In this document: positions 1 through 43,216 of the stretch, one piece after another
Numbering within the stretch: the stretch's first letter is position 1
How the letters are laid out: each line of letters opens with the position of its first letter
Source: a virus
Virus genome (UHGV): UHGV-0353264
Strand: one strand, 5' to 3'
Length of the DNA stretch: 43,216 nt
Position numbers and translations under genes: made by a program
Notes under the pieces: model-generated
Seen by the model: the letters and a program-made list of their open reading frames with translations, nothing else
Database searches by the model: none
What the model was told of the DNA's origin: nothing

Positions 1-25
1 AATAATACCGTTCTCTTTATAAAGT

Positions 26-66
26 AAAACCCCCGAACTGGTAAGGAACGGGGGTTTTACTTTTTA
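26..66. terminator. Rho-independent terminator hairpin (bidirectional candidate)
   Basis: 10-bp stem aaaacccccg (26-35) pairs with cgggggtttt (49-58), followed by a T-run (59-66). Both strands give a U-rich tail. Confidence 0.6.
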
Positions 67-420
67 ACTTTAATTTTGTGCAGCACACGATTCCAACGAA
101 AATGATTATGGATCAATTTCGTTGACCTGTACAAGCAACTTGCAATCTCTGACATAAAAAACGCGAGCCTTTACGAAGAAATCGACATTGATGAAAAGAT
201 TAACGTGACCGCTTTTTGATAAGTACATTAAAATCGGTTTCGTTATTGGCAATTTTGCTGTGCTTTACACCATGCCACTGAATTCCCCCATTGAAACGAG
301 TGGTGTCGTCAAAGCTCTGGTGTGGAGTGCAGCACTCGATTCCAATAACTCGCACGTTCAGTTTTGGGGAGATGTAAGGGCTAATCTGAACGGCTGCATT
401 CCTTGTTTAAGGAAAAACGA

Positions 421-501
421 ATGACTGATTGCCGATACCTGATTAAACGGGTCATCAAAATCATCATTGCTGTTTTACAGCTGCTCCTTTTGTTCTTATA
501 A
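421..501 (+). CDS. shoB: ShoB-like type I toxin, small hydrophobic peptide (26 aa)
   Basis: ATG at 421, translation MTDCRYLIKRVIKIIIAVLQLLLLFL, stop TAA 499-501; matches the E. coli ShoB peptide as recalled from memory. Position next to yfhL fits the K-12 shoB-ohsC locus. Hairpin gcgtccg/cggacgc at 526-549 downstream. Confidence 0.55.
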   Translation: MTDCRYLIKRVIKIIIAVLQLLLLFL

Positions 502-694
502 CACAAGGAAACGTACTTAAGGTGCGTCCGGTGAACCAATCGGACGCGCCTTTAATAACTATAAATAAGTGTCTGGGCAGATACTATATAAATTAACTTA
601 GTGAATGATTATGCTAATGTCATCATTTAAATAAATATAATAGCGTTAAGATTTTTCTATAAAATAATTAACACTCTACTTCCAGAGCAGAATA

Positions 695-964
<270 letters not shown>

Positions 965-1163
965 TTACCGTTAAATCATTTTAAAATCAGTAAGTTGTAT
1001 CGAGTTTGTATGCTTTACTGTCATTAACTTACTGTATGTTGATCCAGTGTATTTAACCTTGATAAACTCAGTCCAGCAACACAAAACCGCAACACATTGC
1101 ATTTTGTCCCGTAGAAAAGACTTGTATGTGTGAGCTTGTTTTCTGCGCCTACGCAGATAAGGA

Positions 1164-2567
1164 TTGAGAATGCCGCGCACTGTAACACATAATCCGGATA
1201 GCCCCAATAATGACGATGTTTTAGCCGCATCTGAAAAATGGGACGCCTGTAAACCCCCCTATACCAGCGCACACATGAAAATCTGTGTTGCTGCCGCCAA
1301 AATCATCCTCGCTGCTTCCGGCGTGGCTCGCCGTTCCAAATACGAAAAAGAGAACTATCTCCGTATCGATTTCAGCAAAGCCGGTAAGGTTACATTTTAC
1401 GCCGAGTTTCCAAAAAAGATGGGCCTCAAGGGTAAAAAGCTCGGCGAGTGGCCGGAGCTCGCTATCCAGCTGGCGCGCGAAAAAGCGCTAGGTATGGCTG
1501 ACTGTGGCCTGCGGGCAGAGTCCGTACATGCAGCGCTGGAAATGTACCGGGATGACCTCAAAGCCAAAGTCGCCCGGCAGAAGCTGAGCCCGGACAGTTT
1601 CACAACCTACGGGGTGCGTATCGACCGGATTAAAGCAACGTTCGGCGAGCGCGAGGTGTTCAGCGACGTAACATACAATCGGCTGGTGGAAGTGCTGGAC
1701 GAGTGGATCGCTACTCGCTCGAACAATAACGCCCTGGAGTTGTTTGCCGAGCTCCGTCGGTTCTGGAAGTTCTGCGCACCTACTCTTTGCAACGGCCGCA
1801 ATGTTGCCGCCAGTCTGCCAGATGATTATGTTTCCTCCCGCGTACAGAAACCTACCCCCACACGGCTTTTTACCGATATTGAATCAATCGCCCGACTCTG
1901 GCTCAATGTTGCTGCCTGCACCTCTGTACACCAGAAGAATGCTGTTCGCTTCATGATCATCACTGGCGTTCGTCCGATTAATGTCCATAACCTGCGCTGG
2001 GACTACGTTCACGAGGAGGCTGGTGAAATTGTTTATCCGGAAGGGGTTATCGGCATGCGAGGGGCTATGAAAACACAAAAGGCTTTCCGCCTGCCGATAA
2101 CGCCTGAGATCCGGCGGATTATCGACGAGCAGAAAGCCTGGCGTGATTCAGTTCCTGAGTGCAACAGGGATTATGTATTTTTGCAGCCACGTGATCCAAT
2201 GCAGCCATTTTCAAAACGATCACTGGATAAGCTGGTGAAAACATACAGCCCGGACGGGGCTGTAAAAGGAATAAAACATGATGGGACTGTTAAAGGGAAA
2301 GACGGTGCATTTAATACGATGTGCCGTAAATTCCTTAAGAGCAATGTTATTGCCTTGATGAAGGAAAGAGGCTATTCCCGATCAGACCGAAGGGAAATCA
2401 GCCTCCTTTGCCTTCACCACTCCAGTAAGTCAGATGACCCGATGGCAGAACATTACGACTTTTCTGATGAGATTTTACAGGAAGAGATTGCGTTAAAGCG
2501 CGAAGCTTTCGAGGCTCACGAGCGGAGCATACTTGCGCAGGTGGCATTGCTACGGCGGCGAGGTTAA
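1164..2567 (+). CDS. int: Tyrosine recombinase / phage integrase
   Basis: 467 aa; C-terminal catalytic region with TGVRPINVHNLRWDYV and HHSSKSDDPMAEHYDF (His and Tyr nucleophile context). First gene inside attL. Confidence 0.88.
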   Translation: MRMPRTVTHNPDSPNNDDVLAASEKWDACKPPYTSAHMKICVAAAKIILAASGVARRSKYEKENYLRIDFSKAGKVTFYAEFPKKMGLKGKKLGEWPELAIQLAREKALGMADCGLRAESVHAALEMYRDDLKAKVARQKLSPDSFTTYGVRIDRIKATFGEREVFSDVTYNRLVEVLDEWIATRSNNNALELFAELRRFWKFCAPTLCNGRNVAASLPDDYVSSRVQKPTPTRLFTDIESIARLWLNVAACTSVHQKNAVRFMIITGVRPINVHNLRWDYVHEEAGEIVYPEGVIGMRGAMKTQKAFRLPITPEIRRIIDEQKAWRDSVPECNRDYVFLQPRDPMQPFSKRSLDKLVKTYSPDGAVKGIKHDGTVKGKDGAFNTMCRKFLKSNVIALMKERGYSRSDRREISLLCLHHSSKSDDPMAEHYDFSDEILQEEIALKREAFEAHERSILAQVALLRRRG

Positions 2568-2764
2568 TACCGGCTGCGACACTTTTGAATAAAAGCATCG
2601 ACATTGCGGCGCTCATAACGAACTACTTTTGCACTGAAACGAATTGGTGCCAGGATAGCCCGATGACGATGCTTAATATTCCACTCACATAGCGTTTTCT
2701 GTGTAATACCTAACTTTTGGCATACTTCATCCGGGGTGAGTAAATCGTCGGGTTTCTCGCTCAT
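2564..2764 (-). CDS. AlpA-family HTH regulator / excisionase-like protein
   Basis: 66 aa, LTPDEVCQKLGITQKTLCEW HTH typical of AlpA/Xis-type proteins; overlaps integrase stop and helicase start by 4 nt each. Confidence 0.6.
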   Translation of the reverse strand: MSEKPDDLLTPDEVCQKLGITQKTLCEWNIKHRHRAILAPIRFSAKVVRYERRNVDAFIQKCRSRY

Positions 2765-4155
2765 GCTATACCTCTCTTTTTCATGGCATCGAGCAGGATG
2801 TCCTGCACTGTTCGTTTTGAGTTGCGCCGTTCCATCACCATTTCGTCCATAGTGTCGGCGGCGATAATGTGGTGAATGAACACCGGGCGGTTGTGTCCGG
2901 CCTGTATCTGCCTGGTGGGGCCGATACGTTCAATAATTTGCTGATATTGCTCCAGGTCCCACCAGTGTGAGAAAAATACCAGTATATTTCCGCCGTCCTG
3001 CATGTTCAGACCGTGGCCCGCGCTGGCTGGGTGTGCAAAGAGAACAGGAATCTTTCCGGAATTCCAGTCGCGCAGTGTCTGTGGATCCTGGTCGAGGTGA
3101 CGACCGCGAGGGAATGCTTTAAGCAAGCGTTCAAGATCGTGTTTCCAGTGATAAGCAACCAGCACAGGTGCGCCAGCTGCTTCGGTCAGTATGCTGTCCA
3201 GCGCCTGCAGTTTGGTGTCATGCAGTTCTGACCAACTTCCGGTGTCGTCTGTGTATACTGCGCCACTGGCGATTTGCAGACACTTCAGTGTCTTTGCCGC
3301 GGCGTTCGGTGCTTCGATGCCTTCGCCATTCAGCTCGAGGAACATTTCCTTTTCCATTTCACGATACTGCTGACGGGCCTTCGGCGGCATATCCACGCGG
3401 ATTACGTTATGGATGGGATCTTTGATATCGAACCAGTCGGCCGCATCCAGCGATAGGGTCACATCGGCTAACGCTCGCTGTATTTCACCCTGTGAGTGAG
3501 CAAACGGCTCCAGTTTGGTCCAGCTCTGCCCCGGAAACTGTATCGAGTTGAACCAGCGTGAGGTAAACGCGCCGTAAGTGCGTCCGAGACGTTGCCCCTG
3601 GTCCACAAACCACGCTTGTCCCCACAAATCTACCAGGCCGTTCGGTGCTGGCGTACCAGTGAGATTTATCCAGCGCCGGACATACTTATGCGCCACTTTG
3701 CCCAGCGCCGCCGCGCGCTTACCACCACCTCGCAGCCGGAAGGATTTTAGTCGGGTGCTTTCATCTGGAATGACAGTACCGAACGGCCATCGTTCTCCCA
3801 ATTCCTCAACCAGCCAGACAAGGTTATCGTAGTTGATGGTGAACACGCTCGCGTTGTTGTTCGCCAACGCTGCAGAGCGCGCTTTGGCATTACCAACAAT
3901 TGGTTGTACCTCGATATTGCGCAAATGCCCCCACTTCAGTGCTTCATCCGGCCATGTGCTGGCAGCCACGCGCAGCGGCGCGAGAACCAGCGCAGGTTGT
4001 GTTTCTGCACCCGCCATGAAGAGGTCTTCCAGCGTAGTGAGTGTCGCTACGGTTTTACCCATTCCCATACCCGCCCAGATGTTGCCGCGCAGAATGTTAG
4101 TTTGGTGATTGATTATGAGGTTTTGATAAATTCTGGGGTGGAATATGCTATTCAT
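2761..4155 (-). CDS. SNF2-family DEAD/DEAH-box helicase
   Basis: 464 aa; Walker A GMGMGKT, DExx-like box VIPDESTRLK, C-terminal helicase domain. Part of the phage replication module. Confidence 0.85.
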   Translation of the reverse strand: MNSIFHPRIYQNLIINHQTNILRGNIWAGMGMGKTVATLTTLEDLFMAGAETQPALVLAPLRVAASTWPDEALKWGHLRNIEVQPIVGNAKARSAALANNNASVFTINYDNLVWLVEELGERWPFGTVIPDESTRLKSFRLRGGGKRAAALGKVAHKYVRRWINLTGTPAPNGLVDLWGQAWFVDQGQRLGRTYGAFTSRWFNSIQFPGQSWTKLEPFAHSQGEIQRALADVTLSLDAADWFDIKDPIHNVIRVDMPPKARQQYREMEKEMFLELNGEGIEAPNAAAKTLKCLQIASGAVYTDDTGSWSELHDTKLQALDSILTEAAGAPVLVAYHWKHDLERLLKAFPRGRHLDQDPQTLRDWNSGKIPVLFAHPASAGHGLNMQDGGNILVFFSHWWDLEQYQQIIERIGPTRQIQAGHNRPVFIHHIIAADTMDEMVMERRNSKRTVQDILLDAMKKRGIA

Positions 4156-4184
4156 TAATACACCTATGGTAGAATATGGTCACT

Positions 4185-4206
4185 TCTCTCTCTCTATATA
4201 TATATA
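4185..4206. repeat. Dinucleotide simple sequence repeat (TC)5(TA)6 in the divergent promoter region
   Basis: tctctctctc tatatatatata read directly, 17 nt upstream of the ATG at 4223 and upstream of the RBS ggagg (4213-4217). Confidence 0.9.
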
Positions 4207-4222
4207 ACTAACGGAGGCGGGT

Positions 4223-5020
4223 ATGCCCCTGGCGAAAATATTTACAAAGCAAGTTTCTTTATTAACTATGTTTTCAGCGTTAGCTTATGCGATGGCATAT
4301 TATTTTCAGAAAGGTGTCGCATCGTATTATGGCTATCCAGACCTTTTTATTAAAATAGACTTAAATACGCTATTGTATTCGGCTGTGTGGCTTTTGTTTT
4401 TTAGTTTTTTATTTCTCGGCGCCTTATATGCGGCGTTGATGTTTGATTTGAAAGGAAAATATTATGTTCCATTTATTGTATTTATAGTTGTTATGCTAAT
4501 GGCTAATATTTGTATAATAGGATTTCATTGGCCTTTTGGTTATTTCTCCGAAACTTCTGTGATGAGTGTTCAGGATATTTTATTATTTGCTATGCTTTTG
4601 TTGAATTATCACAATGTGGTGTCTATGCCAATCCATAGTAAGAGACACGAACATCATATGGAGAGCATTAGAAAATTTGGGAGGCTTGCAGAGTATAAGA
4701 ACGTATTTTATTATATCGATTTAAAAATCCTAAAGTCAGCTTTTCCTTTAGGGGTGATAACGTTGTTGATATTGAGCTATACATTCGGGAAGGTTACTGC
4801 ATTTAAAAATAACGAATATTATATGGTAGATGGTAGTAATACTAAAGTGTTGCTCAATTCATTTGGTAGTGGTTTTGTTGTTGGTGATTGTGAGTCAAAT
4901 AGCGCAAAATTTGAATTTGTTAATGATTTAAAAGGGATGAGATTCACAATCATGTCCTCTAAAAAGGAAATAGCTAAATTAAAAGAGTGTTTCGAAATAC
5001 GTGTTAAAAATACGGATTAA
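4223..5020 (+). CDS. AT-rich multi-pass membrane protein of unknown function (moron)
   Basis: 265 aa, about four hydrophobic segments N-terminally and a soluble C-terminal domain; strongly AT-rich; opposite strand to flanking replication genes; good RBS. Confidence 0.6.
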   Translation: MPLAKIFTKQVSLLTMFSALAYAMAYYFQKGVASYYGYPDLFIKIDLNTLLYSAVWLLFFSFLFLGALYAALMFDLKGKYYVPFIVFIVVMLMANICIIGFHWPFGYFSETSVMSVQDILLFAMLLLNYHNVVSMPIHSKRHEHHMESIRKFGRLAEYKNVFYYIDLKILKSAFPLGVITLLILSYTFGKVTAFKNNEYYMVDGSNTKVLLNSFGSGFVVGDCESNSAKFEFVNDLKGMRFTIMSSKKEIAKLKECFEIRVKNTD

Positions 5021-5032
5021 AGCATAAGTCTT

Positions 5033-5320
5033 TTATCCTTTATTGCGGCTTAAAATAATGGCCTCCAGATTTTTGCTATCCAGCACCACTACGGTAAAGC
5101 CCAGCGCGCGCAACCGTCCGTGTTCGCGCAACTGGTCAGGCCGTGGTGGCTTGCCGGGGGATTTACATTCAACGAAAATGATACGACCGCCGGGTAGCAG
5201 AACAATGCGATCTGGTACCGAGCGGCGACCGGGGGATACGAACTTAAAGGCAACCCCGCCAGCCTTTTTTACTTCAGCGACGAGGTGCTTTTCGATTAGG
5301 TTTTCACGTTCATAGGCCAT
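5033..5320 (-). CDS. VRR-NUC domain nuclease
   Basis: 95 aa; PDRIVLLPGGRIIFVECKSPGKPPRPDQ matches the VRR-NUC D...E.K core. Confidence 0.75.
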   Translation of the reverse strand: MAYERENLIEKHLVAEVKKAGGVAFKFVSPGRRSVPDRIVLLPGGRIIFVECKSPGKPPRPDQLREHGRLRALGFTVVVLDSKNLEAIILSRNKG

Positions 5321-5514
5321 TAGCTTTCGCCTTCCTGCTTTTTGCGTTTCTTCATGCAGATAGCGCAGTTCTCAGGATGGTCATGCCATTCATCAATCCT
5401 GATACCTATGAACATCCATTTTCCGCATAGTGATATGGCTTCCCCCGAATTAAAGAAATGTGCTTTTTTTGACAGAGCGGGGAACCCCCAACCCTTATTA
5501 TCGATATTAGACAT
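5320..5514 (-). CDS. Small Cys/His-containing hypothetical protein
   Basis: 64 aa ORF in operon orientation between the TIR-like gene and VRR-NUC; no recognisable family. Confidence 0.4.
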   Translation of the reverse strand: MSNIDNKGWGFPALSKKAHFFNSGEAISLCGKWMFIGIRIDEWHDHPENCAICMKKRKKQEGES

Positions 5515-5699
5515 CGTCCACCTCCTTACGCTTTTCGCGCATGTTCTGCATCAGACAAAAATCAAACCGACGTTCGCTTTGGCCCAGACCTGCATCGCCC
5601 GGTCGTACCCGCCGGACTGTTCAAGGTGCAAAGCCTCCCGCACAGTCCGGTAATAAAGCGGACTGTCCCGGTATTTAAATGACATAGGGTTTTTATTCC

Positions 5700-5730
5700 C
5701 AAATAAAAAACCCCGCGATGCAGGGTTGTA
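5700..5730 (-). terminator. Weak terminator-like hairpin downstream of the TIR-like gene
   Basis: Minus strand reads accctgcatcgcgggg followed by tttttt; stem is short, so low confidence. Confidence 0.3.
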
Positions 5731-5748
5731 ATCAACAATAAGGGGTAA

Positions 5749-6510
5749 TTACGAGGAAGCGTTAGCTATTTGAGCTTGTGTAAATTCGAAACCAGAATTT
5801 TGTAACCGTTGCACTAGACGAGGAACTGTTTCACGTACATGGTCGTTGAAATTCAGATACAAAATCCCGTTAGCATCAGAAGGCTGTTCTAGATGCTGTT
5901 TCTGAAGGATTGCTACATTGCTGCGCCCTAAGGACGAAAGAAGCATACCCATCTCGAGTACAACGTTCTGTCTTGCGCGGGGTTGGATTTCTGCTTCACC
6001 GGCGCGCTTTGAGTATCCCATATCATCAGGTGTCAAAAGAACAATCCCGAAACGGGTAGCAGTTTGTCCTTGCCCAATTTCACGTTCAAGCTCTTCAATA
6101 ATGGTGAGTCCAGTCCCTCCCGTATTCTGCAAAATGAAATGGTCTGGTAATCCAAGTTTATGAAGGATTAGCTCAAGTTGCTCCTTTGCAGTATGGTCAT
6201 GGCCGTGAACAATGAATATCTTTTTGGGGAGCTCAGATGGCTGTTCTACGGCTAGTGGTGTTGCCGTGGGCGGCGTTCCTAAATGGGTCATTATTGCAGT
6301 TTCAACATTGGGACGTTCTTGAGGGTTACCTTGAAACTGAATGGTCCGGGTGGTGTAAAGGTTAACAATTACGCCATTCGTTAAACGATAGCAGTCACAA
6401 GTCTCACGCTGTTCGTGGGAAAAATTGGTGAACCCACACTCCCTCAAAAAGTCAGGAAAAGATTCTCTCGGGTATGGATAGGTGATCGGCATTTCAGTTA
6501 GTTCCTGCAT
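5749..6510 (-). CDS. TIR-like domain nucleotide-binding protein (PF10137-like C-terminal domain) with unknown N-terminal domain
   Basis: 253 aa; C-terminal KKIFIVHGHD...FGIVLLTPDD...ARQNVVLEMGMLLSSLGRSNVAILQK matches the TIR-like signature as recalled. Lower GC than flanking polymerase; possible own promoter (ttgata in the 64-bp gap after the polymerase gene). Confidence 0.6.
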   Translation of the reverse strand: MQELTEMPITYPYPRESFPDFLRECGFTNFSHEQRETCDCYRLTNGVIVNLYTTRTIQFQGNPQERPNVETAIMTHLGTPPTATPLAVEQPSELPKKIFIVHGHDHTAKEQLELILHKLGLPDHFILQNTGGTGLTIIEELEREIGQGQTATRFGIVLLTPDDMGYSKRAGEAEIQPRARQNVVLEMGMLLSSLGRSNVAILQKQHLEQPSDANGILYLNFNDHVRETVPRLVQRLQNSGFEFTQAQIANASS

Positions 6511-6574
6511 AAGTATTGTTCCTTTAATTTACTCGAATTCAGCATGTCGCCATAGCTCGATAAGGTGAGTTATA

Positions 6575-8638
6575 TCAATCTTTTTTGTAGTGGTACGCCT
6601 CAAAACCGCCAGCGTTCAGTGGGATATCGGGCGCCCATTCGGGGTCAGTGGAGAGAAGCGCGGAAAGCGCTTTATCGTTGAAATCTTCTGTGTCAGGTGC
6701 TTCGGTGATCACCTCGTCGTGTACCGTCAGCACAATGCTGTAACCGGCATCTTCGATAAGCGGCATGTTTCCGGCCAGAATGTCGCGGGCGGCCGCCTGG
6801 GTGATGTTCTCCACCAGCTTTCCGCCGTAGGTTTTGAGTCGTTGCCATTTACGCGAATAAGAGTTAACCCCCATGTAGGTGATATTCCCTTTTTCGATAA
6901 CCGGAGACGGGTAGCATACAGCGCGTCCTGATGGTAGCTGTATGCGCAGCCACGCGCCATCGCGGCGGATTTTAAGATAACCGCAATACAATGTTTTTTG
7001 CGGTGTGGCGATTGCAGTGCGGACGGTGCGCTCCAGTTCGTACCAGAAATCACAGGTCGCGGGATGCGCCCGGCGCCAGAGACGTTTAAGTGAGTCGCAG
7101 GCGATAAATACCCGTTCAGAAAGCCCGTAGGTTGACTTGCGTTTAACCGATTCGTCGTACCAGCTTTTCGCCTCGCGGATAACATCGCGGGGAATGTTTG
7201 GTAGTGCGGCGTTCGCCAGCTCGTCGAGATCGAGACCGTAAACCAGTGCAAAAGTGATGAAGGCCGACACACCACCACCATAACCCAGACCGAGTTCCAT
7301 GACTTTACCGATCTGACGCATGTGTTTATCAACATCATCTGGTGCAATATCGAAAGCTTTTGCATACGCCAGTTTATATAAGTCCGGACCCGTTCCGGCG
7401 TCGTACTCTCTGAATGCATTCAGTTTCCATTCTTCTCCCGCCAGCCATGCCAGCATACGGCCTTCAATGTTCGACAAGTCACTTACCACCAGCTTTTTGC
7501 CTGTTGGCGCGATAATGCAGCCACGTAACGCTGAACTGGTTAGTTCCATGATATTGTCAAACAGCAGGTCTGCACATCCGGCTTTCAGTGCTTCGATGCC
7601 TTCGTCTATTTGTTCCTGTTTTAGTGAAGGGCGGGGAAGGTTCTGGGGCTGGAATAGCCGTCCGGCCCAACGACCGGTACGTGACGCCCCGCAGAACTGT
7701 AGCGTACCGCGTAAGCGCCCGTCGTGGCTTACGCCTTTCATCAGTGCCTTGTATTTACTGGTGCTGGTAGTACTGGCCTGCAGGCGGATAGCCAGCAGTT
7801 CTTTCACGGCAGATGGTAAATCGGGGTCGGCAATACGACGTTCCAGAGTACTGCGTTGCATGTCTGGTAGCTCCACACCGTAGGATTCAACAATGTGCTT
7901 AATCAACGCGTCTCGTTGTGTGGCTGCCTGCACTTCGCCATCAGTCATTTCCTGTGTACGCTTTGCCAGGCGCTTTTGTTCCTGGTCTACCGCGTCGATC
8001 GCAGCGCGTGCGAGTTCCACGTCCATGCAGACGCCCCGGTCATTGATCTGCTGATCACGATGCCAGAGCGCCAGTTCTGTCCCCTGATAATTCCACTTCG
8101 GCAGACGTTTATAGACTTCGCGCATTGCCTCGATATCCAGTCCGGCGTAAGCAACAAAGCGCCGCCATTCTTCCGGGTGGGTTTTGCTGGTGGCTCGGCG
8201 CAGTTTGCTGTTTTTCGGGCGTGGCTTACAGAACAGCTGGATCAGCGCTTTACCTTCTTTGTCCTTCGCTTTGTCTTGCGGGACGCCTAGTACTTCGCAG
8301 AGTTCCCCCAGAGACCCCGGGAGACCGTGCGCCAGCGCCTGCACCATTGTGTCGCGCCAACGTTCGACTGGCGGTGCCAGGCGCGGCATTGCATAACGCA
8401 GAACGGTGCGGTCGAAGTGAGAGTTATGGAAATAAAGCAGGGTTTCAGGGTCTGCGATTGCTTCGTATAAGCCGTGTGGAATACCACCACCGGCAGTGAT
8501 ATCCCACACGTTTACTGGCCCGTCGTTGATAGCCCATGCGAAAAGCATCACTTCAACGCCTTCGGCATACGCATGGGTACCGTTCGTAATAGGGATTTCG
8601 CAATAGGTTTCCAGGTCGCCCCATAGTATATTGGACAT
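6575..8638 (-). CDS. Family A DNA polymerase with N-terminal 3'-5' exonuclease
   Basis: 687 aa; exo motif WGDLET, polymerase motifs [16 protein letters not shown] and [10 protein letters not shown]. Confidence 0.9.
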
Positions 8639-8684
8639 GTGTTTACCTTGGTTTTTATTCTATTAACTGATTAAAAGATTAATT

Positions 8685-9314
8685 ATGCATATGATCCAAT
8701 ACTTGATTGACCATACAGAGCATCTGGAGAAAATAGCTGGATATATTTTTTCATGTTTGATTGTTATGGGAGTCTGGATAAGAAAGATCATTTTTAATTA
8801 TAAGTATAAAGAGCCTAAATATGTTAAGAAGTTAATTTTATATTTAGTTAAGTATGAACGTTATCTGGATGAGGAGGATAAGAGTGCCATAGAAAAAAGA
8901 ATAAATGATAAAATTATTCGTGATGCGCTGAAATTGCAATCCTCTTATAACCGAAGAGATGTTATTTACATTTGCAATAGATTAGACAAAAGACAGTATA
9001 TAAATCAGTTGGTTAAGCTTCAGAATTATATAGAGAAAGATAACGGAGTGTTTTTTATTAATGTTGATTTTTCAGGTTTTTTATTTATTATTAGTCGTCT
9101 GTTTTCCTTTCTGTGTTTTGTGCTGTTTACCCTTTTTTCTATTATCTGCATTATTTCCATAGGGCAAAATGAAGGCCTTTTAAATTATCTTGTGTATATG
9201 GTTATGATAATAGTTTTAGAGACTGTTGGTTTTTGGATGTATGATACTTTCCCGTCTAAGAAAAAGATCTGTGAACTAAATAAAGAATTGAGAAAGATTA
9301 AGATTCCTGAGTGA
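8685..9314 (+). CDS. AT-rich membrane protein of unknown function (moron)
   Basis: 209 aa; one N-terminal and two C-terminal hydrophobic segments; Lys/Tyr-rich; very AT-rich; opposite strand to the replication operon. Confidence 0.55.
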   Translation: MHMIQYLIDHTEHLEKIAGYIFSCLIVMGVWIRKIIFNYKYKEPKYVKKLILYLVKYERYLDEEDKSAIEKRINDKIIRDALKLQSSYNRRDVIYICNRLDKRQYINQLVKLQNYIEKDNGVFFINVDFSGFLFIISRLFSFLCFVLFTLFSIICIISIGQNEGLLNYLVYMVMIIVLETVGFWMYDTFPSKKKICELNKELRKIKIPE

Positions 9315-9366
9315 TTATACGCCTAATCAGTAGCCCGGTGTTTAACCGGGCGTCTATGAAGTAGGG

Positions 9367-9915
9367 TTAAATTAGTGCTTCAGCATCAGCACCTTCGCTG
9401 ATATCGTCGAAATCGTCAGCGCTTGCCACTCCGCCGCCAGCGAATGCATCGCCGTCTCGCAGGAACTGGACTCCGCCGAGTGAGGCATTAATGCGTTTAC
9501 CGAAATTATTGTCCTGTGCCCAGATATCGATAACGGCGTTTACATAGCACCCTGCATAGGGACGTCCGTCAGCCTGAATAAGTGGCGAACGATCGCGATC
9601 AAGAACAGCTGGGCGCGCTTTGTTAGCAGCATTCAGGAAGAAATTACCGGGGAAGCCTTCATACTCTGCTTTTTCATCACCATCATGCAGGCACAGATTG
9701 AGTTTTTTCTCCAGCTGGTTATAAATGGGCTCCCACTTCTCTCCCCATTTTTCCTTCGCTACCTGCTTCATAGCTTTACGGATTTCTTCCAGTTGTGGGT
9801 GTTTGGGTGACATTAAAAATACTGCGGAGAAACGTGGATCGCCTTCGCCGTTTACAGTTTTAGCTTCAAACAGAGACGGGAAGGCCAGACGAACATTGTT
9901 CAGCTTCAGTTTCAT
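9367..9915 (-). CDS. Phage single-stranded DNA-binding protein (DUF2815-like)
   Basis: 182 aa; N-terminus MKLKLNNVRLAFPSLFEA and acidic C-terminal tail (DDFDDISEGADAEALI) typical of SSB; sits next to the DUF2800-like nuclease. Confidence 0.6.
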   Translation of the reverse strand: MKLKLNNVRLAFPSLFEAKTVNGEGDPRFSAVFLMSPKHPQLEEIRKAMKQVAKEKWGEKWEPIYNQLEKKLNLCLHDGDEKAEYEGFPGNFFLNAANKARPAVLDRDRSPLIQADGRPYAGCYVNAVIDIWAQDNNFGKRINASLGGVQFLRDGDAFAGGGVASADDFDDISEGADAEALI

Positions 9916-9930
9916 GGGTATTTCCTTAAA

Positions 9931-11232
9931 TCAGATGAGGTCTGCGGTTAGCGTATCGTCGGATACGTCGTCGAAATCATTTACAGGGTTGATATTGAGT
10001 GCGGGGCGTGGGTCTGACTCGGGAACGATGGTGGGTTTACCATCAGCTCGTGTTATCAGTGCCTCGACTTTTGACCAACGGCGCGGACTGGCCTTTTTGA
10101 TAAGTTTTTCGGCTTTTGTGGGGCTAATAAGTTTAAAGTCGAATACTTCTTCAGTTTTGTACCTGAACTGGTCCTTCAGAAGTGCGCGAGCTGCCTCTTC
10201 ATCACTCCAGGCCCGGTTACCTTGTTTTCCTGTTACCAGTTTAAACCCCGGTACCGGATGTCCGGCATTGAGTTCATTGTGAACCCGGTCTCGTACTGCC
10301 TTTAGCCAGGATTCAATAAAGTCGGCCTGGCTATAGATCTCCGCAAGCTGCTCAATGGTTAACAGAGGTACACGTGCGCTGGCATTGGTGATTATTTCGC
10401 TGACAGGCTTTGTCAGATCTTCAAAATCGCTGGCCGCTGTTTGTAAATGCTGCATTTTCTGGGCAGTGCAAATAGCTTTTGCTTTACAGAAGCGGCACTG
10501 TTTTTCTCCAGGTATGAAGTTTTCCAGCGGTAGTGTCTCAATGCCTTCGCATTCAGCAATATTGAGAACAAGGATCGCACTGGTTGCGGCCTCCTGTGCC
10601 CGTTCACCGAACGCCTGGAGCTCTTCCACCGTCAGAGCCCACTCTGAAACGTGGTTAAGCCGCGGCTGGTGGATGAACAGGCGCACCGTCTCGAAGTCGT
10701 ACAGCATGCTGAATTGTTCGAGCGCACCCAGAGCATACAGTTGTAGTTGCTCATTTTGTTCTGCATCAATGCGGACGCCTTTGCCATATTTCAGGTCGTG
10801 GATTTGTAATTCGCTACCAGCAATGATTATGCCGTCGGCAGTTCCGAAAGATTCTTCCACACCCGTTATATGTGAGAAATCAACACGTTGTTCAACCAAT
10901 AGTTCATTATTCTGTGCAAGAGTCCAGACCGTATCAACATACCGGCCAACGGCTTCGACCATTTCATCATCCACCTGTGGGCCGGATGTATCATCAGGAT
11001 TTTCGCGAAGGGGGTATGAGCCGAGAAACATAGAAACATTGCATCCGGCGTAGTGTTCCGGGTGGCTTTGCCTGTTTCGTAGAACTTTTTCAGCAAGCGC
11101 GTGCGCTGCAGTGCCCTCGATTGCAAAAGTTGTTTCTTTATCCGGTTGTGTGGCCTCCAGCGCCAGACTTCCTGGGCAGCGCATCCATCGATGCGCTGAT
11201 GATGGAGAAAGTTGTGCGTGAACGTCTGGCAT
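9931..11232 (-). CDS. PD-(D/E)XK nuclease, DUF2800 / Cas4-like
   Basis: 433 aa; N-terminal [14 protein letters not shown] motif and Cys cluster [10 protein letters not shown] consistent with a Cas4-like Fe-S nuclease. Confidence 0.7.
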
Positions 11233-11234
11233 GA

Positions 11235-12137
11235 TTAACCCTCCAGTGCTTTTTCAGCCAGGGTGATTACTTCAGCGAGATTTTCATCCGTTACTTCACC
11301 AAGTTTCCTGGCTCCCTGTTTTTCCAGAATTGCAATAGCTTCTGCCCGGTAACCCCCTTTTGCTAACTGGAGGATCAACCCTTCAGCTTGTTTGCGTAGT
11401 GCCGCGAAATCAATTGTATGGTCATCTTTGGCGTCATTATTCTGGCTGGAATTTGCTGCGTCTTTGCGTGCAAATTCTTCCTGCAGCTGAAGGTACTCAA
11501 CACGGTTGATCTCGATATGGCCTTTTTTAAGCATCTCGTTCAACTTGCGTAAGGTGTGGAGTTCACTGGCTGCTGTGCCGGATACATTTTTGACGTAAAA
11601 CGGCCCCGTGCGTTCTCCATCTTTGTTACTGGCCTTTTTCGGCTTAACTTCATCACGCCCATCTGCAGGTGCATCAAGTAGCTGCTCGGCAAAAGCACGT
11701 CGCTCGCCGATGGTTGGCAGGTCGTCCCAGAACTTAAGAATGTTACGGGACAGGTCCAGGAGAGCAGGTTTAAGCAGCGCCCTGGCTCGTTTGACGCCCT
11801 GTAATGCGCTGTCGAGAGCATCAATCTGAACTACTCGTTTATCGCCTTCAGCATCACGGTAGGCAACAGCACGTTGCAGCATGTCTTCTGTGATAGGGGT
11901 GGCTACCGGGTAGAAACCAGCCAGTGCGATAACGTCGCTGAACTCCAGATCATCCAGTGTCATTGCCGCTGACATGTTTTCAGCTTCAGTTGCTGTATCC
12001 CGACATTCCTGCACTCGTGAAATCGTGTCAGGATGCATAACAATACCTGATGCCATTGTGCGGATAAGACGTTCAAGCAGCGCATTATGTTGTGCCAGAA
12101 GTTGATTATTAAGTTCGAGACTGGTTTCTAAACTCAT
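11235..12137 (-). CDS. Hypothetical acidic phage early protein
   Basis: 300 aa ORF in operon with replication genes; no recognisable motif. Confidence 0.55.
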
Positions 12138-12283
12138 ACTGTGGTCCTCGCTACAAGGAGAATGAAAGTGATGATCAGACCGAGCGCAGTGGCAACGGCC
12201 AGACCGGTCATCAAATCGAAGTTTTTACGGCGATAACGGAGAACATCGCGCCCCGTCAGTCGATGGATGTGTTCAGGTTTCAT
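12134..12283 (-). CDS. Small Arg-rich protein with C-terminal transmembrane helix (first gene of leftward operon)
   Basis: 49 aa ([49 protein letters not shown]); AAGGA RBS 9-13 nt upstream; ATGA overlap with the next gene. Not in the supplied ORF track (under 60 aa). Confidence 0.4.
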   Translation of the reverse strand: MKPEHIHRLTGRDVLRYRRKNFDLMTGLAVATALGLIITFILLVARTTV

Positions 12284-12496
12284 CGGTTGTATTCCTTTTT
12301 TCATATCGGGGAGCGCGCTGTTGCGAGTGCGCTTTCAGACATAAAAAAGCCCGTCACTTGAGGCGGGCAAAGGCTACACACAGCAATTACATGGATGTCA
12401 GTTTTAACCACGTCAGACGAGATGGCTCTCTCTGTACCCCTACAGCGAGAACTCGGCTAATATCTCTTTACCCCTATAGTTTTAGAGAGAATTAAG

Positions 12497-13021
12497 ATGT
12501 CTGAAGAAAAAGGACTTGTACGGCGTATAACTGAGGCGGCCACTAGTGCTGGTGGTGCTTTGAAAGGTGCTGTTGATTTAGCAAAAGAAGTTAATGCGTT
12601 GCAGGTGGATTACAATGTTAAAAGTAAAACTATCGATCTACTTGATAAACTAATTGATGCGCGTACTGGACAATTCGCACTAACGGAGCTTTTGAACGAA
12701 GCTAAACAGCGCATTGTTGAACTCGAATCCCTTCTGGAAAAGAAACAGGATTGGGATAGTGAGAAAATGAACTATGAAATGTACCACCCGATTACCAATA
12801 CGGTGGTCTATGTACTGAAGCCTACTGACGATCCTGAGTTCAAGCCTCATTATCTTTGTACTACATGCTATGAGTCGGGTATGAAGTCTATACTTCAATA
12901 CCATACTTCTAATGCCGCTTATAAAATTCTCAAGTGTCATAAATGCTCCGCTGAATATAAATTTCCCCGAAATATAGAAGTCAGTGGCAAAATTCCTGCA
13001 CCGTTACAACCTGCCAGATGA
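12497..13021 (+). CDS. Coiled-coil protein with C-terminal Cys4 zinc ribbon, unknown function
   Basis: 174 aa; CTTC...CHKC pairs; AT-rich; lies between the early operon start and the repressor gene, convergent with the repressor. Confidence 0.5.
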   Translation: MSEEKGLVRRITEAATSAGGALKGAVDLAKEVNALQVDYNVKSKTIDLLDKLIDARTGQFALTELLNEAKQRIVELESLLEKKQDWDSEKMNYEMYHPITNTVVYVLKPTDDPEFKPHYLCTTCYESGMKSILQYHTSNAAYKILKCHKCSAEYKFPRNIEVSGKIPAPLQPAR

Positions 13022-13373
13022 TTAGCAGTTCTCTTTGGTGGTGGTGTAGTGGTAGATGCTGAACTTCGGATTGACTCAATGGACTGATCTTCACCCCACC
13101 CCAAAAGGAACTAAGCGCCCCATCGTCGGGGCGTTTCAACTTGCGTGACTTATCAGTTTGTCGCGGTGTTGTCCTCTACGCTTACCGTACGCATACGGAC
13201 TCGGCGCTTACCTCGATCCCATCGGGTGCTATTTCGTTTTGCCAGGAGTACTGCGGCTTACCTGTCACGCGGTTCAGTTTGTTAAAGAGCCAGTATTAAA
13301 AAACGCATTAATTATGCGATATCGTATTTATATGCGTTATGGGATTTTTGTGTCAATACGAAAATGAATTATT

Positions 13374-13410
13374 TTGCAAATAAGAAAACCGCCCTTGTGG
13401 AGAGCGGTTT
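13374..13410 (-). terminator. Rho-independent terminator of the repressor gene
   Basis: Minus strand aaaccgc-tctccacaagg-gcggttt followed by tcttatttg, 30 nt downstream of the repressor stop. Confidence 0.6.
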
Positions 13411-13440
13411 GATCAGAAGTAAGTTATCAGACTGTAAAGG

Positions 13441-14115
13441 TTAGTACATACGTAGCGCGGATTTGGCGATCCCCGCCACGTAATGGATTTTTTCAATGTT
13501 TTCGCGTGGTACTCTGACTGGTGGATGATCTTCATTTACAGACATTAGATGGAACAGGCCATCGCGTTCGAACAAGAAGGTTTTAACCATGACCTCACCG
13601 TCCCGGGTAACCACAAGTACTTCATCACCAGGAGTGTAGTCGTGGTTGGGTTCGACGATTACGAACTCCCCCTCTTTGATTCTAGGCATCATTGAATCAC
13701 CAACACATTTCAGGGCGTATGCATCTTCATCCTTTGTCGGCCAGTATATGAAACCATCACTGCTACCTACTGAATATTGGGTGTCGCTCCAAAGTCCTCC
13801 AACGCCTAGCTGAGTGTTTCCCAAAACAGGTACTTTATTAAACCTAAGAGAAATATACGTTTTTATACCTGTCGCGTCCTCTTTCTCCATTTCTTGAAGG
13901 CTCCTTTCTGCCAAGTCTATTGGTGACACGTGGAAGTAGTTGGCGATCTGCTTTAACGTTGCGTATTTCGGATCTTTCACCTCTCCTGATACCAGCCTGT
14001 GTAGCGTTGGTTGGTTCAGCTGTAACCGACGTGCCAGCTCAGTTATCGAGCTTATCTTGGCTTTGTCCATCAGGTACTTGATGTTTTGAGAAAGGATATC
14101 GGTAGTATCAATCAT
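13441..14115 (-). CDS. CI-like repressor (XRE HTH plus S24 LexA-like peptidase domain)
   Basis: 224 aa; N-terminal HTH (SSITELARRLQLNQPTLHRL), C-terminal GDSMMPRIKEGEFVIV and catalytic Lys context typical of autocleaving repressors. Confidence 0.9.
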   Translation of the reverse strand: MIDTTDILSQNIKYLMDKAKISSITELARRLQLNQPTLHRLVSGEVKDPKYATLKQIANYFHVSPIDLAERSLQEMEKEDATGIKTYISLRFNKVPVLGNTQLGVGGLWSDTQYSVGSSDGFIYWPTKDEDAYALKCVGDSMMPRIKEGEFVIVEPNHDYTPGDEVLVVTRDGEVMVKTFLFERDGLFHLMSVNEDHPPVRVPRENIEKIHYVAGIAKSALRMY

Positions 14116-14256
14116 TTGGATTCATCCATGTTGTATACAGGGACGGTGATTATGCGTTATCGGATATTTTAATCTAGGATGACATAGAATTGCTGTATTG
14201 CTGAGTAATCCGTTTTCGTATAAATTTGCGCTATAGACGAAAGTGGAGACTTAAAT

Positions 14257-14457
14257 ATGTCCGGACTAACACCACAAGAGATGGTCAAAAGCTTGATTGA
14301 TTCAGGGTATACCCAAAACCAAATTGCCGAAATTGCAGGCGTGAAGCAGTCTTCTATTAGTCGGCTTCTTACCGGGGTTCATTCTGACCCTCGCTTTTCT
14401 ACAGTACGTGCGATAGAAAAACTTTTTCAGGAAGTGACAGCTAGACAAAAGGTGTAA
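14257..14457 (+). CDS. Cro-like HTH regulator
   Basis: 66 aa, HTH YTQNQIAEIAGVKQSSISRL; divergent from the repressor across a 141-bp operator region. Confidence 0.7.
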   Translation: MSGLTPQEMVKSLIDSGYTQNQIAEIAGVKQSSISRLLTGVHSDPRFSTVRAIEKLFQEVTARQKV

Positions 14458-14460
14458 CCC

Positions 14461-16647
14461 ATGTCCGATAGCAAACCATGGGGCGCTACGCCTGATGAGT
14501 GGTTTCATTTCGACCTGGTATTGGGGCGGACTGCTCATCTTCTCCCAGTTGTATGTAACCCCAGTGCGACCATATCCCCTGATAGTAAATTGAAAGCGTT
14601 GGGTAAGACGCCGAGTCGCTATAACCGGGACCGCCAGGTCACCGGTATTGCTCAATGGACCGGGCATGTTGTTACTGAGCATGATTTTGCCCGCTGGTCG
14701 AATGAACCGGATTATGGCATCTGCGTGCGTACAGGCCATGGCTGGCTGGCGCTGGACTGCGATAGCGAAGATGAAGACATTCAGGCAGATATTCGCAAAA
14801 CGCTTGTGCAACTTCTGGGGGAGTTGCCGCCGCGACGCTGGCGAGCAAACAGTAATAAGTGTCTGTATCTGCTGGCCGTTGATGGTGATTTCCGTAAGCG
14901 TATCCATCGCCTGGCGGGGGATATGGGCATTATCGAGTTGCTGGCGAACGGGCAGCAGTTCGTTGCCTGTGGTACGCACAGCAGCGGCGCGCGTATTGAA
15001 TGGGACGGTGGTTTGCCGGATGAACCTCCGGCTATTACAGGTGAGCAGCTTGAAACGCTGTGGCAGCGCCTGGCTGAACAACTCCCTGTGTCGGTAACCA
15101 CCGAAGCGGGCAACACGAAGATGCGCGACCGTTCAGCATTCACGCCCGGCGCGACGGATGATACAGCTGAATATCTTGATGCCAATGGCTGGACGCTGCT
15201 GGATGGCGCAAACGGTGAACGATATATCCGCTGTCCGTTTGAAGACGGCCACAGTAGCGGAGGCGATCCAACAAGCACAGTTTATTTTCCTGCGGGAACC
15301 GCAGGCTTTGAGCAGGGGCATTTTAAATGCCTGCATGCCAGTTGCGCGCATCGTGATGACGGAGATTTCCTGAATGCCATCGGGATCCGCAACGACGATT
15401 TCGAAGATCTGACCAGCATCGAAGTGGCGGAACCTTTACCGCTGCCTGCTTTCGAGCGTGATAAATGGGGGCGTATCGAGGCAACCATCAGCAACGCAGC
15501 CAAAGCAGTAGTACGCCCTGATTTTGTGGACATCGATATTCGCTTTGACCAGTTCCGCGACGAAATCATGTTTGCCCCGGCAGGATCCGGACAATGGCGG
15601 GCATTCACCGATGCGGATTATGCGCGCCTGCGCATCACGATGGAAAAGCGGGGATTTAAACCTGTTGGCCGTGAACTTATTCGCGATGTGGTGTTACTTG
15701 CAGCCGATGAACAACCATTCGATTCAGCGATCACCTGGCTGAACGGACTGGAGTGGGATGGCGTGCCGCGCATCGAATGTTTCTACCATACGCACTTCGG
15801 TACCGCCGACACGCCTTATACCCGTGCGGTGTCTATGTACATGTGGACCGCGTTGGCGGGGCGAGTACTGGAGCCAGGCATCAAAGCGGATATGGTGCCG
15901 ATCCTCGTTGGTCCGCAGGGCTGCGGTAAGTCTTCCGGAGTGGAGGCACTGAGCCCTGATCCTGCGTTTTTTACTGAAATCTCTTTTGCCGAAAAAGACG
16001 ATGATCTCGCTCGAAAAATGCGTGGTCGGCTGGTGGCAGAGATTGGTGAACTGCGCGGACTTAATACCAAAGAGCTGGAGTCAATCAAAGCGTTTGTGAC
16101 GCGTACTCACGAAAACTGGATCCCGAAATACCGGGAGTTCGCCACCCAGTTTCCTCGTCGCCTGGTGTTCGTTGGTACCACCAATGAGGACGAATTCCTT
16201 GCGGACAAGACTGGTAACCGTCGCTGGCTCCCCGTGGAAGTGTCGAAAGTCGACGTGAAAGCGATAAAAAGAGATCTCCTTTTACTTTGGGCTGAGGCTC
16301 GTGAGGTGTTTCAGCGTCTGGGGGGTATCCAGTTCCGTGAGGCTGAACAACTGGCAGCGAGTGTCCATGAACAGTACACCATCAAGGATGCTTGGCTTGA
16401 AACGGTAGAGAAATGGCTCGACACGCCCGACCTGATGACTAATGAACTTCCGCGAAATTGCGAATTTTTACGCGCAAGTGATGTTTTGCGTGATGCGATT
16501 GGGCTAAATCCTGACCGCATCGGAAAACGCGAAGAAATGCGAATTAGTAATGTTTTGCAAAATTGCGGGTATAAGCGTGCCCAAAGGCGAATTAGGGGGA
16601 AAAAATGCAAGGTTTGGGAACCGCTGGAACCACGCGGAACCACCTAA
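14461..16647 (+). CDS. DNA primase-helicase (PrimPol N-terminal domain, zinc-binding region, VirE/D5-like P-loop NTPase)
   Basis: 728 aa; GICVRTGHGWLALDCD PrimPol-like motif, Cys/His cluster CPFEDGH...HFKCLHASCAH, Walker A GPQGCGKSS. Confidence 0.85.
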   Translation: MSDSKPWGATPDEWFHFDLVLGRTAHLLPVVCNPSATISPDSKLKALGKTPSRYNRDRQVTGIAQWTGHVVTEHDFARWSNEPDYGICVRTGHGWLALDCDSEDEDIQADIRKTLVQLLGELPPRRWRANSNKCLYLLAVDGDFRKRIHRLAGDMGIIELLANGQQFVACGTHSSGARIEWDGGLPDEPPAITGEQLETLWQRLAEQLPVSVTTEAGNTKMRDRSAFTPGATDDTAEYLDANGWTLLDGANGERYIRCPFEDGHSSGGDPTSTVYFPAGTAGFEQGHFKCLHASCAHRDDGDFLNAIGIRNDDFEDLTSIEVAEPLPLPAFERDKWGRIEATISNAAKAVVRPDFVDIDIRFDQFRDEIMFAPAGSGQWRAFTDADYARLRITMEKRGFKPVGRELIRDVVLLAADEQPFDSAITWLNGLEWDGVPRIECFYHTHFGTADTPYTRAVSMYMWTALAGRVLEPGIKADMVPILVGPQGCGKSSGVEALSPDPAFFTEISFAEKDDDLARKMRGRLVAEIGELRGLNTKELESIKAFVTRTHENWIPKYREFATQFPRRLVFVGTTNEDEFLADKTGNRRWLPVEVSKVDVKAIKRDLLLLWAEAREVFQRLGGIQFREAEQLAASVHEQYTIKDAWLETVEKWLDTPDLMTNELPRNCEFLRASDVLRDAIGLNPDRIGKREEMRISNVLQNCGYKRAQRRIRGKKCKVWEPLEPRGTT

Positions 16648-16802
16648 AAGAGAAGGTGGTTCCACCTTGCAGACCTTGTGGCAAGCGGGGCGGAACTACT
16701 GGAACCACTGGAACCGCCTTTCTACTAGAAACCCCATATATATATAAGTCGATTGAGGGAAAGGTTAGGAAAAGGTGGTTCCAGGTGGGGGCAGGTGGTT
16801 CC
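16617..16802. repeat. Iteron array, at least 9 copies of GGAACC(A/G)C in both orientations, flanking an AT-rich segment (candidate replication origin)
   Basis: Direct copies at 16617, 16627, 16637, 16692, 16701, 16710; inverted GGTGGTTCC at 16655, 16774, 16794; AT-rich stretch with (TA)5 at 16731-16758. Overlaps the primase 3' end. Confidence 0.55.
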
Positions 16803-16860
16803 ACTCCGAATTAGCAACTTTTTGCATGTTGATACATGCAATATGCGGATCGGAACTGCG

Positions 16861-16869
16861 TTATCCACA
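16861..16869 (+). promoter_or_regulatory. DnaA box TTATCCACA
   Basis: Perfect match to consensus TTATNCACA, about 60 bp downstream of the iteron array. Confidence 0.45.
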
Positions 16870-16933
16870 CCCACGGATAAACAGACGTAGTTCTCAGAAA
16901 AATTTTTCGTAGCAAAACGTAGAGGTCAGAGCT

Positions 16934-17368
16934 ATGCGTAATATTCAACAGGTTTTAGAGCGCTGGGGTGGATGGGCTGCCGATAGCAACACCACAGTGA
17001 GCTGGGCTCCAATAGCGGCGGGATTTAAAGGGCTGGTAGTCAGCAGCTCGCCTGGCAGGCTGAGTTGCTGTGACGACGATGGCCTGATTATCGATGCTTG
17101 CGTCTGTCGGCTGCAGCAGGTCCGTAAGCCTGAGGAACTGGACGTCATTATGCTGTACTACGTCTACGGGGTAAGCAAACGTGAGATAGGGCGGCGGCGT
17201 CGCTGTTCTGAAGGATTTATCCGCCAGCAGTTGCAGGTAGCAGAGGGATTCATTGAGGGGTGTCTCTGCATGCTGGGTGTGAGCCTTCAGATGGATCCTG
17301 AGGTCGAAATTCAAAGGGATGAAAAAAGTATTAGTGCGCTACGCAAAAACTGCGCTACGCTGGTATGA
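16934..17368 (+). CDS. Q: Late gene antiterminator Q (phage 82 Q-like family)
   Basis: 144 aa; N-terminus LERWGGWAAD and Cys cluster CCDDD...CVC resemble Q82-type antiterminators as recalled; followed by a terminator and the lysis genes. Confidence 0.7.
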   Translation: MRNIQQVLERWGGWAADSNTTVSWAPIAAGFKGLVVSSSPGRLSCCDDDGLIIDACVCRLQQVRKPEELDVIMLYYVYGVSKREIGRRRRCSEGFIRQQLQVAEGFIEGCLCMLGVSLQMDPEVEIQRDEKSISALRKNCATLV

Positions 17369-17647
17369 GTTGAATTTCTGACCTCAACGAAGAGCTCCAA
17401 ATCATTGGGGCTTTTTTAATGCTCTATTCTCAGTAAAAGTTAATAAAACAGGGTTTTCGTCGCGAAAAAACGCTATGCAGTTTTTGCCCTTTTTTATGCA
17501 CCTCTTATTCACTCGAATTTCGTCATTCTGGACCACTTAAGTTGATTAAATAGGCCTTTCATCGCAAATCTATTGCGAGCGGTGATCGTGTGGTTCCTAT
17601 AACGTACATTATGTTAAATAACCTTCTTTTTTAACAAATTTAACAAG

Positions 17648-17670
17648 GTTCGCTATGGCGAACTTTTTTT
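17648..17670 (+). terminator. Rho-independent terminator (tR'-like) between Q and the lysis genes
   Basis: Stem gttcgc/gcgaac, loop tatg, then T7 tract. Confidence 0.65.
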
Positions 17671-17771
17671 GTATTCAGGGCCCACCGAAGGACGGCTCAT
17701 AACCCAATCCTGCGGGCGTATACGCAGGGCCCGCCTTTCAACAACACCCCGTAATGGCGGAGGTGGGAAGT

Positions 17772-18113
17772 ATGAAAATGCACAATGCTCCTCATTCCTG
17801 GCCTGACTTACTGGAACTCTTACAAAGTTGGTGGCGTGGAGATACGCCGTTGGGCGCAGTGGTTATGTCAATTGTTATGGCTGGCTTGCGCATTGCCTAT
17901 TTTGGCGGTGGCGGCGGCTGGAAACGAAAAACGCTTGAGATTTTGCTCTGTGGTGCTCTGACGCTGACCTTTGCATCCGCTCTTGAGTATGTTGGATGGC
18001 CTAAATCTCTTTCTGTTGCCATTGGTGGTGGTGTTGGGCTGATCGGTGTCGATGCTATTCGTGGGGCTGCAATGCGAGTAATCGGTAACAAGTTTGGTGG
18101 CTCTAAGGAGTAA
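17772..18113 (+). CDS. S: Class I holin, lambda S-like, with dual-start motif
   Basis: Transmembrane architecture and C-terminal charged tail resemble lambda S; strong RBS ggaggtggg precedes ATG-AAA-ATG (MKM) at 17772; an in-frame upstream ATG at 17754 is also possible. Confidence 0.8.
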   Translation: MKMHNAPHSWPDLLELLQSWWRGDTPLGAVVMSIVMAGLRIAYFGGGGGWKRKTLEILLCGALTLTFASALEYVGWPKSLSVAIGGGVGLIGVDAIRGAAMRVIGNKFGGSKE

Positions 18114-18116
18114 TTC

Positions 18117-18593
18117 ATGCAGACACTAAATTCCCAACGTAAAGCTTTCCTGGATATGGTGGCATGGTCAGAAGGAACGGATAACGGGCGACAACCGACA
18201 CGTAATCACGGTTATGACGTTATCGTCGGAGGTGAGTTGTTCACTGATTACTCCGATCACCCTCGCAAACTTGTCACTCTAAACCCGAAGCTTAAATCAA
18301 CAGCCGCAGGCCGGTATCAGCTTCTTTCACGCTGGTGGGATGCCTACCGCAAGCAGCTTGGCCTGAAAGATTTTTCGCCAGAAAGTCAGGACGCTGTGGC
18401 GCTGCAGCAGATTAAAGAGCGTGGCGCTTTACCGATGATTGACCGTGGCGATATTCGTCAGGCAATCGACCGTTGCAGCAATATCTGGGCGTCGTTACCT
18501 GGTGCAGGTTACGGTCAGTATGAACATAAAATCGGTGACCTGATTTCCAGGTTTAAAGATGCTGGTGGGGTGGTAAATGAAGCTGACTTATAA
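18117..18593 (+). CDS. R: Endolysin, lambda R-type lytic transglycosylase
   Basis: 158 aa nearly identical over most of its length to lambda R as recalled (QRKAFLDM.AWSEGTDNGRQ.TRNHGYDVIVGGELFTDYSDHPRKLVTLNPKLKST). Confidence 0.93.
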   Translation: MQTLNSQRKAFLDMVAWSEGTDNGRQPTRNHGYDVIVGGELFTDYSDHPRKLVTLNPKLKSTAAGRYQLLSRWWDAYRKQLGLKDFSPESQDAVALQQIKERGALPMIDRGDIRQAIDRCSNIWASLPGAGYGQYEHKIGDLISRFKDAGGVVNEADL

Positions 18594-19101
18594 GATTGTC
18601 ATCGCGGCATTTTTCTTCTCTGCCTTTGGGGCGCTCGTCTGGTCTGCAAACCATTACCACAGCAAGTATCAGGCAGAAAAGTTGCGGGCTGATAAAGCGG
18701 AAGGTGAAGCTGAATATCAAGGGAAAGTGATAGCTAATCAGGCATTAAACTTCAATCGTTTTAACCAGATAGCAGAAAACGCAAGCCGATTAAATTCTCT
18801 GGTCGACATCGGTCACGAGAAGACAGTCATCAAATACCGTGAGGTTCTGCTCCGTGAAAAGAACTGTGATTTCCCTGTTCCTGTTGATATTGCTGTCGGG
18901 TTGCTCAACTACGCGAACCGTTTACGCGCCAGCGCATTGCACGCCGATTCCGGGGACATTGACTCAGCCGGTGATCGTGCCACTACCACCAGAACGTTGA
19001 CATATTGCCAGGCTGTTCTGTGGATTAACCCACTGTTGGCAGCCATCGAGAAGGCGAATAACCAGTTGGCTGGTGTCCGACAAATAGAACAGTCCCGGTA
19101 A
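18577..19101 (+). CDS. Rz: i-spanin (Rz-like)
   Basis: 174 aa; N-terminal TM helix, WSANHY motif similar to lambda Rz WAVNHY, coiled-coil periplasmic domain; overlaps R stop. Confidence 0.7.
   Translation: MKLTYKIVIAAFFFSAFGALVWSANHYHSKYQAEKLRADKAEGEAEYQGKVIANQALNFNRFNQIAENASRLNSLVDIGHEKTVIKYREVLLREKNCDFPVPVDIAVGLLNYANRLRASALHADSGDIDSAGDRATTTRTLTYCQAVLWINPLLAAIEKANNQLAGVRQIEQSR
18854..19000 (+). CDS. Rz1: o-spanin (Rz1-like lipoprotein) embedded in Rz in the +1 frame
   Basis: GTG start; translation VKRTVISLFLLILLSGCSTTRTVYAPAHCTPIPGTLTQPVIVPLPPER with lipobox LLSGC and Pro-rich C-terminus. Not in the ORF track (under 60 aa). Confidence 0.55.
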   Translation: MKRTVISLFLLILLSGCSTTRTVYAPAHCTPIPGTLTQPVIVPLPPER

Positions 19102-19162
19102 TAGCATTACAGAAGCTCTTCCAGGAGGGGCTTCGATAATGACCTGATAACTGGAAAATAAA

Positions 19163-19735
19163 ATGACTAAGAAGCTGAAAGCAAAACACGAGGTGTTTTG
19201 TCGCGAGTTTCTTGTCGATCTGAATGCTACACAAGCAGCTATTCGCGCAGGCTACGTCTCCAGGCGAGCACATGTTACGGGGGCTGAACTATACGGTAAA
19301 CCTGAGATACGCGCCCGTATTAACGAGCTAAAGCAGGAGCGTATTGATCAACTGGGCATTGATGCGAATTATGTGCTGATGCGACTGGTTGAGATCGACA
19401 GGCTCGATGTGGCTGACATCCTGGAGGACGATTTAAGTATTAAGCCTCTGTCTGCGTGGCCGGAATCGTGGCGTCGGTACCTGAGTGGATTTAACCTCGC
19501 TGAAATGTTTGAGGGGCGAGGAGATGACAGAGAAATGGTCGGGATCCTTAAAAAGATTAAGTGGCCTGATAAGGTTAAAAACCTTGAGTTGCTTGGGCGT
19601 CATGTTTCTGTTCAGGCGTTTAAAGACAACGTCAAAAATGAAGTGACTGGCGCTGATGGAGGACCAGTCAGAACAGAAATTACCAACTTAACGCCGGAGC
19701 AGGCTGCAGAGGCGTATAGAAAAATGATGGGCTAA
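19163..19735 (+). CDS. Terminase small subunit (Terminase_2 family)
   Basis: 190 aa; [25 protein letters not shown] signature. Confidence 0.85.
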
Positions 19736-19737
19736 GT

Positions 19738-21360
19738 ATGCCGTTACCATTCCCCTTCGATTTTAAACATCCTGATTACCAGATGGTTTTTGAATGGCGG
19801 ATGGAACGCCTACAGCGCATTCGCCAGAATCCTGAAATATTGCCCGTATTGAAGCAGTTTTACCGAACCAATCCGGCTCAGTTCATCATCGACTGGGGCA
19901 TGACAACGGACCCGCGTAATATTGATTATGGCCTGCCGGTGACCATTCCGTTTTTACTCTTCCCTAAGCAGGAGGAGTGGATCCACTGGATTATGGAACG
20001 CTGGGGCAATCGGGAGAATGGTATTACCGAAAAATCCCGTGAAATGGGGCTCAGTTGGACCGCGATCGGACTGGCCTGCTCGCTTTGTCTCTTCAACAAA
20101 GAAATGGTTATCGGTTTCGGCTCCCGTAAAGAGGAATACGTCGACAGCACTGGTGACCCGAAAGCATTGTTCTGGAAGGCACGCAAGTTCGTGGAAACGC
20201 TACCTGTAGAGTTTCGCGGTTCGTGGAGTGAGAAGAAGCACGCGCCATATATGCGTGTTGAGTTTCCTGAAACTGGTGCCGTTATCAAAGGCGAGGCTGG
20301 CGATAATATTGGTCGTGGTGACCGTACCACGCTTTATCTGGTTGATGAGGCTGCATTCCTTCAGCGTCCTCTGCTGATTGATGCGGCGTTGTCACAAACG
20401 ACGCGTTGCCGTATCGACCTGAGTTCAGTTAACGGCATGGCTAACCCGTTCGCTCAGAAGCGTCATGGCGGGAAGATACCGGTATTCACATTCCACTGGC
20501 GGGATGATCCTCGCAAGGATGAAGAGTGGTATCGCAGGGAATGCGAGAAAATCGATAATCCGGTGGTGGTGGCACAGGAACTTGATCTGAACTACAGCGC
20601 ATCAGCGGAAGGCGTTCTGATTCCATCCGAATGGGTACAGGCTGCCGTTGATGCGCATATCAAACTGGGTATCCAGCCAACAGGCAAACGACTTGGCGCG
20701 ATGGATGTCGCCGACGAAGGCAGGGACAAAAATGCCTTTTCCACCCGTCATGGCTTCCTCATGGAAAATGTGCGGGAATGGTCCGGTGTGGGCAGCGACA
20801 TTTATCAGTCCGTCGAGAAGGTTTTCGGCTTTTGCGAACAGGACAACCTCGAAGAGTTTCGCTTTGACGAGGACGGGCTGGGCGCTGGCGTTCGCGGCGA
20901 TGCACGCGCTATCAACGAACTGCGTAACGCTGCGCGTCGACCGTCAATACTTGCCACACCGTTTCGAGGTAGTGGCGCGGTATTTGATCCGGATGATGAA
21001 GCTGTTCGCGGGGACAACGGGCAAGCCGCACGTCTGAACAAGGACTTCTTCGCTAACGCCAAAGCCCAGAGCTGGTGGCGGTTACGTAAACTTTTTCAGA
21101 ATACCTGGCGCGCCGTGGTTGAAGGTATGGCTTACAACCCGGACGAAATCATCTCAATCAGCAGTAGCATGGCACTCAAAGATAAACTCATCATCGAGCT
21201 TTCGCAGCCGACCTATTCCATTAATGGTGTGGGAAAAATCGTTATTGATAAACAGCCTGATGGAACCCGATCGCCAAACCTTGCCGACTCGGTGATGATC
21301 AACTATGCCCCAATGAATTCAGCCCTGAACATCTGGGAGCTGCTAGGGAGACAGGCCTGA
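19738..21360 (+). CDS. Terminase large subunit
   Basis: 540 aa; ATPase Walker-B-like [10 protein letters not shown]-terminal nuclease acidic residues (MDVADEGRD); directly follows TerS. Confidence 0.8.
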
Positions 21361-22829
21361 TGGCACGAAACAAACAAGCCCTGCGGCGAACTGCGCAGGC
21401 CACAGCTGATGGTTATGAGAATTTTATTGCCCGCGTAGGGATGCAGACGCCTAACCAGCACTCAGCATCGACCTACCGGGCTAACTTCACCAGCCGCAAC
21501 CGCATGCTGGTGGAATGGTCCTATCGTTCGTCCTGGATCATCGGCGAAGCGGTCGACGCTATCCCGGACGATATGACCCGGAAAGGCATTCGCATCACTT
21601 CGGAGATTGACGCCAAAGACCGTGGCACCCTGGAAGCGCAACTGGATGAGTTGCAGATCTGGGATGCGCTGAACGACGTGCTGAAATGGTCGCGCCTCTA
21701 CGGCGGCGCGGTCGGCTTCATCATGATCGAGGGGCAGGCACCAATGACCCCGCTGCGGCTCGAAACCATTGGAGAAGGCAAGTTTAAGGGCATTCTCCCG
21801 CTCGACCGCTGGATGATTAACCCGGTCCTGACCCGCCGCATTAAAGAGATGGGGCCGGATCTCGGCAAACCTGAGTTTTACGACGTGGTGACCACTGCCA
21901 CGGGCATTCCAGCCTGGCGCATCCATCACAGCCGCCTGATTCGCTTCGACGGGGTGACGCTGCCATTCCAGCAGAAGATGACCGAAAACGAATGGGGAAT
22001 GTCGGTTGTAGAGCGTATCTGGGATCGGCTTACTGCGTTCGACAGCGCCACTGTCGGCGCGGCGCAGCTGGTCTACAAAGCGCATTTGCGTACCTACAGC
22101 GTGGAGAAGCTACGCGAGCTTATCGCACTTGGTGGTCCTGCGTATGAAGCGTTGCTGAAGAATATCGACCTGATTCGACAGTTCCAGAGCAATGAAGGCA
22201 TGACGCTCATGGACTCGCGGGATAAGTTTGAAACGCATCAGTACAGCTTCAGTGGTCTGGATGACATCCTATCACAGTTTGCAGAACAGATTAGTGGCGC
22301 TGTTGGTATTCCACTGGTGCGGTTGTTCGGACAGTCCCCGAAAGGATTTTCTACCGGTGATGCAGATCTTGCCAACTATTACGACCGGGTGAGCTCATTG
22401 CAGGAGCGCCGCTTACGGCTGCCGATGCGCCGGATACTGGACATTATGCACCGCTCGGAACTCGGTAAGCCACTGCCGGACGATTTCACGTTTGAGTTTA
22501 ACCCGCTATGGCAAATGTCTGACGTTGACCGCTCAACGGTGGCCGTAAACACCACCAACGCGATCAGCACCGCGCTGGGCGACGGATTGATGACGCGTAA
22601 GGCGGCAATGACCGACCTGCGCGAAAACTCTGACGTCACCGGCATCGGGGCATCCATTACCGACGAGGACATAGAGAATGCCGAAGACGAAGCGCCGCCA
22701 GGCATCGGCGAACTTGGCGACAACCCGCCAGAGTCGCCAGGCGGAGATCCGATATCGAACGAGCCTACGGCAGATAGCGCGGGCGGTCGGGGATATCGTA
22801 AATGGGCGCTACGATGGTTCAAACGATAG
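21360..22829 (+). CDS. Portal protein (DUF1073/HI1409-like)
   Basis: 489 aa; position after TerL and before the Mu-F-like head protein; family assignment from memory. Confidence 0.65.
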   Translation: MARNKQALRRTAQATADGYENFIARVGMQTPNQHSASTYRANFTSRNRMLVEWSYRSSWIIGEAVDAIPDDMTRKGIRITSEIDAKDRGTLEAQLDELQIWDALNDVLKWSRLYGGAVGFIMIEGQAPMTPLRLETIGEGKFKGILPLDRWMINPVLTRRIKEMGPDLGKPEFYDVVTTATGIPAWRIHHSRLIRFDGVTLPFQQKMTENEWGMSVVERIWDRLTAFDSATVGAAQLVYKAHLRTYSVEKLRELIALGGPAYEALLKNIDLIRQFQSNEGMTLMDSRDKFETHQYSFSGLDDILSQFAEQISGAVGIPLVRLFGQSPKGFSTGDADLANYYDRVSSLQERRLRLPMRRILDIMHRSELGKPLPDDFTFEFNPLWQMSDVDRSTVAVNTTNAISTALGDGLMTRKAAMTDLRENSDVTGIGASITDEDIENAEDEAPPGIGELGDNPPESPGGDPISNEPTADSAGGRGYRKWALRWFKR

Positions 22830-23451
22830 CGTCACCGAAATCATGGATGCGCTGGAGCGCTACAGCGAAATCATCACCCCCTGGGCGACGAAGGTTGCTG
22901 AGAACTTTACCGCCGACATTGCGCGCCAGAATGAAAAGCAGTGGCGTCAGCACAGCCGGAACATCAGTGCAGAGCTGCGCAACATGGTTGACCGCGCCCC
23001 GGTAGGCCAGGTGATGAAATCCATCGTTGCCGAGCAGATTAAGTACATCAAATCGCTCCCCCTCGAGGCGGCTGACAGGGTGTACGACATCCAGAATCGG
23101 GCGATTGAAGCTGTTGTGACCGGTGGGAGAGCGGAACATTTTGCTAAAGAAATAGCTGCATCGGGTGATATAGCAAAGTCCAGAGCTGACCTGATTGCCC
23201 GTACTGAACTTGGACGTGCAACCGGCGCGCTGGATCAGGCGCGTGCGCTGGCAATTGGTTCGAATGGTTATATCTGGCGTACAGCCGAAGATGGTGATGT
23301 CAGGCATTCTCATCGGGAAATGGAAGGTAAATTTGTCGAATGGGGCAAACCTCCAACGCTTGACGGCATGACAGGTCACGCTGGCGAGTTCCCGAATTGT
23401 CGCTGTTATAAAGAAATTGTTTTTCCCACCTCCCATTCTTACCCCGCCTGA
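22678..23451 (+). CDS. Head morphogenesis protein, Mu F / SPP1 gp7-like
   Basis: C-terminal IWRTAEDGDVRHSHREMEGKFVEWGKPP...FPNCRCY motif. The ORF overlaps the portal gene by 152 nt (start at 22678 has a GAGGA RBS; alternative ATG at 22843 lacks one). Confidence 0.75.
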   Translation: MPKTKRRQASANLATTRQSRQAEIRYRTSLRQIARAVGDIVNGRYDGSNDSVTEIMDALERYSEIITPWATKVAENFTADIARQNEKQWRQHSRNISAELRNMVDRAPVGQVMKSIVAEQIKYIKSLPLEAADRVYDIQNRAIEAVVTGGRAEHFAKEIAASGDIAKSRADLIARTELGRATGALDQARALAIGSNGYIWRTAEDGDVRHSHREMEGKFVEWGKPPTLDGMTGHAGEFPNCRCYKEIVFPTSHSYPA

Positions 23452-23465
23452 ATCGCAGGTAACAC

Positions 23466-24686
23466 ATGAAATATTTTTTCAATACCCGGCTGGGGGAAAC
23501 CCGCTATCAGCTGGCTGACGGCTCGTTGCTGTGCAAAGACGTGCCGATAGGACGAACAGGTAAGCAGCTCTATGGTGCTGATGACCTGCCAAAACTGAAA
23601 CCCGATAAGTTCGGTGAAATAGTCGTCACGCGTTCTCCTGAGCAGGTATTCCATCCGGCCACGCTTGCCTCATTCGAAGGAATGAGTATCACGGTGTTGC
23701 ATCCCGAGGATGAAAACGGGGATGTGCGGCTGGTGAATCCAGAGAACTGGAAAGAGCTCGCGGTCGGGCATCTTCAGAATGTCCGGCGCGGGACGGGTGT
23801 GCAGTCTGATTTGATGCTGGCTGACCTTATCGTCAAAGACGAAAACGCCATTCAGCTGATCGAAGATGGCCTGCGCGAAGTGTCGTGTGGCTATGACGCG
23901 GAATATAAGCAGACTGAGCTGGGTAAGGCTGAGCAGGTTGATATTACCGGAAACCATGTGGCTCTTGTCCCTAAAGGCAGAGCCGGAAATCGTTGTGCAA
24001 TTGGAGACAGAGACACAATGGCAAATCAAAAGAAAAGCTGGTGGACCCGCATGCGCACGGCCATCAAAACGGGTGACGCTGACACCATGAACGAACTGGT
24101 GGAGTCGGCTCCCGCATCGGTTACAGGAGATGAGGGGGATTTGCCGCAGGGCGTTAATCTCAACATCAACCTGTCCCCGCAGCAACCGCTACCGGACAAA
24201 GCACCAGAGATGGGCGGAGGTCCAACGGGCGACAGTGATGATGACCTCAAAACATTACTGAAAGCCCTGATGGCTAAGCTGGAAGGAAATGCGACGGGCG
24301 ATAACGACAATAAGTCTGACGATAATCCGACCGGTGACGGCGAGGACGATGAAGAGGAAACCACGATTACTGGTGACTCAGCCTGGCGTGCCGAAGTTAT
24401 CGTTCCGGGTATCGATCTGAGCCGTAAGATGAAACCGACCGCGTTCAAACGTGAGGTTCTGGCTTCTGCTGACAAAACGCTGGTTCGCCAGATCGTCGGT
24501 GATGCGGATATCCGCAAATTGCCGAAACAATCGGTCGACATGGCGTTTAATGCCGTGTCTGAGATTGCCAAAGGGCGAAACACCCGCGCCACCACCGGCG
24601 ATGCACAGCGCCCAAACATGGGCATGACCAGTATCGCTTCCCTGAACAAACAAAACGCTGAATTCTGGGCAAACCGTAAAGGGTAA
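23466..24686 (+). CDS. Putative scaffolding / prohead-associated protein
   Basis: 406 aa with long acidic low-complexity linker (GDSDDD...DGEDDEEE); position between head morphogenesis and capsid genes. Confidence 0.45.
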   Translation: MKYFFNTRLGETRYQLADGSLLCKDVPIGRTGKQLYGADDLPKLKPDKFGEIVVTRSPEQVFHPATLASFEGMSITVLHPEDENGDVRLVNPENWKELAVGHLQNVRRGTGVQSDLMLADLIVKDENAIQLIEDGLREVSCGYDAEYKQTELGKAEQVDITGNHVALVPKGRAGNRCAIGDRDTMANQKKSWWTRMRTAIKTGDADTMNELVESAPASVTGDEGDLPQGVNLNINLSPQQPLPDKAPEMGGGPTGDSDDDLKTLLKALMAKLEGNATGDNDNKSDDNPTGDGEDDEEETTITGDSAWRAEVIVPGIDLSRKMKPTAFKREVLASADKTLVRQIVGDADIRKLPKQSVDMAFNAVSEIAKGRNTRATTGDAQRPNMGMTSIASLNKQNAEFWANRKG

Positions 24687-24689
24687 AAA

Positions 24690-25196
24690 ATGAATAATGT
24701 ATTTCTGTACCGGATGCCTGTTGGCATTGCCGGGGCTGTCTCTCGCCCGCAGGACTTAACCGTCGAACCGGTGGTCCTTAAATCCGATAACGCCTTTGCT
24801 GCCTATGGCCTGGCTGGTAAATACGATGATGACGGTTTTTTCGTGCCGCTGACAGATGGTGATACCGCAGACAAGGTGAAGGGGATCTACGTGCGCCCTT
24901 ATCCGACCACGTCGCAGCCGGACATGGTTCGCCAGGTGGGGAGTGGCAAGAACTTCCCGGGCGACGCCATGAAGCGTGGCTACGTGACCGTTAACCTCGG
25001 TTCTGATTTTGATGCCAGCACCATCAAAAAAGGCGACCCGGTATACGTTGTCGTCTCCACTGATGAATCTATCAAAGTGCCGCTGGGTGGATTCATGTCC
25101 ACGTCAGTCAGTGGCAAAAACGTGGTGCTGACCAACGCTGAATTCACAGGTGCCGGTGATGCTGACGGCAATGCAGAAATTTCCTGGAAGATTTAA
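24690..25196 (+). CDS. Putative capsid-associated protein (decoration/scaffold-like)
   Basis: 168 aa ORF immediately upstream of the major capsid gene. Confidence 0.4.
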   Translation: MNNVFLYRMPVGIAGAVSRPQDLTVEPVVLKSDNAFAAYGLAGKYDDDGFFVPLTDGDTADKVKGIYVRPYPTTSQPDMVRQVGSGKNFPGDAMKRGYVTVNLGSDFDASTIKKGDPVYVVVSTDESIKVPLGGFMSTSVSGKNVVLTNAEFTGAGDADGNAEISWKI

Positions 25197-25207
25197 GGAA
25201 CAGACGA

Positions 25208-26149
25208 ATGATTACTTTTGATCAGGCAACCGTTGACAGCTCTGGTGCCTTTCTCATCGGGGAGCTGGAGCGACTCGACCAGACGCTGAACCTGCCACTG
25301 GTGGGGTACACCTGGACCCGCGATATTCAGTTGCGTGAAGATGTCTCTATCGCAGATGACATTTCCAGCTGGACGAATACCAGCTTCGCCGCTGCGGGTA
25401 CTGGTGCAAATCCGAATGGCAAAAACTGGGTAGGCAAAGACTCAACCGCTATTGCTGGCGTAAACGTGGATATCGGCAAATCCGGTAACCCGCTGAACCT
25501 GTGGGGGATGGAACTTGGCTGGACGGTCATAGAATTGCAGGCTGCTCAGCAGGTCGGACGCCCGATCGATACGCAGAAGTATGACGGGATGCAACTGAAA
25601 TGGCAGATGGATAACGATGAACAGGTGTATGTTGGCGATTCCGCATTAAACCTGAAAGGTCTTGTTACCCTGGACGGTGTGCCTGTCAACAACGCTGCCA
25701 AAACGTGGGCAACCTCAACACCGGACGAAATCCGCGCAAGCATTAACCAGGTGCTGTCTGATGCGTGGGCCGCTTCCGGTTACTCTGTGGTTCCGCGTGA
25801 TTTGCTGATCCCGCCTGAGCAGTTTGCTCTGTTGTCCAGCATCATCGTTTCATCTGCGGGTAACCAGTCCCTGTTGACGTATCTTCAGACCAACACCATC
25901 AGCTATCACCAGAACGGTGTTCCGCTGAATATCCGCGCGGTTAAATGGCTGAAAGGCCGTGGTGTGGGGAAAAAGGATCGCATGGTTGCGTACACCAACG
26001 ATAAAAAATACGTCCGCTACCCGCTGGTTCCGCTTCAGAGCGTGCCGGTGCAGTATCGCGGTCTGTATCAGATCGTCACTTACTACGGCAAGCTGGGTGC
26101 AGTCGAGCCAGTGTACAAAGAAACCATTTCGTACGTTGATGGCATTTAA
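25208..26149 (+). CDS. Major capsid protein (DUF2184-like)
   Basis: 313 aa; position and size; family assignment from memory. Confidence 0.65.
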   Translation: MITFDQATVDSSGAFLIGELERLDQTLNLPLVGYTWTRDIQLREDVSIADDISSWTNTSFAAAGTGANPNGKNWVGKDSTAIAGVNVDIGKSGNPLNLWGMELGWTVIELQAAQQVGRPIDTQKYDGMQLKWQMDNDEQVYVGDSALNLKGLVTLDGVPVNNAAKTWATSTPDEIRASINQVLSDAWAASGYSVVPRDLLIPPEQFALLSSIIVSSAGNQSLLTYLQTNTISYHQNGVPLNIRAVKWLKGRGVGKKDRMVAYTNDKKYVRYPLVPLQSVPVQYRGLYQIVTYYGKLGAVEPVYKETISYVDGI

Positions 26150-26190
26150 CAGCCATATGGCCCCCTGGCGGGGCCATTAAGGATGACCCG

Positions 26191-26412
26191 ATGGCAAAAA
26201 ATAATGCAGTAATACACGTACATACCCCGTTTGTGCTCACGCTTCCCGACGGTTCACGGCGCGAGTTTGTTAAAGGCCGTCATGCTGTGGAGGAAGACGT
26301 TGCCACGCACTGGTTCACTCGTGCGCACGCGGAAGTATCCGTTGGCAAAGCCACAGACGCGCGTAACGAGGTAAAAAATGCCAAAGAATCAAAGTCTGCC
26401 AGCGGTAAGTGA
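26191..26412 (+). CDS. Small hypothetical virion gene
   Basis: 73 aa ORF in operon orientation; overlaps the next ORF by 35 nt. Confidence 0.35.
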
Positions 26413-26785
26413 TTTTCGCCGCGACTTCCCGCAGTTTGCTGACCCTGCCAAATATCCCGAAGCGCAAATCCAGTTTCGTCTGAATCTGGCCGATGAACTG
26501 CTGAGCGAAAACGTCACCGGCAAAAAGTTGTTTCCGTACTTTGCCGGGTTGTTCGTTGCGCACTACATGACGCTCTGGGCGGCAGATAGCCGGGCGATGC
26601 TGGCTGGTGGTTCGGGCGGTTCAACCAATGGTGTTCAGTCCTCAAAGTCCGTGGATAAGGTAAGCGTCAGTTATGACACCAGCGTGACGCTGAATCCTGA
26701 TGCAGGTTTCTGGAATAACACCCGATATGGCGCTGAATTTTATCAGTTGATCACGATGTTCGGTGCAGGCGGTCGCCAGCTATGA
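26378..26785 (+). CDS. Head-tail connector / head completion protein (DUF4054-like)
   Basis: 135 aa; [25 protein letters not shown] resembles DUF4054 N-terminus as recalled. Confidence 0.5.
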
Positions 26786-27336
26786 GTTTCAAAAGCGGTG
26801 TAACAACGAGGGTGGATAACGCTAAGGCCATTCTGGATGCGCTCAGGTCGTTAACCAAAAAAGATGTGCTGGTCGGCATCCCTTCGGAAGACAGCGAGCG
26901 GGATGATGTTCCGTTTGGTAATGCGGGCATCGGTTACCTCAACGAATACGGCTCACCAGAGCAGAACATCCCGCCACGACCTCACCTGGTCCCCGGCGTT
27001 AAATCGGCAGAAGAGCAGACGGTGCCGCAGCTCAAAGCCGCGGCGCAGGCTGCACTGGATGGTAATGCTGCGGGAGCAGAAAGCGCACTCAACCGTGCCG
27101 GAACGCTGGCCGTTAATGGCGTCAGGCGTTACATGACCATTACCGGCTTTACGCCACTTGCTGACAGTACTGTTGAAGCCCGGGCTCGTCGGGGGCGCAA
27201 GGGAGCAACACTGGAACTTGCCCGGCGTGCTGCTGGCGAATCTCCCGGAACCGATCTGGCGAAACCATTAATTGACACCGGGCAATATCGCAGAGCTATT
27301 ACCCATGTAGTGAGGGATAAAGATGCCGACTCTTGA
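26782..27336 (+). CDS. Virion structural protein (neck/adaptor candidate)
   Basis: 184 aa; 4-nt start-stop overlap with the upstream gene. Confidence 0.45.
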
Positions 27337-27712
27337 TGTAACAGATGTGCTTTTTGACCCCGATTTTTGCGACTTCAATTTGTGGGTAACACGCCGAGTG
27401 CAAACGGTGGATGAGGACGGGATCGGCAGCGACAGTGAAGTTAAAAAGCAGTTTGCCGGAGTCGTAACTGTTGATCGCTCTCTGGAAAACCGCCGTATGC
27501 AGGCAGGGCAGGTAATCAGCGGTGCAATTCTGATTGTGACGACTGAGCGACTGACGCAGGGACAGACTGGCCGTGATGCCGATATCGTGACGTATCAGGG
27601 CCGTGATTATCGTGTGACCTTCGTCGACCCGTATACAGCTTATGGGGCCGGATTCGTTCAGGCGCATTGTGAGTTGATGCCGTTTGATGGGGGAACTCCG
27701 GTTGAGCAATAA
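27323..27712 (+). CDS. Virion structural protein (neck/tail completion candidate)
   Basis: 129 aa ORF in the structural operon. Confidence 0.45.
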   Translation: MPTLDVTDVLFDPDFCDFNLWVTRRVQTVDEDGIGSDSEVKKQFAGVVTVDRSLENRRMQAGQVISGAILIVTTERLTQGQTGRDADIVTYQGRDYRVTFVDPYTAYGAGFVQAHCELMPFDGGTPVEQ

Positions 27713-28250
27713 CACCAGTACAGAGCGCGGATGGTTAATACCAACCAGTGGCGATCCGGATTATGACGAAGCGCTCGACAGGCTGTTAAGCCAGTGGATG
27801 CGTAACGTTTCCGGTCTGTCTGCCGGGATGGTTCGCCCGCGCTGGCAGAAAGAGCAGCCGCCACTGCTACCGGCTGAAACGAACTGGTGTGCGTTTGGGG
27901 TTATCGGATGGTCAGGTGATGACAGTCCGGCATTCACCAGACAGACCGATGATGGCTCTCAGCTCTGGCGGCATGAAACGATTGAGTGTATGGCTTCGTT
28001 TTATGGACCGGCGGGGATGGTGTATGCGTCCCGGTTTCGTGACGGTATATCTGTGCCGCAGAACAATGCAGCACTGAATGCGCTGGGGCTGTCTCTTGGC
28101 GATTACACAGGTCTGACTCCCTTCCCTGAACTTATTAATCAGCAATGGGTCCGCCGCTACGATATGACGGTGCGCCTGCGCCGGAAGGTTGTGCGCGAGT
28201 ACGGTATTAAATCGCTGGTGGAAGCACCAGTCATCTTTTTCGGAGATTAA
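27684..28250 (+). CDS. Virion structural protein (tail terminator candidate)
   Basis: 188 aa ORF directly upstream of the sheath-like gene. Confidence 0.45.
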   Translation: MMGELRLSNNTSTERGWLIPTSGDPDYDEALDRLLSQWMRNVSGLSAGMVRPRWQKEQPPLLPAETNWCAFGVIGWSGDDSPAFTRQTDDGSQLWRHETIECMASFYGPAGMVYASRFRDGISVPQNNAALNALGLSLGDYTGLTPFPELINQQWVRRYDMTVRLRRKVVREYGIKSLVEAPVIFFGD

Positions 28251-28253
28251 GCT

Positions 28254-29399
28254 ATGGCACAGGGCTTGCCTGTATCAAACGTTGTTAATGTTGATGTGAT
28301 CATGTCGCCGCGTGCAGCATCAGGGCGAAATTTTGGTGCATTACTCATTCTCGGCCCGTCCACAATCATTCCGGTAAGTGAGCGCATTCGTCGTTATTCT
28401 GCCGCGGAAGATATTGGAAAAGATTTTGGCGTGGAATCACCAGAATATAAAGCTGCGCAGGTGTTTTTCTCACAATCACCGAAACCTCAGGAGGTTTTTG
28501 TTGGTCGTTGGGTGAAAACGAAGGGAGACAGCGAACAGGCCACGCCTGAGACGCTGGAGCAGGCTGTGAATGCCATGCTTGATTATACTTCATGGTATGG
28601 GCTGGGGATTGCAGACGATGCAGATATTCCGGATGCAGACTGGCTGAAAGTGGCTGCGGCGATCGAATCCTCTTCTGTAAGCCGTATTCTGGCGATTACG
28701 ACAAGCGATGAGAAATGCCTGCAGACTGCATCCAGAGATGATTTGGCATCAGAACTGAAAACCGCCGGATATTCACGCAGTTTTATTCAGTATTCATCGG
28801 GTAATAAATACGCTGCGTTATCTGCATTTGGCCGGGCATTCACGGTTAATTTCAATGGCAGTAATACCGCGATTACGCTCAAGTTTAAGCAGGAGCCGGG
28901 TGTCGGGTATGAAACACTGACAGTCAGCCAGGCATCGGCACTTGATGCAAAAAACTGCAATGTGTTCGTGTACTACCAGAATGATACAGCTATCCTCCAG
29001 CAGGGAGTGATGGCTAACGGCGATTTCTTTGATGAACGCCACGGCCTGGACTGGTTACAGAATTATGTGCAGACCAACCTCTATAACCTGCTTTATACCA
29101 GTACCACGAAGGTTCCCCAGACTGAAGCCGGTATTACCCGACTGTTATCAAATGTTGAAAAATCACTGGATCAGGCCGTTCAGAATGGACTGATTGCTCC
29201 GGGCGTATGGAACGGTGGCGACCTTGGCCAGTTGTCATCAGGTGACACGCTGCCCAAAGGTTATTACGTATACGCCCAGCCGCTGGATGAACAGGCACAA
29301 TCAGAACGTGAAGCCCGTAAGGCTCCGGTGATTCAGGCTGCAATAAAACTTGCAGGCGCGGTTCATTACGCTGACGTACAGATTAACGTTGTTCGCTAA
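28254..29399 (+). CDS. Putative tail sheath / major tail protein (DUF3383-like)
   Basis: 381 aa, followed by a tube-sized gene and a frameshift chaperone; baseplate V/W/J/I-like genes downstream indicate a contractile tail. Confidence 0.55.
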
Positions 29400-29409
29400 G
29401 GGGAAGTGA

Positions 29410-29850
29410 ATGTCTACCTATTCTTTTATGGATGTCACTGCGACGCTGACCGGGCCGACCGGTTCGATTGACCTCGGGTACGGTTCGGCAAGTTCTGAAG
29501 AGGGGATTGTGGTTGCGATGGGCGGTCCTAAAAACACCATGACCATCGGTGCTGATGGCGAAGTGATGCACAGTCTCCATGCAGATAAAAGCGGGACGAT
29601 TACCGTTAACCTTCTGAAGACATCACCGACAAATAAAAAATTGTCGCTGGCGTATAACGCACAGAGCCAGTCTTCTGCCACATGGGGGAATAACGTTATC
29701 GTGATCCGCAACAAGGTCAGCGGCGACATCATCACGGCACGCAGTGTTGCGTTCCAGAAACAACCGGATAACGCCAACGCTAAAACCGGTAATACGATGC
29801 CGTGGGTGTTTGACTGCGGCAAGATTGACCAGGTTCTCGGGGAGTTTTAA
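29410..29850 (+). CDS. Putative tail tube protein
   Basis: 146 aa, immediately after the sheath-like gene. Confidence 0.5.
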   Translation: MSTYSFMDVTATLTGPTGSIDLGYGSASSEEGIVVAMGGPKNTMTIGADGEVMHSLHADKSGTITVNLLKTSPTNKKLSLAYNAQSQSSATWGNNVIVIRNKVSGDIITARSVAFQKQPDNANAKTGNTMPWVFDCGKIDQVLGEF

Positions 29851-29853
29851 TAC

Positions 29854-30306
29854 ATGGAATTCGAAATCAAAGGCGTGAAATATCGCGTGGCAAAACTCAG
29901 CGTTTTTGACCAGCTGAAAGTGACCCGCAAACTTCTGCCGGTACTGGCGGGAATGATGTCAGATTTCGGGAGCATTCGCTCCCGTTTGCCTGCTGACGGC
30001 AAAATCGACACCGTGAAATTCGAGCAGTTAAAACCGGTGTTTGAAACCATGCTCCCGCGTATCGCTGAGGAACTGTCTTCCCTGACCGAAGATGACACCG
30101 ATGCGATTATTCATCCCTGTCTTGCGGTGGTGTCGCGGCGTCATATGGATGGATGGGTGCCGGTATTAACCCAGGGCGAACTGATGTTTGATGATATTGA
30201 CTTGCTGGTCATGCTTCATCTGGTGGCGCGGGTGGTCGCCGATTCGCTGGGAAATTTTTTGCCTACACCCCTTACCAGCACGACACAGAGCCTGCAACAG
30301 GGCTGA
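29854..30306 (+). CDS. Tail assembly chaperone (short form)
   Basis: 150 aa directly upstream of the tape measure gene; contains a slippery heptamer near its 3' end. Confidence 0.5.
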   Translation: MEFEIKGVKYRVAKLSVFDQLKVTRKLLPVLAGMMSDFGSIRSRLPADGKIDTVKFEQLKPVFETMLPRIAEELSSLTEDDTDAIIHPCLAVVSRRHMDGWVPVLTQGELMFDDIDLLVMLHLVARVVADSLGNFLPTPLTSTTQSLQQG

Positions 30307-30494
30307 CGTTTAACAGCCTGCCGGACGGGCTGTCCTACCTTCTCAATCCGGTTGACGCCGGGTTAATTCCCTATACAGCACTTAAAGATGGCTCTGTCGA
30401 TTTGTATGACATTGCTCTCTTGAATGACCATCTGGCGGTAAAAGCGGATAACCAGCGGCGCATTGAGAAATGGAGAGAGGATAATGAACGCTGA
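30255..30494 (+). other. Programmed -1 frameshift site and extension ORF of the tail assembly chaperone
   Basis: Slippery heptamer T_TTT_TTG at 30255-30261 in the chaperone frame; the -1 frame is open from there to TGA 30492-30494 (...TFNSLPDGLSYLLNPVDAGLIPYTALKDGSVDLYDIALLNDHLAVKADNQRRIEKWREDNER), overlapping the tape measure start. Confidence 0.55.
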
Positions 30495-32469
30495 AACTAT
30501 TAAAGATTTCCTCGTCTCGCTTGGCTTCAGTGTGGATGATGCAGGAGCGAAAAAGTTCGGTTCTGTCCTCGCCGGTACAACTGCAAATGTCATCAAAATG
30601 GGGCTGGCTGTTGAAGGAGCTGCGCTGTCCGTGGTGGCCTTCACGGCTAAGATCGCCTCCGGCCTGGATAATCTTTACTGGGCGTCACAGCGCACCGGCG
30701 CGACGGTCCAGGGAATTCAGTCTATTGGCTATGCGGTTTCGCAGGTTGGCGGCAGTGTGGACGCTGCGCGATCTTCTCTGGAAAGCCTCTCCCGGTTTAT
30801 TCGTAACAATCCCGGAGCAGAAGGCTTTCTGAATCGCCTGGGCGTACAGACCCGTGATGCCAGCGGTAACATGCGTGACATGGCTGCTATCTTTACGGGC
30901 GTTGGACAGAAACTCAGCAGCATGCCGTATTACCGGGCTAACCAGTATGCGCAGATGCTGGGCATTGACGAAAATACCCTGATGGCTATGCGTCGCGGAG
31001 TGGGGCAGTTCAGCGCTCAGTATTCAGAAATGGTGAAAGCGATCGGATTTAATGCCGATCAGGCTGCCTTATCGTCAAACCGGTTTATAACCTCGCTGAA
31101 ATCGCTCGGTGAAATGGCCGGGATGGCGCGGGACAAAATCGGATCGAATCTTGCGGACGGACTGGCGGGGCAGATTGATAACCTGCGCAAAAAGATAATT
31201 GAAAATTTTCCCAAAATTGAAGTCACCATCACAAAGGTCATAAAGGGGATCTTCTGGCTGGGTGAGATAGTCGGGCGGGTAGCATTTCGGATAGTCGATG
31301 GTGTCGGAGATATCATCGAGTGGTGGGGGAAACTGGATGCCGAAACGAAAACCCTGATAGAGGTTATCGGCGGTCTGGTTGTCGCCATGCGAATACTTAA
31401 CTCTACTTTCTGGATGTCACCTATAGGGCTGATTACCGGTCTGATCGTGGCTCTCGGTCTCTTGTGGGAAGACTACAAAACATGGAAAGAAGGCGGTAAC
31501 AGTCTTATCGACTGGGAAAAATGGCAACCGGCAATAGATAAAGCGAAGGATGCGATCACCTGGCTTCGTGATCACCTTCTGGAACTAAAAGATGGTGTTG
31601 GCGGCTGGCAAAATGCACTGGAAATCCTCGGTACATTCATCGCGGGTGTCTGGGTATCCAAGGTTCTGGGAGCTTTCGGGAAAATATCTGGTTTGCCGGT
31701 ACCGCCATGGTTAAAAGGCTGGATGGCTTATGCTGCTTATTTGTACTCCGATCGCGAAAATATTGGTGCCAGTGCGAAGTCATCCTGGGATTACACGAAA
31801 CAAAATATTGGAGATTCATTGCGCTGGCTTGGCATTGATACCGATTTTGGTCGTAATCCTCATACCGTAAAAGGCGCAAATATTCAGTCAGATATTCCAG
31901 GTGCTGAGCCGGAACAACATGCACAGGCTACGAAGCGAGGAGAACGGAATAACAATCCGGGAAACCTTAATTTTGCTGGTCAGGCGGGGGCTTCTCTTGA
32001 ACGACCGGGCGGGCGATTTGCCAGATTTGAAACTGCTTTTGATGGATTACGGGCTCTTGCTCGTCAGTTAATGCTGTACGCCGGACGGGGAATAAACAGT
32101 GTGGAGAAAATTATCTCTACCTGGGCACCTGCGTCTGATAATAACAACACAACCGCGTATATCAGGGCTGTATCGCAACGACTGGGAGTGGATCCCCGGG
32201 CTGCCCTGAATATGAGCGATCCGCAAACCATGTCAGCATTGATGAGCAGCATTATCCAGCATGAGAATGGAAGAAATATCTATTCTCGAGAGCTGATTAA
32301 TAAGGCTGCCGTGGCGGGAATTAGTGGCAAAGTGACAGAGGTTAACCAGCAAAATACCTACCACATTTACGGTGGCGGAGATCCGCACGCTGTCGGTAAT
32401 GAGGTTGCACGTCGGCAACAGTCTGCAAATGCTCAGGTCATGCGAAGTAATCAGGTGAGGGTGGGTTAG
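30484..32469 (+). CDS. Tail tape measure protein
   Basis: ATG at 30484 with RBS ggagagagg (ORF track start 30463 is TTG); helical N-terminal region, hydrophobic segments (LIEVIGGLVVAMRIL..., LITGLIVALGLLW), C-terminal globular domain with NNPGNL motif. Confidence 0.7.
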   Translation: MNAETIKDFLVSLGFSVDDAGAKKFGSVLAGTTANVIKMGLAVEGAALSVVAFTAKIASGLDNLYWASQRTGATVQGIQSIGYAVSQVGGSVDAARSSLESLSRFIRNNPGAEGFLNRLGVQTRDASGNMRDMAAIFTGVGQKLSSMPYYRANQYAQMLGIDENTLMAMRRGVGQFSAQYSEMVKAIGFNADQAALSSNRFITSLKSLGEMAGMARDKIGSNLADGLAGQIDNLRKKIIENFPKIEVTITKVIKGIFWLGEIVGRVAFRIVDGVGDIIEWWGKLDAETKTLIEVIGGLVVAMRILNSTFWMSPIGLITGLIVALGLLWEDYKTWKEGGNSLIDWEKWQPAIDKAKDAITWLRDHLLELKDGVGGWQNALEILGTFIAGVWVSKVLGAFGKISGLPVPPWLKGWMAYAAYLYSDRENIGASAKSSWDYTKQNIGDSLRWLGIDTDFGRNPHTVKGANIQSDIPGAEPEQHAQATKRGERNNNPGNLNFAGQAGASLERPGGRFARFETAFDGLRALARQLMLYAGRGINSVEKIISTWAPASDNNNTTAYIRAVSQRLGVDPRAALNMSDPQTMSALMSSIIQHENGRNIYSRELINKAAVAGISGKVTEVNQQNTYHIYGGGDPHAVGNEVARRQQSANAQVMRSNQVRVG

Positions 32470-33056
32470 TGGATATTCTCTCTACACTTTTTCATCAGCA
32501 GAGCAGAAAAATAGGAATGATTGTTCCCAGTGTTGTTATTTCAGAGAAGCATACAGATATGCTTGAAATAACAGAGCATCCGGTAGAGGTCGGGGCCGCT
32601 GTCGCTGATCATGCCTATAAAAAACCGTCAGAAGTGGTGATGGAGGTTGGTTTCGCCGGTGGCGGCGCATTGCTGGATTTTGCCAGTAACCTGACGGCTA
32701 CCAGCCTGCTCGGCCTGAGTCCTCAGCAGACGTATCAGGAGCTACTGGGTCTGCAGGAAAGCCGTATCCCCTTCGATGTGGTAACCGGTAAACGGCTGTA
32801 CAGCAACATGTTGATCCGGGCGCTGGAAGTGACGACGGACAAGACAACCGAAAACGTCCTGTCCGCCGTCCTCACCCTGAGGGAGGTCATTATCTCCCGG
32901 ACACAGCAGATTACCGTCGCGGATAAAACCAACATGAAGGAAGGGGCCAGCACGTCGGCGGTACAGAACAGCGGCAACAAAACCACAAAGCCTCCAGATA
33001 CTTCACTGCTGAAAAGCATCACGGGTAACGTGGCGTCATTACTGGGGGGCGGCTAA
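32469..33056 (+). CDS. Tail/baseplate protein, unknown function
   Basis: 195 aa; 1-nt start-stop overlap with the tape measure gene. Confidence 0.45.
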   Translation: MDILSTLFHQQSRKIGMIVPSVVISEKHTDMLEITEHPVEVGAAVADHAYKKPSEVVMEVGFAGGGALLDFASNLTATSLLGLSPQQTYQELLGLQESRIPFDVVTGKRLYSNMLIRALEVTTDKTTENVLSAVLTLREVIISRTQQITVADKTNMKEGASTSAVQNSGNKTTKPPDTSLLKSITGNVASLLGGG

Positions 33057-33358
33057 TGACAATTCAGGAAATTCCGCTGACAGCGGACAACCAGCAGTTC
33101 AGCATCGTCCTGGGTGGTGTCACCTGGCGGATTAGCATCATATGGCGCGATCTGTACTGGATTATGGACCTGCAGAACGACAGAGGGGAGCCGGTAATCT
33201 CCGGTATTCCTCTCGTCACTGGTGCTGACCTGCTGGCGCAGTACGCCTGTATGGGGCTTGGTTTTAAGCTGGTGGTGGTCTGTGATGACAACACACAGGA
33301 TTACCCCACAAAAACTGACCTGGGCGGTCGCAGCCATTTACTGGTATCAACGGAGTAA
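33056..33358 (+). CDS. Small tail/baseplate protein
   Basis: 100 aa; overlapping start-stop with the upstream gene. Confidence 0.4.
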   Translation: MTIQEIPLTADNQQFSIVLGGVTWRISIIWRDLYWIMDLQNDRGEPVISGIPLVTGADLLAQYACMGLGFKLVVVCDDNTQDYPTKTDLGGRSHLLVSTE

Positions 33359-33360
33359 GC

Positions 33361-34428
33361 ATGTCACAGAACTGGATGAGACATTTCGAGCTGCAGCTTG
33401 TGGACTGGAACGGTCAGGGAATTGAGCTAAGTGATTTCAAAGTCACCTTTACGATCGACTGGTTCAACATCAGCAGCGCGTCCCGGGTAGGGACTATCAA
33501 AATTTATAACCTCTCGGCAGATACTGTGAACCGAATTACCGGGCAGGAGTTTTCGAAAGTGCGTCTGATTGCGGGTTACGACGGTATCGCGCCGGAGGTG
33601 TCGGCAAGCGACATCGGGACAGTGCGGGAAGTTGACGCGGCGGACGTGGGCCAGAGTGATGGTCGCAACTACGGACTGATTTTCAGCGGTGAAATTCGCT
33701 ACTCGGTCACAGGAAAAGACAGTCCGGTTGATTCCTACGTCCTGATTCAGGCAGCAGATACTGATCTGGCTTTTGCCACCAGTATAACCTCACAGACGCT
33801 GGCTGCCGGTTACACGGTCGCTGATGTGAACCGTGCGCTGATGAAAGACTTCGAAGCCAAAGGTGCGACCGAAGGCCTGACGCCTGAAATGCCTGCTACT
33901 GTATTCCCCCGGGGGCGGGTGCTCTTTGGCATGACGCGGCATCTAATGGATAACGTAGCCGGGCAATGTGGCGCAACATGGCAATTCGTGGATGGTCAGC
34001 GCCAGATGGTGGTGAATAATGAATATGTTCACGAAGCGATTGTGCTCAACAGCGCTACCGGGCTTATTGGCATGCCGCAGCAGACCATCGGCAACGGCGT
34101 AAACGTCCGCGCGCTTATTAATCCGAACATCCGGGTTAATGGGCTCATTCAACTGGATCAGGCTTCCGTATATCGCACCGAGTTGTCGAACAACGATATC
34201 GCTATGGCTGGTGGGCAGATCACCGACCAGAACACGGACGGAAATATTACGCTAAGCGGCACCACATCGCAGCCTGCCAGCATCGCAACGGATGGCGTTT
34301 ATATTGTGCGCGGGATTATGTACACTGGCGACACAAGGGGCCAGGCGTGGTACATGGATATGATGTGCGAAGCGCGCGGTGCGGCGGATCTTCGTTCGGC
34401 GTCGTCTTTACAGCGTGAGGTAGGATAG
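33361..34428 (+). CDS. Putative baseplate hub protein
   Basis: 355 aa; position corresponds to the hub gene in Mu-like tail modules. Confidence 0.45.
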   Translation: MSQNWMRHFELQLVDWNGQGIELSDFKVTFTIDWFNISSASRVGTIKIYNLSADTVNRITGQEFSKVRLIAGYDGIAPEVSASDIGTVREVDAADVGQSDGRNYGLIFSGEIRYSVTGKDSPVDSYVLIQAADTDLAFATSITSQTLAAGYTVADVNRALMKDFEAKGATEGLTPEMPATVFPRGRVLFGMTRHLMDNVAGQCGATWQFVDGQRQMVVNNEYVHEAIVLNSATGLIGMPQQTIGNGVNVRALINPNIRVNGLIQLDQASVYRTELSNNDIAMAGGQITDQNTDGNITLSGTTSQPASIATDGVYIVRGIMYTGDTRGQAWYMDMMCEARGAADLRSASSLQREVG

Positions 34429-34781
34429 TGAAAAAGTGGATTGTTATCGGACTCTGTTTCCTTCCGGGGTTAGCATTTGCTGCGAATCCTGGCGGTGTCA
34501 CGCTTCAGTGTGGTGGCTACAAATTAGAGTTGATTCCTGATTCATTGTTCAGGATTAATGGTGAGACAGTTACCTCCCAGAAAATCAAAACGCTCGGCAA
34601 CGGTAATGGAATGAAGGCGGATATGGGGCTTATGCCAGCCAAAGACGGTAACAATTACGGTTTCGAGTTCATTCGCCGTCCGGGTACCGAAACGCGTTTC
34701 TTGAATGTCCAACTACTGCAGAACAGCATGGATGCGCCGAGAATCATAGGTTCGTTTCCTTGTAAGAAGGTCGACGATTAA
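34428..34781 (+). CDS. Secreted (periplasmic) protein of unknown function (moron)
   Basis: 117 aa; GTG start with RBS gagg; Sec signal peptide MKKWIVIGLCFLPGLAFA; two Cys in the mature part. Confidence 0.5.
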   Translation: MKKWIVIGLCFLPGLAFAANPGGVTLQCGGYKLELIPDSLFRINGETVTSQKIKTLGNGNGMKADMGLMPAKDGNNYGFEFIRRPGTETRFLNVQLLQNSMDAPRIIGSFPCKKVDD

Positions 34782-34787
34782 TACAAT

Positions 34788-35318
34788 ATGTGCAATCAAA
34801 GGAATGAGGCTGTTGGCCTTGAAGTAGATACGATTTTGTCGTACTCGAGAGACAGGTATGAAGAAGTTAAGACAACATACAGGCGGTTAGAGGACAAAGC
34901 TAATTTTCTTCTTGCTGTGCTTGGTGTTGAGATTTCTGCATTATTAGCCGTTTTTGGGTCCTTTGAGCTGGGACAACAGTTAAAGACTAGTCTATCCGCA
35001 AGATTGTCTCTATTGTGTCTATGTTCATGTTTTGTATGTTTGGTTTTTTGTTTTTATTATTTATGGAAATGTTGGGAACTTAGAAATATTCCCAAAATGC
35101 CTGTGCATCGAACACCTGAACAACATGAATTTCTTCTGAGGGGTAGTAGAGATGACACAGTCAGATTTCATTTGATAATGTATGGTAGGGCTATTGATAG
35201 AATCGAGAAAATCCATAAAGAAAAATCAGCGTTTGTGAATGAGTTGTTTCGATGGATGGTTATGTCATTTGTATTTTTTATTATTTCCGTAACGTGCATG
35301 TTAATAAGTAAGGTTTGA
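34788..35318 (+). CDS. Two-transmembrane-helix membrane protein of unknown function (moron)
   Basis: 176 aa; strongly AT-rich; hydrophobic hairpin (LLAVLGVEISALLAVFGSF, LSLLCLCSCFVCLVFCFYYLW) plus a further C-terminal hydrophobic segment. Confidence 0.5.
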   Translation: MCNQRNEAVGLEVDTILSYSRDRYEEVKTTYRRLEDKANFLLAVLGVEISALLAVFGSFELGQQLKTSLSARLSLLCLCSCFVCLVFCFYYLWKCWELRNIPKMPVHRTPEQHEFLLRGSRDDTVRFHLIMYGRAIDRIEKIHKEKSAFVNELFRWMVMSFVFFIISVTCMLISKV

Positions 35319-35320
35319 AT

Positions 35321-35494
35321 ATGTCCTGTCCAGAAGACCAAAATGAACCACAACCTAAACCAAGTGAGCCTGAGGTCTCTTTCCTAGATAACTATGAGCA
35401 AGAGATTATGGCTAGAGTACCTTTCGGGGATATCGAAATTATGACGGAAAGCTATCACGACAAGCCTTCAACTTTTCCCAAGAAAGATAGTTAG
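35321..35494 (+). CDS. Small acidic protein (57 aa)
   Basis: ATG at 35321, 2 nt after the upstream stop; translation MSCPEDQNEPQPKPSEPEVSFLDNYEQEIMARVPFGDIEIMTESYHDKPSTFPKKDS. Not in the ORF track. Confidence 0.3.
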   Translation: MSCPEDQNEPQPKPSEPEVSFLDNYEQEIMARVPFGDIEIMTESYHDKPSTFPKKDS

Positions 35495-35511
35495 TGAAGT
35501 TCTTATAAATC

Positions 35512-35537
35512 AAACCCGCCACCAGGCGGGTTTTTTG
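35512..35537 (+). terminator. Strong rho-independent terminator closing the tail-module moron cassette
   Basis: Stem cccgcc/ggcggg with loop acca followed by tttttt. Confidence 0.7.
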
Positions 35538-35555
35538 CTTTCTGGAGCCTACTAA

Positions 35556-36308
35556 ATGGCCGTATCTGACCAGACCCGCAGCGGCGACCTTGCCGAAACA
35601 TTCAAATCTGAACGGGAAACAACAAAGAACCAGATCCGTGTCGCCTTGCCTGGCGTTATTCAGTCATTCGATCCTGATGCGGTGACGGCAGTTGTGCAGC
35701 CTGCTATCCGTTCGGTTGAAAAGGATAATGACGGCAACCGCATTACCCAAAATTACCCATTGCTGGTGGATGTGCCAGTGGTATTCCCGCGCGGCGGAGG
35801 ATGCACGCTAACGTTCCCAGTTAAAGCCGGTGATGAATGTTTGATGATTTTTGCCGATCGTTGTATTGATTTCTGGTGGCAGAACGGCGGGATACAGGAG
35901 CCTGTTGATGACAGAATGCATGATTTATCGGATGCGTTTTGTATTGTCGGTCCCCAGTCGCAGGCAAGGAAGATTAGCGGTATTAATACCAGTGCTACAC
36001 AGTTGCGTAGTGACGACGGCAGCACCTATTTTGAGCTTAATCCTGATACCAGGAAAATTAAAATTGTCGCTCCGGGGGGCCTTGATGTGGTTGCCCCTCT
36101 GGCTGATTTTTCTGAGAAAGTAACCATTCATGGCCTGTTAACCTGGATGGGGGGCATGGTGGGGTCTGTTGTTTCTGGTGTAGCTTCAAAAATCACTGGT
36201 GCTGTTGAGTTTTTGGGTAGCGTGAAGGCTAACGGCAAGCCAATCGATGATACGCACACTCATGGCGGTGTTCAGCGCGGTGGAAGCAATACCGATGGGG
36301 TAAACTGA
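35556..36308 (+). CDS. Baseplate central spike protein (gpV / Mu gp45-like)
   Basis: 250 aa; N-terminal VKAGDECLMIFADRCIDFWW and DLSDAF motifs typical of gpV-like spike proteins. Confidence 0.7.
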   Translation: MAVSDQTRSGDLAETFKSERETTKNQIRVALPGVIQSFDPDAVTAVVQPAIRSVEKDNDGNRITQNYPLLVDVPVVFPRGGGCTLTFPVKAGDECLMIFADRCIDFWWQNGGIQEPVDDRMHDLSDAFCIVGPQSQARKISGINTSATQLRSDDGSTYFELNPDTRKIKIVAPGGLDVVAPLADFSEKVTIHGLLTWMGGMVGSVVSGVASKITGAVEFLGSVKANGKPIDDTHTHGGVQRGGSNTDGVN

Positions 36309-36661
36309 TGCGATACAGACGTGAAGACGCCGATGGCGATTACACCTTTGGCAGCGGTGATGACACCTGGCTGATTAACTCACCGGAGGCCGTGGCGCAG
36401 GCGGTAAAAACGCGATTCGAATTGTGGTATGGGCAATGGTTTCTCGACACCACCGAAGGGACTCCGTGGATCCAGTCCGTGCTCGGTAAGCAGAAGCCGG
36501 AAACCTACAACCTGGCGATCCGTAAGCGCATCCTCGAAACGCAGGGCGTTAAATCAATCCTCTCTTTCAATACGACGGTGGATACCACGACCCGACGTGT
36601 CATGTTTTCCGCTGAAATCGACACTCTTTATGGAATAACGACTGTTACATCGGAGGCGTAA
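36308..36661 (+). CDS. Baseplate protein (gpW/gp46-like position)
   Basis: 117 aa; start overlaps upstream stop. Confidence 0.5.
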   Translation: MRYRREDADGDYTFGSGDDTWLINSPEAVAQAVKTRFELWYGQWFLDTTEGTPWIQSVLGKQKPETYNLAIRKRILETQGVKSILSFNTTVDTTTRRVMFSAEIDTLYGITTVTSEA

Positions 36662-37860
36662 TGGCTCTGAACCTTGATTCTCTCGGTTTATCTGCAAAGG
36701 TAACCGCGGAGGGGATCAGTGCGCCTGATTATCAGACGATACTCAGCACCCTGATTAGCTATTTTCAGCAGATTTATGGCAGTGATGCCTACCTCGAACC
36801 GGACAGCAAAGACGGCCAGATGGTGGCTCTGATAGCGCTGGCGATTCATGATGCCAATAATATGGCGATAACTGTCTACAACTGTTTTTCACCGGCAACC
36901 GGCTATGGGGCCGCACTGACCAGTAACGTGAAAATAAATGGTATTTCACGTAAAGGCGCGACGAATTCTACGGTTGATTTGCTTCTTACAGGAACTGCCG
37001 GAACAACCATCATTAATGGCAGCGTGAAAGACAGTAATAATGTGATATGGCGTTTGCCTGTTTCAGTGGTGGTCGGCGTGGATGGTACAGTGATGGTGAC
37101 CGCAACATGTTCCGTCAGTGGTGCAGTGGCGGCGCTGGCTGGAACAATCACTGAAATTAATACGCCAACCCGTGGCTGGGTTTCGGTAACTAATCCTGCT
37201 GCGGCTACTGTTGGCTCTCCGGCAGAAACTGATGCTGAGTTACGTATCCGCCAGTCGCAAAGTGTTGCGTTGCCATCAATAACCCCATTTGAAGCACTGG
37301 ATGGTGCTGTTTCTAATGTTGCCGGTGTAACCCGCCACAAACTCTATGAAAACGATACTGGTTCGGAGGACGGTAACGGGTTACCGCCACACTCTGTTGC
37401 TGTAATTGTGGATGGTGGTGATGTGACGGATATTGCTCATGCTATCAGAGGGAATAAAGGCCAGGGGACAGCCACTCACGGTACAACATCCGTTACGGTT
37501 CCGGATAAATACGGCAATCCCCATGTAATCAAATTCTCGCGTTCCAGTGATGTGCCTGTTTATGCCCGGATTAAATTAAAAGTTTTTACGGGTTATACCT
37601 CACAGATAGGGCAGCAGATCCAGCAGGCTATTTCCGACTATATCAATAGTCTGATGATTGGTGATTCGGTCCTTTTAAGTCGCATTTACTCACCGGCGAA
37701 TCTTGGCGTGGTGAGTGGCGGGAATGCACGCTATTACGATATTCAGGAGCTGACGATTGGTAAATCCCCGGGGGCTTTGTCGTCATCAAACATTGATATC
37801 AGATACAACGAATCTGCGTCCTGTACCCCGGAAAATATCGTTATAACGGTGGAGTCATGA
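36661..37860 (+). CDS. Baseplate J-like protein
   Basis: 399 aa; size and position match baseplate J in Mu/P2-like modules. Confidence 0.55.
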   Translation: MALNLDSLGLSAKVTAEGISAPDYQTILSTLISYFQQIYGSDAYLEPDSKDGQMVALIALAIHDANNMAITVYNCFSPATGYGAALTSNVKINGISRKGATNSTVDLLLTGTAGTTIINGSVKDSNNVIWRLPVSVVVGVDGTVMVTATCSVSGAVAALAGTITEINTPTRGWVSVTNPAAATVGSPAETDAELRIRQSQSVALPSITPFEALDGAVSNVAGVTRHKLYENDTGSEDGNGLPPHSVAVIVDGGDVTDIAHAIRGNKGQGTATHGTTSVTVPDKYGNPHVIKFSRSSDVPVYARIKLKVFTGYTSQIGQQIQQAISDYINSLMIGDSVLLSRIYSPANLGVVSGGNARYYDIQELTIGKSPGALSSSNIDIRYNESASCTPENIVITVES

Positions 37861-38537
37861 GCAAATACACCGAACTAATCACGAACTACCACGCCACCAA
37901 ACCTAAATTTCTTGCACATGTTGATCTGATGACCCGGCCGCTTATTGATGTTGCGGCTGCCACCAGAGGGCTGATTACTGCATTTGATATTGACTCTGCG
38001 GTTGGTGTGCAACTTGACATTCTGGGATTGTGGATCGGACGTAGCCGTGTTGTCAGCCAGCCTATCTCAGGTGTCTATTTCAGCTGGGATACCGACGGGC
38101 TTGGATATGATCAGGGTGTATGGCGGGGACCATACGATCCTGATTTAGGATACATGTATCTCAGCGATGAAACTTATCGTGTCATTCTTAAAGCGAAGAT
38201 TGCGATTAATAACTGGGACGGACGGAATGATTCGCTTCCGGCAATTCTTGACGCGGCAACAGCAGGATCCGGGCTACGAATGCTGATAGTCGATAACCAG
38301 GACATGACGATATCGGTCTGGGTCTTTCCTGATACTGATATTTCAGATGTATCGCGTGAGTTAATTGCGGTAATTAAACAGGGGTATCTCACAGTAAAAG
38401 CCGCCGGGGTATGGGCGGGTGGCATTGAAACACCTTCTGTGGAAACCCCATCGGAAGGTTCAAAATTTTTTGGTTTTGATATGGATAACGAATTCATCAG
38501 TGGTTTTGATGTAGGGGCATGGGGAGTATTACTCTGA
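37857..38537 (+). CDS. Baseplate wedge / tail protein I-like
   Basis: 226 aa; 4-nt overlap with the J-like gene. Confidence 0.5.
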   Translation: MSKYTELITNYHATKPKFLAHVDLMTRPLIDVAAATRGLITAFDIDSAVGVQLDILGLWIGRSRVVSQPISGVYFSWDTDGLGYDQGVWRGPYDPDLGYMYLSDETYRVILKAKIAINNWDGRNDSLPAILDAATAGSGLRMLIVDNQDMTISVWVFPDTDISDVSRELIAVIKQGYLTVKAAGVWAGGIETPSVETPSEGSKFFGFDMDNEFISGFDVGAWGVLL

Positions 38538-39604
38538 TGGCAAAAAATGACTTTAAAGCATTCGCAACGGGTAAAAATGCCAATGTTATGCCGCAGGAGG
38601 AATGGGAAGCGTTGCCTGCGCTTTTATCCGGATTTACAGCAGGGAAAGCATCCAGTGCGCAGGTGAACAAAGCCATTCGACAGGCCAGCTTTATTACGGC
38701 AGCGCTTGCACAGTACACAGCTAATAAAAGTGGGCTGGATGTGCTTGATGATGGTGACCTGAACGGGTTTATCTCCAAAATGGAAGCGGCTTTGGGGAAG
38801 GATTTCCAGGCGCTTGACGCCACGCTCACTGCACTGGCAGGCCTTGCCACTGCGGCAGACAAACTACCGTATTTTACGGGGAATGATACAGCCAGCCTGA
38901 CAACCCTGACTAATGTTGGACGGGATATTCTGGCTAAAACAAGCAAACAGGAGGTTATTCATTATCTTGGTTTGGGAGCTACAAACGGATACGTGGGACG
39001 CTTGGTGAATACCCGGGTTTTCACGTCATCAGGTACGTACACCCCGACGCCAGGAACAAAACGGATCAGGGTCACAATAACGGGCGGCGGTGGCGGAGGG
39101 GGCGGCTGCAAGGCTATATCCAATAATGAAACGTTTTTCGGTGCTGGCGGTGGGGCCGGTGGAACAATAATTTCAATAATGACCCCGACACAGAATAGTT
39201 ATCCAGTCACTATCGGCGCAGGTGGGGCCGGTGGTGTTAGTGCGACTTACGGCATCAATGGCGGTAATAGCTTATTCGCATCGTTAATTGCTCCTGGTGG
39301 CGCAGGCGGCGGAAAGTCAGGAGTCACAAACACAAACGGTGGTAACGGAGGTGTGCCGAGTACTGGCGATATAAACATCATTGGTGGATGTGGAGGCGAC
39401 GGTCAGTCCGGAAATATCGGCGTTAGCGGTGAAGGCGGAACATCGTACTGGGGTGGCGGTGGACGCGCAGGCGCTGGCGGTGGTGTTAGCGGCAAGGCAT
39501 ATGGTTCAGGCGGTGGTGGTGCATACGATGCCGGTTATAGCGGAGCCAGTATGACGGGCGGGAAAGGCGCTGCAGGGATTTGTATTATCGAGGAGTTTGC
39601 ATAA
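38519..39604 (+). CDS. Tail fibre protein with Gly-rich repeat domain
   Basis: 361 aa; C-terminal half dominated by GGGGGG / GAGGG repeats (ITGGGGGGGGCK..., GGAGGGKSG..., GGGGRAGAGGG). Confidence 0.7.
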   Translation: MGSITLMAKNDFKAFATGKNANVMPQEEWEALPALLSGFTAGKASSAQVNKAIRQASFITAALAQYTANKSGLDVLDDGDLNGFISKMEAALGKDFQALDATLTALAGLATAADKLPYFTGNDTASLTTLTNVGRDILAKTSKQEVIHYLGLGATNGYVGRLVNTRVFTSSGTYTPTPGTKRIRVTITGGGGGGGGCKAISNNETFFGAGGGAGGTIISIMTPTQNSYPVTIGAGGAGGVSATYGINGGNSLFASLIAPGGAGGGKSGVTNTNGGNGGVPSTGDINIIGGCGGDGQSGNIGVSGEGGTSYWGGGGRAGAGGGVSGKAYGSGGGGAYDAGYSGASMTGGKGAAGICIIEEFA

Positions 39605-40020
39605 TGAATGCGTCATATGCAGTTATTGAAAATGGGATGGTTATGAATGTAATTGCCTGGGATGGCGAGGCTGAATTCACAGTGCCGGATAACCAGCAAC
39701 TCATTAATATTTCTGATATCAGTGAGCAGCCTGGAATCGGCTGGGCGTATTCCGATGGTGTATTTTCTGCACCGCTCCCACCAGAACGATCTCACGATGA
39801 ACAGGTGGCTGATGCTGAACACCAAAAACAGTCGATGATTGATGCTGCAATGGTCAATATCAGCGTGATTCAGTTAAAGCTGCAGGCCGGGCGCAAACTG
39901 ACGCAAGAAGAAACTACCCGACTTAACGTTGTGCTGGATTATATCGACGCTGTGACGGCAACAGATACCAGCACTGCACCGGATATTGAGTGGCCGGATG
40001 AACCGTGCTTCGCTGAATAA
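39604..40020 (+). CDS. Putative tail fibre assembly protein
   Basis: ATG at 39604 overlaps the fibre stop (TAATG) with RBS gaggag; 138 aa. Confidence 0.45.
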   Translation: MNASYAVIENGMVMNVIAWDGEAEFTVPDNQQLINISDISEQPGIGWAYSDGVFSAPLPPERSHDEQVADAEHQKQSMIDAAMVNISVIQLKLQAGRKLTQEETTRLNVVLDYIDAVTATDTSTAPDIEWPDEPCFAE

Positions 40021-40221
40021 AATCTGTTGAGAAGTGGTTTAATTGTATCTCAATTATTTTTGAGTAATAAAAGTAGGACAAAGCTGAGACAAATAAAGCC
40101 TCGCAATGGTTGCAGGCTTTGAACACTTCTATATTGAGTATGTGACGTGGTTTTGTTTATTTACATTCTATATATTGATCTCAATTTTTATGAATGTAGA
40201 GCATACGGATAAACCGCAGTG

Positions 40222-40258
40222 TGATTAGAGTCAAGGTAATAACTGTTGACTCTAATCA
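40222..40258. repeat. Perfect 13-bp inverted repeat (tgattagagtcaa / ttgactctaatca) with 11-nt spacer
   Basis: Read directly; sits between the tail-fibre operon end and the acyltransferase stop. Terminator or protein-binding site. Confidence 0.5.
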
Positions 40259-40275
40259 TTGCAAAGTAACTTTAT

Positions 40276-43216: not shown

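What the first reader, a model, noticed from the sequence alone, without database searches (positions are those of the whole stretch)
4185..5020. AT-rich multi-pass membrane protein preceded by a (TC)5(TA)6 simple sequence repeat
A strongly AT-rich 265-aa membrane protein is inserted on the opposite strand between the helicase and VRR-NUC genes. Its short divergent promoter region contains a dinucleotide repeat 17 nt upstream of the start codon. Such tracts are prone to slipped-strand changes that alter promoter spacing, so expression could be phase-variable.
Basis: partly seen in the sequence, partly recalled or inferred. Interest (0 to 1): 0.55.

Follow-up and report, generated by a model that had tools for sequence, protein, structure and literature searches.

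The report
Prophage membrane gene with variable leader repeat
An E. coli prophage carries an AT-rich add-on gene for an uncharacterised inner-membrane protein; the short repeat before it does vary between strains, but slowly, and it appears to lie in the transcribed leader rather than inside the promoter, so it looks like an ordinary microsatellite rather than an on/off switch.

Summary
ORF 4223..5020 (+, 265 aa, GC ~0.32 against ~0.55 in the flanks) lies on the opposite strand between an SNF2 helicase and a VRR-NUC nuclease of an E. coli prophage. (TC)5(TA)6 is at 4185-4206, ending 16 nt before the ATG.

The tract is polymorphic: seven alleles, (TC)4-5 and (TA)3-9, occur among about 30 public copies. 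However, alleles track the CDS haplotype, and the tract changes about as often as 1-2 SNPs accumulate in 1.4 kb of flank.

The only promoter-like element conserved in orthologues is an extended -10, TGnTAGAAT (4167-4175), upstream of the tract. The Raoultella orthologue and a second orthologue (P0007, organism not named by the source) keep it and have no repeat. The tract is therefore predicted to be 5'UTR (about +4 to +25). Predicted RBS folding does not change with repeat length.

The protein belongs to a small uncharacterised family (Pfam PF27470 'TfpB'). It is predicted to have 5 TM helices and a periplasmic beta domain with two Cys conserved in the enterobacterial relatives aligned. No known fold matches. 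Family members recur as opposite-strand cargo in prophages. It is probably a lysogen-expressed envelope or exclusion protein, but this is untested.

The parts
4223..5020 (+). ORF of 265 aa plus stop codon. It is AT-rich accessory ('moron') cargo encoding a predicted 5-TM inner-membrane protein of the PF27470 'TfpB' family.
   Evidence: RefSeq WP_001127518.1. dN/dS is about 0.24 between the two E. coli clades. 22 of 23 alleles are intact. Family membership rests.
4259..4807 (+). Membrane region, aa 13-195. Helices span 13-36, 47-76, 81-99, 116-152 and 167-195. The K/R-rich loop 135-171 is predicted to be cytoplasmic. The conserved YYGYPxxFIxIDL motif (aa 35-47) lies after TM1.
   Evidence: AF2 model with pLDDT 90.7, hydropathy and positive-inside count, alignments.
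4808..5017 (+). C-terminal beta-rich domain of about 70 aa plus one helix, predicted to be periplasmic. C223 and C256 are invariant in the 13 enterobacterial-type relatives aligned.
   Evidence: Both Cys are absent from the C-terminal region of the Bacillus-associated member P0040.
4185..4206 (.). Compound dinucleotide repeat, (TC)5 at 4185-4194 and (TA)6 at 4195-4206. It is length-polymorphic between strains.
4167..4175 (+). Extended -10 promoter candidate TGgTAGAAT. The predicted TSS is near 4182, so the repeat would lie at about +4 to +25 of the transcript.
   Evidence: It is the top + strand PWM hit in all alleles. It is invariant in four diverged lineages. The Enterobacter (TGaTAAAAT) and Yersinia (TGaTATTAT) family members carry a similar element 32-33 nt before the ATG. 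It has not been mapped experimentally.
4212..4231 (+). Shine-Dalgarno GGAGG (4213-4217) and the AUG, held in a small predicted hairpin with codons 2-3.
   Evidence: The same inverted repeat was flagged.
4156..4222 (.). The 67-nt intergenic region between the helicase start codon and this gene's start codon.
2761..4155 (-). SNF2-type helicase of the leftward early/replication operon. It forms the left border of the variable cargo slot.
5033..5320 (-). VRR-NUC nuclease gene, the right border of the slot. Only 12 nt separate its stop codon from the cargo's stop codon, and no terminator is predicted there.

Best explanation
The region is a horizontally acquired accessory gene ('moron') in a variable cargo slot of a temperate E. 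coli phage integrated next to yfhL.

It is most likely transcribed on its own from a -35-independent extended -10 promoter (TGgTAGAAT, 4167-4175), against the direction of the phage's early operon. That arrangement is typical of genes expressed in the lysogen.

It encodes an inner-membrane protein predicted to be N-in with five TM helices. A C-terminal beta domain of about 70 aa is predicted to be periplasmic and probably disulfide-bonded. The protein belongs to an uncharacterised family (PF27470 'TfpB', phrog_35408).

The most likely role (inferred, not shown) is an envelope-level lysogen function. The leading idea is superinfection exclusion or another anti-phage block at the inner membrane.

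The (TC)n(TA)n tract is a lineage-specific microsatellite that expanded inside the 5'UTR between the TSS and the Shine-Dalgarno sequence. It mutates by slippage faster than the surrounding DNA, by tens of fold per base (about 60-fold if one tract change equals one flank SNP). That pace is far too slow for classical phase variation, and the tract is not positioned to change -35/-10 spacing. Its length variation is mostly neutral, or at most fine-tunes expression.
For: Moron and slot. GC is 0.32 against 0.55 in the flanks. Only 17 of 159 E. coli genomes that carry this helicase/nuclease module hold the gene. Others carry a 305-aa minus-strand ORF, DUF6338 plus a small ORF, Rha+Arc, or a cytosine methyltransferase.

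The gene is real. dN/dS is about 0.24. Conservation is full-length at 56-92% identity. A profile search found 69 family representatives of similar length.

Recurrence as prophage or mobile-element cargo on the opposite strand:
- same slot in Raoultella and in Yersinia and Serratia prophages;
- beside int-xis in an Enterobacter lambdoid prophage;
- between the lambda-P-like gene and DinI/RusA in another;
- on a Mob/integrase element in Bacillus.
The Yersinia cargo is 26% identical while its flanking genes are 65-72% identical.

Structure and topology. The AF2 model has pLDDT 90.7 and pTM 0.86.

Promoter and UTR.

Tract dynamics. There are 7 alleles, but they track haplotype. Pairs with 0 flank SNPs: 14/17 identical. 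Pairs with 1-2 SNPs: 17/35 identical. Pairs with 3-5 SNPs: 0/24 identical. RBS accessibility is 0.15-0.20 for every allele.
Against: No transcription start site, expression or phenotype data exist for this gene. The promoter assignment rests on consensus scoring and conservation only. The conserved element adjoins the helicase ribosome-binding site on the other strand.

The exclusion/defence role rests on context and topology alone. There was no PADLOC hit, no similarity to any phage protein by tblastn, and no structural neighbour.

No terminator is predicted, so the unit is not a textbook moron.

Assemblies report only the majority tract allele, so within-culture switching cannot be seen. The pairs are not phylogenetically independent.

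SSRs located in a 5'UTR can still control expression, as with H. influenzae hmw1A (PMC12721329).
Confidence: 0.6

Rival explanations
1. Classical promoter-spacing phase variation. The tract would lie between the -35 and -10 of this gene's promoter or of a divergent helicase promoter. Unit gains and losses would then switch expression ON and OFF, as (TA)9-11 does at H. influenzae hifA/hifB.
For: The tract is length-polymorphic and lies in a 67-nt divergent intergenic region. The tract's 3' end creates a -10-like TATAAC. A weak minus-strand candidate, TAGAGA-N17/19-TACCAT, changes spacing with TC number.
Against: TATAAC lacks the -7 T, and its partner -35 (TGGTCA) would be 16-26 nt away. No -35/-10 pair spanning the tract passed the consensus scan. 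The minus-strand candidate would start transcription at the helicase ATG, downstream of its SD. Orthologues without any repeat keep the upstream TGnTAGAAT. Tract alleles are stable within haplotypes. The tracts (TA 3-9) are mostly shorter than the (TA)9-11 reported for hif (PMC2651432).
Confidence: 0.07
2. Post-transcriptional tuning through the 5'UTR. The repeat is transcribed, and its length would modulate mRNA stability, RNase processing, promoter escape or translation, giving graded rather than ON/OFF expression.
For: The predicted TSS puts the tract at +4 to +25. With 9 or more TA units, a (UA)n self-hairpin appears in the predicted fold. A 5'UTR SSR is known to control hmw1A expression in H. 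influenzae (PMC12721329).
Against: Predicted SD/AUG pairing is unchanged across alleles. The (UA) hairpin is short and weak. Orthologues function without a repeat. Alleles track haplotype, so recurrent selection on length is not evident.
Confidence: 0.22
3. The protein is a type IV pilus or other envelope-appendage accessory factor, as the Pfam name TfpB suggests, rather than an anti-phage protein. It would then be a lysogenic-conversion function altering surface structures.
For: The precomputed Pfam assignment is PF27470 'TfpB' for the window protein (weak) and for the relatives P0005 and P0009. From my own knowledge, tfpB is an ORF in the Moraxella pilin-inversion region.
Against: No pilus genes lie near any of the about 12 contexts examined. 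The model is not in the local Pfam copy, so the match could not be re-scored. No literature on this TfpB was found.
Confidence: 0.12
4. The ORF is decaying or functionless selfish cargo. The repeat would then be junk in a silenced, AT-rich (H-NS-type) region.
For: The gene is rare, in 17 of 5426 complete E. coli genomes. One allele is frameshifted by a 7-bp duplication. No function is known.
Against: dN/dS is about 0.24. 22 of 23 alleles are intact. Conservation is full-length across genera, and the deep alignment gives a confident fold.
Confidence: 0.08

Closest known systems
H. influenzae hifA/hifB (TA)n divergent-promoter phase variation (van Ham 1993, as summarised in PMC2651432)
   Same: A (TA)n dinucleotide tract lies in a short region between divergently oriented genes, and its length differs between strains.
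   Different: In hif the tract lies between -35 and -10, is 9-11 units long and switches expression. Here the conserved promoter element lies upstream of the tract. TA is mostly 3-7 units, alleles are stable within lineages, and E. coli has not, to my knowledge, been shown to use SSR contingency loci.
H. influenzae hmw1A 5'UTR heptanucleotide SSR (PMC12721329)
   Same: The repeat is transcribed as part of the 5'UTR upstream of the RBS.
   Different: hmw has 11 or more heptamer repeats that form a long RNase III-processed hairpin with a G-rich arm. Here the tract is 14-28 nt, has no predicted partner arm and has no predicted effect on RBS folding.
Phage P22 SieA superinfection-exclusion protein (PMC10883804)
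   Same: Both are prophage-encoded, single-gene, multi-pass inner-membrane proteins. Both occur as sequence types less than 30% identical to each other at equivalent prophage positions (the paper reports three SieA types under 30% identical).
   Different: SieA is 162-164 aa with 3 predicted TM helices and a conserved cytoplasmic motif. This protein is 265 aa with 5 TM helices and a periplasmic Cys-pair domain. No sequence similarity was detected, and its function is untested.
Phage morons (PMC3594210, 'The moron comes of age')
   Same: It is an independent, compositionally distinct gene that is present or absent between otherwise similar prophages, and it has its own promoter-like element.
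   Different: No terminator is predicted. It converges head-on with the early operon, only 12 nt from the next gene's stop codon.
Pfam PF27470 'TfpB' / PHROG phrog_35408
   Same: Precomputed Pfam hits exist for this protein and its relatives. phrog_35408 matches 19 of 70 family members.
   Different: Both entries lack a known function. The window protein's own matches are weak (Pfam 'weak'; PHROG E = 0.009).

Membership tests
SSR promoter-spacer phase-variable locus (hifA/B type) | Repeat tract located between the -35 and -10 hexamers of the regulated promoter | tested here: not met
   This was tested in silico only. The best + strand promoter in all alleles is TGgTAGAAT, upstream of the tract. 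That element is conserved in repeat-less orthologues. No spanning promoter appeared in the consensus scan. The TSS has not been mapped.
SSR promoter-spacer phase-variable locus (hifA/B type) | Tract length differs between strains by whole repeat units | tested here: met
   Seven (TC,TA) alleles were found among about 30 copies: 5,6; 4,7; 4,6; 5,9; 4,5; 4,4; 4,3.
SSR promoter-spacer phase-variable locus (hifA/B type) | High-frequency reversible switching (about 1e-2 to 1e-5 per generation) within a clone | tested here: inconclusive
   Alleles track haplotype. Of 17 zero-SNP pairs, 14 have identical tracts. The tract changes at roughly the pace of 1-2 SNPs per 1.4 kb. Consensus assemblies cannot show minority variants, and read-level data were not available.
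SSR promoter-spacer phase-variable locus (hifA/B type) | Expression level depends on repeat number | not testable with these tools
   Only RNA folding could be computed. SD accessibility is 0.15-0.20 for all alleles.
Phage moron | Base composition distinct from the surrounding phage genes | tested here: met
   GC is 0.32 against about 0.55. The same holds for relatives, 0.32-0.39 against 0.52-0.61.
Phage moron | Present or absent between otherwise closely related phage genomes | tested here: met
   17 of 159 E. coli genomes with this module carry it, and the slot holds at least 5 alternative cargoes.
Phage moron | Own promoter and own terminator | tested here: inconclusive
   A conserved extended -10 candidate is present. 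No intrinsic terminator is predicted after 5020.
Pfam PF27470 (TfpB) | Significant match to the family HMM | tested here: inconclusive
   Precomputed hits are 'weak' for the window protein and unmarked (E of 1e-5 or less) for P0005 and P0009. The model is absent from the local Pfam copy, which returned 0 hits.
Superinfection-exclusion inner-membrane proteins (P22 SieA, T4 Imm, HK97 gp15) | Integral inner-membrane protein encoded by a prophage | tested here: met
   This is a prediction only. It rests on 5 helices, the positive-inside pattern and the prophage context.
Superinfection-exclusion inner-membrane proteins (P22 SieA, T4 Imm, HK97 gp15) | Sequence or fold homology to a characterised Sie protein | tested here: not met
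   tblastn against 50,697 phage records gave no match. PHROGs gave only an unknown-function family. BFVD and PDB fold searches gave nothing significant.
Superinfection-exclusion inner-membrane proteins (P22 SieA, T4 Imm, HK97 gp15) | Blocks DNA entry of superinfecting phage when expressed alone | not testable with these tools
   This needs phage challenge and K+ efflux or DNA-injection assays.
Known anti-phage defence systems (PADLOC-DB) | Match to a defence-protein HMM | tested here: not met
   There were 0 hits for the protein and only 2 stray weak hits among 70 family members.

The most novel reading that the evidence does not exclude
The repeat could make this prophage membrane gene a genuine tunable or contingency locus. 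Slippage in the transcribed (UC)n(UA)n leader, or in an unrecognised promoter, would generate subpopulations of lysogens that express different levels of a new family of inner-membrane superinfection-exclusion or defence protein. To my knowledge, that would be the first SSR-driven stochastic control of a prophage defence gene in E. coli, a species not known for SSR contingency loci.
Probability: 0.08. Interest if true: 0.65.

Novelty: new member of a known kind. Interest (0 to 1): 0.33.

Why it matters
If the protein proves to be an exclusion or defence factor, it would add a new single-gene membrane family, widespread in Enterobacterales prophages and with a confident model but no known fold relatives, to the catalogue of prophage-encoded immunity. 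It would also mark the helicase/VRR-NUC junction of this phage group as a cargo hotspot worth mining. The repeat result is mainly a caution. Inter-strain length polymorphism of a short SSR near a start codon does not show phase variation unless promoter position and switching rate are also known.

Tried and rejected
- Pfam, NCBIfam, PADLOC and PHROGs scans of the protein gave nothing informative. The only hit was phrog_35408 (unknown function), E = 0.009 for the window protein and matched by 19 of 70 family members.
- tblastn against the phage and plasmid collections gave no match.
- The first AF2 run, with 8 sequences, was unusable (pLDDT 47). The 70-sequence run was good.
- A profile search against PDB sequences returned only noise.
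- A second homologous-protein run with the 70-sequence profile added almost nothing.
- Literature searches for TfpB, PF27470 and WP_001127518 were uninformative. Every TfpB hit opened concerned an unrelated Acinetobacter ATPase or type IVb pili, and the rest were chemistry or anaesthesia abbreviations by title.
- DUF6338, the alternative cargo in the slot, was tested for remote homology and rejected (hhalign probability 0.2).
- Rfam found nothing in 3900-5500.
- An (UC)n:SD anti-Shine-Dalgarno pairing idea was not supported by folding.
- Minus-strand promoter candidates that span the tract were rejected because their TSS would fall at or past the helicase SD.

Full report
**1. Where the window comes from**

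Window 2700-5600 is 100% identical to E. coli A37 (NZ_CP029327) and 99.9% identical to IAI1. The RefSeq annotation of A37 shows chromosomal shoB and yfhL, followed by a prophage.
- The integrase is at window 1170..2567 (+).
- A leftward early/replication operon follows: HTH, SNF2 helicase (2761..4155), VRR-NUC (5033..5320), a small ORF, a frameshifted ANR regulator, a TIR protein, DNA polymerase A, DUF2815 and DUF2800.
- After that come a repressor region, VapE, Q, lysis genes and head genes.
- Isolated phages vB_EcoM-689R2, -611R5 and -606R2 share the flanks at 95% identity but not the gene.

**2. The observation**

ORF 4223..5020 (+, 265 aa) exists and is annotated as a hypothetical protein, WP_001127518.1.
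- GC falls to 0.32-0.35 across it, against 0.50-0.58 on both sides.
- (TC)5 is at 4185-4194 and (TA)6 at 4195-4206. Sixteen nt separate the tract from the ATG.
- It is the only dinucleotide run of 6 or more units in the 43 kb window, where 0.01 are expected. Two abutting runs of 5 or more units are well beyond chance.

**3. Is the gene real and foreign?**

- Seventeen of 5426 complete E. coli genomes carry it, always in this slot. By contrast, 159 genomes carry the helicase/nuclease module.
- In the other genomes the slot holds a 305-aa minus-strand ORF (the commonest, also in the isolated phages), DUF6338 plus an 86-aa ORF, Rha plus Arc proteins, or a cytosine methyltransferase. DUF6338 is unrelated to the cargo.
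- Two E. coli clades of the gene differ by about 6% in nucleotides, with dN/dS of about 0.24.
- Twenty-two of 23 alleles are intact. JNEC-KY180 has a 7-bp duplication that shifts the frame.

The gene is therefore under purifying selection, and it is mobile cargo in a hotspot.

**4. The repeat across strains**

I extracted the intergenic region from 17 complete genomes, 5 further NCBI assemblies, 7 IMG/VR contigs and 2 metagenome contigs. Together these gave seven (TC,TA) alleles.

| Clade | (TC,TA) allele | Records |
|---|---|---|
| 1 | 5,6 | A37, 357900, GCA_047262065 |
| 1 | 4,7 | IAI1 and 2-3 others |
| 1 | 4,6 | DETEC-P1056, JNEC-KY180 |
| 1 | 5,9 | 14EC029, C10, C11, one IMG/VR contig |
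| 1 | 4,5 | FDAARGOS_1059 and 3 IMG/VR contigs |
| 1 | 4,4 | two records |
| 2 | 4,5 | XH993, B-JRPT-4119, PS1Thumoskin9, MINF_2E, two metagenomic contigs |
| 2 | 4,4 | four genomes |
| 2 | 4,3 | one metagenome contig |

The tract is therefore truly hypermutable relative to its invariant flanks.

The alleles nevertheless track CDS haplotype. Haplotypes 3, 4 and 6 each show a single allele in 3-6 records from different countries and hosts. The 5,6 and 4,7 pair has the same total length, so it is more simply a C-to-A substitution than slippage.

I compared 1.38 kb of flank in all pairs:

| Flank SNPs in the pair | Pairs | Identical tracts |
|---|---|---|
| 0 | 17 | 14 |
| 1-2 | 35 | 17 |
| 3-5 | 24 | 0 |

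The 22-bp tract therefore changes about as often as one or two SNPs arise in 1.4 kb. Per base, that is tens of fold faster than point substitution (about 60-fold if one tract change equals one flank SNP).

With an E. coli point-mutation rate of about 2e-10 per bp per generation (my own knowledge), this implies roughly 1e-7 to 1e-6 per generation. This is an inference and assumes neutrality. It lies orders of magnitude below classical phase variation.

Two caveats apply. The pairs are not phylogenetically independent, and assemblies show only the majority allele.

**5. Where is the promoter?**

- The simple consensus scan found no -35/-10 pair in the intergenic region.
- A PWM scan of every allele put the same element first on the + strand, an extended -10, TGgTAGAAT, at 4167-4175. 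This lies upstream of the tract and does not depend on it.
- The element is conserved where little else is. It is identical in E. coli clade 2 and in the Raoultella orthologue (86% aa, same slot). It is TGaTAGAAT in the P0007 orthologue (56% aa). An alignment shows TG.TAGAATA invariant across all four lineages.
- Neither the Raoultella nor the P0007 orthologue has a repeat. Raoultella has ...ATGGTTAATCCTAGATAGACCTAACGGAG... in its place.
- More distant family members carry TGaTAAAAT (Enterobacter) and TGaTATTAT (Yersinia), 32-33 nt before their ATG.

With the -10 at 4170-4175, the TSS is predicted near 4182. The tract would then occupy about +4 to +25 of the leader. The distance from the -10 to the ATG is 31-35 nt in repeat-less orthologues and 39-53 nt in E. 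coli.

The tract thus looks like a lineage-specific expansion inside the 5'UTR.

Candidates that would place the tract in a spacer are weak.
- The + strand pair TGGTCA...TATAAC lacks the -7 T and has 16-26 nt spacing.
- The minus-strand pair TAGAGA-N17/19-TACCAT would start transcription at the helicase ATG, past its SD.

**6. Does repeat length matter for the mRNA?**

I folded the predicted leader plus 55 nt of CDS for all observed alleles and for several artificial ones.
- Every allele gave the same small hairpin that pairs the SD (GGAGG) and part of the AUG with codons 2-3.
- Mean P(unpaired) of the SD was 0.15-0.20 in every case.
- Only with 9 or more TA units does a weak (UA)n self-hairpin appear.
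- Rfam found nothing in the region.

A 5'UTR SSR can regulate expression, as at H. influenzae hmw1A (PMC12721329). That case involves 11 or more heptamers forming a long RNase III substrate, which is not comparable to this tract.

**7. The protein**

Relatives:
- The word-indexed search found only 7 close clusters (56-92% identity; those that carry organism names are E. coli, Raoultella and Enterobacter).
- A full profile search found 69 representatives with E of 1e-3 or less and lengths of about 230-290 aa. They include Serratia, Yersinia, Pantoea, the Enterobacter cloacae complex and Bacillus cereus group members.
- All are annotated 'hypothetical protein'.
- Precomputed Pfam labels them PF27470 'TfpB'. 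That model is not in the local Pfam copy, and no literature on it was found.
- phrog_35408 (unknown function) matches 19 of 70 members. PADLOC gave nothing.

Structure:
- With the 70-sequence alignment, AlphaFold gave pLDDT 90.7 and pTM 0.86.
- The model has helices at 13-36, 47-76, 81-99, 116-152 and 167-195, then a five-stranded beta unit at 200-243 and a helix at 247-264.

Topology:
- Hydropathy and K/R counts put the N-terminus, the 74-82 loop and the very basic 135-171 loop on the cytoplasmic side.
- This gives an N-in, 5-TM topology with the C-terminal domain in the periplasm.
- C223 and C256 are invariant among the 13 enterobacterial-type relatives aligned. They are absent from the C-terminal region of the Bacillus-associated member P0040. 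This fits a periplasmic disulfide, but it is an inference.

**8. Context of relatives**

Family members are repeatedly found as single, AT-rich, opposite-strand genes in mobile elements:
- The same helicase|X|nuclease slot in Raoultella, in Yersinia and in a decayed Serratia prophage.
- A decayed copy of the same slot near uvrC-pgsA.
- Immediately beside int-xis of an Enterobacter lambdoid prophage.
- Between the lambda-P-like gene and DinI/RusA in another lambdoid prophage.
- On a Mob/integrase element in Bacillus.
- As an orphan gene after proBA in Serratia.

Between the E. coli and Yersinia prophages the flanking genes are 65-72% identical, but the cargo is only 26% identical. The same slot therefore holds very divergent 'types' of one family. 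P22 SieA shows the same pattern, with three types under 30% identical (PMC10883804).

**9. Interpretation**

Shown by the data:
- the ORF, its composition and the variable slot;
- purifying selection on the gene;
- tract polymorphism that is tied to haplotype;
- a conserved upstream extended -10;
- orthologues that lack the repeat;
- a confident 5-TM plus beta-domain model with no known relatives;
- recurrence of the family as prophage cargo.

Inferred:
- the TSS position, and hence the 5'UTR location of the tract;
- the membrane topology and the disulfide;
- expression in the lysogen;
- an envelope-level role such as superinfection exclusion. I rate this the single most likely function, at only about 0.35.

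The underlying intuition that the tract slips is correct.

**10. Verdict**

This is an ordinary kind of feature: a prophage moron with a nearby microsatellite. It carries an uncharacterised but well-defined membrane-protein family. Interest is modest, and the value lies mainly in that family as a candidate for phage-exclusion screening.

Noticed in passing
window 5749..6510 (-): A 253-aa protein with a CAP12/Pycsar-type TIR domain (Pfam PF10137, E = 3e-31; weak NCBIfam Cap12) sits inside the phage's early/replication operon. It is conserved at the same position in related Raoultella and Serratia prophages and in the isolated phage vB_EcoM-689R2. It could be a phage-borne NADase-type effector or a counter-defence gene.
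   Followed up: partly
window 8685..9314 (+): A second AT-rich (GC ~0.29) opposite-strand ORF of 209 aa lies between DNA polymerase A and DUF2815. It matches phrog_10579 (unknown function, E = 1.5e-107). It has the same moron-like layout as the gene studied. Related prophages carry different cargo at this second slot (164-aa and 229-aa ORFs in L060 and L051).
   Followed up: partly
window ~5507..5685 (-): The ANR-family regulator gene is annotated as frameshifted in A37 and also in unrelated strains BCE049 and WP3-W18-ESBL-08. This may be a conserved programmed frameshift or an annotation artefact rather than decay.
   Followed up: no
window 4212..4231 (+): A small hairpin is predicted to pair the Shine-Dalgarno sequence and part of the start codon of the 265-aa ORF with codons 2-3. 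This suggests intrinsically low translation. It is independent of repeat length.
   Followed up: partly
L009 (E. coli JNEC-KY180), nt 601 of the CDS: A 7-bp direct duplication (ATGGTAG) frameshifts the gene in this one strain. It is the only disrupted allele among 23.
   Followed up: yes
window 4156..5032 slot; L056, L057, L058 and hits H21-H25: The helicase/VRR-NUC junction is a cargo hotspot with at least five alternative inserts among 159 E. coli genomes. The inserts are the TfpB-like gene, a 305-aa minus-strand ORF, DUF6338 plus an 86-aa ORF, Rha plus two Arc proteins, and a cytosine methyltransferase.
   Followed up: partly
L051/L052 (Yersinia) against the window: The cargo is only 26% identical between the E. 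coli and Yersinia prophages, while the flanking helicase, nuclease and polymerase are 65-72% identical. This indicates type replacement or very fast evolution of the cargo at a fixed position.
   Followed up: partly
window 5020..5033: The cargo's stop codon and the VRR-NUC stop codon are only 12 nt apart, and no terminator is predicted. Cargo transcription and the early operon must therefore collide or overlap as antisense RNAs.
   Followed up: no

Follow-up and report, generated by a model that had tools for sequence, protein, structure and literature searches.

An optional TIR gene in a prophage replication module

The window, by which we mean the whole 43,216-nucleotide stretch of DNA that was analyzed, is the E. 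coli IAI1 prophage adjoining yfhL. It is a temperate prophage of the myovirus type with an Enc34-SSB/PolA-type replication module, and prophages of its type yield virions. Its minus strand encodes, at 5749..6510, an open reading frame (ORF) of 253 amino acids (aa) with an ATG start, which lies between the gene for a family A DNA polymerase and that for an ANR-family regulator. An earlier note on this DNA, made from the letters alone, had quoted four motifs as a TIR-like signature, and every one of them is present in the translation (in KKIFIVHGHD, VLLTPDD, RARQNVVLEMG, and LGRSNV). The features of the locus, in window coordinates, are as follows.

5507..5685, minus strand: downstream neighbor, ANR-family regulator gene, frameshifted in IAI1 (context only)
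5689..6586, no strand: optional cassette, 898 bp against 14 bp in an empty-slot prophage, taking in the final 12 nt of the polymerase gene
5699..5727, minus strand: intrinsic-terminator-like hairpin (5727..5709) and T-tract, 22 nt past the stop codon
5749..6510, minus strand: complete ORF, 253 aa, RefSeq WP_001157067.1 ("TIR domain-containing protein"), phrog_16442
5752..5844, minus strand: conserved C-terminal helices, aa 223 to 253, past the Pfam TIR match and within the PDC-S35 model
5845..6222, minus strand: TIR domain of the Cap12/PycTIR clade, aa 97 to 222 (PF10137; PMC9402430)
5953-5955, minus strand: codon of the putative catalytic Glu186, which aligns with SfSTING E84
6223..6276, minus strand: variable linker, aa 79 to 96, of low model confidence (pLDDT <50 at residues 80 to 93) and of varying length in the alignment
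6277..6489, minus strand: TBP-like domain, aa 8 to 78, beta-alpha-beta4-alpha, the proposed sensor or regulatory head
6511..6574, minus strand: gap of 64 bp from the polymerase stop codon to the TIR start codon, with a Shine-Dalgarno-like AAGGA inside
6575..8638, minus strand: upstream neighbor, family A DNA polymerase of the replication module (context only)

In pairwise comparison, the 898-bp cassette stands in place of 14 bp between the polymerase and ANR genes, within prophage flanks that are 99.8% identical, and in empty-slot prophages the ANR gene starts 5 bp past the polymerase gene. The replication module occurs in about 158 of 5426 complete E. coli genomes. The TIR gene follows the polymerase in 47 of these 158, as two alleles, and is missing from about 70% of related replication modules. 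In other module carriers, the slot is empty or holds an HATPase_c protein, a YfbU protein together with a hypothetical protein, or a methyltransferase. All 47 listed E. coli genomes have an intact ORF, either at 95 to 100% identity or as the second intact allele. In related prophages, DUF4406 is also encoded between the polymerase and VRR-NUC genes, and their replication module further contains Nmad5 and methyltransferase genes.

The gene had been described as a moron in the replication operon, and this description holds, as it is optional at a fixed site and related prophages have other cargo. The lower GC content claimed for it was likewise borne out, at 45.5% (GC3 of 40%) against 54.2% for the polymerase gene (GC3 of 57%) and 52.8% for the VRR-NUC nuclease gene. 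Presence or absence at a fixed site, a distinct composition, and a terminator of its own are three moron features that the cassette shows. In this common family of E. coli prophages, the locus points to three places in the replication module where cargo can be exchanged, and these offer a practical site for mining more defense genes.

The 64-bp gap ahead of the gene is real, and so is the hairpin plus T-tract that had been proposed downstream, a stem-loop of 8 pairs at 5727..5709 on the minus strand, followed by TTTTATTTGG. The divergent allele retains the hairpin, with a different stem sequence. We do not endorse the candidate promoter that was also placed in the gap, because consensus, relaxed, and homologous-region scans gave nothing convincing. 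The consensus scan found no sigma-70-like site in the gap, the best site in a looser scan of the 260 bp upstream had 7 of 12 matches, and none with at least 8 of 12 was present across 5 to 6 homologous upstream contexts. The TIR gene points in the same direction as the early replication operon, and no promoter of its own could be recognized; a prophage-encoded defense needs expression in the lysogen.

A TIR domain and its TBP-like head

The earlier note had assigned the C-terminal part to the TIR-like domains and named Pfam PF10137 for a check. In a profile search, PF10137 (the TIR domain of Cap12 and Pycsar effectors) indeed matched aa 97 to 222 with an E value of 2.9e-31 and 108.4 bits against a cut-off of 24.7, covering positions 1 to 118 of the 119 in the model; as a sequence match, this is far beyond chance. 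In SfSTING, the catalytic glutamate sits in helix alpha-C and is accompanied by NAD-binding arginine and asparagine residues and a trans-acting aspartate (PMC9402430); this aspartate, D110, comes from the dimer mate and completes the active site of its neighbor. R180, N182, E186, and D212 of the IAI1 protein align with the SfSTING NADase residues R78, N80, E84, and D110. In an alignment of 57 homologs, E186, R180, and D212 never vary, conservation of N182 is 90% or higher, and more than 60 residues of the protein are invariant across phyla. The TIR domain is thus likely to be a NADase that destroys NAD+.

The nearest solved relatives by both sequence and fold are Cap12 TIR-STING (9lmq and 7un8) and PycTIR (8jsj). 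Structure prediction followed by a fold search, a check the earlier note had proposed, gave TIR-STING matches for the full-length protein against the PDB. These were weak (E of about 1e-3) because the linker is floppy and the TIR part was modeled with moderate confidence (pLDDT of 50 to 80 in the AF2 model). A fold search against viral structures (BFVD) returned nothing meaningful, with nucleoside 2-deoxyribosyltransferases appearing weakly.

Between the two E. coli alleles, the TIR domain is 89% identical in amino acid sequence, with a dN of 0.096. Because synonymous sites are saturated, we dropped dN/dS and kept the contrast in dN between the domains as the usable measure. That the TIR domain is still 89% identical at synonymous saturation argues for strong purifying selection on it. 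The N-domain, at 46% identity, has evolved about 5 times faster.

This N-terminal domain had been said to have no recognizable relatives, which is wrong at the level of fold. The problem encountered in the full-length search was solved by modeling the N-domain by itself, and the resulting beta-alpha-beta4-alpha fold is TBP-like, with the N-domain of RNase H3 and the NTD and NRD domains of RnlA as its best structural matches. PDB profile matches of the head to RNase H3 and RnlA domains took ranks 1 and 2 at sub-threshold E values of 0.066 and 0.13. The Pfam profiles PF15935 (best E of 8.5e-4; 11 of 57 members) and PF11858 (best E of 0.02; 3 of 57 members) both scored below the gathering threshold, and among 138 diverse carriers of the N-domain, one member each reached an E value of <0.01 for PF11858 or PF15935. 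Since the RnlA/DUF3378 signal was not significant in these 138 carriers, the claim of homology is based mainly on fold.

The conserved residues of the head are R42, the aromatic Y52, T56, Q60-G61, and R66. Its net charge is -4 in the IAI1 protein, with a family median of 0 (neutral to acidic), and because the domain is not basic, direct binding of nucleic acid by the head is doubtful. The N-domain is found elsewhere fused to a dCTP-deaminase defense protein (PADLOC dCTPase; E of 7e-173) and to a multi-transmembrane tail, and tandem copies also occur. Judged by these fusions, the head is a modular unit that is re-used with several effectors.

Family spread, RNase HI, and likely function

From bacteria to plants and animals, TIR NADases play a central part in immunity, and the usual open question is what activates them. 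The IAI1 protein matches the PADLOC model PDC-S35 (PDLC05003) over its full length (aa 10 to 253 against model positions 3 to 245; E of 7.1e-109), and by this match its gene is a stand-alone member of that candidate family. The ~250-aa architecture recurs in more than 2700 homologs, and the family extends over more than ten phyla. The homologs lie mostly in non-phage islands, conjugative elements, and defense islands in many phyla, and their neighbors include integrases, Mrr, PemK, DUF4062, reverse transcriptase, ParDE pairs, and conjugation genes. Among 50,697 phage records, the TIR gene occurs in three, all closely related. The family spreads via mobile elements and defense islands, without a fixed partner. 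In the IAI1 prophage, no conserved partner of the TIR gene was found, and no nucleotidyltransferase is annotated in the whole prophage. To our knowledge, the fold of the PDC-S35 N-domain, the RNase HI linkage described below, and the prophage-slot context have not been described. Among open-access papers and preprints, we found no studies of the PDC-S35 family or of WP_001157067.1. PDCs are candidates predicted by their embedding within known defense systems, and PDC-S35 is unmentioned in the supplements of the paper on these candidates (bioRxiv 10.1101/2024.01.29.577857, Payne et al.).

The one recurrent partner among 80 homologous loci is RNase HI. An intact RNase HI gene directly adjoins the TIR gene in 12 of the 80, spread over four phyla (Verrucomicrobiota, Chloroflexota, Acidobacteriota, and Bacteroidota). 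Eleven of these loci have it downstream of the TIR gene and one has it upstream, and the remaining flanking genes differ. In 85% of the 80 loci, and in the E. coli copy, the RNase HI gene is not adjacent. The RnlA toxin has a puzzling dependence on RNase HI, an observation that has so far stood isolated.

It is possible, and we put this forward tentatively, that the head is a portable module for the status of RNase HI or of RNA:DNA hybrids, attached by bacteria to different suicide effectors, and that PDC-S35 is a guard-type protein. The effectors may include the TIR NADase, dCTP deaminase, membrane-spanning tails, the RnlA/LsoA HEPN RNase, and Schlafen nucleases. A phage that disturbs RNase HI, or that fills the cell with hybrids from replication or transcription, would then set off PDC-S35, and lineages with their own RNase HI gene would use RNase HI as a co-factor or safety catch. 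Were the portable module real, the isolated observation on RnlA and RNase HI would become a broader sensing principle. A link to RNase HI or RNA:DNA hybrids, if true, would also provide a directly testable trigger, explain the dependence of RnlA, and give several effector classes a re-usable sensor module in common.

We favor, with a probability of roughly 0.6, the explanation that the TIR gene is a single-gene anti-phage defense candidate carried as exchangeable prophage cargo and encoding an abortive-infection NADase, perhaps regulated via RNase HI or RNA:DNA hybrids. The C-terminal TIR domain, from the clade of the Cap12 and PycTIR effectors, would be an NAD+ hydrolase that is inactive in uninfected cells. 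A superinfecting phage would make a cue, upon which the protein would assemble and neighboring TIR domains would complete each other's active sites. NAD+ would be depleted, the infection would abort, and the lysogen population and its prophage would be protected. The cue would most likely involve RNase HI, the metabolism of RNA:DNA hybrids, or both, and the solo E. coli gene would depend on the host RnhA. We infer the NADase activity, the defense phenotype, the oligomerization, and the nature of the trigger from sequence and structural comparison, as we do the role of abortive-infection effector.

A gene in this position could also serve the phage itself, as a counter-defense enzyme expressed early that destroys or preempts NAD-derived or nucleotide immune signals of the host or manipulates NAD+ pools. 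It has the same direction as the replication operon, starts 64 bp past the polymerase gene with no promoter of its own identified, and sits in a prophage of a virion-yielding type, all of which would suit such a role. We nevertheless consider this unlikely. The homologs are mostly found in non-phage islands, conjugative elements, and defense islands across many phyla, with 3 closely related carriers among the 50,697 phage records; the N-domain also heads the dCTP deaminase and the transmembrane effector, both of a kind typical for cell suicide; the catalytic residues of the TIR domain match those of an effector that consumes NAD+; and TIR NADases are under-represented in viruses (PMC9503650). 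Defense is better supported than anti-defense because of the full-length PDC-S35 match, the homologs in non-phage defense islands and conjugative elements, and the presence of the N-domain on other toxic effectors.

Other readings keep the gene among the immune proteins or give its TIR domain a different substrate. Bacterial TIR domains can generate signals, and active-site residues cannot tell a hydrolase from a cyclase, so the protein might act like Thoeris ThsB, producing a messenger of the cyclic-ADPR type that acts on an effector from another locus instead of doing the killing itself. This is improbable, given that a ThsA-like, SLOG, Macro, or caspase-like partner is neither conserved beside the gene in the 80 loci nor present in the prophage, and that sequence and fold group the domain with the Cap12/PycTIR effector TIRs and not with ThsB. 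We also give little credence to action on substrates other than NAD+, whether as an N-glycosidase on (modified) nucleotides or directed to RNA or DNA via the TBP-like domain, perhaps for phage DNA metabolism. The head resembles a duplex-binding domain (PMC7221094), the replication modules of related prophages contain the DUF4406, Nmad5, and methyltransferase genes, and nucleoside 2-deoxyribosyltransferases, which the viral fold search returned weakly, have a fold related to that of TIR domains (PMC9503650). However, the residues with which SfSTING binds NAD+ and catalyzes its reaction are conserved, most of the family lies outside phages, and the gene is dispensable for the prophage, being missing from about 70% of related modules. 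Lastly, the frameshift in the adjacent ANR regulator gene and the failure to find a promoter might be explained if the gene were neutral cargo, or cargo in decay, that at present does nothing in the IAI1 prophage. This is very unlikely in view of an ORF intact in 47 of 47 listed genomes, the strong purifying selection indicated by a TIR domain at 89% identity (dN of 0.096) despite synonymous saturation, and the more than 60 residues invariant across phyla.

Comparison with known systems

Cap12 (TIR-STING, SfSTING; 7un8 and 9lmq) shares PF10137 with the IAI1 protein, is the closest to it in solved structure and sequence, and has its R78/N80/E84/D110 conserved there; activation of the NADase by oligomerization is likely a shared logic. 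However, Cap12 carries a C-terminal cyclic-dinucleotide receptor (STING), whereas the IAI1 protein has an N-terminal TBP-like head and no STING domain. The NCBIfam equivalogs for Cap12 scored 34.8 and 30.5 bits against a 450-bit cut-off, over the TIR part only. As for a CBASS Cap12 operon, there is no CD-NTase nearby, the neighbors of the TIR gene being the polymerase and the ANR regulator. PycTIR (8jsj) also has a TIR domain of PF10137, but the PADLOC match to it (E of 1e-8) is confined to aa 132 to 234, and the cNMP-binding domain and PycC cyclase of Pycsar were not found. For Thoeris, a ThsA-type effector (SIR2/SLOG, TM/Macro) is absent from the prophage and not recurrent in the 80 loci. 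We rejected all three identities because defining domains or partner genes are missing.

RnlA and LsoA (RNase LS) are HEPN RNases with a TBP-like NTD and NRD, that is, with two TBP-like lobes, whereas the IAI1 protein has one such lobe, a TIR domain as its effector, and no RnlB-like antitoxin gene. RNase H3 (RNase HIII) has an N-terminal TBP-like substrate-binding domain (4py5 and 3vn5). Unlike it, the IAI1 protein has no RNase H catalytic domain, and its head is not basic, so that hybrid binding is not assured.

Like phage morons and prophage defense hotspots (e.g., P2/P4; PMC9122126), the locus has a gene that is optional, stands out in base composition, brings its own terminator, and occupies one fixed site flanked by conserved phage genes, where relatives have different cargo. 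In contrast to the P2/P4 hotspots, this slot is located within an early replication operon, and the prophage is of the Enc34-SSB/PolA type; the IAI1 TIR gene runs in the same direction as the operon, and no autonomous promoter was found for it. From PDC-S35, itself a single-gene candidate, the IAI1 protein shows no structural difference. With a single polypeptide and a head of 70 residues, the family is a minimal TIR system, and it is available in a tractable E. coli prophage.

An exchangeable cassette in a prophage replication module

The window comes from the E. coli IAI1 chromosome (NC_011741.1; 100% identity) and contains a complete prophage of ~40 kb, whose integration site adjoins yfhL and shoB. 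The TIR gene lies within the early replication module and shares its orientation; the gene order is DUF2800 nuclease, Enc34-type SSB, family A DNA polymerase (6575..8638), TIR gene, frameshifted ANR regulator gene, 64-aa ORF, VRR-NUC nuclease, and SNF2 helicase, followed by the integrase. Because three induced phages (vB_EcoM-689R2, -611R5, and -606R2) have the same TIR gene, with 98.8% protein identity, this type of prophage makes virions. Just 3' of the TIR cassette, IAI1 has an ANR-family regulator gene (5507-5685, minus strand) whose annotation records a frameshift; several related prophages have an intact copy.

Genes of the IAI1 prophage considered here (window coordinates)
5749..6510, minus strand: TIR gene, intact ORF of 253 aa, RefSeq WP_001157067.1 "TIR domain-containing protein"
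8685-9314, plus strand: ORF of 209 aa, GC 29%, phrog_10579, between the SSB and polymerase genes and on the strand opposite to them
4223-5020, plus strand: ORF of 265 aa, GC 32%, between the helicase and VRR-NUC genes and on the strand opposite to them
about 40274-41341, minus strand: acyltransferase-family gene, past the tail-fibre genes at the far prophage end
41916-42563, minus strand: hypothetical gene, past the tail-fibre genes at the far prophage end

That the TIR gene is a moron, as the earlier note proposed, is borne out when related prophages are compared. Among 5426 complete E. coli genomes, 158 have the replication module, and 47 of these have a TIR gene. Most copies (37/47) are at least 95% identical to that of IAI1, and 10/47 represent a second allele, whose DNA aligns over the TIR half only, at ~76%. 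In an otherwise 99.8%-identical prophage lacking the TIR gene, the ANR gene starts 5 bp past the polymerase gene; compared with this empty slot, IAI1 has 898 bp (5689-6586) in place of 14 bp. In a Serratia prophage of this type, the identical slot contains a TIR gene of 70% identity, and in a Salmonella prophage such a gene sits in another slot of the module. Other prophages fill the polymerase-to-VRR-NUC interval with a small ORF and a SAM methyltransferase or with one of the following.

Alternative occupants of the polymerase-to-VRR-NUC interval (coordinates of each related locus)
L003, 2882-3910, plus strand: HATPase_c protein, 342 aa, on the opposite strand, weak match to DISARM DrmA
L002, 2758-3057, minus strand: DUF4406 protein
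L013, 1802-2868, minus strand: YfbU and a hypothetical protein

Given this presence/absence pattern and the alternative occupants, the TIR gene is exchangeable cargo at a recombination hotspot, and the interval merits mining as such.

The composition of the cassette agrees with most of what had been described. The TIR gene is lower in GC (45.5%, GC3 40%) than the polymerase (54%, GC3 57%) and VRR-NUC (53%) genes, the 64-bp upstream gap is present, and a terminator-like hairpin of 8 pairs (5727..5709), followed by TTTTATTTGG, lies 22 nt past the stop codon. A divergent allele in another E. coli prophage retains a hairpin with another stem sequence and an identical T-tract. Sited between the polymerase and the ANR, VRR-NUC, and helicase genes, the terminator could reduce expression of the latter. 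The candidate promoter placed in the gap was unsupported: a consensus scan of the gap returned none, a relaxed scan gave at best 7/12 matches, and the upstream regions of five TIR homologs contained no promoter match of 8/12 or better.

Two further slots of the module are variable. The ORF at 8685-9314 had no match in Pfam or PADLOC; its interval holds a DUF4145 (HEPN) gene in a Serratia prophage and a 270-bp ORF in other E. coli prophages. The search for a family match to the ORF at 4223-5020 returned none, and hydrophobic stretches suggest that its product is a membrane protein; elsewhere this third slot holds a DUF6338 protein, unrelated hypotheticals, or a DNA cytosine methyltransferase. 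The acyltransferase-family and hypothetical genes at the far prophage end are possible lysogenic-conversion cargo.

A conserved TIR domain behind a TBP-like head

All of the TIR motifs quoted previously were found in the ORF translation, and an HMM search confirmed the domain (Pfam PF10137, aa 97-222, E 2.9e-31). The nearest solved structures by sequence profile are Cap12 TIR-STING (9lmq, 7un8) and PycTIR (8jsj), and TIR-STING was also top-ranked by Foldseek with the full-length model. The NADase site of SfSTING comprises R78, N80, and the catalytic E84, with D110 contributed by the dimer mate (PMC9402430); in an HMM alignment, these positions are occupied by R180, N182, E186, and D212. All of 57 homologs from many phyla have R180, E186, and D212, and at least 90% of them have N182. 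Between the two E. coli alleles synonymous sites are saturated, and the TIR part retains 89% amino acid identity (dN 0.096). Judged by these comparisons, the TIR domain is exceptionally constrained, and we infer that it is an active NAD+-consuming enzyme requiring self-association.

The N-terminal domain had been thought to be without recognisable relatives, a view that now needs amending. Modelling aa 1-80 with AlphaFold from 28 homologs gave a confident structure (pLDDT 88) with the topology beta-alpha-beta4-alpha, and the fold can be assigned with confidence as TBP-like. Searched against all PDB sequences, the head profile ranked RNase HIII first and LsoA second, both below significance (E 0.066 and 0.13). 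Weak Pfam matches to RnlA_toxin and to DUF3378, the RNase HIII N-domain, occurred in 11/57 and 3/57 family members, and among 138 more diverse members only one for each model reached E<0.01. Homology of the head to the TBP-like domains of RNase HIII and LsoA/RnlA is probable, mainly on the strength of the fold; the sub-significant sequence signals point independently to these families. Bacterial TBP-like lobes of this kind have been described as modules for duplex binding in which a loop carries a conserved aromatic (PMC7221094). In the head family, an aromatic at position 52 is 96% conserved, and basic residues at 42 and 66 are conserved too; the overall charge is neutral to acidic, which makes simple nucleic-acid binding less likely.

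Family distribution, head reuse, and RNase HI neighbours

Family searches with the whole protein gave PADLOC PDC-S35 (E 7e-109) and PHROG 16442, a family without known function. The PDC systems are 145 predicted candidates, chosen for their embedding within known defence systems (bioRxiv 10.1101/2024.01.29.577857). Homologs occur in Proteobacteria, Acidobacteriota, Verrucomicrobiota, Chloroflexota, Bacteroidota, Chlorobiota, Planctomycetota, Cyanobacteria, Campylobacterota, Spirochaetota, Actinomycetota, and one archaeal MAG. The settings of these homologs are those usual for mobile defence cargo: an island bounded by an integrase and carrying Mrr and PemK, an integrative element of Vibrio cholerae, conjugative elements, and an island with DUF4062, reverse transcriptase, and two ParDE pairs. 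In a dense Vreelandella defence island (L016 7863-8543, L017 4933-5961), these last genes follow the TIR homolog in that order, the DUF4062 protein directly. DUF4062 is reportedly the "Evangelion" anti-phage family of a 2026 preprint.

A search of 1.84 billion representative proteins with the head profile gave 891 matches and revealed three arrangements besides TIR fusions. In a 617-aa protein (P0202; L104 3956-5809), the head precedes a dCTP-deaminase defence protein (PADLOC dCTPase, E 7e-173, from model position 142), standing in for the first ~141 model positions; two more fragments have this fusion. A 428-aa protein joins the head to a multi-transmembrane tail, and another has two tandem heads and no effector. 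The dCTP-deaminase and transmembrane fusions are complete ORFs within their contigs. Besides P0202, proteins noted for such arrangements are P0172, P0239, P0246 (L105-L107), and P0206. TBP-like domains are also fused to HEPN nucleases of the RnlA family (PMC3710099) and to Schlafen nucleases (PMC13056530). Identity between the E. coli alleles is 46% in the head and 89% in the TIR domain. In abortive-infection systems made of one protein, a domain that evolves fast and is exchanged among toxic tails is usually a sensor or regulator, and this head fits such a role.

When all genes within 3.5 kb of 80 TIR loci were clustered, RNase HI was the only recurrent neighbour family. A canonical RNase HI (161-196 aa, intact DEDD motifs) adjoins the TIR gene in 12/80 loci (15%).

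Loci with an RNase HI gene adjoining the TIR gene
L028, L069, L070, L080, L082, L087, L089, L091, L093, L094, L102 (11 loci): directly downstream, same strand, gap of 3-10 nt or overlap
L086 (one locus): directly upstream

These loci span four phyla and more than one clade of TIR proteins; their other flanking genes mostly differ, except in three related Chloroflexota loci, and one locus lies within a conjugative element. If RNase HI is assumed to be about one of a few thousand genes in a genome, far fewer than 1% of loci would have it next to the TIR gene by chance. In experiments on RnlA, RNase HI was found to bind the NRD domain, and the toxin needed it both to become active and to be silenced by its antitoxin (PMC5308261). 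Because the head profile matches the NRD part of LsoA, these experiments and the adjacency together lead us to propose a coupling between the head and RNase HI or RNA:DNA hybrids.

Proposed mechanism and relation to known systems

We assign a probability of roughly 0.6 to the core of the best-supported reading, a defence protein with NADase activity, as predicted from sequence. The TIR domain would be a latent NADase effector gated by the TBP-like head; provided that the gene is transcribed in the lysogen, an infection cue would lead to assembly, NAD+ depletion, and abortive infection, shielding the lysogen population from other phages. The head might further couple the effector to RNase HI or RNA:DNA-hybrid load, the solo E. 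coli gene relying on host RnhA. We consider this guard idea less likely than not, its weak points being the acidic head and the RNase HI gene in only 15% of loci.

An anti-defence role, also raised in the earlier note, would suit a gene oriented with the early genes and is possible; it is disfavoured by a mainly non-phage family distribution, by how seldom phage records contain the gene, and by the suicide-type sister head fusions. Were the protein a ThsB-like signalling enzyme, an effector partner would be expected, and none was conserved across the 80 loci. The TIR domain could conceivably act on a nucleotide or nucleic acid, although the conserved NAD-site residues speak against it. The strong purifying selection contradicts neutral decay.

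The TIR gene at this locus is already known from public annotation, and its family, belonging to PF10137 and PDC-S35, had been flagged as a candidate. To judge from the open-access literature searched, what appears to be new is the recognition of the head as TBP-like and of its use on other effectors, the link to RNase HI genes, and the account of the prophage hotspot. Membership in Cap12, PycTIR, and Thoeris was rejected, since their defining domains or partner genes were looked for and missing. At its effector end, the TIR protein probably works like Cap12 or PycTIR, and at its regulatory end it resembles RnlA, a toxin that depends on RNase HI bound to its TBP-like NRD domain; the RNase HI genes beside TBP-like-TIR genes in 12/80 loci parallel this dependence.

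What the first reader, a model, noticed from the sequence alone, without database searches (positions are those of the whole stretch)
8685..9314. Second AT-rich membrane protein moron between DNA polymerase and SSB
A 209-aa Lys/Tyr-rich protein with one N-terminal and two C-terminal hydrophobic segments is encoded antisense to the replication operon, with very low GC and a GC-rich hairpin at its 3' end (9323-9350). It looks independently acquired; function unknown.
Basis: inference. Interest (0 to 1): 0.45.

Follow-up and report, generated by a model that had tools for sequence, protein, structure and literature searches.

The report
Swappable prophage membrane-protein cargo gene
This is a real but non-essential gene that an E. 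coli prophage carries in a swappable cargo slot of its DNA-replication operon; it encodes an inner-membrane protein of a rare, unstudied family that most likely keeps rival phages out, though this has not been tested.

Summary
Bases 8685-9314 (+) are a 209-codon ORF at 29% GC, against 49% for the window. It has one N-terminal and two C-terminal membrane helices and lies antisense between PolA and the Enc34-type SSB (DUF2815).

The window is an E. coli IAI1-type prophage. The gene is not core: 159 complete E. coli genomes match the module segment, and 67 carry this gene.

Among 80 related viral contigs:
- 10 have an empty 84-86 bp junction.
- The others carry SIR2 (PADLOC PDC-S25), Nmad5, an antirepressor, SPFH or other cargo.
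- 22 carry this gene or a deeply diverged homologue (199-aa and 223-aa alleles, 17-25% identity, hhalign E 1e-15), always antisense.

The family is rare, with 11 clusters among 1.84 billion representative proteins, and every named or traced member is from Enterobacterales. It always occurs alone, and mostly in cargo regions of mobile elements: the P2 S/V slot, upstream of lambdoid Q, prophage ends, a conjugative element and a defence island.

It matches no Pfam, PADLOC, NCBIfam, PDB or fold entry. Its architecture resembles P22 SieA, but homology is not supported.

The GC-rich hairpin belongs to the backbone, not to the cargo.

Best reading: a lysogen-expressed inner-membrane phage-exclusion or defence protein. 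This is inferred, not shown.

The parts
8685..9314 (+). Cargo gene: 209-aa inner-membrane protein (RefSeq WP_000551020.1 'hypothetical protein'; PHROG 10579, unknown function)
   Evidence: ORF. It matches the IAI1 annotation at 99.9% nucleotide identity. PHROG match E 1.5e-107. No Pfam, PADLOC or NCBIfam family.
8733..8795 (+). TM1 (residues 17-37), preceded by a short, net-acidic N-terminus predicted to be periplasmic
   Evidence: Hydropathy, AF2 helix 11-37, and charge distribution across 21 family members.
8796..9071 (+). Central basic domain (residues 38-129; +20/-14) predicted to be cytoplasmic: four helices and a beta-hairpin, with conserved Y57, R90, Y95 and F123-I125
   Evidence: AF2 model built with the alignment. 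Charge counts and conservation. A profile of this domain matches nothing in the PDB sequences. All five amino-acid differences between E. coli alleles fall in residues 55-110.
9072..9245 (+). TM2-TM3 helical hairpin (residues 130-160 and 165-187) joined by a 4-residue periplasmic turn. R138 lies in TM2 and E179 in TM3.
   Evidence: R138 is conserved in 86% of members. E179 is invariant in the 209-aa subfamily.
9246..9311 (+). Basic cytoplasmic C-terminal helix carrying the family's most conserved motif, FP-x4-I-x3-N-x-E-L-x-K (P190, I195, N199 invariant, L202, K204)
   Evidence: Alignments A1 and A2.
8639..9332 (.). The variable cassette (694 bp). It starts immediately after the polA start codon and ends at the conserved hairpin. 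It also contains the polA ribosome-binding region.
   Evidence: Junction comparison with five other cargo types and with empty sites.
9333..9351 (.). GC-rich hairpin (7-bp stem) downstream of the DUF2815 stop. It is a backbone element and has no U-tract in this version.
   Evidence: Fold. No terminator call. The hairpin is shared with loci carrying SIR2 or Ant cargo. The empty-site version has a TTTT tail.
8632..8661 (+). Weak sigma-70-like site (TGGACA-18-TATTCT). Its -35 overlaps the polA start codon. It is only a candidate promoter for the cargo gene.
   Evidence: There were 5 sites in the region against 3.8 +/- 2.4 expected in shuffles, so this is not evidence on its own.
6575..8638 (-). 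Left flank: family-A DNA polymerase (backbone)
   Evidence: Pfam DNA_pol_A. Conserved in all related loci.
9367..9915 (-). Right flank: Enc34-type ssDNA-binding protein (DUF2815) (backbone)
   Evidence: Pfam PF10991, E 7.6e-44. It is 92-100% identical in the 80 viral contigs.

Best explanation
The gene is accessory cargo in a hypervariable slot of the prophage's early replication operon, between the Enc34-type SSB gene and polA.

It encodes a three-helix inner-membrane protein. The predicted topology is N-terminus out, a roughly 90-residue basic domain in the cytoplasm, a tight TM2-TM3 hairpin, and a conserved basic C-terminal helix in the cytoplasm.

Proposed mechanism (inferred). The gene lies antisense to the repressed early operon, so it would be made in the lysogen. 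From the inner membrane it would protect the lysogen against other phages in one of two ways:
- It blocks passage of incoming phage DNA across the inner membrane, as P22 SieA, T4 Imm and HK97 gp15 do.
- It collapses the membrane once its cytoplasmic domain senses infection, as abortive-infection effectors of the lambda RexB type do.

On induction, read-through of the early operon towards polA would run antisense across the gene and silence it.

Shown here: the gene is real, it is accessory and replaceable, and it is a predicted membrane protein. It also belongs to a rare family, traced only to Enterobacterales, that always occurs alone and is found in the cargo regions of several kinds of mobile element.

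Inferred only: expression in lysogens, the anti-phage role, and which of the two membrane mechanisms applies.
For: Accessory status:
- 67 of the 159 complete E. coli genomes that match the module carry the gene.
- Ten of 80 related viral contigs have an empty junction of 84-86 bp.

Hotspot with defence-type content:
- The same slot holds a SIR2 protein matching PADLOC PDC-S25 at E 7e-157.
- It also holds a DUF4145 protein, an SPFH lipoprotein with a small 2-TM protein, and other small membrane proteins.
- A second hotspot 2 kb away holds a TIR protein matching PDC-S35.

One family with swapped, deeply diverged alleles:
- The 209-, 199- and 223-aa forms are homologous (hhalign E 2.6e-15 and 1.6e-16).
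- They share only 17-25% identity, while the flanking SSB is at least 92% identical.
- All three forms are antisense.

Solo cargo in unrelated mobile elements:
- P2-like prophage between gpS and gpV, a recognised P2 moron region (PMC6823313).
- Lambdoid prophage just upstream of Q and near a dGTPase defence gene.
- Ends of lambdoid prophages.
- A conjugative element.
- The end of a CP4-type island.
- A Serratia integrase island beside PtuA/PtuB-like genes and a type I R-M system.

Other support:
- The gene is 6-24 GC points below its flanks in all 12 contexts examined.
- The topology follows the positive-inside rule in all 21 members examined.
- The AF2 model has pLDDT 81.7.
- The architecture parallels P22 SieA, a 164-aa inner-membrane protein with three TM helices and a conserved cytoplasmic C-terminal motif (PMC10883804; sequence).
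Against: - There is no functional or expression data of any kind.
- No family member matches PADLOC 2.0 at a meaningful level.
- No family member matches the Pfam SieA, SieB, RexB or Imm models.
- Similarity to SieA is at background level: hhalign E 0.23, against 0.19-0.46 for unrelated membrane proteins.
- Promoter-like sites are not enriched and no terminator was found.
- A 29% GC gene in E. coli may be silenced by H-NS (general knowledge).
- In P2-like and some lambdoid contexts the gene is co-directional with late genes. Expression restricted to lysogeny is therefore not a family rule.
- Two members sit between housekeeping genes with no visible mobile element.
- Guilt by association in cargo hotspots fits other accessory functions equally well.
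Confidence: 0.45

Rival explanations
1. Abortive-infection effector rather than an entry blocker. The cytoplasmic domain senses a phage product or incoming DNA. The TM2-TM3 hairpin, with its membrane-embedded Arg138 and Glu179, then oligomerises with TM1 into a holin-like lesion that depolarises the cell. This is a sub-variant of the best explanation and is counted separately here only for the mechanism.
For: The topology is that of a class I holin (N-out, C-in, three TM helices, basic C-tail), with a 92-residue cytoplasmic insert. Almost nothing is exposed to the periplasm: 8-19 N-terminal residues and a 3-4-residue loop in most members. Conserved charged residues lie inside TM2 and TM3. All allelic amino-acid changes within E. 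coli fall in the cytoplasmic domain.
Against: Holin Pfam hits are only noise: 7 members, best E 0.25. The prophage has its own lambda-type holin, endolysin and spanin. There is no evidence of toxicity. The allelic variation is only six codon changes.
Confidence: 0.2
2. An accessory membrane protein with a role other than defence. Examples are modulation of host envelope or stress physiology, control of lysis timing, or addiction or toxicity that benefits only the mobile element.
For: Prophage cargo slots also hold non-defence genes, such as Nmad5, an AntA antirepressor and SPFH in this very slot. Some family members are orphan chromosomal genes. Nothing in the sequence points to a phage-specific activity.
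Against: The protein has no enzymatic motif, no transporter-like fold and no partner gene. The repeated replacement by 17-25%-identical alleles between near-identical flanks is more typical of conflict genes. The same holds for its presence in P2, lambdoid, conjugative-element and defence-island cargo sites.
Confidence: 0.25
3. A component of the phage's own replication machinery, for example a membrane anchor for the replisome, as its position between the SSB gene and polA might suggest.
For: Only its position inside the replication operon.
Against: It is antisense to the operon. It is absent from about 58% of the E. coli genomes that match the module and from 58 of 80 related viral contigs, ten of which have an empty junction. 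Homologues lie in tail modules, at prophage ends, in a conjugative element and in islands with no such replication genes nearby.
Confidence: 0.03
4. A spurious ORF in AT-rich intergenic DNA.
For: None beyond the weak Shine-Dalgarno sequence upstream of the ATG.
Against: The open frame is 209 codons long in 29% GC DNA. Length, three-TM architecture and C-terminal motif are conserved at 20-42% identity across ten genera. The AF2 model is confident once the alignment is supplied.
Confidence: 0.01

Closest known systems
P22 SieA (superinfection exclusion protein A; Pfam PF26849)
   Same: Both are small, prophage-borne, solo inner-membrane proteins. Both have one N-terminal TM helix, a charged cytoplasmic segment, two C-terminal TM helices and a short basic cytoplasmic tail. 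In both, the tail carries the family's best-conserved motif: SieA has FxRYPxEAxxFNK and this family has FPxxxxIxxLNxELxK. Both exist as deeply diverged types (PMC10883804; sequence).
   Different: There is no detectable sequence relationship: hhalign probability 0.3%, E 0.23, the same as for unrelated controls. No member hits PF26849. The cytoplasmic domain is about 92 residues here, against about 50 in SieA. The Pro-to-Asn spacing in the tail motif differs (9 against 7). The genomic position and the phage type also differ.
Other membrane-level phage exclusion or abortive-infection proteins: T4 Imm, HK97 gp15, lambda RexB, lambda/P22 SieB
   Same: All are small integral inner-membrane proteins made by a resident phage. 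They act on incoming phage DNA or on membrane potential (established knowledge; not tested here).
   Different: None is similar in sequence. No Pfam model of these families is hit at E up to 10. TM number and domain layout differ. RexB needs a partner, RexA, whereas this family always occurs alone.
Morons of P2-like phages in the gpS/gpV slot (the P2 orf30 position)
   Same: A homologue with 38% identity occupies exactly this slot in Rahnella and other Enterobacterales P2-like prophages. The slot is one of three recognised P2 moron regions, and its occupants have no known function (PMC6823313).
   Different: P2 orf30 itself is an ORF of only 261 bp, and no relationship to this family was shown or tested.
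Candidate single-gene defence systems found in the same hotspots (PADLOC PDC-S25 SIR2 and PDC-S35 TIR)
   Same: They occupy the same slot or the neighbouring one in sister prophages, are AT-rich, and are single genes.
   Different: Those are soluble NAD-hydrolase-type proteins. This protein has no enzymatic domain and is membrane-embedded.

Membership tests
P22 SieA family (PF26849) | Significant sequence or profile match to SieA | tested here: not met
   hmmscan of 21 family members against Pfam at E up to 10 gave no PF26849 hit. hhalign of the family profile against a SieA alignment gave probability 0.27% and E 0.23. Unrelated membrane proteins gave E 0.19-0.46.
P22 SieA family (PF26849) | Inner-membrane protein with three transmembrane helices | tested here: inconclusive
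   Three TM helices are predicted by hydropathy, by AF2 and by the positive-inside rule. Actual membrane localisation cannot be tested here.
P22 SieA family (PF26849) | Conserved cytoplasmic C-terminal motif FxRYPxEAxxFNK | tested here: not met
   The family has a similar-looking but differently spaced motif, FPxxxxIxxLNxELxK. hhalign aligns Pro with Pro and Asn with Asn only by inserting a gap, and the score is not significant.
P22 SieA family (PF26849) | Blocks DNA delivery by superinfecting phages when expressed from the prophage | not testable with these tools
   Needs plating, potassium-efflux and DNA-entry assays.
Moron (extra gene inserted between genes that are adjacent in related phages, with its own promoter and terminator and atypical composition) | The flanking genes are adjacent in related phages | tested here: met
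   DUF2815 and polA are separated by only 84-86 bp in 10 of 80 related viral contigs.
Moron (extra gene inserted between genes that are adjacent in related phages, with its own promoter and terminator and atypical composition) | Nucleotide composition unlike that of the surrounding genome | tested here: met
   29.4% GC against 48.8% for the window and 54% for polA. Family genes are 6-24 points below their flanks in 12 other contexts.
Moron (extra gene inserted between genes that are adjacent in related phages, with its own promoter and terminator and atypical composition) | Own promoter and terminator | tested here: inconclusive
   One weak sigma-70-like site overlaps the polA start, but such sites are not more frequent than in shuffles. 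No intrinsic terminator was found, and the 3' hairpin lacks a U-tract and belongs to the backbone.
Known or candidate anti-phage defence systems (PADLOC-DB 2.0) | Match to a defence-protein model | tested here: not met
   No hit for the query or for the 199-aa allele, P0005, P0007 or P0063. The only hit is a stray E 4e-4 match of P0010 to PDC-S47.
Class I holins | Three TM helices, N-out/C-in, with a charged C-terminal tail | tested here: met
   Predicted topology. Prediction only.
Class I holins | Small size (about 100 aa), a position in the lysis cassette next to the endolysin, and a match to a holin family | tested here: not met
   The protein is 209 aa with a 92-residue cytoplasmic insert. 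It lies in the replication operon, while the prophage has its own lambda-family holin beside its endolysin. Holin Pfam hits are noise, best E 0.25.
Conjugative entry-exclusion proteins (TraS/Eex) | Match to a TraS or Eex model and linkage to traG in conjugative elements | tested here: not met
   One of 21 members hits PF10624 at E 0.1 only. Only one of the contexts examined is conjugative, and there the gene lies about 2 kb from a TraG_N gene on the opposite strand.

The most novel reading that the evidence does not exclude
The 209-, 199- and 223-aa proteins define a previously unrecognised family, so far traced only to Enterobacterales, of single-protein inner-membrane phage-exclusion factors. 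They are SieA-like in architecture but unrelated, or unrecognisably related, in sequence. They circulate as interchangeable, hyper-diverged specificity alleles among the cargo hotspots of at least four kinds of mobile element: prophages with an Enc34-type replication module, P2-like prophages, lambdoid prophages, and conjugative or integrative islands.
Probability: 0.35. Interest if true: 0.55.

Novelty: new variant of a known kind. Interest (0 to 1): 0.4.

Why it matters
If the inference holds, this adds a new protein family to the few known membrane-level superinfection-exclusion or abortive-infection factors of Gram-negative prophages. Those factors are poorly understood mechanistically, and current defence-finding catalogues largely miss them.

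The locus also offers a clean natural experiment. Near-identical prophage backbones carry an empty site, three deeply diverged alleles of one family, or unrelated defence-type genes such as SIR2 at the same junction. This makes allele-swap tests of specificity straightforward.

The result also marks the SSB-polA junction, and the polA-VRR-NUC junction beside it, as cargo hotspots in a common group of E. coli prophages. These hotspots could be mined for further candidates.

If the inference fails, the gene is simply one more uncharacterised prophage accessory membrane protein.

Tried and rejected
Searches with no informative result:
- Pfam, PADLOC, NCBIfam and PHROGs. The only match is PHROG 10579, of unknown function.
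- PDB sequence searches with the whole-family profile and with a profile of the central domain alone: no hit below E 1.
- Single-sequence AlphaFold gave a poor model, pLDDT 54. The alignment-based model was good.
- Foldseek against PDB and BFVD found nothing better than E 0.28.
- tblastn against plasmids found nothing, and against phages only three near-identical induced E. coli prophages.
- Rfam and repeat searches around the gene found nothing, including no flanking repeats.
- Literature searches by accession number, phage name and PHROG id found no paper.

Hypotheses tested and not supported:
- Homology to P22 SieA: background-level score.
- Relationship to the window's other AT-rich membrane gene (4223-5020), and to the single-TM 166-174-aa cargo proteins found in the same slot elsewhere: none.
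- Functional link to the nearby TIR gene: rejected, because the two assort independently among related contigs.

Inconclusive:
- Promoter and terminator scans in five contexts gave nothing above the shuffle expectation.
- dN/dS within E. coli is based on only six codon differences, five of them non-synonymous. That is too few to interpret.
- The M1-H2-M3 start resembles the lambda S dual-start motif, but it is not conserved in homologues, so I dropped it.

Full report
**1. The observation**

Bases 8685-9314 on the plus strand are an ATG-to-TGA ORF of 209 codons. Its GC content is 29.4%, against 48.8% for the whole window, 54.2% for the adjacent polymerase gene and 49.0% for the SSB gene. The richness in Lys, Tyr, Ile, Asn and Phe follows from the AT-rich codons.

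Hydropathy gives three membrane-length segments, at residues 17-37, 130-160 and 165-187. An AlphaFold model built with a 21-sequence family alignment places long helices at 11-37, 132-160 and 165-188 (mean pLDDT 81.7).

Both neighbours lie on the minus strand. They are a family-A DNA polymerase (6575-8638) and PF10991, the Enc34 ssDNA-binding protein/DUF2815 (9367-9915).

The ORF is not a chance product. An open frame of this length in 29% GC DNA is very improbable. Full-length homologues at 20-42% identity keep the same length, the same three helices and the same C-terminal motif in other genera.

The hairpin is real, with a 7-bp stem at 9333-9351. It has no U-tract on either strand and is not called as a terminator.

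**2. What the window is**

The region is 99.9% identical to a prophage of E. coli IAI1. That prophage is integrated next to yfhL and acpS, and it has an integrase, a CI-like repressor, a VapE primase-helicase, a Q antiterminator, a lambda-type lysis cassette and myovirus-type structural genes. It is 97.5% identical to three induced phages of the vB_EcoM-606R2 group. RefSeq annotates the gene as hypothetical protein WP_000551020.1.

**3. The gene is cargo in a hotspot**

A 3.5-kb query spanning polA, the gene, DUF2815 and DUF2800 matches 159 of 5,426 complete E. coli genomes. Only 67 of them carry this gene. Other genomes carry something else at exactly the same place:
- an Nmad5 gene with either an 89-aa two-TM protein or a 229-aa soluble protein;
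- a 199-aa membrane protein, with or without an AntA-type antirepressor;
- a BRO-N protein;
- an HNH endonuclease;
- a 493-aa SIR2 protein.

The SIR2 protein matches the PADLOC candidate defence system PDC-S25 at E 7e-157.

I then fetched 80 viral contigs whose DUF2815 protein is 92-100% identical to the window's and measured the distance from the DUF2815 stop to the polA start:
- 10 contigs are empty (84-86 bp);
- 11 have the 209-aa gene;
- 10 have the 199-aa gene;
- 1 has a 223-aa relative;
- 20 have Nmad5 variants;
- 7 have SIR2;
- the rest hold other small genes, including an SPFH/Band-7 lipoprotein with a 63-aa two-TM protein, a DUF4145 protein, and single-TM proteins of 166-174 aa.

Sequence identity to other cargo types stops immediately after the polA ATG on one side. 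It resumes 34 bp before the DUF2815 stop on the other side. The cassette in the window is therefore 8639-9332.

The hairpin and the 15 bases after it are shared with loci that carry SIR2 or Ant cargo. The empty junction has a related hairpin followed by TTTT. So the hairpin is part of the backbone downstream of DUF2815 and did not arrive with the gene.

No flanking repeats or known RNA elements were found.

**4. The protein family**

A word-indexed search of 5.8 billion proteins found only the gene's own 90% cluster and fragments of it. An exhaustive HMMER scan of 1.84 billion representative proteins found 11 clusters in all. Every member that could be named or traced is from Enterobacterales: Escherichia, Enterobacter, Klebsiella aerogenes, Pluralibacter, Citrobacter, Rahnella, Rouxiella, Serratia, Pantoea/Erwiniaceae and Xenorhabdus. 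All are annotated as hypothetical or carry no name.

The 199-aa protein that replaces the gene in sister prophages is a true homologue: hhalign between the two subfamily alignments gives probability 98.5%, E 2.6e-15, over 190 columns. So is the 223-aa protein of contig L079, at E 1.6e-16.

These alleles share only 17-25% identity with the window's protein, while the flanking SSB stays at least 92% identical. All lie antisense to the operon. This pattern indicates replacement from a wider gene pool rather than divergence in place.

**5. Where the relatives sit**

Every context examined shows a solo gene with no conserved partner:
- between tail genes gpS and gpV of P2-like prophages in Rahnella and in an Enterobacterales metagenome-assembled genome, a recognised P2 moron region (PMC6823313);
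- immediately upstream of Q in a lambdoid prophage of an Erwiniaceae isolate, 2 kb from a dGTPase defence gene;
- at the far end of lambdoid prophages in Citrobacter, after umuDC-like genes, and in Xenorhabdus;
- in a conjugative element with a TraG_N gene;
- at the variable end of a CP4-type island in Enterobacter;
- in a Serratia integrase island beside a DUF6338 membrane protein, a PtuA/PtuB-like pair and a type I R-M specificity subunit;
- twice as an orphan between housekeeping genes.

In all 12 contexts measured, the gene is 6-24 GC points below its flanks.

**6. Anatomy and topology**

Across 21 members the short N-terminus is net acidic. The roughly 90-residue central segment is strongly basic (+13 to +22). 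The TM2-TM3 loop is 3-4 residues in all but two members, and the C-terminal tail is basic in most.

By the positive-inside rule this gives N-out, central domain in, a tight hairpin, and C-in. Almost nothing faces the periplasm.

The model shows four helices and a beta-hairpin in the central domain, and a final amphipathic helix. Conservation peaks in the C-terminal tail (P190, I195, invariant N199, L202, K204). It is also seen at R90, Y95, F123-I125 and R138 inside TM2. E179 in TM3 is invariant in the 209-aa subfamily.

There is no enzymatic motif. Nothing matches in Pfam, NCBIfam, PADLOC or PDB sequences, and Foldseek against PDB and BFVD found nothing.

Within E. coli the two main alleles differ at six codons. 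Five of the changes are non-synonymous and all five lie in the central domain. That is too few to interpret.

**7. Most likely mechanism**

The following points are shown by the analysis:
- the gene is dispensable for the phage;
- it sits in a slot that also takes defence-type genes;
- it moves alone between the cargo regions of unrelated mobile elements;
- it is exchanged as very divergent alleles;
- it encodes an inner-membrane protein with its mass in the cytoplasm and the bilayer.

These features together are typical of resident-element genes that act against incoming phages.

I therefore propose that it is made in the lysogen and acts at the inner membrane. Its antisense orientation to the repressed early operon is the argument for expression in the lysogen. 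It would either block translocation of superinfecting phage DNA or, after sensing infection through the cytoplasmic domain, form a holin-like lesion that aborts the infection. On induction, transcription towards polA must cross the cassette antisense and would tend to shut the gene off.

All of this paragraph is inference. Promoter-like sites are not enriched and no terminator was found. In P2-like and some lambdoid contexts the gene points the same way as late genes.

I put the defence or exclusion reading as a whole at about 0.45. Within it I have no strong preference between entry block and abortive infection.

**8. Comparison with known systems**

The nearest analogue is P22 SieA. It is a 164-aa inner-membrane protein with three predicted TM helices that exists as deeply diverged types. 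Its best-conserved motif, FxRYPxEAxxFNK, lies on the cytoplasmic side near the C-terminus (PMC10883804). Its layout is TM1, a charged segment, TM2, TM3 and a basic tail, which is the layout found here, and the tail motifs look alike.

Membership fails, however. No family member hits the SieA Pfam model. The profile-profile score against a SieA alignment is E 0.23. That is indistinguishable from the scores of two unrelated membrane proteins, E 0.19 and 0.46.

So the protein may work like SieA, but it cannot be filed as a SieA. It also fails the tests for holins, TraS/Eex and all PADLOC models.

It satisfies two of the three criteria for a moron: the flanking genes are adjacent in relatives, and its composition is atypical. 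The third criterion, an own promoter and terminator, is undecided.

**9. Novelty and verdict**

The gene is already in databases as a hypothetical protein and as PHROG 10579. I found no paper that names it.

The analysis adds the following:
- the gene occupies a defined, hypervariable cargo junction with demonstrable empty sites;
- three deeply diverged alleles of one rare Enterobacterales family alternate there;
- the family travels alone among several kinds of mobile element;
- its architecture parallels SieA without detectable homology.

That makes it a reasonable candidate for a new membrane-level exclusion or defence family, which is a new variant of a known kind. It is not a surprising new principle, and it has no functional evidence yet. 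Interest: 0.4.

Noticed in passing
window 5749-6510 (-): A 253-aa protein with a CAP12/Pycsar-type TIR domain matches the PADLOC candidate single-gene system PDC-S35 (E 7e-109). It is itself variable cargo in a second hotspot between the polA 3' end and the VRR-NUC gene. It is present in 15 of 63 full-length related contigs, and the gap there ranges from 219 to 1507 bp. It assorts independently of the 209-aa gene.
   Followed up: partly
window 4223-5020 (+): This is the 'first' AT-rich membrane-protein gene: 265 aa, GC about 0.32-0.38, antisense between the SNF2-type helicase and VRR-NUC. It has no Pfam or PADLOC hit and is unrelated to the 209-aa family.
   Followed up: partly
L075:5547-5636, and likewise L072, L077, L078, L080, L081, L086, L096, L097, L100: The empty DUF2815-polA junction contains the hairpin CACCCGGC-CATG-CGCCGGGTG followed by TTTT, just upstream of the polA ribosome-binding site. 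This may be an attenuator or terminator inside the replication operon. The window's version of the hairpin has lost the T-run.
   Followed up: partly
window 40276-41247 (-), 41918-42565 (-), 42624-43055 (-): There is a low-GC block (about 0.31-0.42) at the far end of the prophage. The first ORF is an Acyl_transf_3 protein, the family that includes O-antigen acetyltransferases, so it may be a lysogenic-conversion gene. The other two ORFs have no family hit.
   Followed up: partly
window 34788-35318 (+): A 176-aa ORF lies in a GC dip (0.36) inside the tail-gene block. It has no Pfam hit and only a weak resemblance to PADLOC PycTM models (E 2.6e-4, no stretch passing on its own).
   Followed up: no
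L005:1828-3309 (-), and L038, L047, L048, L051, L064, L065: In sister prophages the same slot holds a 493-aa SIR2 protein at 33% GC that matches PADLOC PDC-S25 (E 7e-157). A strong bidirectional terminator-like hairpin lies between it and polA.
   Followed up: partly
L016:4805-11592 (Serratia sp. Ag1): The family homologue lies in an integrase island next to a DUF6338 membrane protein, a PtuA/PtuB-like ATPase and HNH pair, and a type I R-M specificity subunit. This looks like a compact defence island.
   Followed up: partly
L083:5576-6612 and L095 (same slot): Another cargo type in this slot, co-directional with the operon, is a 63-70-aa two-TM protein followed by a 275-aa lipoprotein with an SPFH/Band-7 domain.
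   Followed up: no
window about 5507-5685 (-), corresponding to L001:8868-9046: RefSeq annotates a frameshifted ANR-family regulator pseudogene here, between the TIR gene and the 64-aa ORF.
   Followed up: no

Follow-up and report, generated by a model that had tools for sequence, protein, structure and literature searches.

The open reading frame described here most likely is a prophage defence gene of the Rip1 family that acts against other phages, lies in the sieB slot and is read under a PsieB/sas-type control cassette. We put the probability of this reading at about 80%. The analysed DNA, here called the window, is the whole stretch of 43,216 nucleotides of the virus genome UHGV-0353264. 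Gene and control region are both of known kinds, namely the Rip1 defence family and sieB-type control. Coordinates of the features are given in Table 1.

The frame proposed in the initial annotation is real, starts with ATG and encodes 174 amino acids. It also converges, as had been claimed, on the repressor gene, a CI-type gene (13441..14115, minus strand) with HTH and Peptidase_S24 domains, and it is the only gene between two opposing transcription units. A hairpin downstream of the gene is a probable weak terminator; a terminator scan made no call at this hairpin, and confidence in it is low. A prophage of E. coli IAI1 matches the window at 100% identity. Among 5,426 complete E. coli genomes, about 27 carry the same allele of the gene, including IAI1, ETEC H10407 and O103:H2 12009. 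RefSeq lists the protein as a "hypothetical protein". Searches with Pfam, NCBI-style naming and PADLOC gave no match for the frame, and a word-indexed protein search returned 17 close relatives only, all of them unnamed. The single match in PHROGs was the unnamed family phrog_1244 (E 2e-43), which takes in both this protein and a divergent allele of phage 689R2 (44% identity).

Comparison with proteins of known structure revealed a clear relationship. Using phmmer, residues 3-159 aligned with residues 3-160 of PDB chain 9oox_L, named "ring interacting pore 1 (Rip1)", with an E-value of 8.4e-45 (155.6 bits), and in this alignment the N-terminus is conserved with HK446 Rip1. The entry 9OOX contains HK446 Rip1 together with the small terminase of T6. 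A Foldseek search of the PDB with the AF2 model recovered the same entry (9oox_M, E 5.5e-11, probability 1.0, target-normalised TM 0.63; 9oox_L, E 3.6e-10), and beyond these two chains the next match had an E-value of 0.78. In tblastn, identity was 47.5% to HK446 gp37 (E 5e-43), 48.1% to ev099 and 27% to HK620 hkaP (E 4e-4), and homologues in the Pseudomonas phages D3112, DMS3 and JBD30 were about 30% identical. The protein family is large, with 2,713 clusters at E<=1e-3.

The AF2 model (mean pLDDT 77) consists of helices at residues 4-16, 22-34 and 39-92 and a small beta domain (93-157). The two N-terminal helices were predicted with low confidence (pLDDT about 50-58), and residues 1-24 show the highest helical hydrophobic moment of the protein, which is only moderate (0.43-0.49). 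Four cysteines in the beta domain (C121, C124, C147 and C150, arranged CxxC...CHxC) do not vary among 11 homologues with identities as low as 45%. The long helix and the C-terminal Cys4 domain thus agree with the coiled coil and zinc ribbon that had been described from the sequence. Rip1 is a single-protein abortive-infection defence according to a review (PMC13434031; also PMC12908700), which reports that rings of small terminase or portal protein from a superinfecting phage assemble Rip1 into a membrane pore. This mechanism is taken from the review, which summarises Patel et al. (2026, Nature 651:1060), and from the title of PDB entry 9OOX. Judged by its sequence, the frame is a full-length homologue of HK446 Rip1, a pore-forming anti-phage defence protein.

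Table 1. Features of the rip1-like gene and its surroundings in the window.
Feature	Position	Strand	Basis or remark
First early-left gene, phrog_11981	12134..12304	-	RefSeq start 12283, 49 aa; directly downstream of the RprA-like terminator
Processed-RprA-like module	12343..12388	-	Seed AAUUGCUGUGUGUAGCCUUUGCCC, terminator hairpin 12368..12349, U6
sas-like antisense RNA region	12402..12500	-	P22 identity (12402-12479), P22A-sas sequence, covariation
PsieB-type promoter of the rip1-like gene	12433..12464	+	Aligned onto "P sieB" of P22-pbi, L004:1531-1561
Repeat copy 1, TACCCCTACAG	12435..12445	+	Overlaps the PsieB -35
Repeat copy 2, TACCCCTATAG	12469..12479	+	Predicted 5' end of the rip1 mRNA
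rip1-like gene	12497..13021	+	Open reading frame; phrog_1244; Rip1 matches; RefSeq WP_001288045
Probable weak terminator of the rip1-like gene	13115..13137	+	Read from the sequence; GC-rich hairpin CGCCCC-ATCGTC-GGGGCG, then TTTC
PL	13312..13357	-	TTGACA 13357..13352, TATAAA 13333..13328; two operator-like 13-mers overlap (13312-24, 13330-42)

The region upstream of the gene is shared with P22. Over 78 nt (12402-12479) the window and P22 share 82.1% identity (E 1e-11), and the match covers the annotated feature "P sieB". The hexamers of the corresponding promoter in the window were read from the sequence and are weak (-35 TGTACC, 12433-38; -10 GCTAAT/TAATAT, 12456-63). Transcription is predicted to start near 12468-12471, which leaves a 5' untranslated region of about 27 nt with GAGAG (12485-89) as a weak Shine-Dalgarno sequence. 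Two near-identical 11-mers had been noted in this region. Both exist, although their coordinates had been off by 1 and 3 (given as 12436-46 and 12472-82), and they are part of a longer direct repeat of 17 nt (12429-45 and 12463-79) with 88% identity, 34 nt apart. Within the window alone the pair is not significant (at least two matches in 12 of 100 shuffles), and we consider it real because it is conserved across phages. The two copies were found at a spacing of 33-34 nt in P22, lambda, HK620, HK446 and about 115 of 120 IMG/VR loci among the matches listed; five of these 120 are unrelated coding repeats. Likewise, two CUGUAGGGGU motifs lie about 34 nt apart, antisense to the 5' end of the cargo gene, in the window, in the P22A-sas RNA and in 54 unique cassette variants. 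The sas RNA of P22 has been sequenced, and both homologous 11-mer copies lie inside it (Table 2 of PMC13397905).

The 11-mers had been put forward as binding sites for repressor and Cro. This proposal is not supported, since they are near-invariant across phages with different repressors (P22 c2, lambda cI, HK620 cI), and we regard them as conserved parts of the PsieB/sas cassette that are unlikely to be CI/Cro operators of this phage. An operator-like 13-mer (TTATGCGnTATCG) is located elsewhere, at 13312-24, 13330-42 and 14150-62; an operator search gave zero-mismatch sites only at 13312 and 14150, the latter adjoining a cro-like gene. More generally, the paired 11-mers might be DNA sites for a regulator, be it CI/Cro or some conserved transcription factor of host or phage, bound at the -35 and the +1 of the PsieB-type promoter. 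Indeed, both copies are near-invariant while the flanking stems, the -10 hexamers and the cargo genes vary, and complementarity between sense and antisense RNA leaves this invariance unexplained. Copy 1 furthermore lies inside a perfect palindrome, CTGTA-CCCC-TACAG (CTGTACCCCTACAG, 12432-12445), at the apex of a longer hairpin (about 12427-12450). On the level of DNA, this CTGTA-N4-TACAG is part of a near-palindrome of roughly 24 bp over the -35, a shape typical of operators. However, for CI/Cro the motif is kept despite the unrelated immunity specificities of P22, lambda, HK620 and HK446, and the operator-like 13-mer of this phage differs from it and sits at PL and PR. LexA boxes read CTGT-N8-ACAG, and the CTGT-N6-ACAG found here does not fit this spacing. 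The spacing of TGTA-N4-TACA does not suit CRP either, and spacing likewise ruled out reading the minus-strand TAAA-N9-GCCGA as a FliA promoter.

A purely DNA-level role is also opposed by the RNA that the minus strand would encode, as both copies are contained in an RNA detected in P22 and the surrounding helices show compensatory changes and G.U pairs. The sas-like region is complementary to the start codon, the Shine-Dalgarno sequence and the 5' untranslated region of rip1. The complement of copy 2 is the first CUAUAGGGGUA of this antisense RNA. Further along follow the hairpin of the second motif and then two interleaved, pseudoknot-type helices. On the minus strand copy 1 reads CUGUAGGGGUA with a GGGG loop, and its hairpin is backed by covariation and by single-sequence folds. 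Across the cassette family, 95% of the cells are paired, with 5 compensatory pairs, and none of 500 shuffles was as good. There are 13 G.U cells, and 329 of 346 cells pair on the minus strand compared to 317 on the plus strand, an advantage so slight that it speaks in favour of DNA sites. The stem of the first motif hairpin shifts its register between lineages and is outside column-wise covariation. Single-sequence folding of 12335-12500 (minus strand, 166 nt) gave a structure no stabler than shuffled sequence (z -0.44). Taken together, we consider regulator sites in the DNA an unlikely explanation of the 11-mers and favor their role within the PsieB/sas cassette.

The allele in the window differs from its closest relatives by the loss of 11 nt, the partial erosion of the second interleaved helix and the loss of one helix arm. 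The window retains the hairpin and the CCAU/GUGG helix, but of the GCCUG/CAGGC helix the deletion leaves 3 bp. Because of this deletion and the lost arm, the antisense-RNA part of the cassette may be impaired in this phage. No dedicated sigma-70 promoter for a minus-strand RNA was found in the first 70 nt of the frame, either by eye or by a scan. The initial annotation had placed the start of the leftward early operon between 12284 and 13021. Only the first early-left gene starts there (at 12283 or 12304), and the PL-like early-left promoter adjoins the repressor gene, a layout shared with lambda, P22 and HK620. From this position of PL it follows that early-left transcription must cross the rip1-like gene in antisense, as it does in lambda and P22.

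The cassette is found with different genes. The same cassette is carried by lambda sieB, HK620 hkaP and HK446 rip1. We fetched loci among the matches listed and counted cargo where the downstream frame was readable; among at least 121 such cassette loci, 87 carried a SieB-family gene, 32 a Rip1/HkaP-family gene and 2 another gene. The PsieB-sas cassette thus appears as a portable unit that drives two unrelated defence cargoes, with SieB in about 72% and Rip1 in about 26% of the sampled loci. This bears on the idea that the Rip1-like protein serves the phage's own cycle, either as a zinc-ribbon regulator that binds nucleic acid or as a packaging or lysis-timing factor that contacts the phage's own terminase. 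Zinc ribbons are frequently nucleic-acid binders. In Pseudomonas Mu-like phages, Rip1 homologues are reported between the genes of the small and large terminase (PMC13434031), and the positions of our tblastn matches in Pseudomonas phages fit this slot. No PADLOC model matches the protein, but PADLOC-DB dates from 2023 and is older than the description of Rip1. Against such a role, the gene is a swappable cargo that alternates with SieB in one slot, its transcription opposes the early operon, under a promoter whose homologue serves a gene expressed in the lysogen, and along its full length it is homologous to a protein with demonstrated anti-phage defence. For P22, sieB is named among the functions expressed from the prophage (PMC10883804). 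A function in the phage's own cycle therefore seems quite improbable compared to defence.

The slot itself had been likened to that of rexAB/sieB-type exclusion genes. This comparison holds for the location in the sieB slot, the PsieB-homologous promoter and the membership in the Rip1 family, but the protein is unrelated to RexA, RexB and SieB. The data support the idea of an accessory phage-exclusion gene that the prophage carries in the sieB slot. Least probable of all is that the gene acts like SieB or Rex, depolarising the membrane in response to an early event in the invader's infection and with no sensing of late rings: slot and promoter/antisense cassette are as for sieB in P22 and lambda, and HK620 hkaP was called a "putative superinfection exclusion protein" from its position, but all-against-all BLAST grouped the window protein with the Rip1/HkaP proteins (32 members) and apart from the SieB cluster (87 members), the frame had no SieB or Rex match in Pfam and no SieB match in PHROGs, the protein is devoid of a hydrophobic transmembrane stretch (mean hydrophobicity <=0.20 in every 18-residue window), and it is directly homologous to Rip1, which is known to be triggered by late proteins.

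If the gene is a Rip1-type defence gene, we would expect it to work as follows. In the lysogen, CI would repress PL and PR, while the rip1-like gene would still be transcribed from its weak sigma-70 PsieB homologue, and the protein would build up in an inactive, non-toxic form. Upon superinfection, as shown for Rip1 homologues, the late genes of the invader would yield rings of small terminase or portal protein. These rings would nucleate a Rip1 ring, with the Cys4/beta domain probably touching the invader's ring. In the HK446/T6 structure, 12 Rip1 subunits surround an 11-mer terminase ring (PDB 9OOX; PMC13434031). By homology, the amphipathic N-terminal helices would then form a pore in the inner membrane, and the cell would die or lyse before progeny of the invader mature. 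In the control region, copy 1 would form the apex of the palindromic hairpin over the promoter -35 and copy 2 would lie at the 5' end of the mRNA; read from the opposite strand, both 11-mers would be contained in the sas antisense RNA. Upon induction, by analogy to P22, PL would fire and leftward transcription would run antisense through the gene, as sas acts on sieB in P22. The analogy predicts that the antisense RNA shuts off Rip1 synthesis when the carrier phage goes lytic.

Directly adjoining the sas-like region on its 3' side, and ahead of the first early-left gene, lies a short module that resembles the processed form of the host small RNA RprA. The Rfam model of RprA (RF00034) matched it with 46.0 bits (E 3e-4), below the gathering score of 70, and the alignment is confident only at model positions of about 60-108. 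Against the 47 nt at the 3' end of E. coli RprA, 38 of 46 positions are identical (23 of 24 in the single-stranded seed), and the differences in the terminator are partly a compensatory change from A-U to G-C. The RprA reference was verified against 5,422 genomes, and the processed 47-nt RprA is defined in PMC9262595. The module shares with this form the seed and the terminator. In contrast to RprA, it is without the 5' 60 nt (the rpoS-pairing region), lies away from the rprA locus and has no evident RcsB-type promoter; it is a putative small RNA recognised from its sequence. It recurs widely in prophages, where it is unannotated. DicF lies within the early operon of the Qin prophage, and the module resembles DicF-type small RNAs in such a location. 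In some loci the module is preceded by CACAACA-rich sequence, which had raised the idea of an anti-sRNA of the AgvB/AsxR class; the published AgvB, AsxR and EcOnc03 sequences differ (...GUAUCUCAUGCUAUUGCCCGAACCC...). No target for the RprA-like seed was found within the phage, and our literature search found no relevant account of a prophage RprA-like small RNA.

A tentative and rather doubtful extension is that the minus-strand transcript that silences rip1 ends in this processed-RprA copy (12388..12343) and that the copy is released when PL fires. It might then act in trans as an Hfq-type small RNA that imitates host RprA and takes over part of the RprA regulon. The module of AUUGCUGUGUGUAGUCUU, hairpin and U-run would recur in the early-operon leaders of many unrelated prophages, and some copies would be DicF-like. 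If true, this would mean that mimics of a host small RNA form a widespread and unannotated class carried by phages, and it would raise the question whether such a module gave rise to rprA itself. The RprA-like module is hence a separate lead on how phages imitate host small RNAs.

For the defence gene, the consequences are more immediate. The hypothetical protein WP_001288045 can now be named a Rip1-type abortive-infection defence protein on the basis of its sequence. Prophages that carry it are predicted to confer resistance to those phages that make small terminase or portal rings recognised by the Rip1-like protein. Furthermore, the paired ACCCCTACAG motifs provide a sequence handle for finding exclusion genes that are expressed from prophages.

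Among known systems, HK446 Rip1 resembles the window protein in its length class (164 compared to 174 aa), the predicted N-terminal helices, the long helix and the Cys4 beta domain, and its gene likewise sits in the prophage with the N/PL region on one side and the early-left genes on the other, with a PsieB/sas cassette upstream. About half of the residues differ, however, and the window phage is of another type, with PolA, DUF2800, DUF2815 and VapE replication genes. N is present in HK446, whereas no N gene is evident between PL and rip1 in the window, and the window cassette is followed by the RprA-like module, which HK446 lacks. HK620 hkaP shares the protein family (both cluster with the Rip1 group), the slot and the cassette, but its sequence is much more divergent from the window protein and its function has been inferred from position only. 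The sieB regions of lambda and P22 (in P22 sieB/esc/sas) agree with the window in slot and orientation opposing the PL operon, in the homologous promoter and antisense-RNA region, in both CUGUAGGGGU motifs and in the downstream helices. They differ in that SieB is a membrane protein, while the cargo of the window is an unrelated and soluble helix and zinc-ribbon protein. An Esc-like in-frame product, as in P22, is unannotated in the window, and compared to the P22 and lambda cassettes the window allele has the 11-nt deletion in its RNA domain.

The rightward ORF that converges on the repressor gene most probably encodes a defence protein of the Rip1 ("ring interacting pore 1") family, a reading to which we assign a probability of about 0.9 on sequence and predicted structure. 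A Foldseek search of its AlphaFold2 model against the PDB returned chains M and L of 9OOX, [quoted passage not shown] (E 5.5e-11 and 3.6e-10; next match E 0.78). Using phmmer on PDB sequences, the same 9OOX chain, "ring interacting pore 1 (Rip1)", was recovered at E 8.4e-45 over residues 3-159. These matches to a solved structure decide the identity of the protein. Pfam and PADLOC gave no match for it, and its PHROG is phrog_1244, a family of unknown function (E 2e-43). The initial annotation had described a 174-aa coiled-coil protein with a C-terminal Cys4 domain, transcribed toward the repressor gene, and this description holds. The model, built from an 11-sequence alignment (mean pLDDT 77), consists of short helices at residues 4-16 and 22-34, a single long helix (39-92) and a small beta domain (93-157), and C121, C124, C147 and C150 are invariant across homologues down to 45% identity. 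In phage genomes, tblastn detected HK446 gp37 (47.5% identity), ev099 (48.1%), HK620 hkaP (27%) and the D3112/DMS3/JBD30 group of Pseudomonas phages (about 30%). The family is large, since an exhaustive profile search collected 2,713 clusters at E<=1e-3. The gene is a swappable, fast-diverging accessory gene, because in phages vB_EcoM-689R2, 606R2 and 611R5 the flanks are 94-98% identical but the gene itself is a 44%-identical allele of the family.

For homologues, it has been shown elsewhere that small terminase or portal rings trigger Rip1 and that it forms a pore. According to a 2026 review (PMC13434031) of Patel et al. [quoted passage not shown] The assembly is described there as a pore, with dye release from liposomes and early cell lysis, and relatives as common across proteobacteria and chiefly prophage-borne (PMC13434031).

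E. coli IAI1 carries 12300-13140 in its chromosome at 100% identity (NC_011741, 2.753 Mb), where the RefSeq annotation of the surroundings describes a prophage; identity is 98% in ETEC H10407, O103:H2 12009 and about 20 further complete genomes. Two other genes of the prophage deserve mention. A 253-aa TIR-domain protein (5749-6510, minus strand) adjoins the phage DNA polymerase gene; it matches Pfam CAP12-PCTIR_TIR (E 2.9e-31) and the PADLOC candidate system PDC-S35 (E 7e-109), making it a candidate second defence gene in the same prophage. A 209-aa ORF (8685-9314, plus strand) with a hydrophobic C-terminal half opposes the transcription of its neighbours, DNA polymerase and DUF2815; Pfam and PADLOC gave no match, and it is possibly another inserted accessory gene.

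Features of the rip1-like locus and of the related P22 promoter
Feature	Position	Strand	Remarks
Leftward genes (RefSeq)		-	TIR-domain protein, DNA polymerase, DUF2815, DUF2800, two hypothetical genes
RprA-like module hairpin	12349-12368	-	own terminator, strong, 12343-12368
PsieB-type promoter	12433-12464	+	-35 TGTACC; -10 GCTAAT or TAATAT; P22 promoter mapped by alignment
rip1-like ORF	12497-13021	+	RefSeq WP_001288045, "hypothetical protein"
PL-like promoter	TTGACA 13357..13352; TATAAA 13333..13328	-	18-nt spacer; overlapped by operator-like 13-mers
Repressor gene terminator	13410..13386		directly beside PL/OL region
HTH/S24 repressor gene	13441-14115	-	HTH and Peptidase_S24 domains
Rightward genes (RefSeq)		+	Cro-like gene, VapE primase, antiterminator Q, holin, lysozyme
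P22-pbi "P sieB"	L004 (P22-pbi locus):1531-1561		between ral and sieB

A sensitive DNA search with 12300-12520 matched 126 phage records. At the P22 site annotated "sieB: promoter", identity over 12402-12479 is 82%, and the same cassette is carried by lambda sieB, HK620 hkaP (annotated "putative superinfection exclusion protein") and HK446 rip1, which bears out the earlier proposal of a sieB-type slot. In P22-pbi, sieB opposes the PL operon; beyond it come gene 24, nutL, PL and c2. SieB is reported to be expressed from the P22 prophage (PMC10883804), and a 2026 RNA-seq study (PMC13397905) reports the P22 sas antisense RNA with its sequence, which runs leftward from the sieB start codon and includes both CUGUAGGGGU motifs. 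Reviews of Ranade & Poteete 1993 state that sas, when P22 itself is the superinfecting phage, pairs with sieB mRNA and shuts off SieB translation. Scanning IMG/VR for two motifs 18-30 nt apart yielded at least 120 loci; among the matches listed, five are unrelated coding repeats and the remainder genuine cassettes, which together with the reference phage loci comprise at least 54 unique variants. The cargo, called in all fetched loci as the first ORF past the second motif, was readable in 121 of the matches listed and reference loci: 87 carry the SieB family, 32 the Rip1/HkaP family (including the window, 689R2, HK620 and HK446) and two another gene. This split identifies the cassette as a portable control unit with two unrelated defence cargoes.

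The paired 11-mers noted initially are present, although at 12435-12445 and 12469-12479 (the initial coordinates were off by 1 and 3). They form part of a 17-nt direct repeat (88% identity, 34 nt apart), and copy 1, the upstream one, lies within a perfect palindrome, CTGTA-CCCC-TACAG. Within the window alone the pair is statistically unremarkable, two or more matches arising in 12 of 100 shuffles; it is real because it is conserved elsewhere. Copy 1 overlaps the -35 of the PsieB-type promoter, while copy 2 begins at the expected mRNA start. Ten bases, ACCCCTACAG, are near-invariant in both copies and everything around them is variable. Sense/antisense complementarity alone does not require this, and a trans-acting factor or RNA polymerase contacts are the natural suspicion. 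Binding of repressor or Cro to the 11-mers, as had been suggested, is not borne out, the operator-like 13-mer TTATGCGnTATCG sitting elsewhere: its only exact copies are 13312-24 and 14150-62, the latter adjoining the cro-like gene, and a copy with two mismatches lies at 13330-42. From its sequence, 13312-13357 (minus strand) is the PL/OL region, with a boxA-like GGCTCTTTAACAA about 30 nt downstream of the promoter (region 13280-13357). The leftward early operon had been said to start in the repeat region, which is correct for the first coding sequence (start at 12283 or 12304) but not for the promoter. A scan of minus strand 12305-12500 found no promoter-like site; early-left transcription must therefore cross both the rip1-like gene and, after it, the sas region in antisense before arriving at that coding sequence. 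No N-like ORF was evident between the PL-like promoter and the rip1-like gene.

We scored three helices in 24 diverse aligned cassettes, read on the minus strand. Helix 1 is a hairpin presenting the second motif (UUCUCG...CGAGAA around CUGUA-GGGG-UACAG); helices 2 and 3 (CCAC/GUGG, GCCUG/CAGGC) are interleaved downstream of it. Overall, 95% of cells were paired, with compensatory changes in 5 of 15 pairs; no shuffle out of 500 did as well, and pairing fell to 31-49% when the partners were slid. The antisense RNA is mildly preferred, since 329 cells pair on the minus strand (13 of its cells being G.U) versus 317 on the plus strand. The first-motif hairpin forms in most variants, and has no column-wise score because its stem register shifts. 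At 12392-12402 the window allele is 11 nt shorter (GCGAATGCCTG or TCGAGTGCCTG missing) than its closest relatives, the ETEC H10407 (L003) and 689R2 (L001) loci. With these bases it has lost the GCCUG arm of a covarying antisense-RNA helix, an arm kept in the other two alleles; partner-arm changes occur in the window and H10407 alleles (CAGAC, GAUGGCU). Single-sequence folding of the window RNA was unremarkable (z -0.44).

The same minus-strand region holds an RprA-like module. An Rfam scan matched RprA (RF00034) at 12441..12339, with 46 bits against a gathering score of 70 (E 3e-4) and confident alignment in the 3' part only. Compared with E. coli RprA (reference sequence 100% identical in 5,422 genomes, annotated rprA), 12388..12343 is identical to its last 47 nt at 38 of 46 positions, and at 23 of 24 in the single-stranded AAUUGCUGUGUGUAG(U/C)CUUUGCCC; among the differences in the terminator stem, one is a compensatory A-U to G-C change. 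Processed RprA, active by itself, consists of precisely these last 47 nt (PMC9262595). The 14-mer ATTGCUGUGUGUAG occurred in 90 unique contexts among the IMG/VR matches listed, followed by a hairpin and T-run in at least 72, of which 48 keep YCUU as the next bases. These lie at varied prophage positions, in one sampled example between a CI-like repressor gene and early genes; one class scores as DicF. Among 5,426 complete E. coli genomes, 176 contain the module, and none has it annotated. It may be no more than a terminator in the leader, or it may be a phage-encoded mimic of a host sRNA, set free from the very transcript that would silence rip1; we regard it as a lead rather than a conclusion. 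AgvB and AsxR are ruled out, their published sequences being different. Two loci from the 14-mer scan, L130 (5721-5964) and L137 (13834-13981), matched RalA (225 bits), SraC/RyeA with SdsR, and STnc100-like RNA beside a DicF-like module in Rfam; these matches possibly represent flanking host sequence or additional prophage sRNAs. Finally, a perfect 9-nt inverted repeat (TTCAGACAT / ATGTCTGAA, 12334-12342 and 12497-12505) means that the minus-strand bases right after the RprA-like terminator are the same as the first three rip1-like codons. With about 0.1 such repeats expected in 221 nt and no conservation in other loci, it is probably due to chance.

In the lysogen, the rip1-like gene would be expressed from the PsieB-type promoter, and its product would abort infection by phages whose rings it recognises. 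Upon induction, the PL transcript would supply the sas-like RNA and Rip1 synthesis would stop. Protein family membership, promoter/antisense cassette homology and the position of PL are established for the window, and we lean toward antisense control of the gene working as in P22. It is now possible to name the gene and to test it. The dual cargo use of the PsieB/sas cassette makes a neat general rule, and only the RprA-like module might surprise a specialist. The finding joins two known kinds of element, a Rip1 homologue and a PsieB/sas cassette, in an early-left layout that is the same in lambda, P22 and HK620.

What the first reader, a model, noticed from the sequence alone, without database searches (positions are those of the whole stretch)
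13140..13350. Structured non-coding region downstream of the repressor gene
The 420-bp gap between the zinc-ribbon gene and the repressor contains a 7-bp inverted repeat pair (gcgtgac at 13143 / gtcacgc at 13266) enclosing three direct GCTTACC repeats, and two copies of TTATGCG(A/T)TAT (13310-13320, 13330-13340) that recur in the repressor/cro intergenic region (14150-14160). A CGCAT-N5-ATGCG palindrome overlaps the first. This looks like a second operator-bearing site and possibly a repressor-controlled small RNA antisense to the 12497 gene.
Basis: seen in the sequence. Interest (0 to 1): 0.5.

Follow-up and report, generated by a model that had tools for sequence, protein, structure and literature searches.

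The report
Phage early-left promoter, boxA and structured leader RNA
The gap downstream of the prophage repressor gene holds the repressor-controlled leftward early promoter, followed by a perfect host-type boxA signal and a conserved folded RNA of about 130 nt that is in no RNA family database and most likely lets transcription pass the terminators in front of the phage replication genes.

Summary
The motifs are real, with coordinates off by 1-3 bp. They belong to two different things.

(1) 13296-13356 is a lambda-PL/OL-like control region on the minus strand. It has TTGACA-N18-TATAAA, overlapped by two 14-bp operators of the form ATGCG-N4-CGNAT. The same operator type occurs twice between the repressor and cro genes.

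(2) 13143-13290 is the transcribed leader of the early-left operon.
- It starts with GCTCTTTAACA, a perfect match to the gamma-proteobacterial boxA consensus.

This leader module occurs once per genome in more than 75 viral contigs. It is joined to at least 15 unrelated promoter/operator types.
- Five sequence lineages keep helices P1, P2 and P3 through compensatory changes: 20 of 31 pairs change on both sides, and no shuffle reached this.
- A 19-nt segment is nearly invariant.
- The GCTTACC repeats are specific to one lineage. Two of them flank a dispensable hairpin insert.

An intrinsic terminator always lies between this leader and the first early-left gene. I therefore infer a processive antitermination leader that works like nut or put.
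- It is a member of neither family.
- Rfam has no match.
- No transcript, protein binding or antitermination activity has been shown.

The parts
13386..13410 (-). Intrinsic terminator of the repressor gene (10-bp stem followed by a T-rich tail)
   Evidence: An equivalent GC hairpin plus T-run precedes the promoter in the other immunity types.
13351..13356 (-). PL -35 hexamer, TTGACA
   Evidence: Sequence. Best promoter match, 11 of 12. GTCAA is conserved in the Yersinia phage YeP4.
13327..13332 (-). PL -10 hexamer, TATAAA. The spacer is 18 nt here and 17 nt in most other E. coli copies. Inferred transcription start is about 13320.
   Evidence: The consensus scan missed it because it requires T at position 6.
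13332..13345 (+). Operator OL2, ATGCGTTATGGGAT, lying in the promoter spacer and touching the -10
   Evidence: 0 mismatches; D1; conserved layout in YeP4.
13314..13327 (+). Operator OL1, ATGCGATATCGTAT (near-palindrome), covering the end of the -10 and the inferred start site
   Evidence: I6.
13296..13309 (+). Possible weak third operator, ATTAAAAAACGCAT. One good half-site, centred 18 bp from OL1.
   Evidence: Sequence only; inference.
13304..13318 (-). CGCAU-N5-AUGCG hairpin at the extreme 5' end of the inferred transcript, followed by U6. Made of operator half-sites and specific to this immunity type.
   Evidence: Not conserved in other immunity types.
13279..13290 (-). boxA, GCUCUUUAACAA (inferred NusB/NusE binding site), about 31 nt from the inferred start
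   Evidence: only match in the window. Consensus GYTCTTTAANA from PMC5725501. Present in 76 of 77 elements retrieved without using boxA.
13264..13270 (-). P1 5' arm, GCGUGAC
13143..13149 (-). P1 3' arm, GUCACGC. It closes a domain of about 128 nt.
   Evidence: 5 of 7 pairs change on both sides across lineages.
13249..13262 (-). P2 5' strand: GGU, then a 2-nt loop, GCCGC, 1 nt, GUA
13155..13168 (-). P2 3' strand: CAC, 1 nt, GCGAC, a 2-nt loop, ACU
   Evidence: 9 of 12 pairs change on both sides.
13228..13246 (-). Nearly invariant 19-mer, CCUGGCAAAACGAAAUAGC. CCU pairs with AGG at 13173-13175; the rest is a single-stranded junction.
   Evidence: Unique in the window at up to 3 mismatches.
13210..13227 (-). 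P3 hairpin: 3-bp base, bulged A on the 3' side, 4-bp top, loop GGG
   Evidence: 6-7 of 9 pairs change on both sides; 99-100% of cells paired.
13185..13198 (-). P4 hairpin, CCGUA-UGCG-UACGG. Found in lineage A only. It lies in a 26-nt insert flanked by the 13-nt direct repeats at 13174-13186 and 13200-13212.
   Evidence: D2. Locus L056 lacks exactly this insert; lineages D and E have no P4.
13116..13133 (.). T1 hairpin, CGCCCC-N6-GGGGCG. On the + strand it is the terminator of the 12497 gene. On the - strand it is a conserved hairpin 8-9 nt after P1, with a weak U-tract.
   Evidence: I5. Retained in relatives that have no inserted gene (L021, L022).
12497..13021 (+). 174-aa coiled-coil / Cys-rich protein (phrog_1244, unknown function). 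A variable cargo gene inserted in the leader, convergent with PL.
   Evidence: Absent or replaced in most relatives.
12343..12368 (-). tL: intrinsic terminator (GCCCG-N10-CGGGC plus U6), 59 nt upstream of the first early-left gene
   Evidence: Relatives have an equivalent at the same place, often stronger (GCCCCUC-GCAA-GAGGGGC plus U8).
12134..12283 (-). First gene of the early-left operon: 49 aa with a transmembrane segment, phrog_11981. It is followed by a 300-aa protein, then DUF2800 and DUF2815.
14152..14165 (+). Operator of the same type in the repressor/cro intergenic region, ATGCGTTATCGGAT
14208..14221 (+). Second right-hand operator, ATCCGTTTTCGTAT, abutting a TATAAA upstream of cro
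   Evidence: Same pair of sites 55 bp apart in YeP4.

Best explanation
The gap contains two adjacent elements on the minus strand.

(a) 13296-13356 is the leftward early promoter and operator, equivalent to lambda PL/OL. A strong sigma-70 promoter carries two 14-bp operators (possibly three) for the neighbouring CI-like repressor. One lies in the spacer and one over the start site. The promoter is therefore off in the lysogen and fires on induction or infection.

(b) 13116-13290 is the 5' leader of the early-left transcript. About 31 nt from the start it carries a consensus boxA, the RNA site that recruits NusB-S10 and through them NusA, NusG and SuhB onto RNA polymerase. Directly after it comes a closed RNA domain of about 128 nt: P1, an interrupted P2, a junction holding a nearly invariant 16-nt single strand, and P3 with a bulged A. 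A further hairpin follows.

Proposed mechanism: boxA plus the folded domain convert the polymerase into a termination-resistant form. The folded domain would act either alone or with an unidentified factor. The polymerase could then cross the T1 hairpin, about 0.8 kb of untranslated RNA antisense to the inserted cargo gene (a likely Rho target), and the intrinsic terminator tL just before the first early-left gene. It would then express the replication and recombination operon.

Shown: the motifs, their conservation, the covariation and the gene layout.
Inferred: transcription from PL, repressor binding, Nus recruitment and antitermination.
For: Promoter and operators:
- TTGACA-N18-TATAAA with overlapping operators.
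- The same operator type sits between repressor and cro.
- Yersinia phage YeP4 has the same layout, with a repressor 61% identical.
- About 15 unrelated upstream types all carry a promoter-like site 17-48 nt before boxA on the same strand.

boxA:
- It is the only match in the 43-kb window to GYTCTTTAANA (consensus from PMC5725501).
- It is present in 76 of 77 elements retrieved through the 19-mer alone. The single variant still fits the consensus.
- Sequence conservation stops exactly at its 5' edge.

Structure:
- The P1 helix appears in the minimum-energy fold of every lineage.
- In the 13-sequence, five-lineage alignment, 95.9% of cells pair and 20 of 31 pairs change on both sides. No shuffle (0 of 500) reached the paired fraction or the number of double-change pairs. 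Slid controls gave at most 6 such pairs. The 29-sequence set gave the same picture.
- There is one copy per genome.

Need for read-through:
- An intrinsic terminator with a U6-8 tail lies 15-60 nt before the first early-left gene in lineages A and C. There is no room for a promoter after it.
- Lineage D instead has a hairpin with a U5 tail directly after P1.
- The leader always precedes the same operon, at 233-1043 nt depending on the inserted gene.

Precedents: boxA protects long untranslated RNA from Rho (PMC7665894). HK022 has the same layout, cI - PL - putL.
Against: - There are no expression or binding data of any kind.
- The wobble-pair test does not decide the strand: 95.9% paired on the minus strand against 94.5% on the plus strand.
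- For this window's variant, the minus-strand fold is no more stable than shuffled sequence (z = +0.66). The plus strand folds better (z = -1.79). Consensus fold energies favour the plus strand in lineages A and C.
- The structural alignment was fitted by hand and rests on only five lineages, so independent events are few.
- Nus complexes recruited by boxA alone are known to counter Rho rather than strong intrinsic terminators. The key step therefore depends on an untested activity of the folded domain.
- No N-like protein was found.
- The element has no counterpart in the rightward operon.
Confidence: 0.57

Rival explanations
1. boxA-only protection. [quoted passage not shown] Terminator tL is a leaky attenuator. 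The folded domain does something else, such as giving stability, acting as a processing site or binding a protein, and does not modify the polymerase.
For: Perfect boxA. An untranslated stretch of 0.3-1 kb before the first gene, much of it antisense to a cargo gene. Precedent for boxA acting without a phage protein (PMC7665894, PMC5725501).
Against: It does not explain why a 128-nt domain with a nearly invariant 19-mer and covarying helices travels with boxA as one module across many immunity types. The barrier conserved in front of the operon is an intrinsic terminator, not a Rho site.
Confidence: 0.2
2. A discrete regulatory small RNA. Transcription from PL ends at T1 or at the next hairpin, giving a structured RNA of about 200 nt. 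This RNA acts in trans, or as an antisense or decoy RNA, during lytic growth. That is.
For: A hairpin always follows P1. In lineage D it has a U5 tail. The closed multi-helix domain with GGA-containing loops looks like a stand-alone RNA.
Against: In lineage A, T1 lacks a proper U-tract on this strand. boxA has no known role in a short RNA. The element is always physically linked to the same downstream operon. The 12497 gene it would oppose is absent in most relatives.
Confidence: 0.12
3. Ligand- or factor-sensing attenuator, riboswitch-like. The P1-closed junction is an aptamer. Its occupancy decides whether downstream hairpins terminate transcription.
For: The architecture (closing helix, multi-helix junction with invariant single-stranded nucleotides, then a hairpin) is that of many riboswitches.
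Against: No alternative antiterminator pairing between the P1 3' arm and T1 was found by inspection of the sequences. T1 is not a good terminator in most lineages. No Rfam riboswitch matched. boxA is not a riboswitch feature.
Confidence: 0.05
4. The functional strand is the plus strand: a structured RNA antisense to the PL leader, made by read-through from the cargo gene. Alternatively, the element acts as DNA.
For: The plus-strand fold is better for this window and for lineages A and C. Pairing statistics are equal on both strands.
Against: The T1 hairpin plus TTTCAACTT terminates plus-strand transcripts before they reach the domain. Relatives without any cargo gene keep the element. On the plus strand, boxA and the promoters would be meaningless coincidences.
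Confidence: 0.06

Closest known systems
Lambda PL/OL with nutL (boxA plus boxB, N protein)
   Same: Same position and logic: the repressor gene, then a leftward promoter with repeated operators shared with the right operator region, then a boxA in the leader, then terminators before the early-left genes.
   Different: There is no short boxB hairpin after boxA. No N-like arginine-rich protein is encoded before the first terminator. There is only one site per genome, with no nutR. boxA is the rRNA-type consensus rather than lambda's weaker CGCTCTTA. The RNA partner is a 128-nt multi-helix domain.
HK022 putL/putR antiterminator RNAs
   Same: A folded nascent RNA directly downstream of PL that would act in cis on the polymerase. 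Gene order is identical, cI - PL - RNA element.
   Different: put is about 70 nt, consists of two stem-loops, has no consensus boxA, needs no Nus factors and occurs twice per genome (PMC9378689). The covariance model of the present element finds nothing in the HK022 PL region. There is no sequence similarity.
rRNA-type, Nus-only boxA antitermination (rrn leaders, suhB 5' UTR, CRISPR array leaders)
   Same: Perfect GYTCTTTAANA boxA near the 5' end of a long untranslated RNA. The extended sequence AACAAU..CAGA resembles, from my memory of it, the rrn boxA spacer.
   Different: Those systems act mainly against Rho and in RNA folding. Here the conserved obstacle is an intrinsic terminator, and boxA is coupled to a phage-specific structured domain.
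mEpimmI (mEp021) Nus-dependent non-lambdoid coliphages
   Same: Non-lambda temperate coliphages that use host Nus factors and boxA-containing sites (PMC11893012).
   Different: They have an N-like protein, Gp17, and three boxA/boxB nut sites. They have a different gene order, and the leader search of the phage collection returned no mEp phage.

Membership tests
Lambda-type operator/promoter (OL/PL) | Repeated operator sequences shared between the left and right control regions | tested here: met
   The 14-bp motif occurs at 13314, 13332, 14152 and 14208. Window total is 9 matches against 1.86 expected.
Lambda-type operator/promoter (OL/PL) | Operators overlap the -35/-10 of a promoter that reads away from the repressor gene | tested here: met
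   TTGACA-N18-TATAAA with OL2 in the spacer and OL1 over the start site.
Lambda-type operator/promoter (OL/PL) | The repressor binds the operators and represses transcription | not testable with these tools
   Needs footprinting or reporter assays.
Lambda-type nut site | boxA sequence in the leader RNA | tested here: met
   GCTCTTTAACA equals GYTCTTTAANA.
Lambda-type nut site | Short boxB hairpin (about 15 nt, purine-rich pentaloop) a few nucleotides after boxA | tested here: not met
   boxA is followed after 8-12 nt by the 5' arm of a long-range helix. No short hairpin is present there in any lineage.
Lambda-type nut site | N-like arginine-rich antiterminator protein encoded in the early region | tested here: inconclusive
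   No Pfam or PHROG hit of that kind, and no gene lies between PL and the first terminator. Small divergent N proteins could escape detection.
Lambda-type nut site | Paired sites in the left and right early operons | tested here: not met
   The covariance model finds one copy in the window (118.6 bits; next best 9.6) and one per related contig.
HK022 put RNA | An RNA of about 70 nt made of two stem-loops with put sequence similarity | tested here: not met
   The present element has a different size and topology. The model gives no hit on the HK022 PL-nun region (PMC9378689).
HK022 put RNA | Acts in cis on RNA polymerase without protein factors | not testable with these tools
   Needs in vitro transcription and rpoC zinc-binding-domain mutants.
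Nus-factor (boxA-only) antitermination | Consensus boxA near the 5' end of a long untranslated transcript | tested here: met
Nus-factor (boxA-only) antitermination | NusB/NusE/SuhB association and dependence | not testable with these tools
   Needs ChIP or nus mutants.
Any Rfam 15 family | Score at or above the gathering threshold | tested here: not met
   No hit in the gap at gathering threshold. Only noise at E-value up to 10.

The most novel reading that the evidence does not exclude
This is a previously undescribed class of cis-acting processive antitermination RNA. It would be a hybrid of the rRNA/nut route and the put route. A consensus boxA loads the host Nus complex. A phage-specific domain of about 128 nt, with a nearly invariant 16-nt junction strand, makes that complex resistant to intrinsic terminators without any N-like protein. 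The module is portable and has been recombined onto many different immunity regions and at least two different early operons.
Probability: 0.35. Interest if true: 0.75.

Novelty: new variant of a known kind. Interest (0 to 1): 0.62.

Why it matters
Only a few solutions to early antitermination in temperate phages are known: N with nut sites, put RNA, and Q. A conserved, covarying RNA domain coupled to a perfect rRNA-type boxA, with no N protein, would add a new one. It occurs in a widespread group of enterobacterial prophages, including 92 of 5426 complete E. coli genomes. Among them are the enterotoxigenic strain H10407 and O103:H2 and O45:H2 strains.

It would also be a natural test case for how far Nus complexes can be reprogrammed by RNA alone.

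In practice it corrects annotation: one phage record calls a 47-aa protein across the RNA. It also defines a hot spot where cargo genes are inserted between the leader and the terminator.

Tried and rejected
- Rfam scans of the window and of the gap gave nothing relevant in the gap.
- There are no tRNA or tmRNA genes.
- A consensus fold on an automatic MAFFT alignment of all lineages failed because the 3' halves were misaligned. I replaced it with a hand-segmented, N-padded alignment.
- Within-lineage mutual information was uninformative because the variants are linked haplotypes.
- An earlier P2 pairing scheme gave C.A mismatches in this window. I dropped it for the scheme shared by all lineages.
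- The G.U versus A.C strand test was inconclusive.
- The single genome-contig scan was wasted on a 15-mer too short for 596 Gb. It returned only chance hits.
- The paper on HK639-type antiterminator RNAs (PMC3187212) is not held.
- A sigma-54 reading of the 19-mer was rejected because the GG-to-GC spacing is 14 rather than 11.
- Small ORFs in the leader, including the 47-aa CDS annotated in vB_EcoM-606R2, were rejected. The region varies by paired compensatory changes, and no minus-strand ORF of at least 30 aa exists there.
- A 6-nt complementarity between the 19-mer (GGCAAA) and the left flank of tL (UUUGCC) was considered as an antiterminator pairing. It was dropped because lineages C and D lack it.

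Full report
**Setting**

The window starts in the E. coli chromosome: the ohsC small RNA lies at 21-97 on the minus strand (101 bits). The rest is a prophage. Around the finding the gene order is:
- a leftward operon: DUF2815, DUF2800, a 300-aa protein and a 49-aa membrane peptide ending at 12283;
- a rightward 174-aa Cys-rich gene at 12497-13021;
- the 419-bp gap;
- a leftward repressor with HTH and peptidase S24 domains at 13441-14115;
- a rightward cro-like gene, a VapE-type primase/helicase, a Q antiterminator (PF06530) and a holin.

The gap is 99.8% identical in E. coli IAI1, H10407 and O103:H2 12009, among others. It matches at 95% identity or better in 92 of 5426 complete E. coli genomes. 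It is 97.6% identical in four induced phages of the vB_EcoM-606R2 type.

**Observation**

- Three GCTTACC copies within 83 bp are far beyond chance.
- The 11-mer TTATGCGWTAT alone is not significant.
- The 14-bp near-palindrome it belongs to, ATGCGWTATSGKAT, is significant: 9 matches at up to 2 mismatches against 1.86 expected, with no shuffle reaching 9.
- Its three perfect copies and one 2-mismatch copy lie at 13314, 13332, 14152 and 14208.

**The right-hand third is a PL/OL equivalent**

On the minus strand the sequence reads TTGACA (13356-13351), 18 nt, TATAAA (13332-13327). Most other E. coli copies have a 17-nt spacer. One operator fills the spacer up to the -10. The next covers the end of the -10 and the inferred start near 13320. 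The two are 18 bp apart (D1). A half-site 18 bp further on may be a weak third operator.

The repressor/cro region carries two sites of the same type, 56 bp apart.

Yersinia phages YeP4-6 have a repressor 61% identical. They keep the same arrangement: two left sites 18 bp apart over a TTGACC-N18-TATAAA promoter, and two right sites 55 bp apart.

The gene order is that of lambda and HK022: repressor gene, its terminator, a leftward promoter with operators, then the early-left genes.

**The left two-thirds is a conserved leader that begins with boxA**

The Yersinia phages lack the 12497 gene. Their gap aligns with window 13228-13387 only. Within that alignment there are blocks of perfect identity outside the promoter.

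One block, read on the minus strand, is GCTCTTTAACAA at 13290-13279.
- It matches the gamma-proteobacterial boxA consensus GYTCTTTAANA of Baniulyte et al. (PMC5725501).
- It is the only such match in the 43-kb window.
- At up to 1 mismatch to the 13-mer rRNA form, which I quote from memory, it is also unique.

A second block is the 19-mer CCTGGCAAAACGAAATAGC at 13246-13228.

A pattern joining the two blocks retrieved 77 IMG/VR contigs, one of them a chance hit. The 19-mer alone, which is blind to boxA, retrieved 79 loci.
- Two of these are chance hits.
- 75 carry GCTCTTTAACA.
- One carries GTTCTTTAACA, which still fits the consensus.
- One is truncated by a rearrangement.

Sequence similarity between contigs ends exactly at the 5' edge of boxA. 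Upstream of it there are at least 15 unrelated promoter/operator types. Nearly all have a TTGAC-type promoter 17-48 nt before boxA on the same strand, preceded by the terminator of the upstream gene. The leader is thus a portable module recombined onto many immunity regions.

**The leader is structured**

The viral set contains four sequence lineages:
- A, the majority, which includes this window;
- B;
- C;
- D, the Yersinia type.

A metagenome scan added a fifth, E.

| Lineage | P1 5' arm / 3' arm |
|---|---|
| A and C | GCGUGAC / GUCACGC |
| B | GCAUGAC / GUCAUGC |
| D | GCACUGG / UCAGUGC |
| E | GCAUCGG / CCGAUGC |

P1 appears in the minimum-energy fold of every lineage. Inside P1 there are four further features:
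- an interrupted helix P2, with three segments separated by small internal loops;
- a 3-bp CCU/AGG helix;
- the nearly invariant single strand GGCAAAACGAAAUAGC;
- hairpin P3, with a 3-bp base, a bulged A on the 3' side and a 4-6-bp top. The top differs in every lineage: CGAU/AUCG, GGUA/UACC, GCGA/UCGC, CAAUCC/GGAUUG and CACCCC/GGGCUG.

Pair counts on the two alignments:

| Alignment | Cells forming standard pairs | Pairs changed on both sides | Shuffles reaching this | Slid controls |
|---|---|---|---|---|
| 29 sequences, hand-segmented | 96.3% | 21 of 31 | 0 of 500 | at most 5 pairs |
| 13 sequences, five lineages | 95.9% | 20 of 31 | 0 of 500 | at most 6 pairs |

Three caveats apply. The alignment was fitted to the structure. 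Only five lineages contribute, so independent events are few. The shuffle control ignores relatedness.

A covariance model built from this alignment finds one copy in the window (13135-13290, minus strand, 118.6 bits; next best 9.6 bits). It finds exactly one in each related contig and none in the HK022 PL region.

**What the GCTTACC repeats are**

On the RNA they read GGUAAGC.
- One copy (13256-13262) spans the start of P2.
- One (13206-13212) spans the 3' base of P3.
- One (13180-13186) follows hairpin P4.

The triple repeat exists only in lineage A. At the same positions lineage B has GGCCAAC, GGCAGGU and GCUUACG. Copies 13180 and 13206 sit inside 13-nt direct repeats spaced 26 nt apart, which flank P4 (D2). 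Locus L056 lacks exactly that 26-nt unit, and lineages D and E have no P4. The repeats therefore look like the trace of an insertion, or a deletion hot spot, rather than a binding array.

**Which strand**

Wobble pairs do not decide this: 95.9% of cells pair on the minus strand and 94.5% on the plus strand. For this window's variant the plus strand folds better (z = -1.79 against +0.66). I nevertheless assign the element to the minus strand for three reasons.
- boxA and all the promoters are on that strand.
- The downstream operon is on that strand.
- On the plus strand, the T1 hairpin with its T-rich tail stands in front of the domain and would stop transcripts from the 12497 gene before they reach it.

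**Why antitermination**

Downstream of P1 there is always a hairpin, T1. In lineages A and C it reads CGCCCC-N6-GGGGCG. In lineages D and E it is a different GC-rich stem, with a U5 tail in D.

After T1 the contigs differ. Many go on within about 100 nt to the first early-left gene. Others carry one of several opposite-strand cargo genes, here the 174-aa protein. As a result the distance from boxA to the first gene ranges from 233 to 1043 nt.

In lineages A and C, immediately before that first gene, 15-60 nt from its ribosome-binding site, lies an intrinsic terminator on the transcribed strand.
- In the window it is GCCCG-N10-CGGGC plus U6, at 12368-12343.
- In many relatives it is GCCCCUC-GCAA-GAGGGGC plus U8.
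- Its form varies in others.

In lineage D the corresponding barrier is the U5-tailed hairpin directly after P1.

No promoter fits between this terminator and the gene. Expression of the replication and recombination operon from PL therefore requires read-through.

A leader that starts with a Nus-loading boxA, continues with a conserved folded RNA and is followed by terminators follows the logic of lambda nutL and HK022 putL. I therefore propose a cis-acting processive antitermination leader. boxA would also protect the roughly 0.8 kb of untranslated antisense RNA from Rho, as shown for CRISPR leaders (PMC7665894).

**Comparison with known systems**

- It is not a lambda-type nut site. There is no boxB hairpin, no N-like protein was detected, and there is a single copy.
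- It is not put. put is two stem-loops of about 70 nt without a consensus boxA (PMC9378689), and the model gives no hit on HK022.
- It shares boxA with the rRNA, suhB and CRISPR class but adds a phage-specific domain, and the barrier here is an intrinsic terminator.
- The Nus-dependent mEpimmI coliphages use an N-like protein and boxA/boxB sites and are a different group (PMC11893012).
- Rfam 15 has no matching family.
- My literature searches found no description of this element.

**Verdict**

The conserved object, however, is a boxA-led structured leader of the early-left operon, not an antisense small RNA. It is a new variant of a known kind of system. Its mechanism is inferred from anatomy and comparison only.

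Noticed in passing
window 21-97 (-): The ohsC small RNA (antitoxin of the shoB/ohsC pair) matches Rfam at 101 bits. The window therefore begins in the E. coli chromosome, with the prophage to its right. The integration junction was not located.
   Followed up: no
window 16620-16810: Between the primase/helicase gene and Q there are many direct and inverted copies of GGTGGTTCC / GGAACCAC, next to an AT-rich stretch (tatatatata). This looks like an iteron-type replication origin.
   Followed up: no
window 12369-12387 (-) and the same place in related loci: A G/U-rich block, UUGCUGUGUGUAGYCUUU, is conserved directly 5' of terminator tL in lineages A and C, whatever cargo gene lies upstream. It recalls the GU-rich boxC of nut and rrn leaders (my recollection, not checked). 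No test was done.
   Followed up: partly
between T1 (13116) and tL (12368); loci L001-L093: This interval is a hot spot for cargo genes. The window has a 174-aa Cys-rich protein (phrog_1244). The 606R2-type phages have a 44-46% identical variant. Other contigs have unrelated inserts or none.
   Followed up: partly
L056 6492-6621: A natural variant lacks the 26-nt P4 unit exactly between the two 13-nt direct repeats. It still scores 97 bits with the model, so P4 appears dispensable.
   Followed up: yes
window 13112-13119 and 13203-13210: There is a perfect 8-nt complementarity, TAAGCGCC / GGCGCTTA. It links the segment after P3 to the 3' arm of T1 and could offer an alternative pairing. It depends on sequence on the cargo-gene side, so it is specific to this variant.
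   Followed up: no
L002 3136-3279 (ON470579.1, protein URC08718.1): The phage record annotates a 47-aa hypothetical protein on the plus strand across P1, boxA and the operators. Given the paired compensatory variation there, it is probably not a real gene.
   Followed up: partly
window 13346-13350: This window has one more A in the PL spacer (18 nt) than the copy in most other E. coli genomes (17 nt). This is the single difference behind the 99.8% identity, and it might weaken the promoter here.
   Followed up: partly
L019, L030, L039, L072 (lineage B) and L034: Here the same leader module precedes a different early-left operon. tblastn found none of the window's early-left proteins downstream of the leader in L019, L034, L039 and L072. 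In L019 the operon includes a 280-aa protein that looks ParB-like by eye (not checked) and a small CxxC protein.
   Followed up: partly

Follow-up and report, generated by a model that had tools for sequence, protein, structure and literature searches.

A probable SaPI/PICI-type "Pri-Rep-ori" replicon with an exchangeable iteron array in an Escherichia coli prophage

Introduction

The Reps of SaPIs have been described as self-loading helicase-initiators whose C-terminal winged-helix domain (WHD) binds 6–12 iterons located directly downstream of rep, while the SaPI ori displays an AT-rich centre with at least two oppositely oriented iterons on each side and is specific for its cognate Rep (PMC9371898). 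[quoted passage not shown] For the archaeal plasmid pRN1, ORF904 was described as a prim-pol/SF3 helicase with an essential cis region directly downstream of the gene (PMC4234260), which in these respects resembles the locus of this study.

Here, we describe a comparable locus in a viral DNA of 43,216 bp (UHGV-0353264; this whole stretch is called the window in the following), which harbors an E. coli prophage. Its early-gene module is common to APSE phages of aphid symbionts (PMC8579659), and no origin for this APSE/YeP4-type module was described in the literature searched. Based on sequence comparisons, we read positions 16597–16841, with a probability of roughly 0.8, as the replication origin of this prophage and as part of a SaPI/PICI-type "Pri-Rep-ori" replicon, the iterons of which would be bound by the C-terminal winged helix of Pri-Rep. 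The replicon type itself is already known; here, it would belong to a complete prophage and comes with a natural series of specificity swaps.

The primase-helicase Pri-Rep and its relation to known initiators

Analysis of the deduced amino acid sequence of Pri-Rep revealed a Prim-Pol (AEP) primase at about aa 48–185 (PF09250, E-value of 1.8e-10, 41.9 bits at a curated cut-off of 22.8), a Cys/His zinc-type motif at about aa 258–295, a VapE/SF3 helicase at aa 427–639 (Pfam VapE, 2.3e-60), and a winged helix at about aa 641–721, followed by a short tail (aa 720–728). Residues D99, D101, and H173 as well as G487, K490, and S491 of the Walker-A motif are invariant, and the AlphaFold2 model displays the topology H-H-H-beta-beta, with beta-3 of the winged helix at aa 714–721 (pLDDT of c. 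84–88). Searching a Pri-Rep profile against the PDB identified the Rep1–DNA complex of SaPI1 (7pds_A, E-value of 3.6e-46, profile positions 374–668). Rep1 and PriRep5 of SaPI5 (PDB 7PDS, 7OLA) possess the homologous SF3/VapE helicase, and PriRep5 also carries a primase fused to it. Pri-Rep exhibits the features of SaPI/PICI initiators, namely an SF3 (VapE-like) helicase, a fused primase, and a C-terminal winged helix. The match to 7PDS stops at profile position 668, with no detectable sequence match between the C-terminal domains of Pri-Rep and Rep1; Foldseek against the PDB gave no match at E ≤ 0.001, and NCBIfam no family.

A likeness of the iterons to the binding repeats of the P4 alpha protein, which was put forward in the initial annotation, holds as an analogy in the layout of the repeats and the position of crr, but not in terms of homology. 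P4 alpha is likewise a multifunctional primase, helicase, and origin binder, the P4 ori contains 8-bp repeats (TGTTCACC) in both orientations (>>> < ... >>), and crr follows directly after the alpha gene. However, BLASTP of Pri-Rep against alpha resulted in a best E-value of 0.71, i.e., no sequence similarity, and alpha is composed of Zn-ribbon, Toprim, D5_N, DUF5906, and Pox_D5 instead of Prim-Pol, VapE, and winged helix. The only Pfam feature shared by both is a sub-threshold DUF5906 match in Pri-Rep (24.2 bits, cut-off 27.6). Moreover, P4 needs two separated cis elements with the same repeats, ori and crr, whereas the window harbors a single cluster next to a protein that is not of the alpha type. 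The two systems are analogous, not homologous.

The likeness to the SaPI replicons includes the C-terminal winged helix, the iterons directly after the open reading frame (ORF), and the AT-rich centre with opposed flanks. In contrast to SaPIs, the host is Gram-negative, each iteron unit measures 9 bp instead of five or six nucleotides, and an extra upstream block (>>> <) overlaps the end of the ORF. In addition, SaPIs are satellites, while the element in the window is a complete tailed prophage of about 40 kb that carries structural genes and a PolA of its own. The description of a PICI or satellite as small, devoid of virion genes, and helper-dependent does not apply to it, since it is a full prophage with genes for terminase, a portal-like protein, head, tail, baseplate, and lysis. 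The pri-rep-ori of the PICI EcCICFT073 shares the host species as well as two sets of iterons around an AT-rich region after pri-rep (PMC6092414); by description, it is set apart by the VapE/Prim-Pol type of the Pri-Rep of this study and by the element being a phage and not a PICI.

According to the annotated gene order, the locus is also reminiscent of phage lambda with its iterons and AT-rich region in the pR unit, lambdoid immunity, and Q control. In lambda, the ori iterons lie in gene O and are followed by an AT-rich region, all inside the pR transcription unit. Unlike in lambda, the initiator would here itself be helicase and primase, and the iterons are mostly outside the gene. Neither an O-type initiator nor a P-type loader was found between cro and Q, where Pri-Rep is the only gene.

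Iteron array and AT-rich centre

Positions of all features are listed in Table 1. Overall, the window contains 11 matches to GGAACCRC, while dinucleotide shuffles yielded 2.58 on average and none of 100 reached 11. Eight of these exact matches are concentrated in 16617–16802, where c. 0.01 would be expected per 186 bp (arithmetic from the shuffle mean); the other three are isolated singles, consistent with about 2.6 chance copies in the whole window. The exact copies start at 16617, 16626, 16636, 16701, and 16710 on the plus strand and at 16656, 16775, and 16795 on the minus strand. Together with two degenerate copies in register, GGAACTAC (16692–16699) and GTGGGGGC (16785–16792), which are perfect in relatives, the array comprises ten repeat positions. 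Thus, the array recognized in the initial annotation is real, including both orientations, the overlap with roughly the last 30 bp of the primase gene, and the AT-rich stretch between the copies, while its count of at least nine GGAACC(A/G)C has to be replaced by eight exact plus two degenerate copies.

Table 1. Features of the Pri-Rep locus (positions in the window)
Feature	Position	Strand	Remarks
Pri-Rep gene, 728 aa	14461..16647	+	Prim-Pol, zinc-type motif, VapE/SF3 helicase, winged helix, iteron-encoded tail
Wing motif codons G713-K-K-C-K-V-W719 (beta-3)	16597..16617	+	Left boundary of the exchangeable cassette (putative ori)
Iteron block A	16617..16663		Direct copies 16617–16624, 16626–16633, 16636–16643 (+); inverted copy 16656–16663 (-)
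Iteron block B-left	16692..16717	+	Three tandem 9-bp units directed at the AT-rich centre
AT-rich centre CTTTCTACTAGAAACCCCATATATATATAAGTCGATTGAGGGAAAGGTTAGGAAAAG	16718..16774	.	57 bp, conserved; GC content 0.35–0.375 (40-bp windows)
Iteron block B-right	16775..16802	-	Inverted copies 16775–16782, 16795–16802; degenerate GTGGGGGC 16785–16792; directed back to the centre
Right end of the exchangeable cassette	16803..16841	.	Contains the palindrome TTGCATGT-N4-ACATGCAA (16822–16841)
GGAACTGC and DnaA box TTATCCACA	16852–16859 and 16861–16869	+	Within the Q-leader module, outside the origin cassette
Antiterminator Q gene	16934..17368	+	Downstream neighbor; Pfam Phage_antitermQ 9.8e-51

The first three copies overlap the final 31 bp of the Pri-Rep ORF and encode the tail EPLEPRGTT, which corrects the annotation of this gene in that its final nine codons are translated iterons. 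The third direct copy and the inverted copy of block A form a perfect 10-bp inverted repeat spanning the stop codon, and the pattern >>(>)< of this block recurs in relatives with different iteron sequences. Block B-left consists of the degenerate GGAACTAC followed by GGAACCAC and GGAACCGC, while three perfect copies occupy its position in the relative L002, and block B-right is made up of three full copies in relatives such as L054. As in SaPIs, the number of iterons directly after the rep ORF lies between 6 and 12, and at least two opposed iterons are found on each side of the AT-rich centre (here >>> (AT) << plus one degenerate copy). This centre is nearly invariant over seven iteron classes, although all iterons change. 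Its (AT) tract at 16736–16747 is the least stable 15-mer within 13,000–18,500 (top 0.02%) and probably represents the melting site (DUE). The IHF consensus WATCAANNNNTTR was not present in the origin region, an Rfam scan of 16300–17100 gave no match at E ≤ 1, and GC skew at the 40-bp and 2-kb scales showed no switch at the array, a measure that is confounded by transcription direction anyway.

Since plasmid iterons often double as control elements, the array might instead be a regulatory binding site for the winged helix or another protein, acting as a roadblock or in autoregulation of pR read-through into Q or in titration of Rep. Within the pR transcript, it is located after Pri-Rep and ahead of Q, no plus-strand terminator was detected in the intergenic region, and the inverted pair folds into a stable RNA/DNA hairpin (16600–16700, -37.3 kcal/mol, z of -2.98). 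This hairpin, however, lacks a U-tract, and the iterons themselves make up its arms. Furthermore, the array stays with the Pri-Rep gene where the downstream gene is not Q, it also occurs in small plasmids without Q, and opposed repeats around a conserved AT-rich centre resemble an origin and would not be needed for a roadblock, which renders a purely regulatory site quite unlikely. Promoter and terminator scans of 13.3–18.2 kb revealed nothing on the plus strand of the intergenic region; the lone minus-strand "terminator" there is merely the iteron palindrome, and a sigma-54/sigma-70 promoter in the palindrome region at 16810–16850 was dropped by eye due to unfit spacing.

DnaA box and Q-leader

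A perfect DnaA box downstream of the array had been included in the candidate origin by the initial annotation. The box itself is present (TTATCCACA) and is the only match in the window to the relaxed pattern TTWTNCACA; since 4.3 would be expected, chance does not trivially account for its position. Its location 59 bp past the last iteron would fit an origin at which host DnaA acts jointly with the initiator bound to the iterons, a situation known from many iteron plasmids. However, the box is a single one without a cluster, and it belongs to the Q-leader segment, whose recombination is independent of that of the array: the relative L040 has kept the same box beside iterons of the sequence GTACCAAC, and its position reads TTACCCACG in the sister leader (L067, L054). 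A perfect box was detected in 20 of 91 related loci and none in 60; within 420 bp it was absent in 71 of the 91. Moreover, SaPI-type Reps were reported to manage without an extra loading factor (PMC9371898). A contribution of DnaA is therefore rather improbable; the box is probably no part of the origin and should not serve to call it.

The neighboring GGAACTGC, probably the ninth copy of the initial annotation, is also identical in L040. Because it is unchanged in relatives whose iterons all differ, it is not a member of the array.

Co-variation of wing motif and iterons

Comparison of about 100 related loci revealed at least 11 classes of the 9-bp repeat sequence, while position and layout of the array (>>>< >>> (AT) <<<) are kept. 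In 71 of the 79 non-redundant loci, two or more direct copies lie to the left of the (AT)n tract and two or more inverted copies to its right. The class iterons include GGAACCAC, GTAACCAC, GTTACCAC, TAGACCAC, GTACCAAC, GTCCCAAC, TAGACAAC, and GTAACAAC, with the AT centre remaining conserved. Between the window and L040, whose wing reads MTRIF, identity breaks precisely at the wing codons, and the segment 16803–16841 diverges along with the iterons, with the TTGCA...TGCAA ends of its palindrome recurring in relatives.

The wing motif predicts the iteron class almost 1:1 (purity of 0.96–0.97; 0.974, while 5000 permutations averaged 0.47 and never exceeded 0.59), whereas cro type and downstream-gene type as controls reached only 0.49 and 0.45, the downstream-gene type varying freely relative to the class. 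At the sequence level, this corresponds to the specificity between cognate Rep and iterons known from SaPIs. Pri-Rep pairs that are identical across the 140 aa preceding the wing but differ in the wing also differ in their iterons, while pairs of just 59–60% identity before the wing share the same iteron core if their wings are similar; in sequence terms, this is a double dissociation of the wing from the rest of the protein. In particular, position 7 of the iteron is C in the eight classes with a terminal W in the wing, of which one is mixed, and A in the four classes with a terminal F or Y, as illustrated by the matched contrasts QIRVW/CTAGACCAC versus QQRVF/CTAGACAAC and VQRVW/TGTAACCAC versus SQRVY/CGTAACAAC. 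The wing motif is therefore likely to be the determinant of iteron specificity.

As the wing codons are just 0–10 bp away from the first iteron, co-inheritance by linkage alone might still account for the co-variation; recombination breakpoints do immediately flank the unit of wing and array on both sides. Since the copies, although dispersed, change in concert and leave the spacers conserved, a co-varying binder is required. Repeat arrays in both orientations are also borne by pac sites and centromeres, and a gene for a small terminase subunit is located c. 2.3 kb downstream, so that the binder could be another phage or host protein, with the repeats being a pac/terminase site, a partition centromere, or a recombination site next to the primase gene by coincidence. 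Yet the iteron class is independent of cro and the downstream module and tracks five residues of Pri-Rep, the cassette with its concerted copies and conserved spacers codes for wing and tail only, and the annotation of the prophage includes no par genes; we regard such a coincidence as highly improbable. Altogether, the homology to SaPI Rep1, the conserved layout, and the co-variation of wing and iterons lead us to the view, in line with the initial annotation, that the iterons very probably are an origin bound by the C-terminal end of the phage's own primase-helicase.

More tentatively, and at slightly less than even odds, the five wing residues may constitute a compact code, modular for the most part, by which the 9-bp iteron is recognized. 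In this code, W would pair with C at position 7 and F or Y with A, while the first two wing residues would correspond to the iteron's 5' half. Wing and array would be swapped as a cassette of about 245 bp, giving at least 11 types of replicon specificity in otherwise near-identical enterobacterial prophages. If so, iteron types would represent "specificity groups" of replication, in analogy to immunity groups, and the same analysis would place the origin of the early module of the APSE/YeP4 type, for which none has been described so far. One genome can carry two related prophages of different iteron types (L010 and L011; L077 and L079). The natural series of proteins differing in five wing residues only, each with its own iteron, offers a ready-made system for dissecting DNA reading by winged helices and the evolution of replicon specificity and incompatibility by cassette exchange.

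Proposed initiation and distribution

In the mechanism that we propose, the pR operon (cro, then Pri-Rep) would yield the fused primase-helicase, whose C-terminal winged helices would bind the 9-bp iterons (unit TGGAACCAC) in the upstream block (>>> <) and in the opposed blocks (>>>, <<<) around the 57-bp AT-rich centre. Binding would result in melting of the (AT) tract, the SF3 helicase would load itself, the N-terminal Prim-Pol would prime, and the phage's own family-A polymerase or the host replisome would extend. Melting by SaPI Reps is reported not to need ATP. Specificity would derive mainly from five residues (K-C-K-V-W in the window) on the final beta-strand of the winged helix, this strand and the whole array being exchanged jointly.

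Enterobacterial prophages of a widespread group would thereby be assigned an origin and an initiation mechanism. The intergenic region gave no match in a BLASTn search against 50,697 phage records, and megablast of the wider region detected only the primase of YeP4-6 and partial E. coli phage matches. Of 5,426 complete E. coli genomes, 140 contain a match to the region. Relatives were found in Salmonella, Enterobacter, Klebsiella, Yersinia phage YeP4, Xenorhabdus, and others, with the isolated phage YeP4 displaying the same arrangement. Plasmids of 12.9–14.7 kb without any other annotated rep gene encode a VapE homolog as well (38% identity), whose gene is again followed by iteron arrays around an AT-rich stretch.

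Repeat array at the 3' end of the Pri-Rep gene

In the window, the motif GGAACCRC occurred 11 times, while 100 shuffled sequences contained 2.58 copies on average and never as many as 11. Of the 11 copies, eight fell within 16617-16802, where the initial annotation had proposed a replication origin with at least nine copies spanning the end of the primase gene and bracketing an AT-rich stretch. The array itself, its overlap with the gene, and the bracketing by direct copies on the left and inverted copies on the right were confirmed, but exact matches number eight rather than nine. Two additional degenerate copies, GGAACTAC at 16692 and GTGGGGGC at 16785, are in register with perfect copies of relatives, while a look-alike at 16852 (GGAACTGC) lies outside the array and does not belong to it, remaining unchanged in the related locus L040, whose iterons all differ. 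The first iteron block also encodes the ORF tail EPLEPRGTT, and the (AT) tract at 16736-16747 was the least stable 15-mer in the range 13-18.5 kb. A structured RNA as an alternative explanation found no match in Rfam, and the stable hairpin at 16636-16663 merely consists of two convergent iterons, without a U-tract.

Features of the Pri-Rep region and of two plasmid loci (L108, L109)
Feature	Position	Strand	Remarks
cI	13441-14115	-
cro	14257-14457	+
Pri-Rep (728-aa ORF)	14461-16647	+
Prim-Pol (AEP) domain	N-terminal in Pri-Rep		PF09250, E 1.8e-10
Cys/His motif	Pri-Rep, after Prim-Pol
VapE-type SF3 helicase	Pri-Rep		PF05272, 2.3e-60; PHROG 'DNA helicase/primase'
Three direct and one inverted copy	16617-16663		overlaps last 31 bp of the ORF
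Spacer after first block			28 bp
Three direct copies	16692-16717
AT-rich centre	16718-16774		57 bp
Three inverted copies	16775-16802
Gap between 728-aa ORF and Q			286 bp
Q	16934-17368	+
Plasmid repeat arrays	L108 2990-3340; L109 6060-6350		after VapE gene; about ten repeats, both orientations, around AT-rich stretch; TGTTCCACCCG- or GTGTCACA-type

Domain organization of Pri-Rep

The acidic and histidine residues of the Prim-Pol domain are invariant. A Pfam search yielded no match for the C-terminal ~90 aa. A profile of 16 homologues compared with solved structures revealed 7PDS (E 3.6e-46), the SaPI1 Rep1-DNA complex (PMC9371898), as the single relevant match. The recognition helix (REEMRISNVLQNCGY) hardly varies, and what it reads may be the 3' part of the iteron, which is constant. 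The tail following the wing is probably dispensable, since it varies and comprises only 3 aa in other iteron classes; in the two loci L037 and L086, the gene end is short of one iteron, and the shifted frame continues for 17 aa past the wing (EPLEPPKREGGSTLQAL).

Conservation of the array among related loci

We collected 24 loci from GTDB genomes, 80 from IMG/VR, and the isolated Yersinia phage YeP4, each encoding a Pri-Rep relative, and nearly all revealed a repeat array at the corresponding site. In 71 of 79 non-redundant loci, an (AT)n tract had two or more direct copies within 60 bp on its left and two or more inverted copies within 90 bp on its right, the most frequent layouts being >><>>>-AT-<<< and >>><>>>-AT-<<. 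Iteron cores included GGAACCAC, GTAACCAC, GTTACCAC, GTA(A/T)CCAC, and TAGACCAC, as well as (A/T)AGCCACC, GTACCAAC, GTCCCAAC, TAGACAAC, and GTAACAAC; more distant loci carried GTGTAGAA, GTCACCAC, ACTTAACC, or GAGACA. An alignment of seven classes showed an almost invariant centre, while all dispersed iteron copies had changed in concert. Such concerted change with conserved spacers is expected of sites that have to fit a single binding protein co-evolving with them.

Association of wing residues with iteron class

The iteron class tracks a seven-residue C-terminal motif, G-K-x-x-[KR]-[VIAL]-[WFY] (aa 713-719), which the model places on strand beta-3 of the wing. Given the wing, iteron class had a purity of 0.974 (mean 0.47 and maximum 0.59 in 5000 permutations), compared with 0.49 for cro and 0.45 for the downstream gene as controls.

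Last five wing residues and iteron of the corresponding loci
Wing	Iteron
KCKVW, KSKVW, KCKLW, KRKVW, KCKIW	GGAACCAC
MTRIF, VTRIF, MVRIF	GTACCAAC
KMRIF	GTCCCAAC
VQRVW	GTAACCAC
LMKVW	GTTACCAC
QQRVF, QQRIF	TAGACAAC
QIRVW	TAGACCAC
SQRVY	GTAACAAC
MTKAW	AGCCACC

With the 9-bp units in register, position 7 was C with a wing-final W and A with a wing-final F or Y, one W class being mixed; matched contrasts with a constant 5' half were QIRVW versus QQRVF and VQRVW versus SQRVY. In some pairs of loci, the 140 aa in front of the wing were 100% identical and yet wings and iterons differed (e.g., L093 and L040), while others with only 59-60% identity in front of a similar wing shared the same core. When the window is compared with L040, identity of the DNA stops at the G713-K714 codons and returns near 16841, which delimits a cassette of about 245 bp that can be exchanged. 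Its coding content is limited to wing and tail codons, the rest being iterons, centre, and a short right-hand segment. In the window, the overlap of the first iteron with the wing is confined to the final base of the W719 codon; in other classes, the first iteron begins 7-10 nt past the wing. The wing residues are therefore not encoded by the iteron sequence, and the correlation is not a coding artefact. Since the wing codons directly adjoin the array, simple linkage could account for some of the association; against this, the sequences evidently record many recombination events directly on both flanks of the wing-array unit, but never inside it.

A given iteron class can stand next to as many as six unrelated types of cro, and either Q or an unrelated gene may follow downstream. 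A purely regulatory array, e.g., a roadblock before Q, is disfavoured because the array stays with the Pri-Rep gene where Q is absent and has a meltable centre that is conserved. A role as pac site or centromere is likewise disfavoured, as the array is independent of downstream modules, par genes are absent, and the wing is the sole thing encoded by the cassette. The array is very probably the origin, at which binding, melting, and replication would take place.

Two related Pri-Rep loci were found in single genomes, namely GKSQRVY/GTAACAAC with GKVCKVW/GTAACCAC (L010 and L011) in XENO-10 (Xenorhabdus yunnanensis), and GKQIRVW/TAGACCAC with GKKCKIW/GGAACCAC (L077 and L079) in IMG 2837389702, which agrees with different replicon specificities residing side by side. 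Loci L054 and L066 (wing GKVLKVW) mix the variants GTAACCAC and GTATCCAC in a single array, which may represent a relaxed-specificity intermediate.

Comparison with known replicons

SaPI Reps are self-loading SF3 helicases, with no further loading factor known, that also act as initiators via a C-terminal winged helix recognising short iterons; 6-12 of these lie directly downstream of the rep ORF, at least two per side in opposite directions around an AT-rich centre, and in SaPI5 primase and Rep are fused (PMC9371898). The anatomy of the window agrees with this description on every point. By homology, the system is to be placed with replicons of the SaPI Rep type. E. coli PICIs share the pri-rep-ori organization, and one was shown to drive plasmid replication (PMC6092414). 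While this kind of system is already known, finding it in a lineage of complete enterobacterial prophages is new, as is the clean natural series that ties five residues of the wing to the sequence of the iteron.

The likeness to P4 noted initially holds for the layout, which is striking: according to the annotation of the P4 record, ori has 8-bp type-1 repeats (three direct, one inverted, two direct), and crr directly follows the alpha gene. P4 alpha, however, shows no sequence similarity to Pri-Rep (E 0.71) and has a different architecture (Toprim/D5_N/Pox_D5), and P4 relies on two separated cis elements instead of a single cluster as in the window. By analogy, the window system would work like P4 alpha/ori, yet outside the P4 alpha family.

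In small non-mobilizable plasmids from Serratia and Yersinia (12.9 and 14.7 kb), a VapE-only homologue (38% identity over helicase and C-terminal region) is the sole gene annotated for replication or assignable to it. The VapE gene and its downstream array are likely the replicon of these plasmids, and the arrangement suggests that this protein family can form a complete replicon with such an array.

DnaA box and Q leader

The perfect DnaA box reported at 16861-16869 is present (TTATCCACA), but it does not hold as part of a conserved origin design, with a perfect box in 20 of 91 loci and none in 60. L040 is identical to the window from about 16841 on, including GGAACTGC and TTATCCACA, though all its iterons are GTACCAAC. 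A sister version of the Q leader has TTACCCACG at this position, and in loci with a non-Q downstream gene the whole segment is replaced. As the sole match to the relaxed DnaA box in the window (4.3 expected), it may have a lineage-specific accessory role.

Just past the last iteron, within the cassette, a perfect palindrome was detected (TTGCATGT-N4-ACATGCAA, 16822-16841), whose TTGCA...TGCAA ends are kept in relatives while spacers differ; by eye, it fits neither a sigma-70 nor a sigma-54 promoter. The Q leader (16861-16930) harbors an inverted repeat, TTATCC-N8-GGATAA, overlapping the DnaA box, and three (A)CGTAG motifs, i.e., the direct-repeat pair D5 (16885-16898, 16917-16930) and CGTAG at about 16907, which could be regulatory or RNA elements for Q expression. 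About 280 bp past Q, a terminator-like hairpin with a T-run (17645-17666, +) is probably the Q-antiterminated late terminator tR'.

Prophage context

The window represents an integrated tailed prophage of E. coli adjoining yfhL, with an integrase, a lambdoid cI/cro pair, Q, lysis genes, and a full myovirus-like structural module. Region 16400-17000 revealed 99.8% identity to E. coli IAI1 and matched 140 of 5,426 complete genomes. The replication/recombination set lies in a leftward early operon (about 2760-11233, -; 6363-14834 in locus L001) encoding a DEAD/DEAH helicase, VRR-NUC, its own family-A DNA polymerase, DUF2815, and DUF2800. Yersinia phage YeP4 and APSE phages share this early module, and the literature searched made no mention of an origin for it. 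Between the polymerase and VRR-NUC genes of the prophage operon, a gene for a TIR-domain protein (about 5750-6511, -; L001 9351-10112) may be a prophage-borne defence gene. At the right end (40001-43216), the GC content drops to 0.34-0.37, compared with about 0.50 elsewhere; this stretch may hold tail-fibre genes or accessory cargo, or it may mark the prophage boundary.
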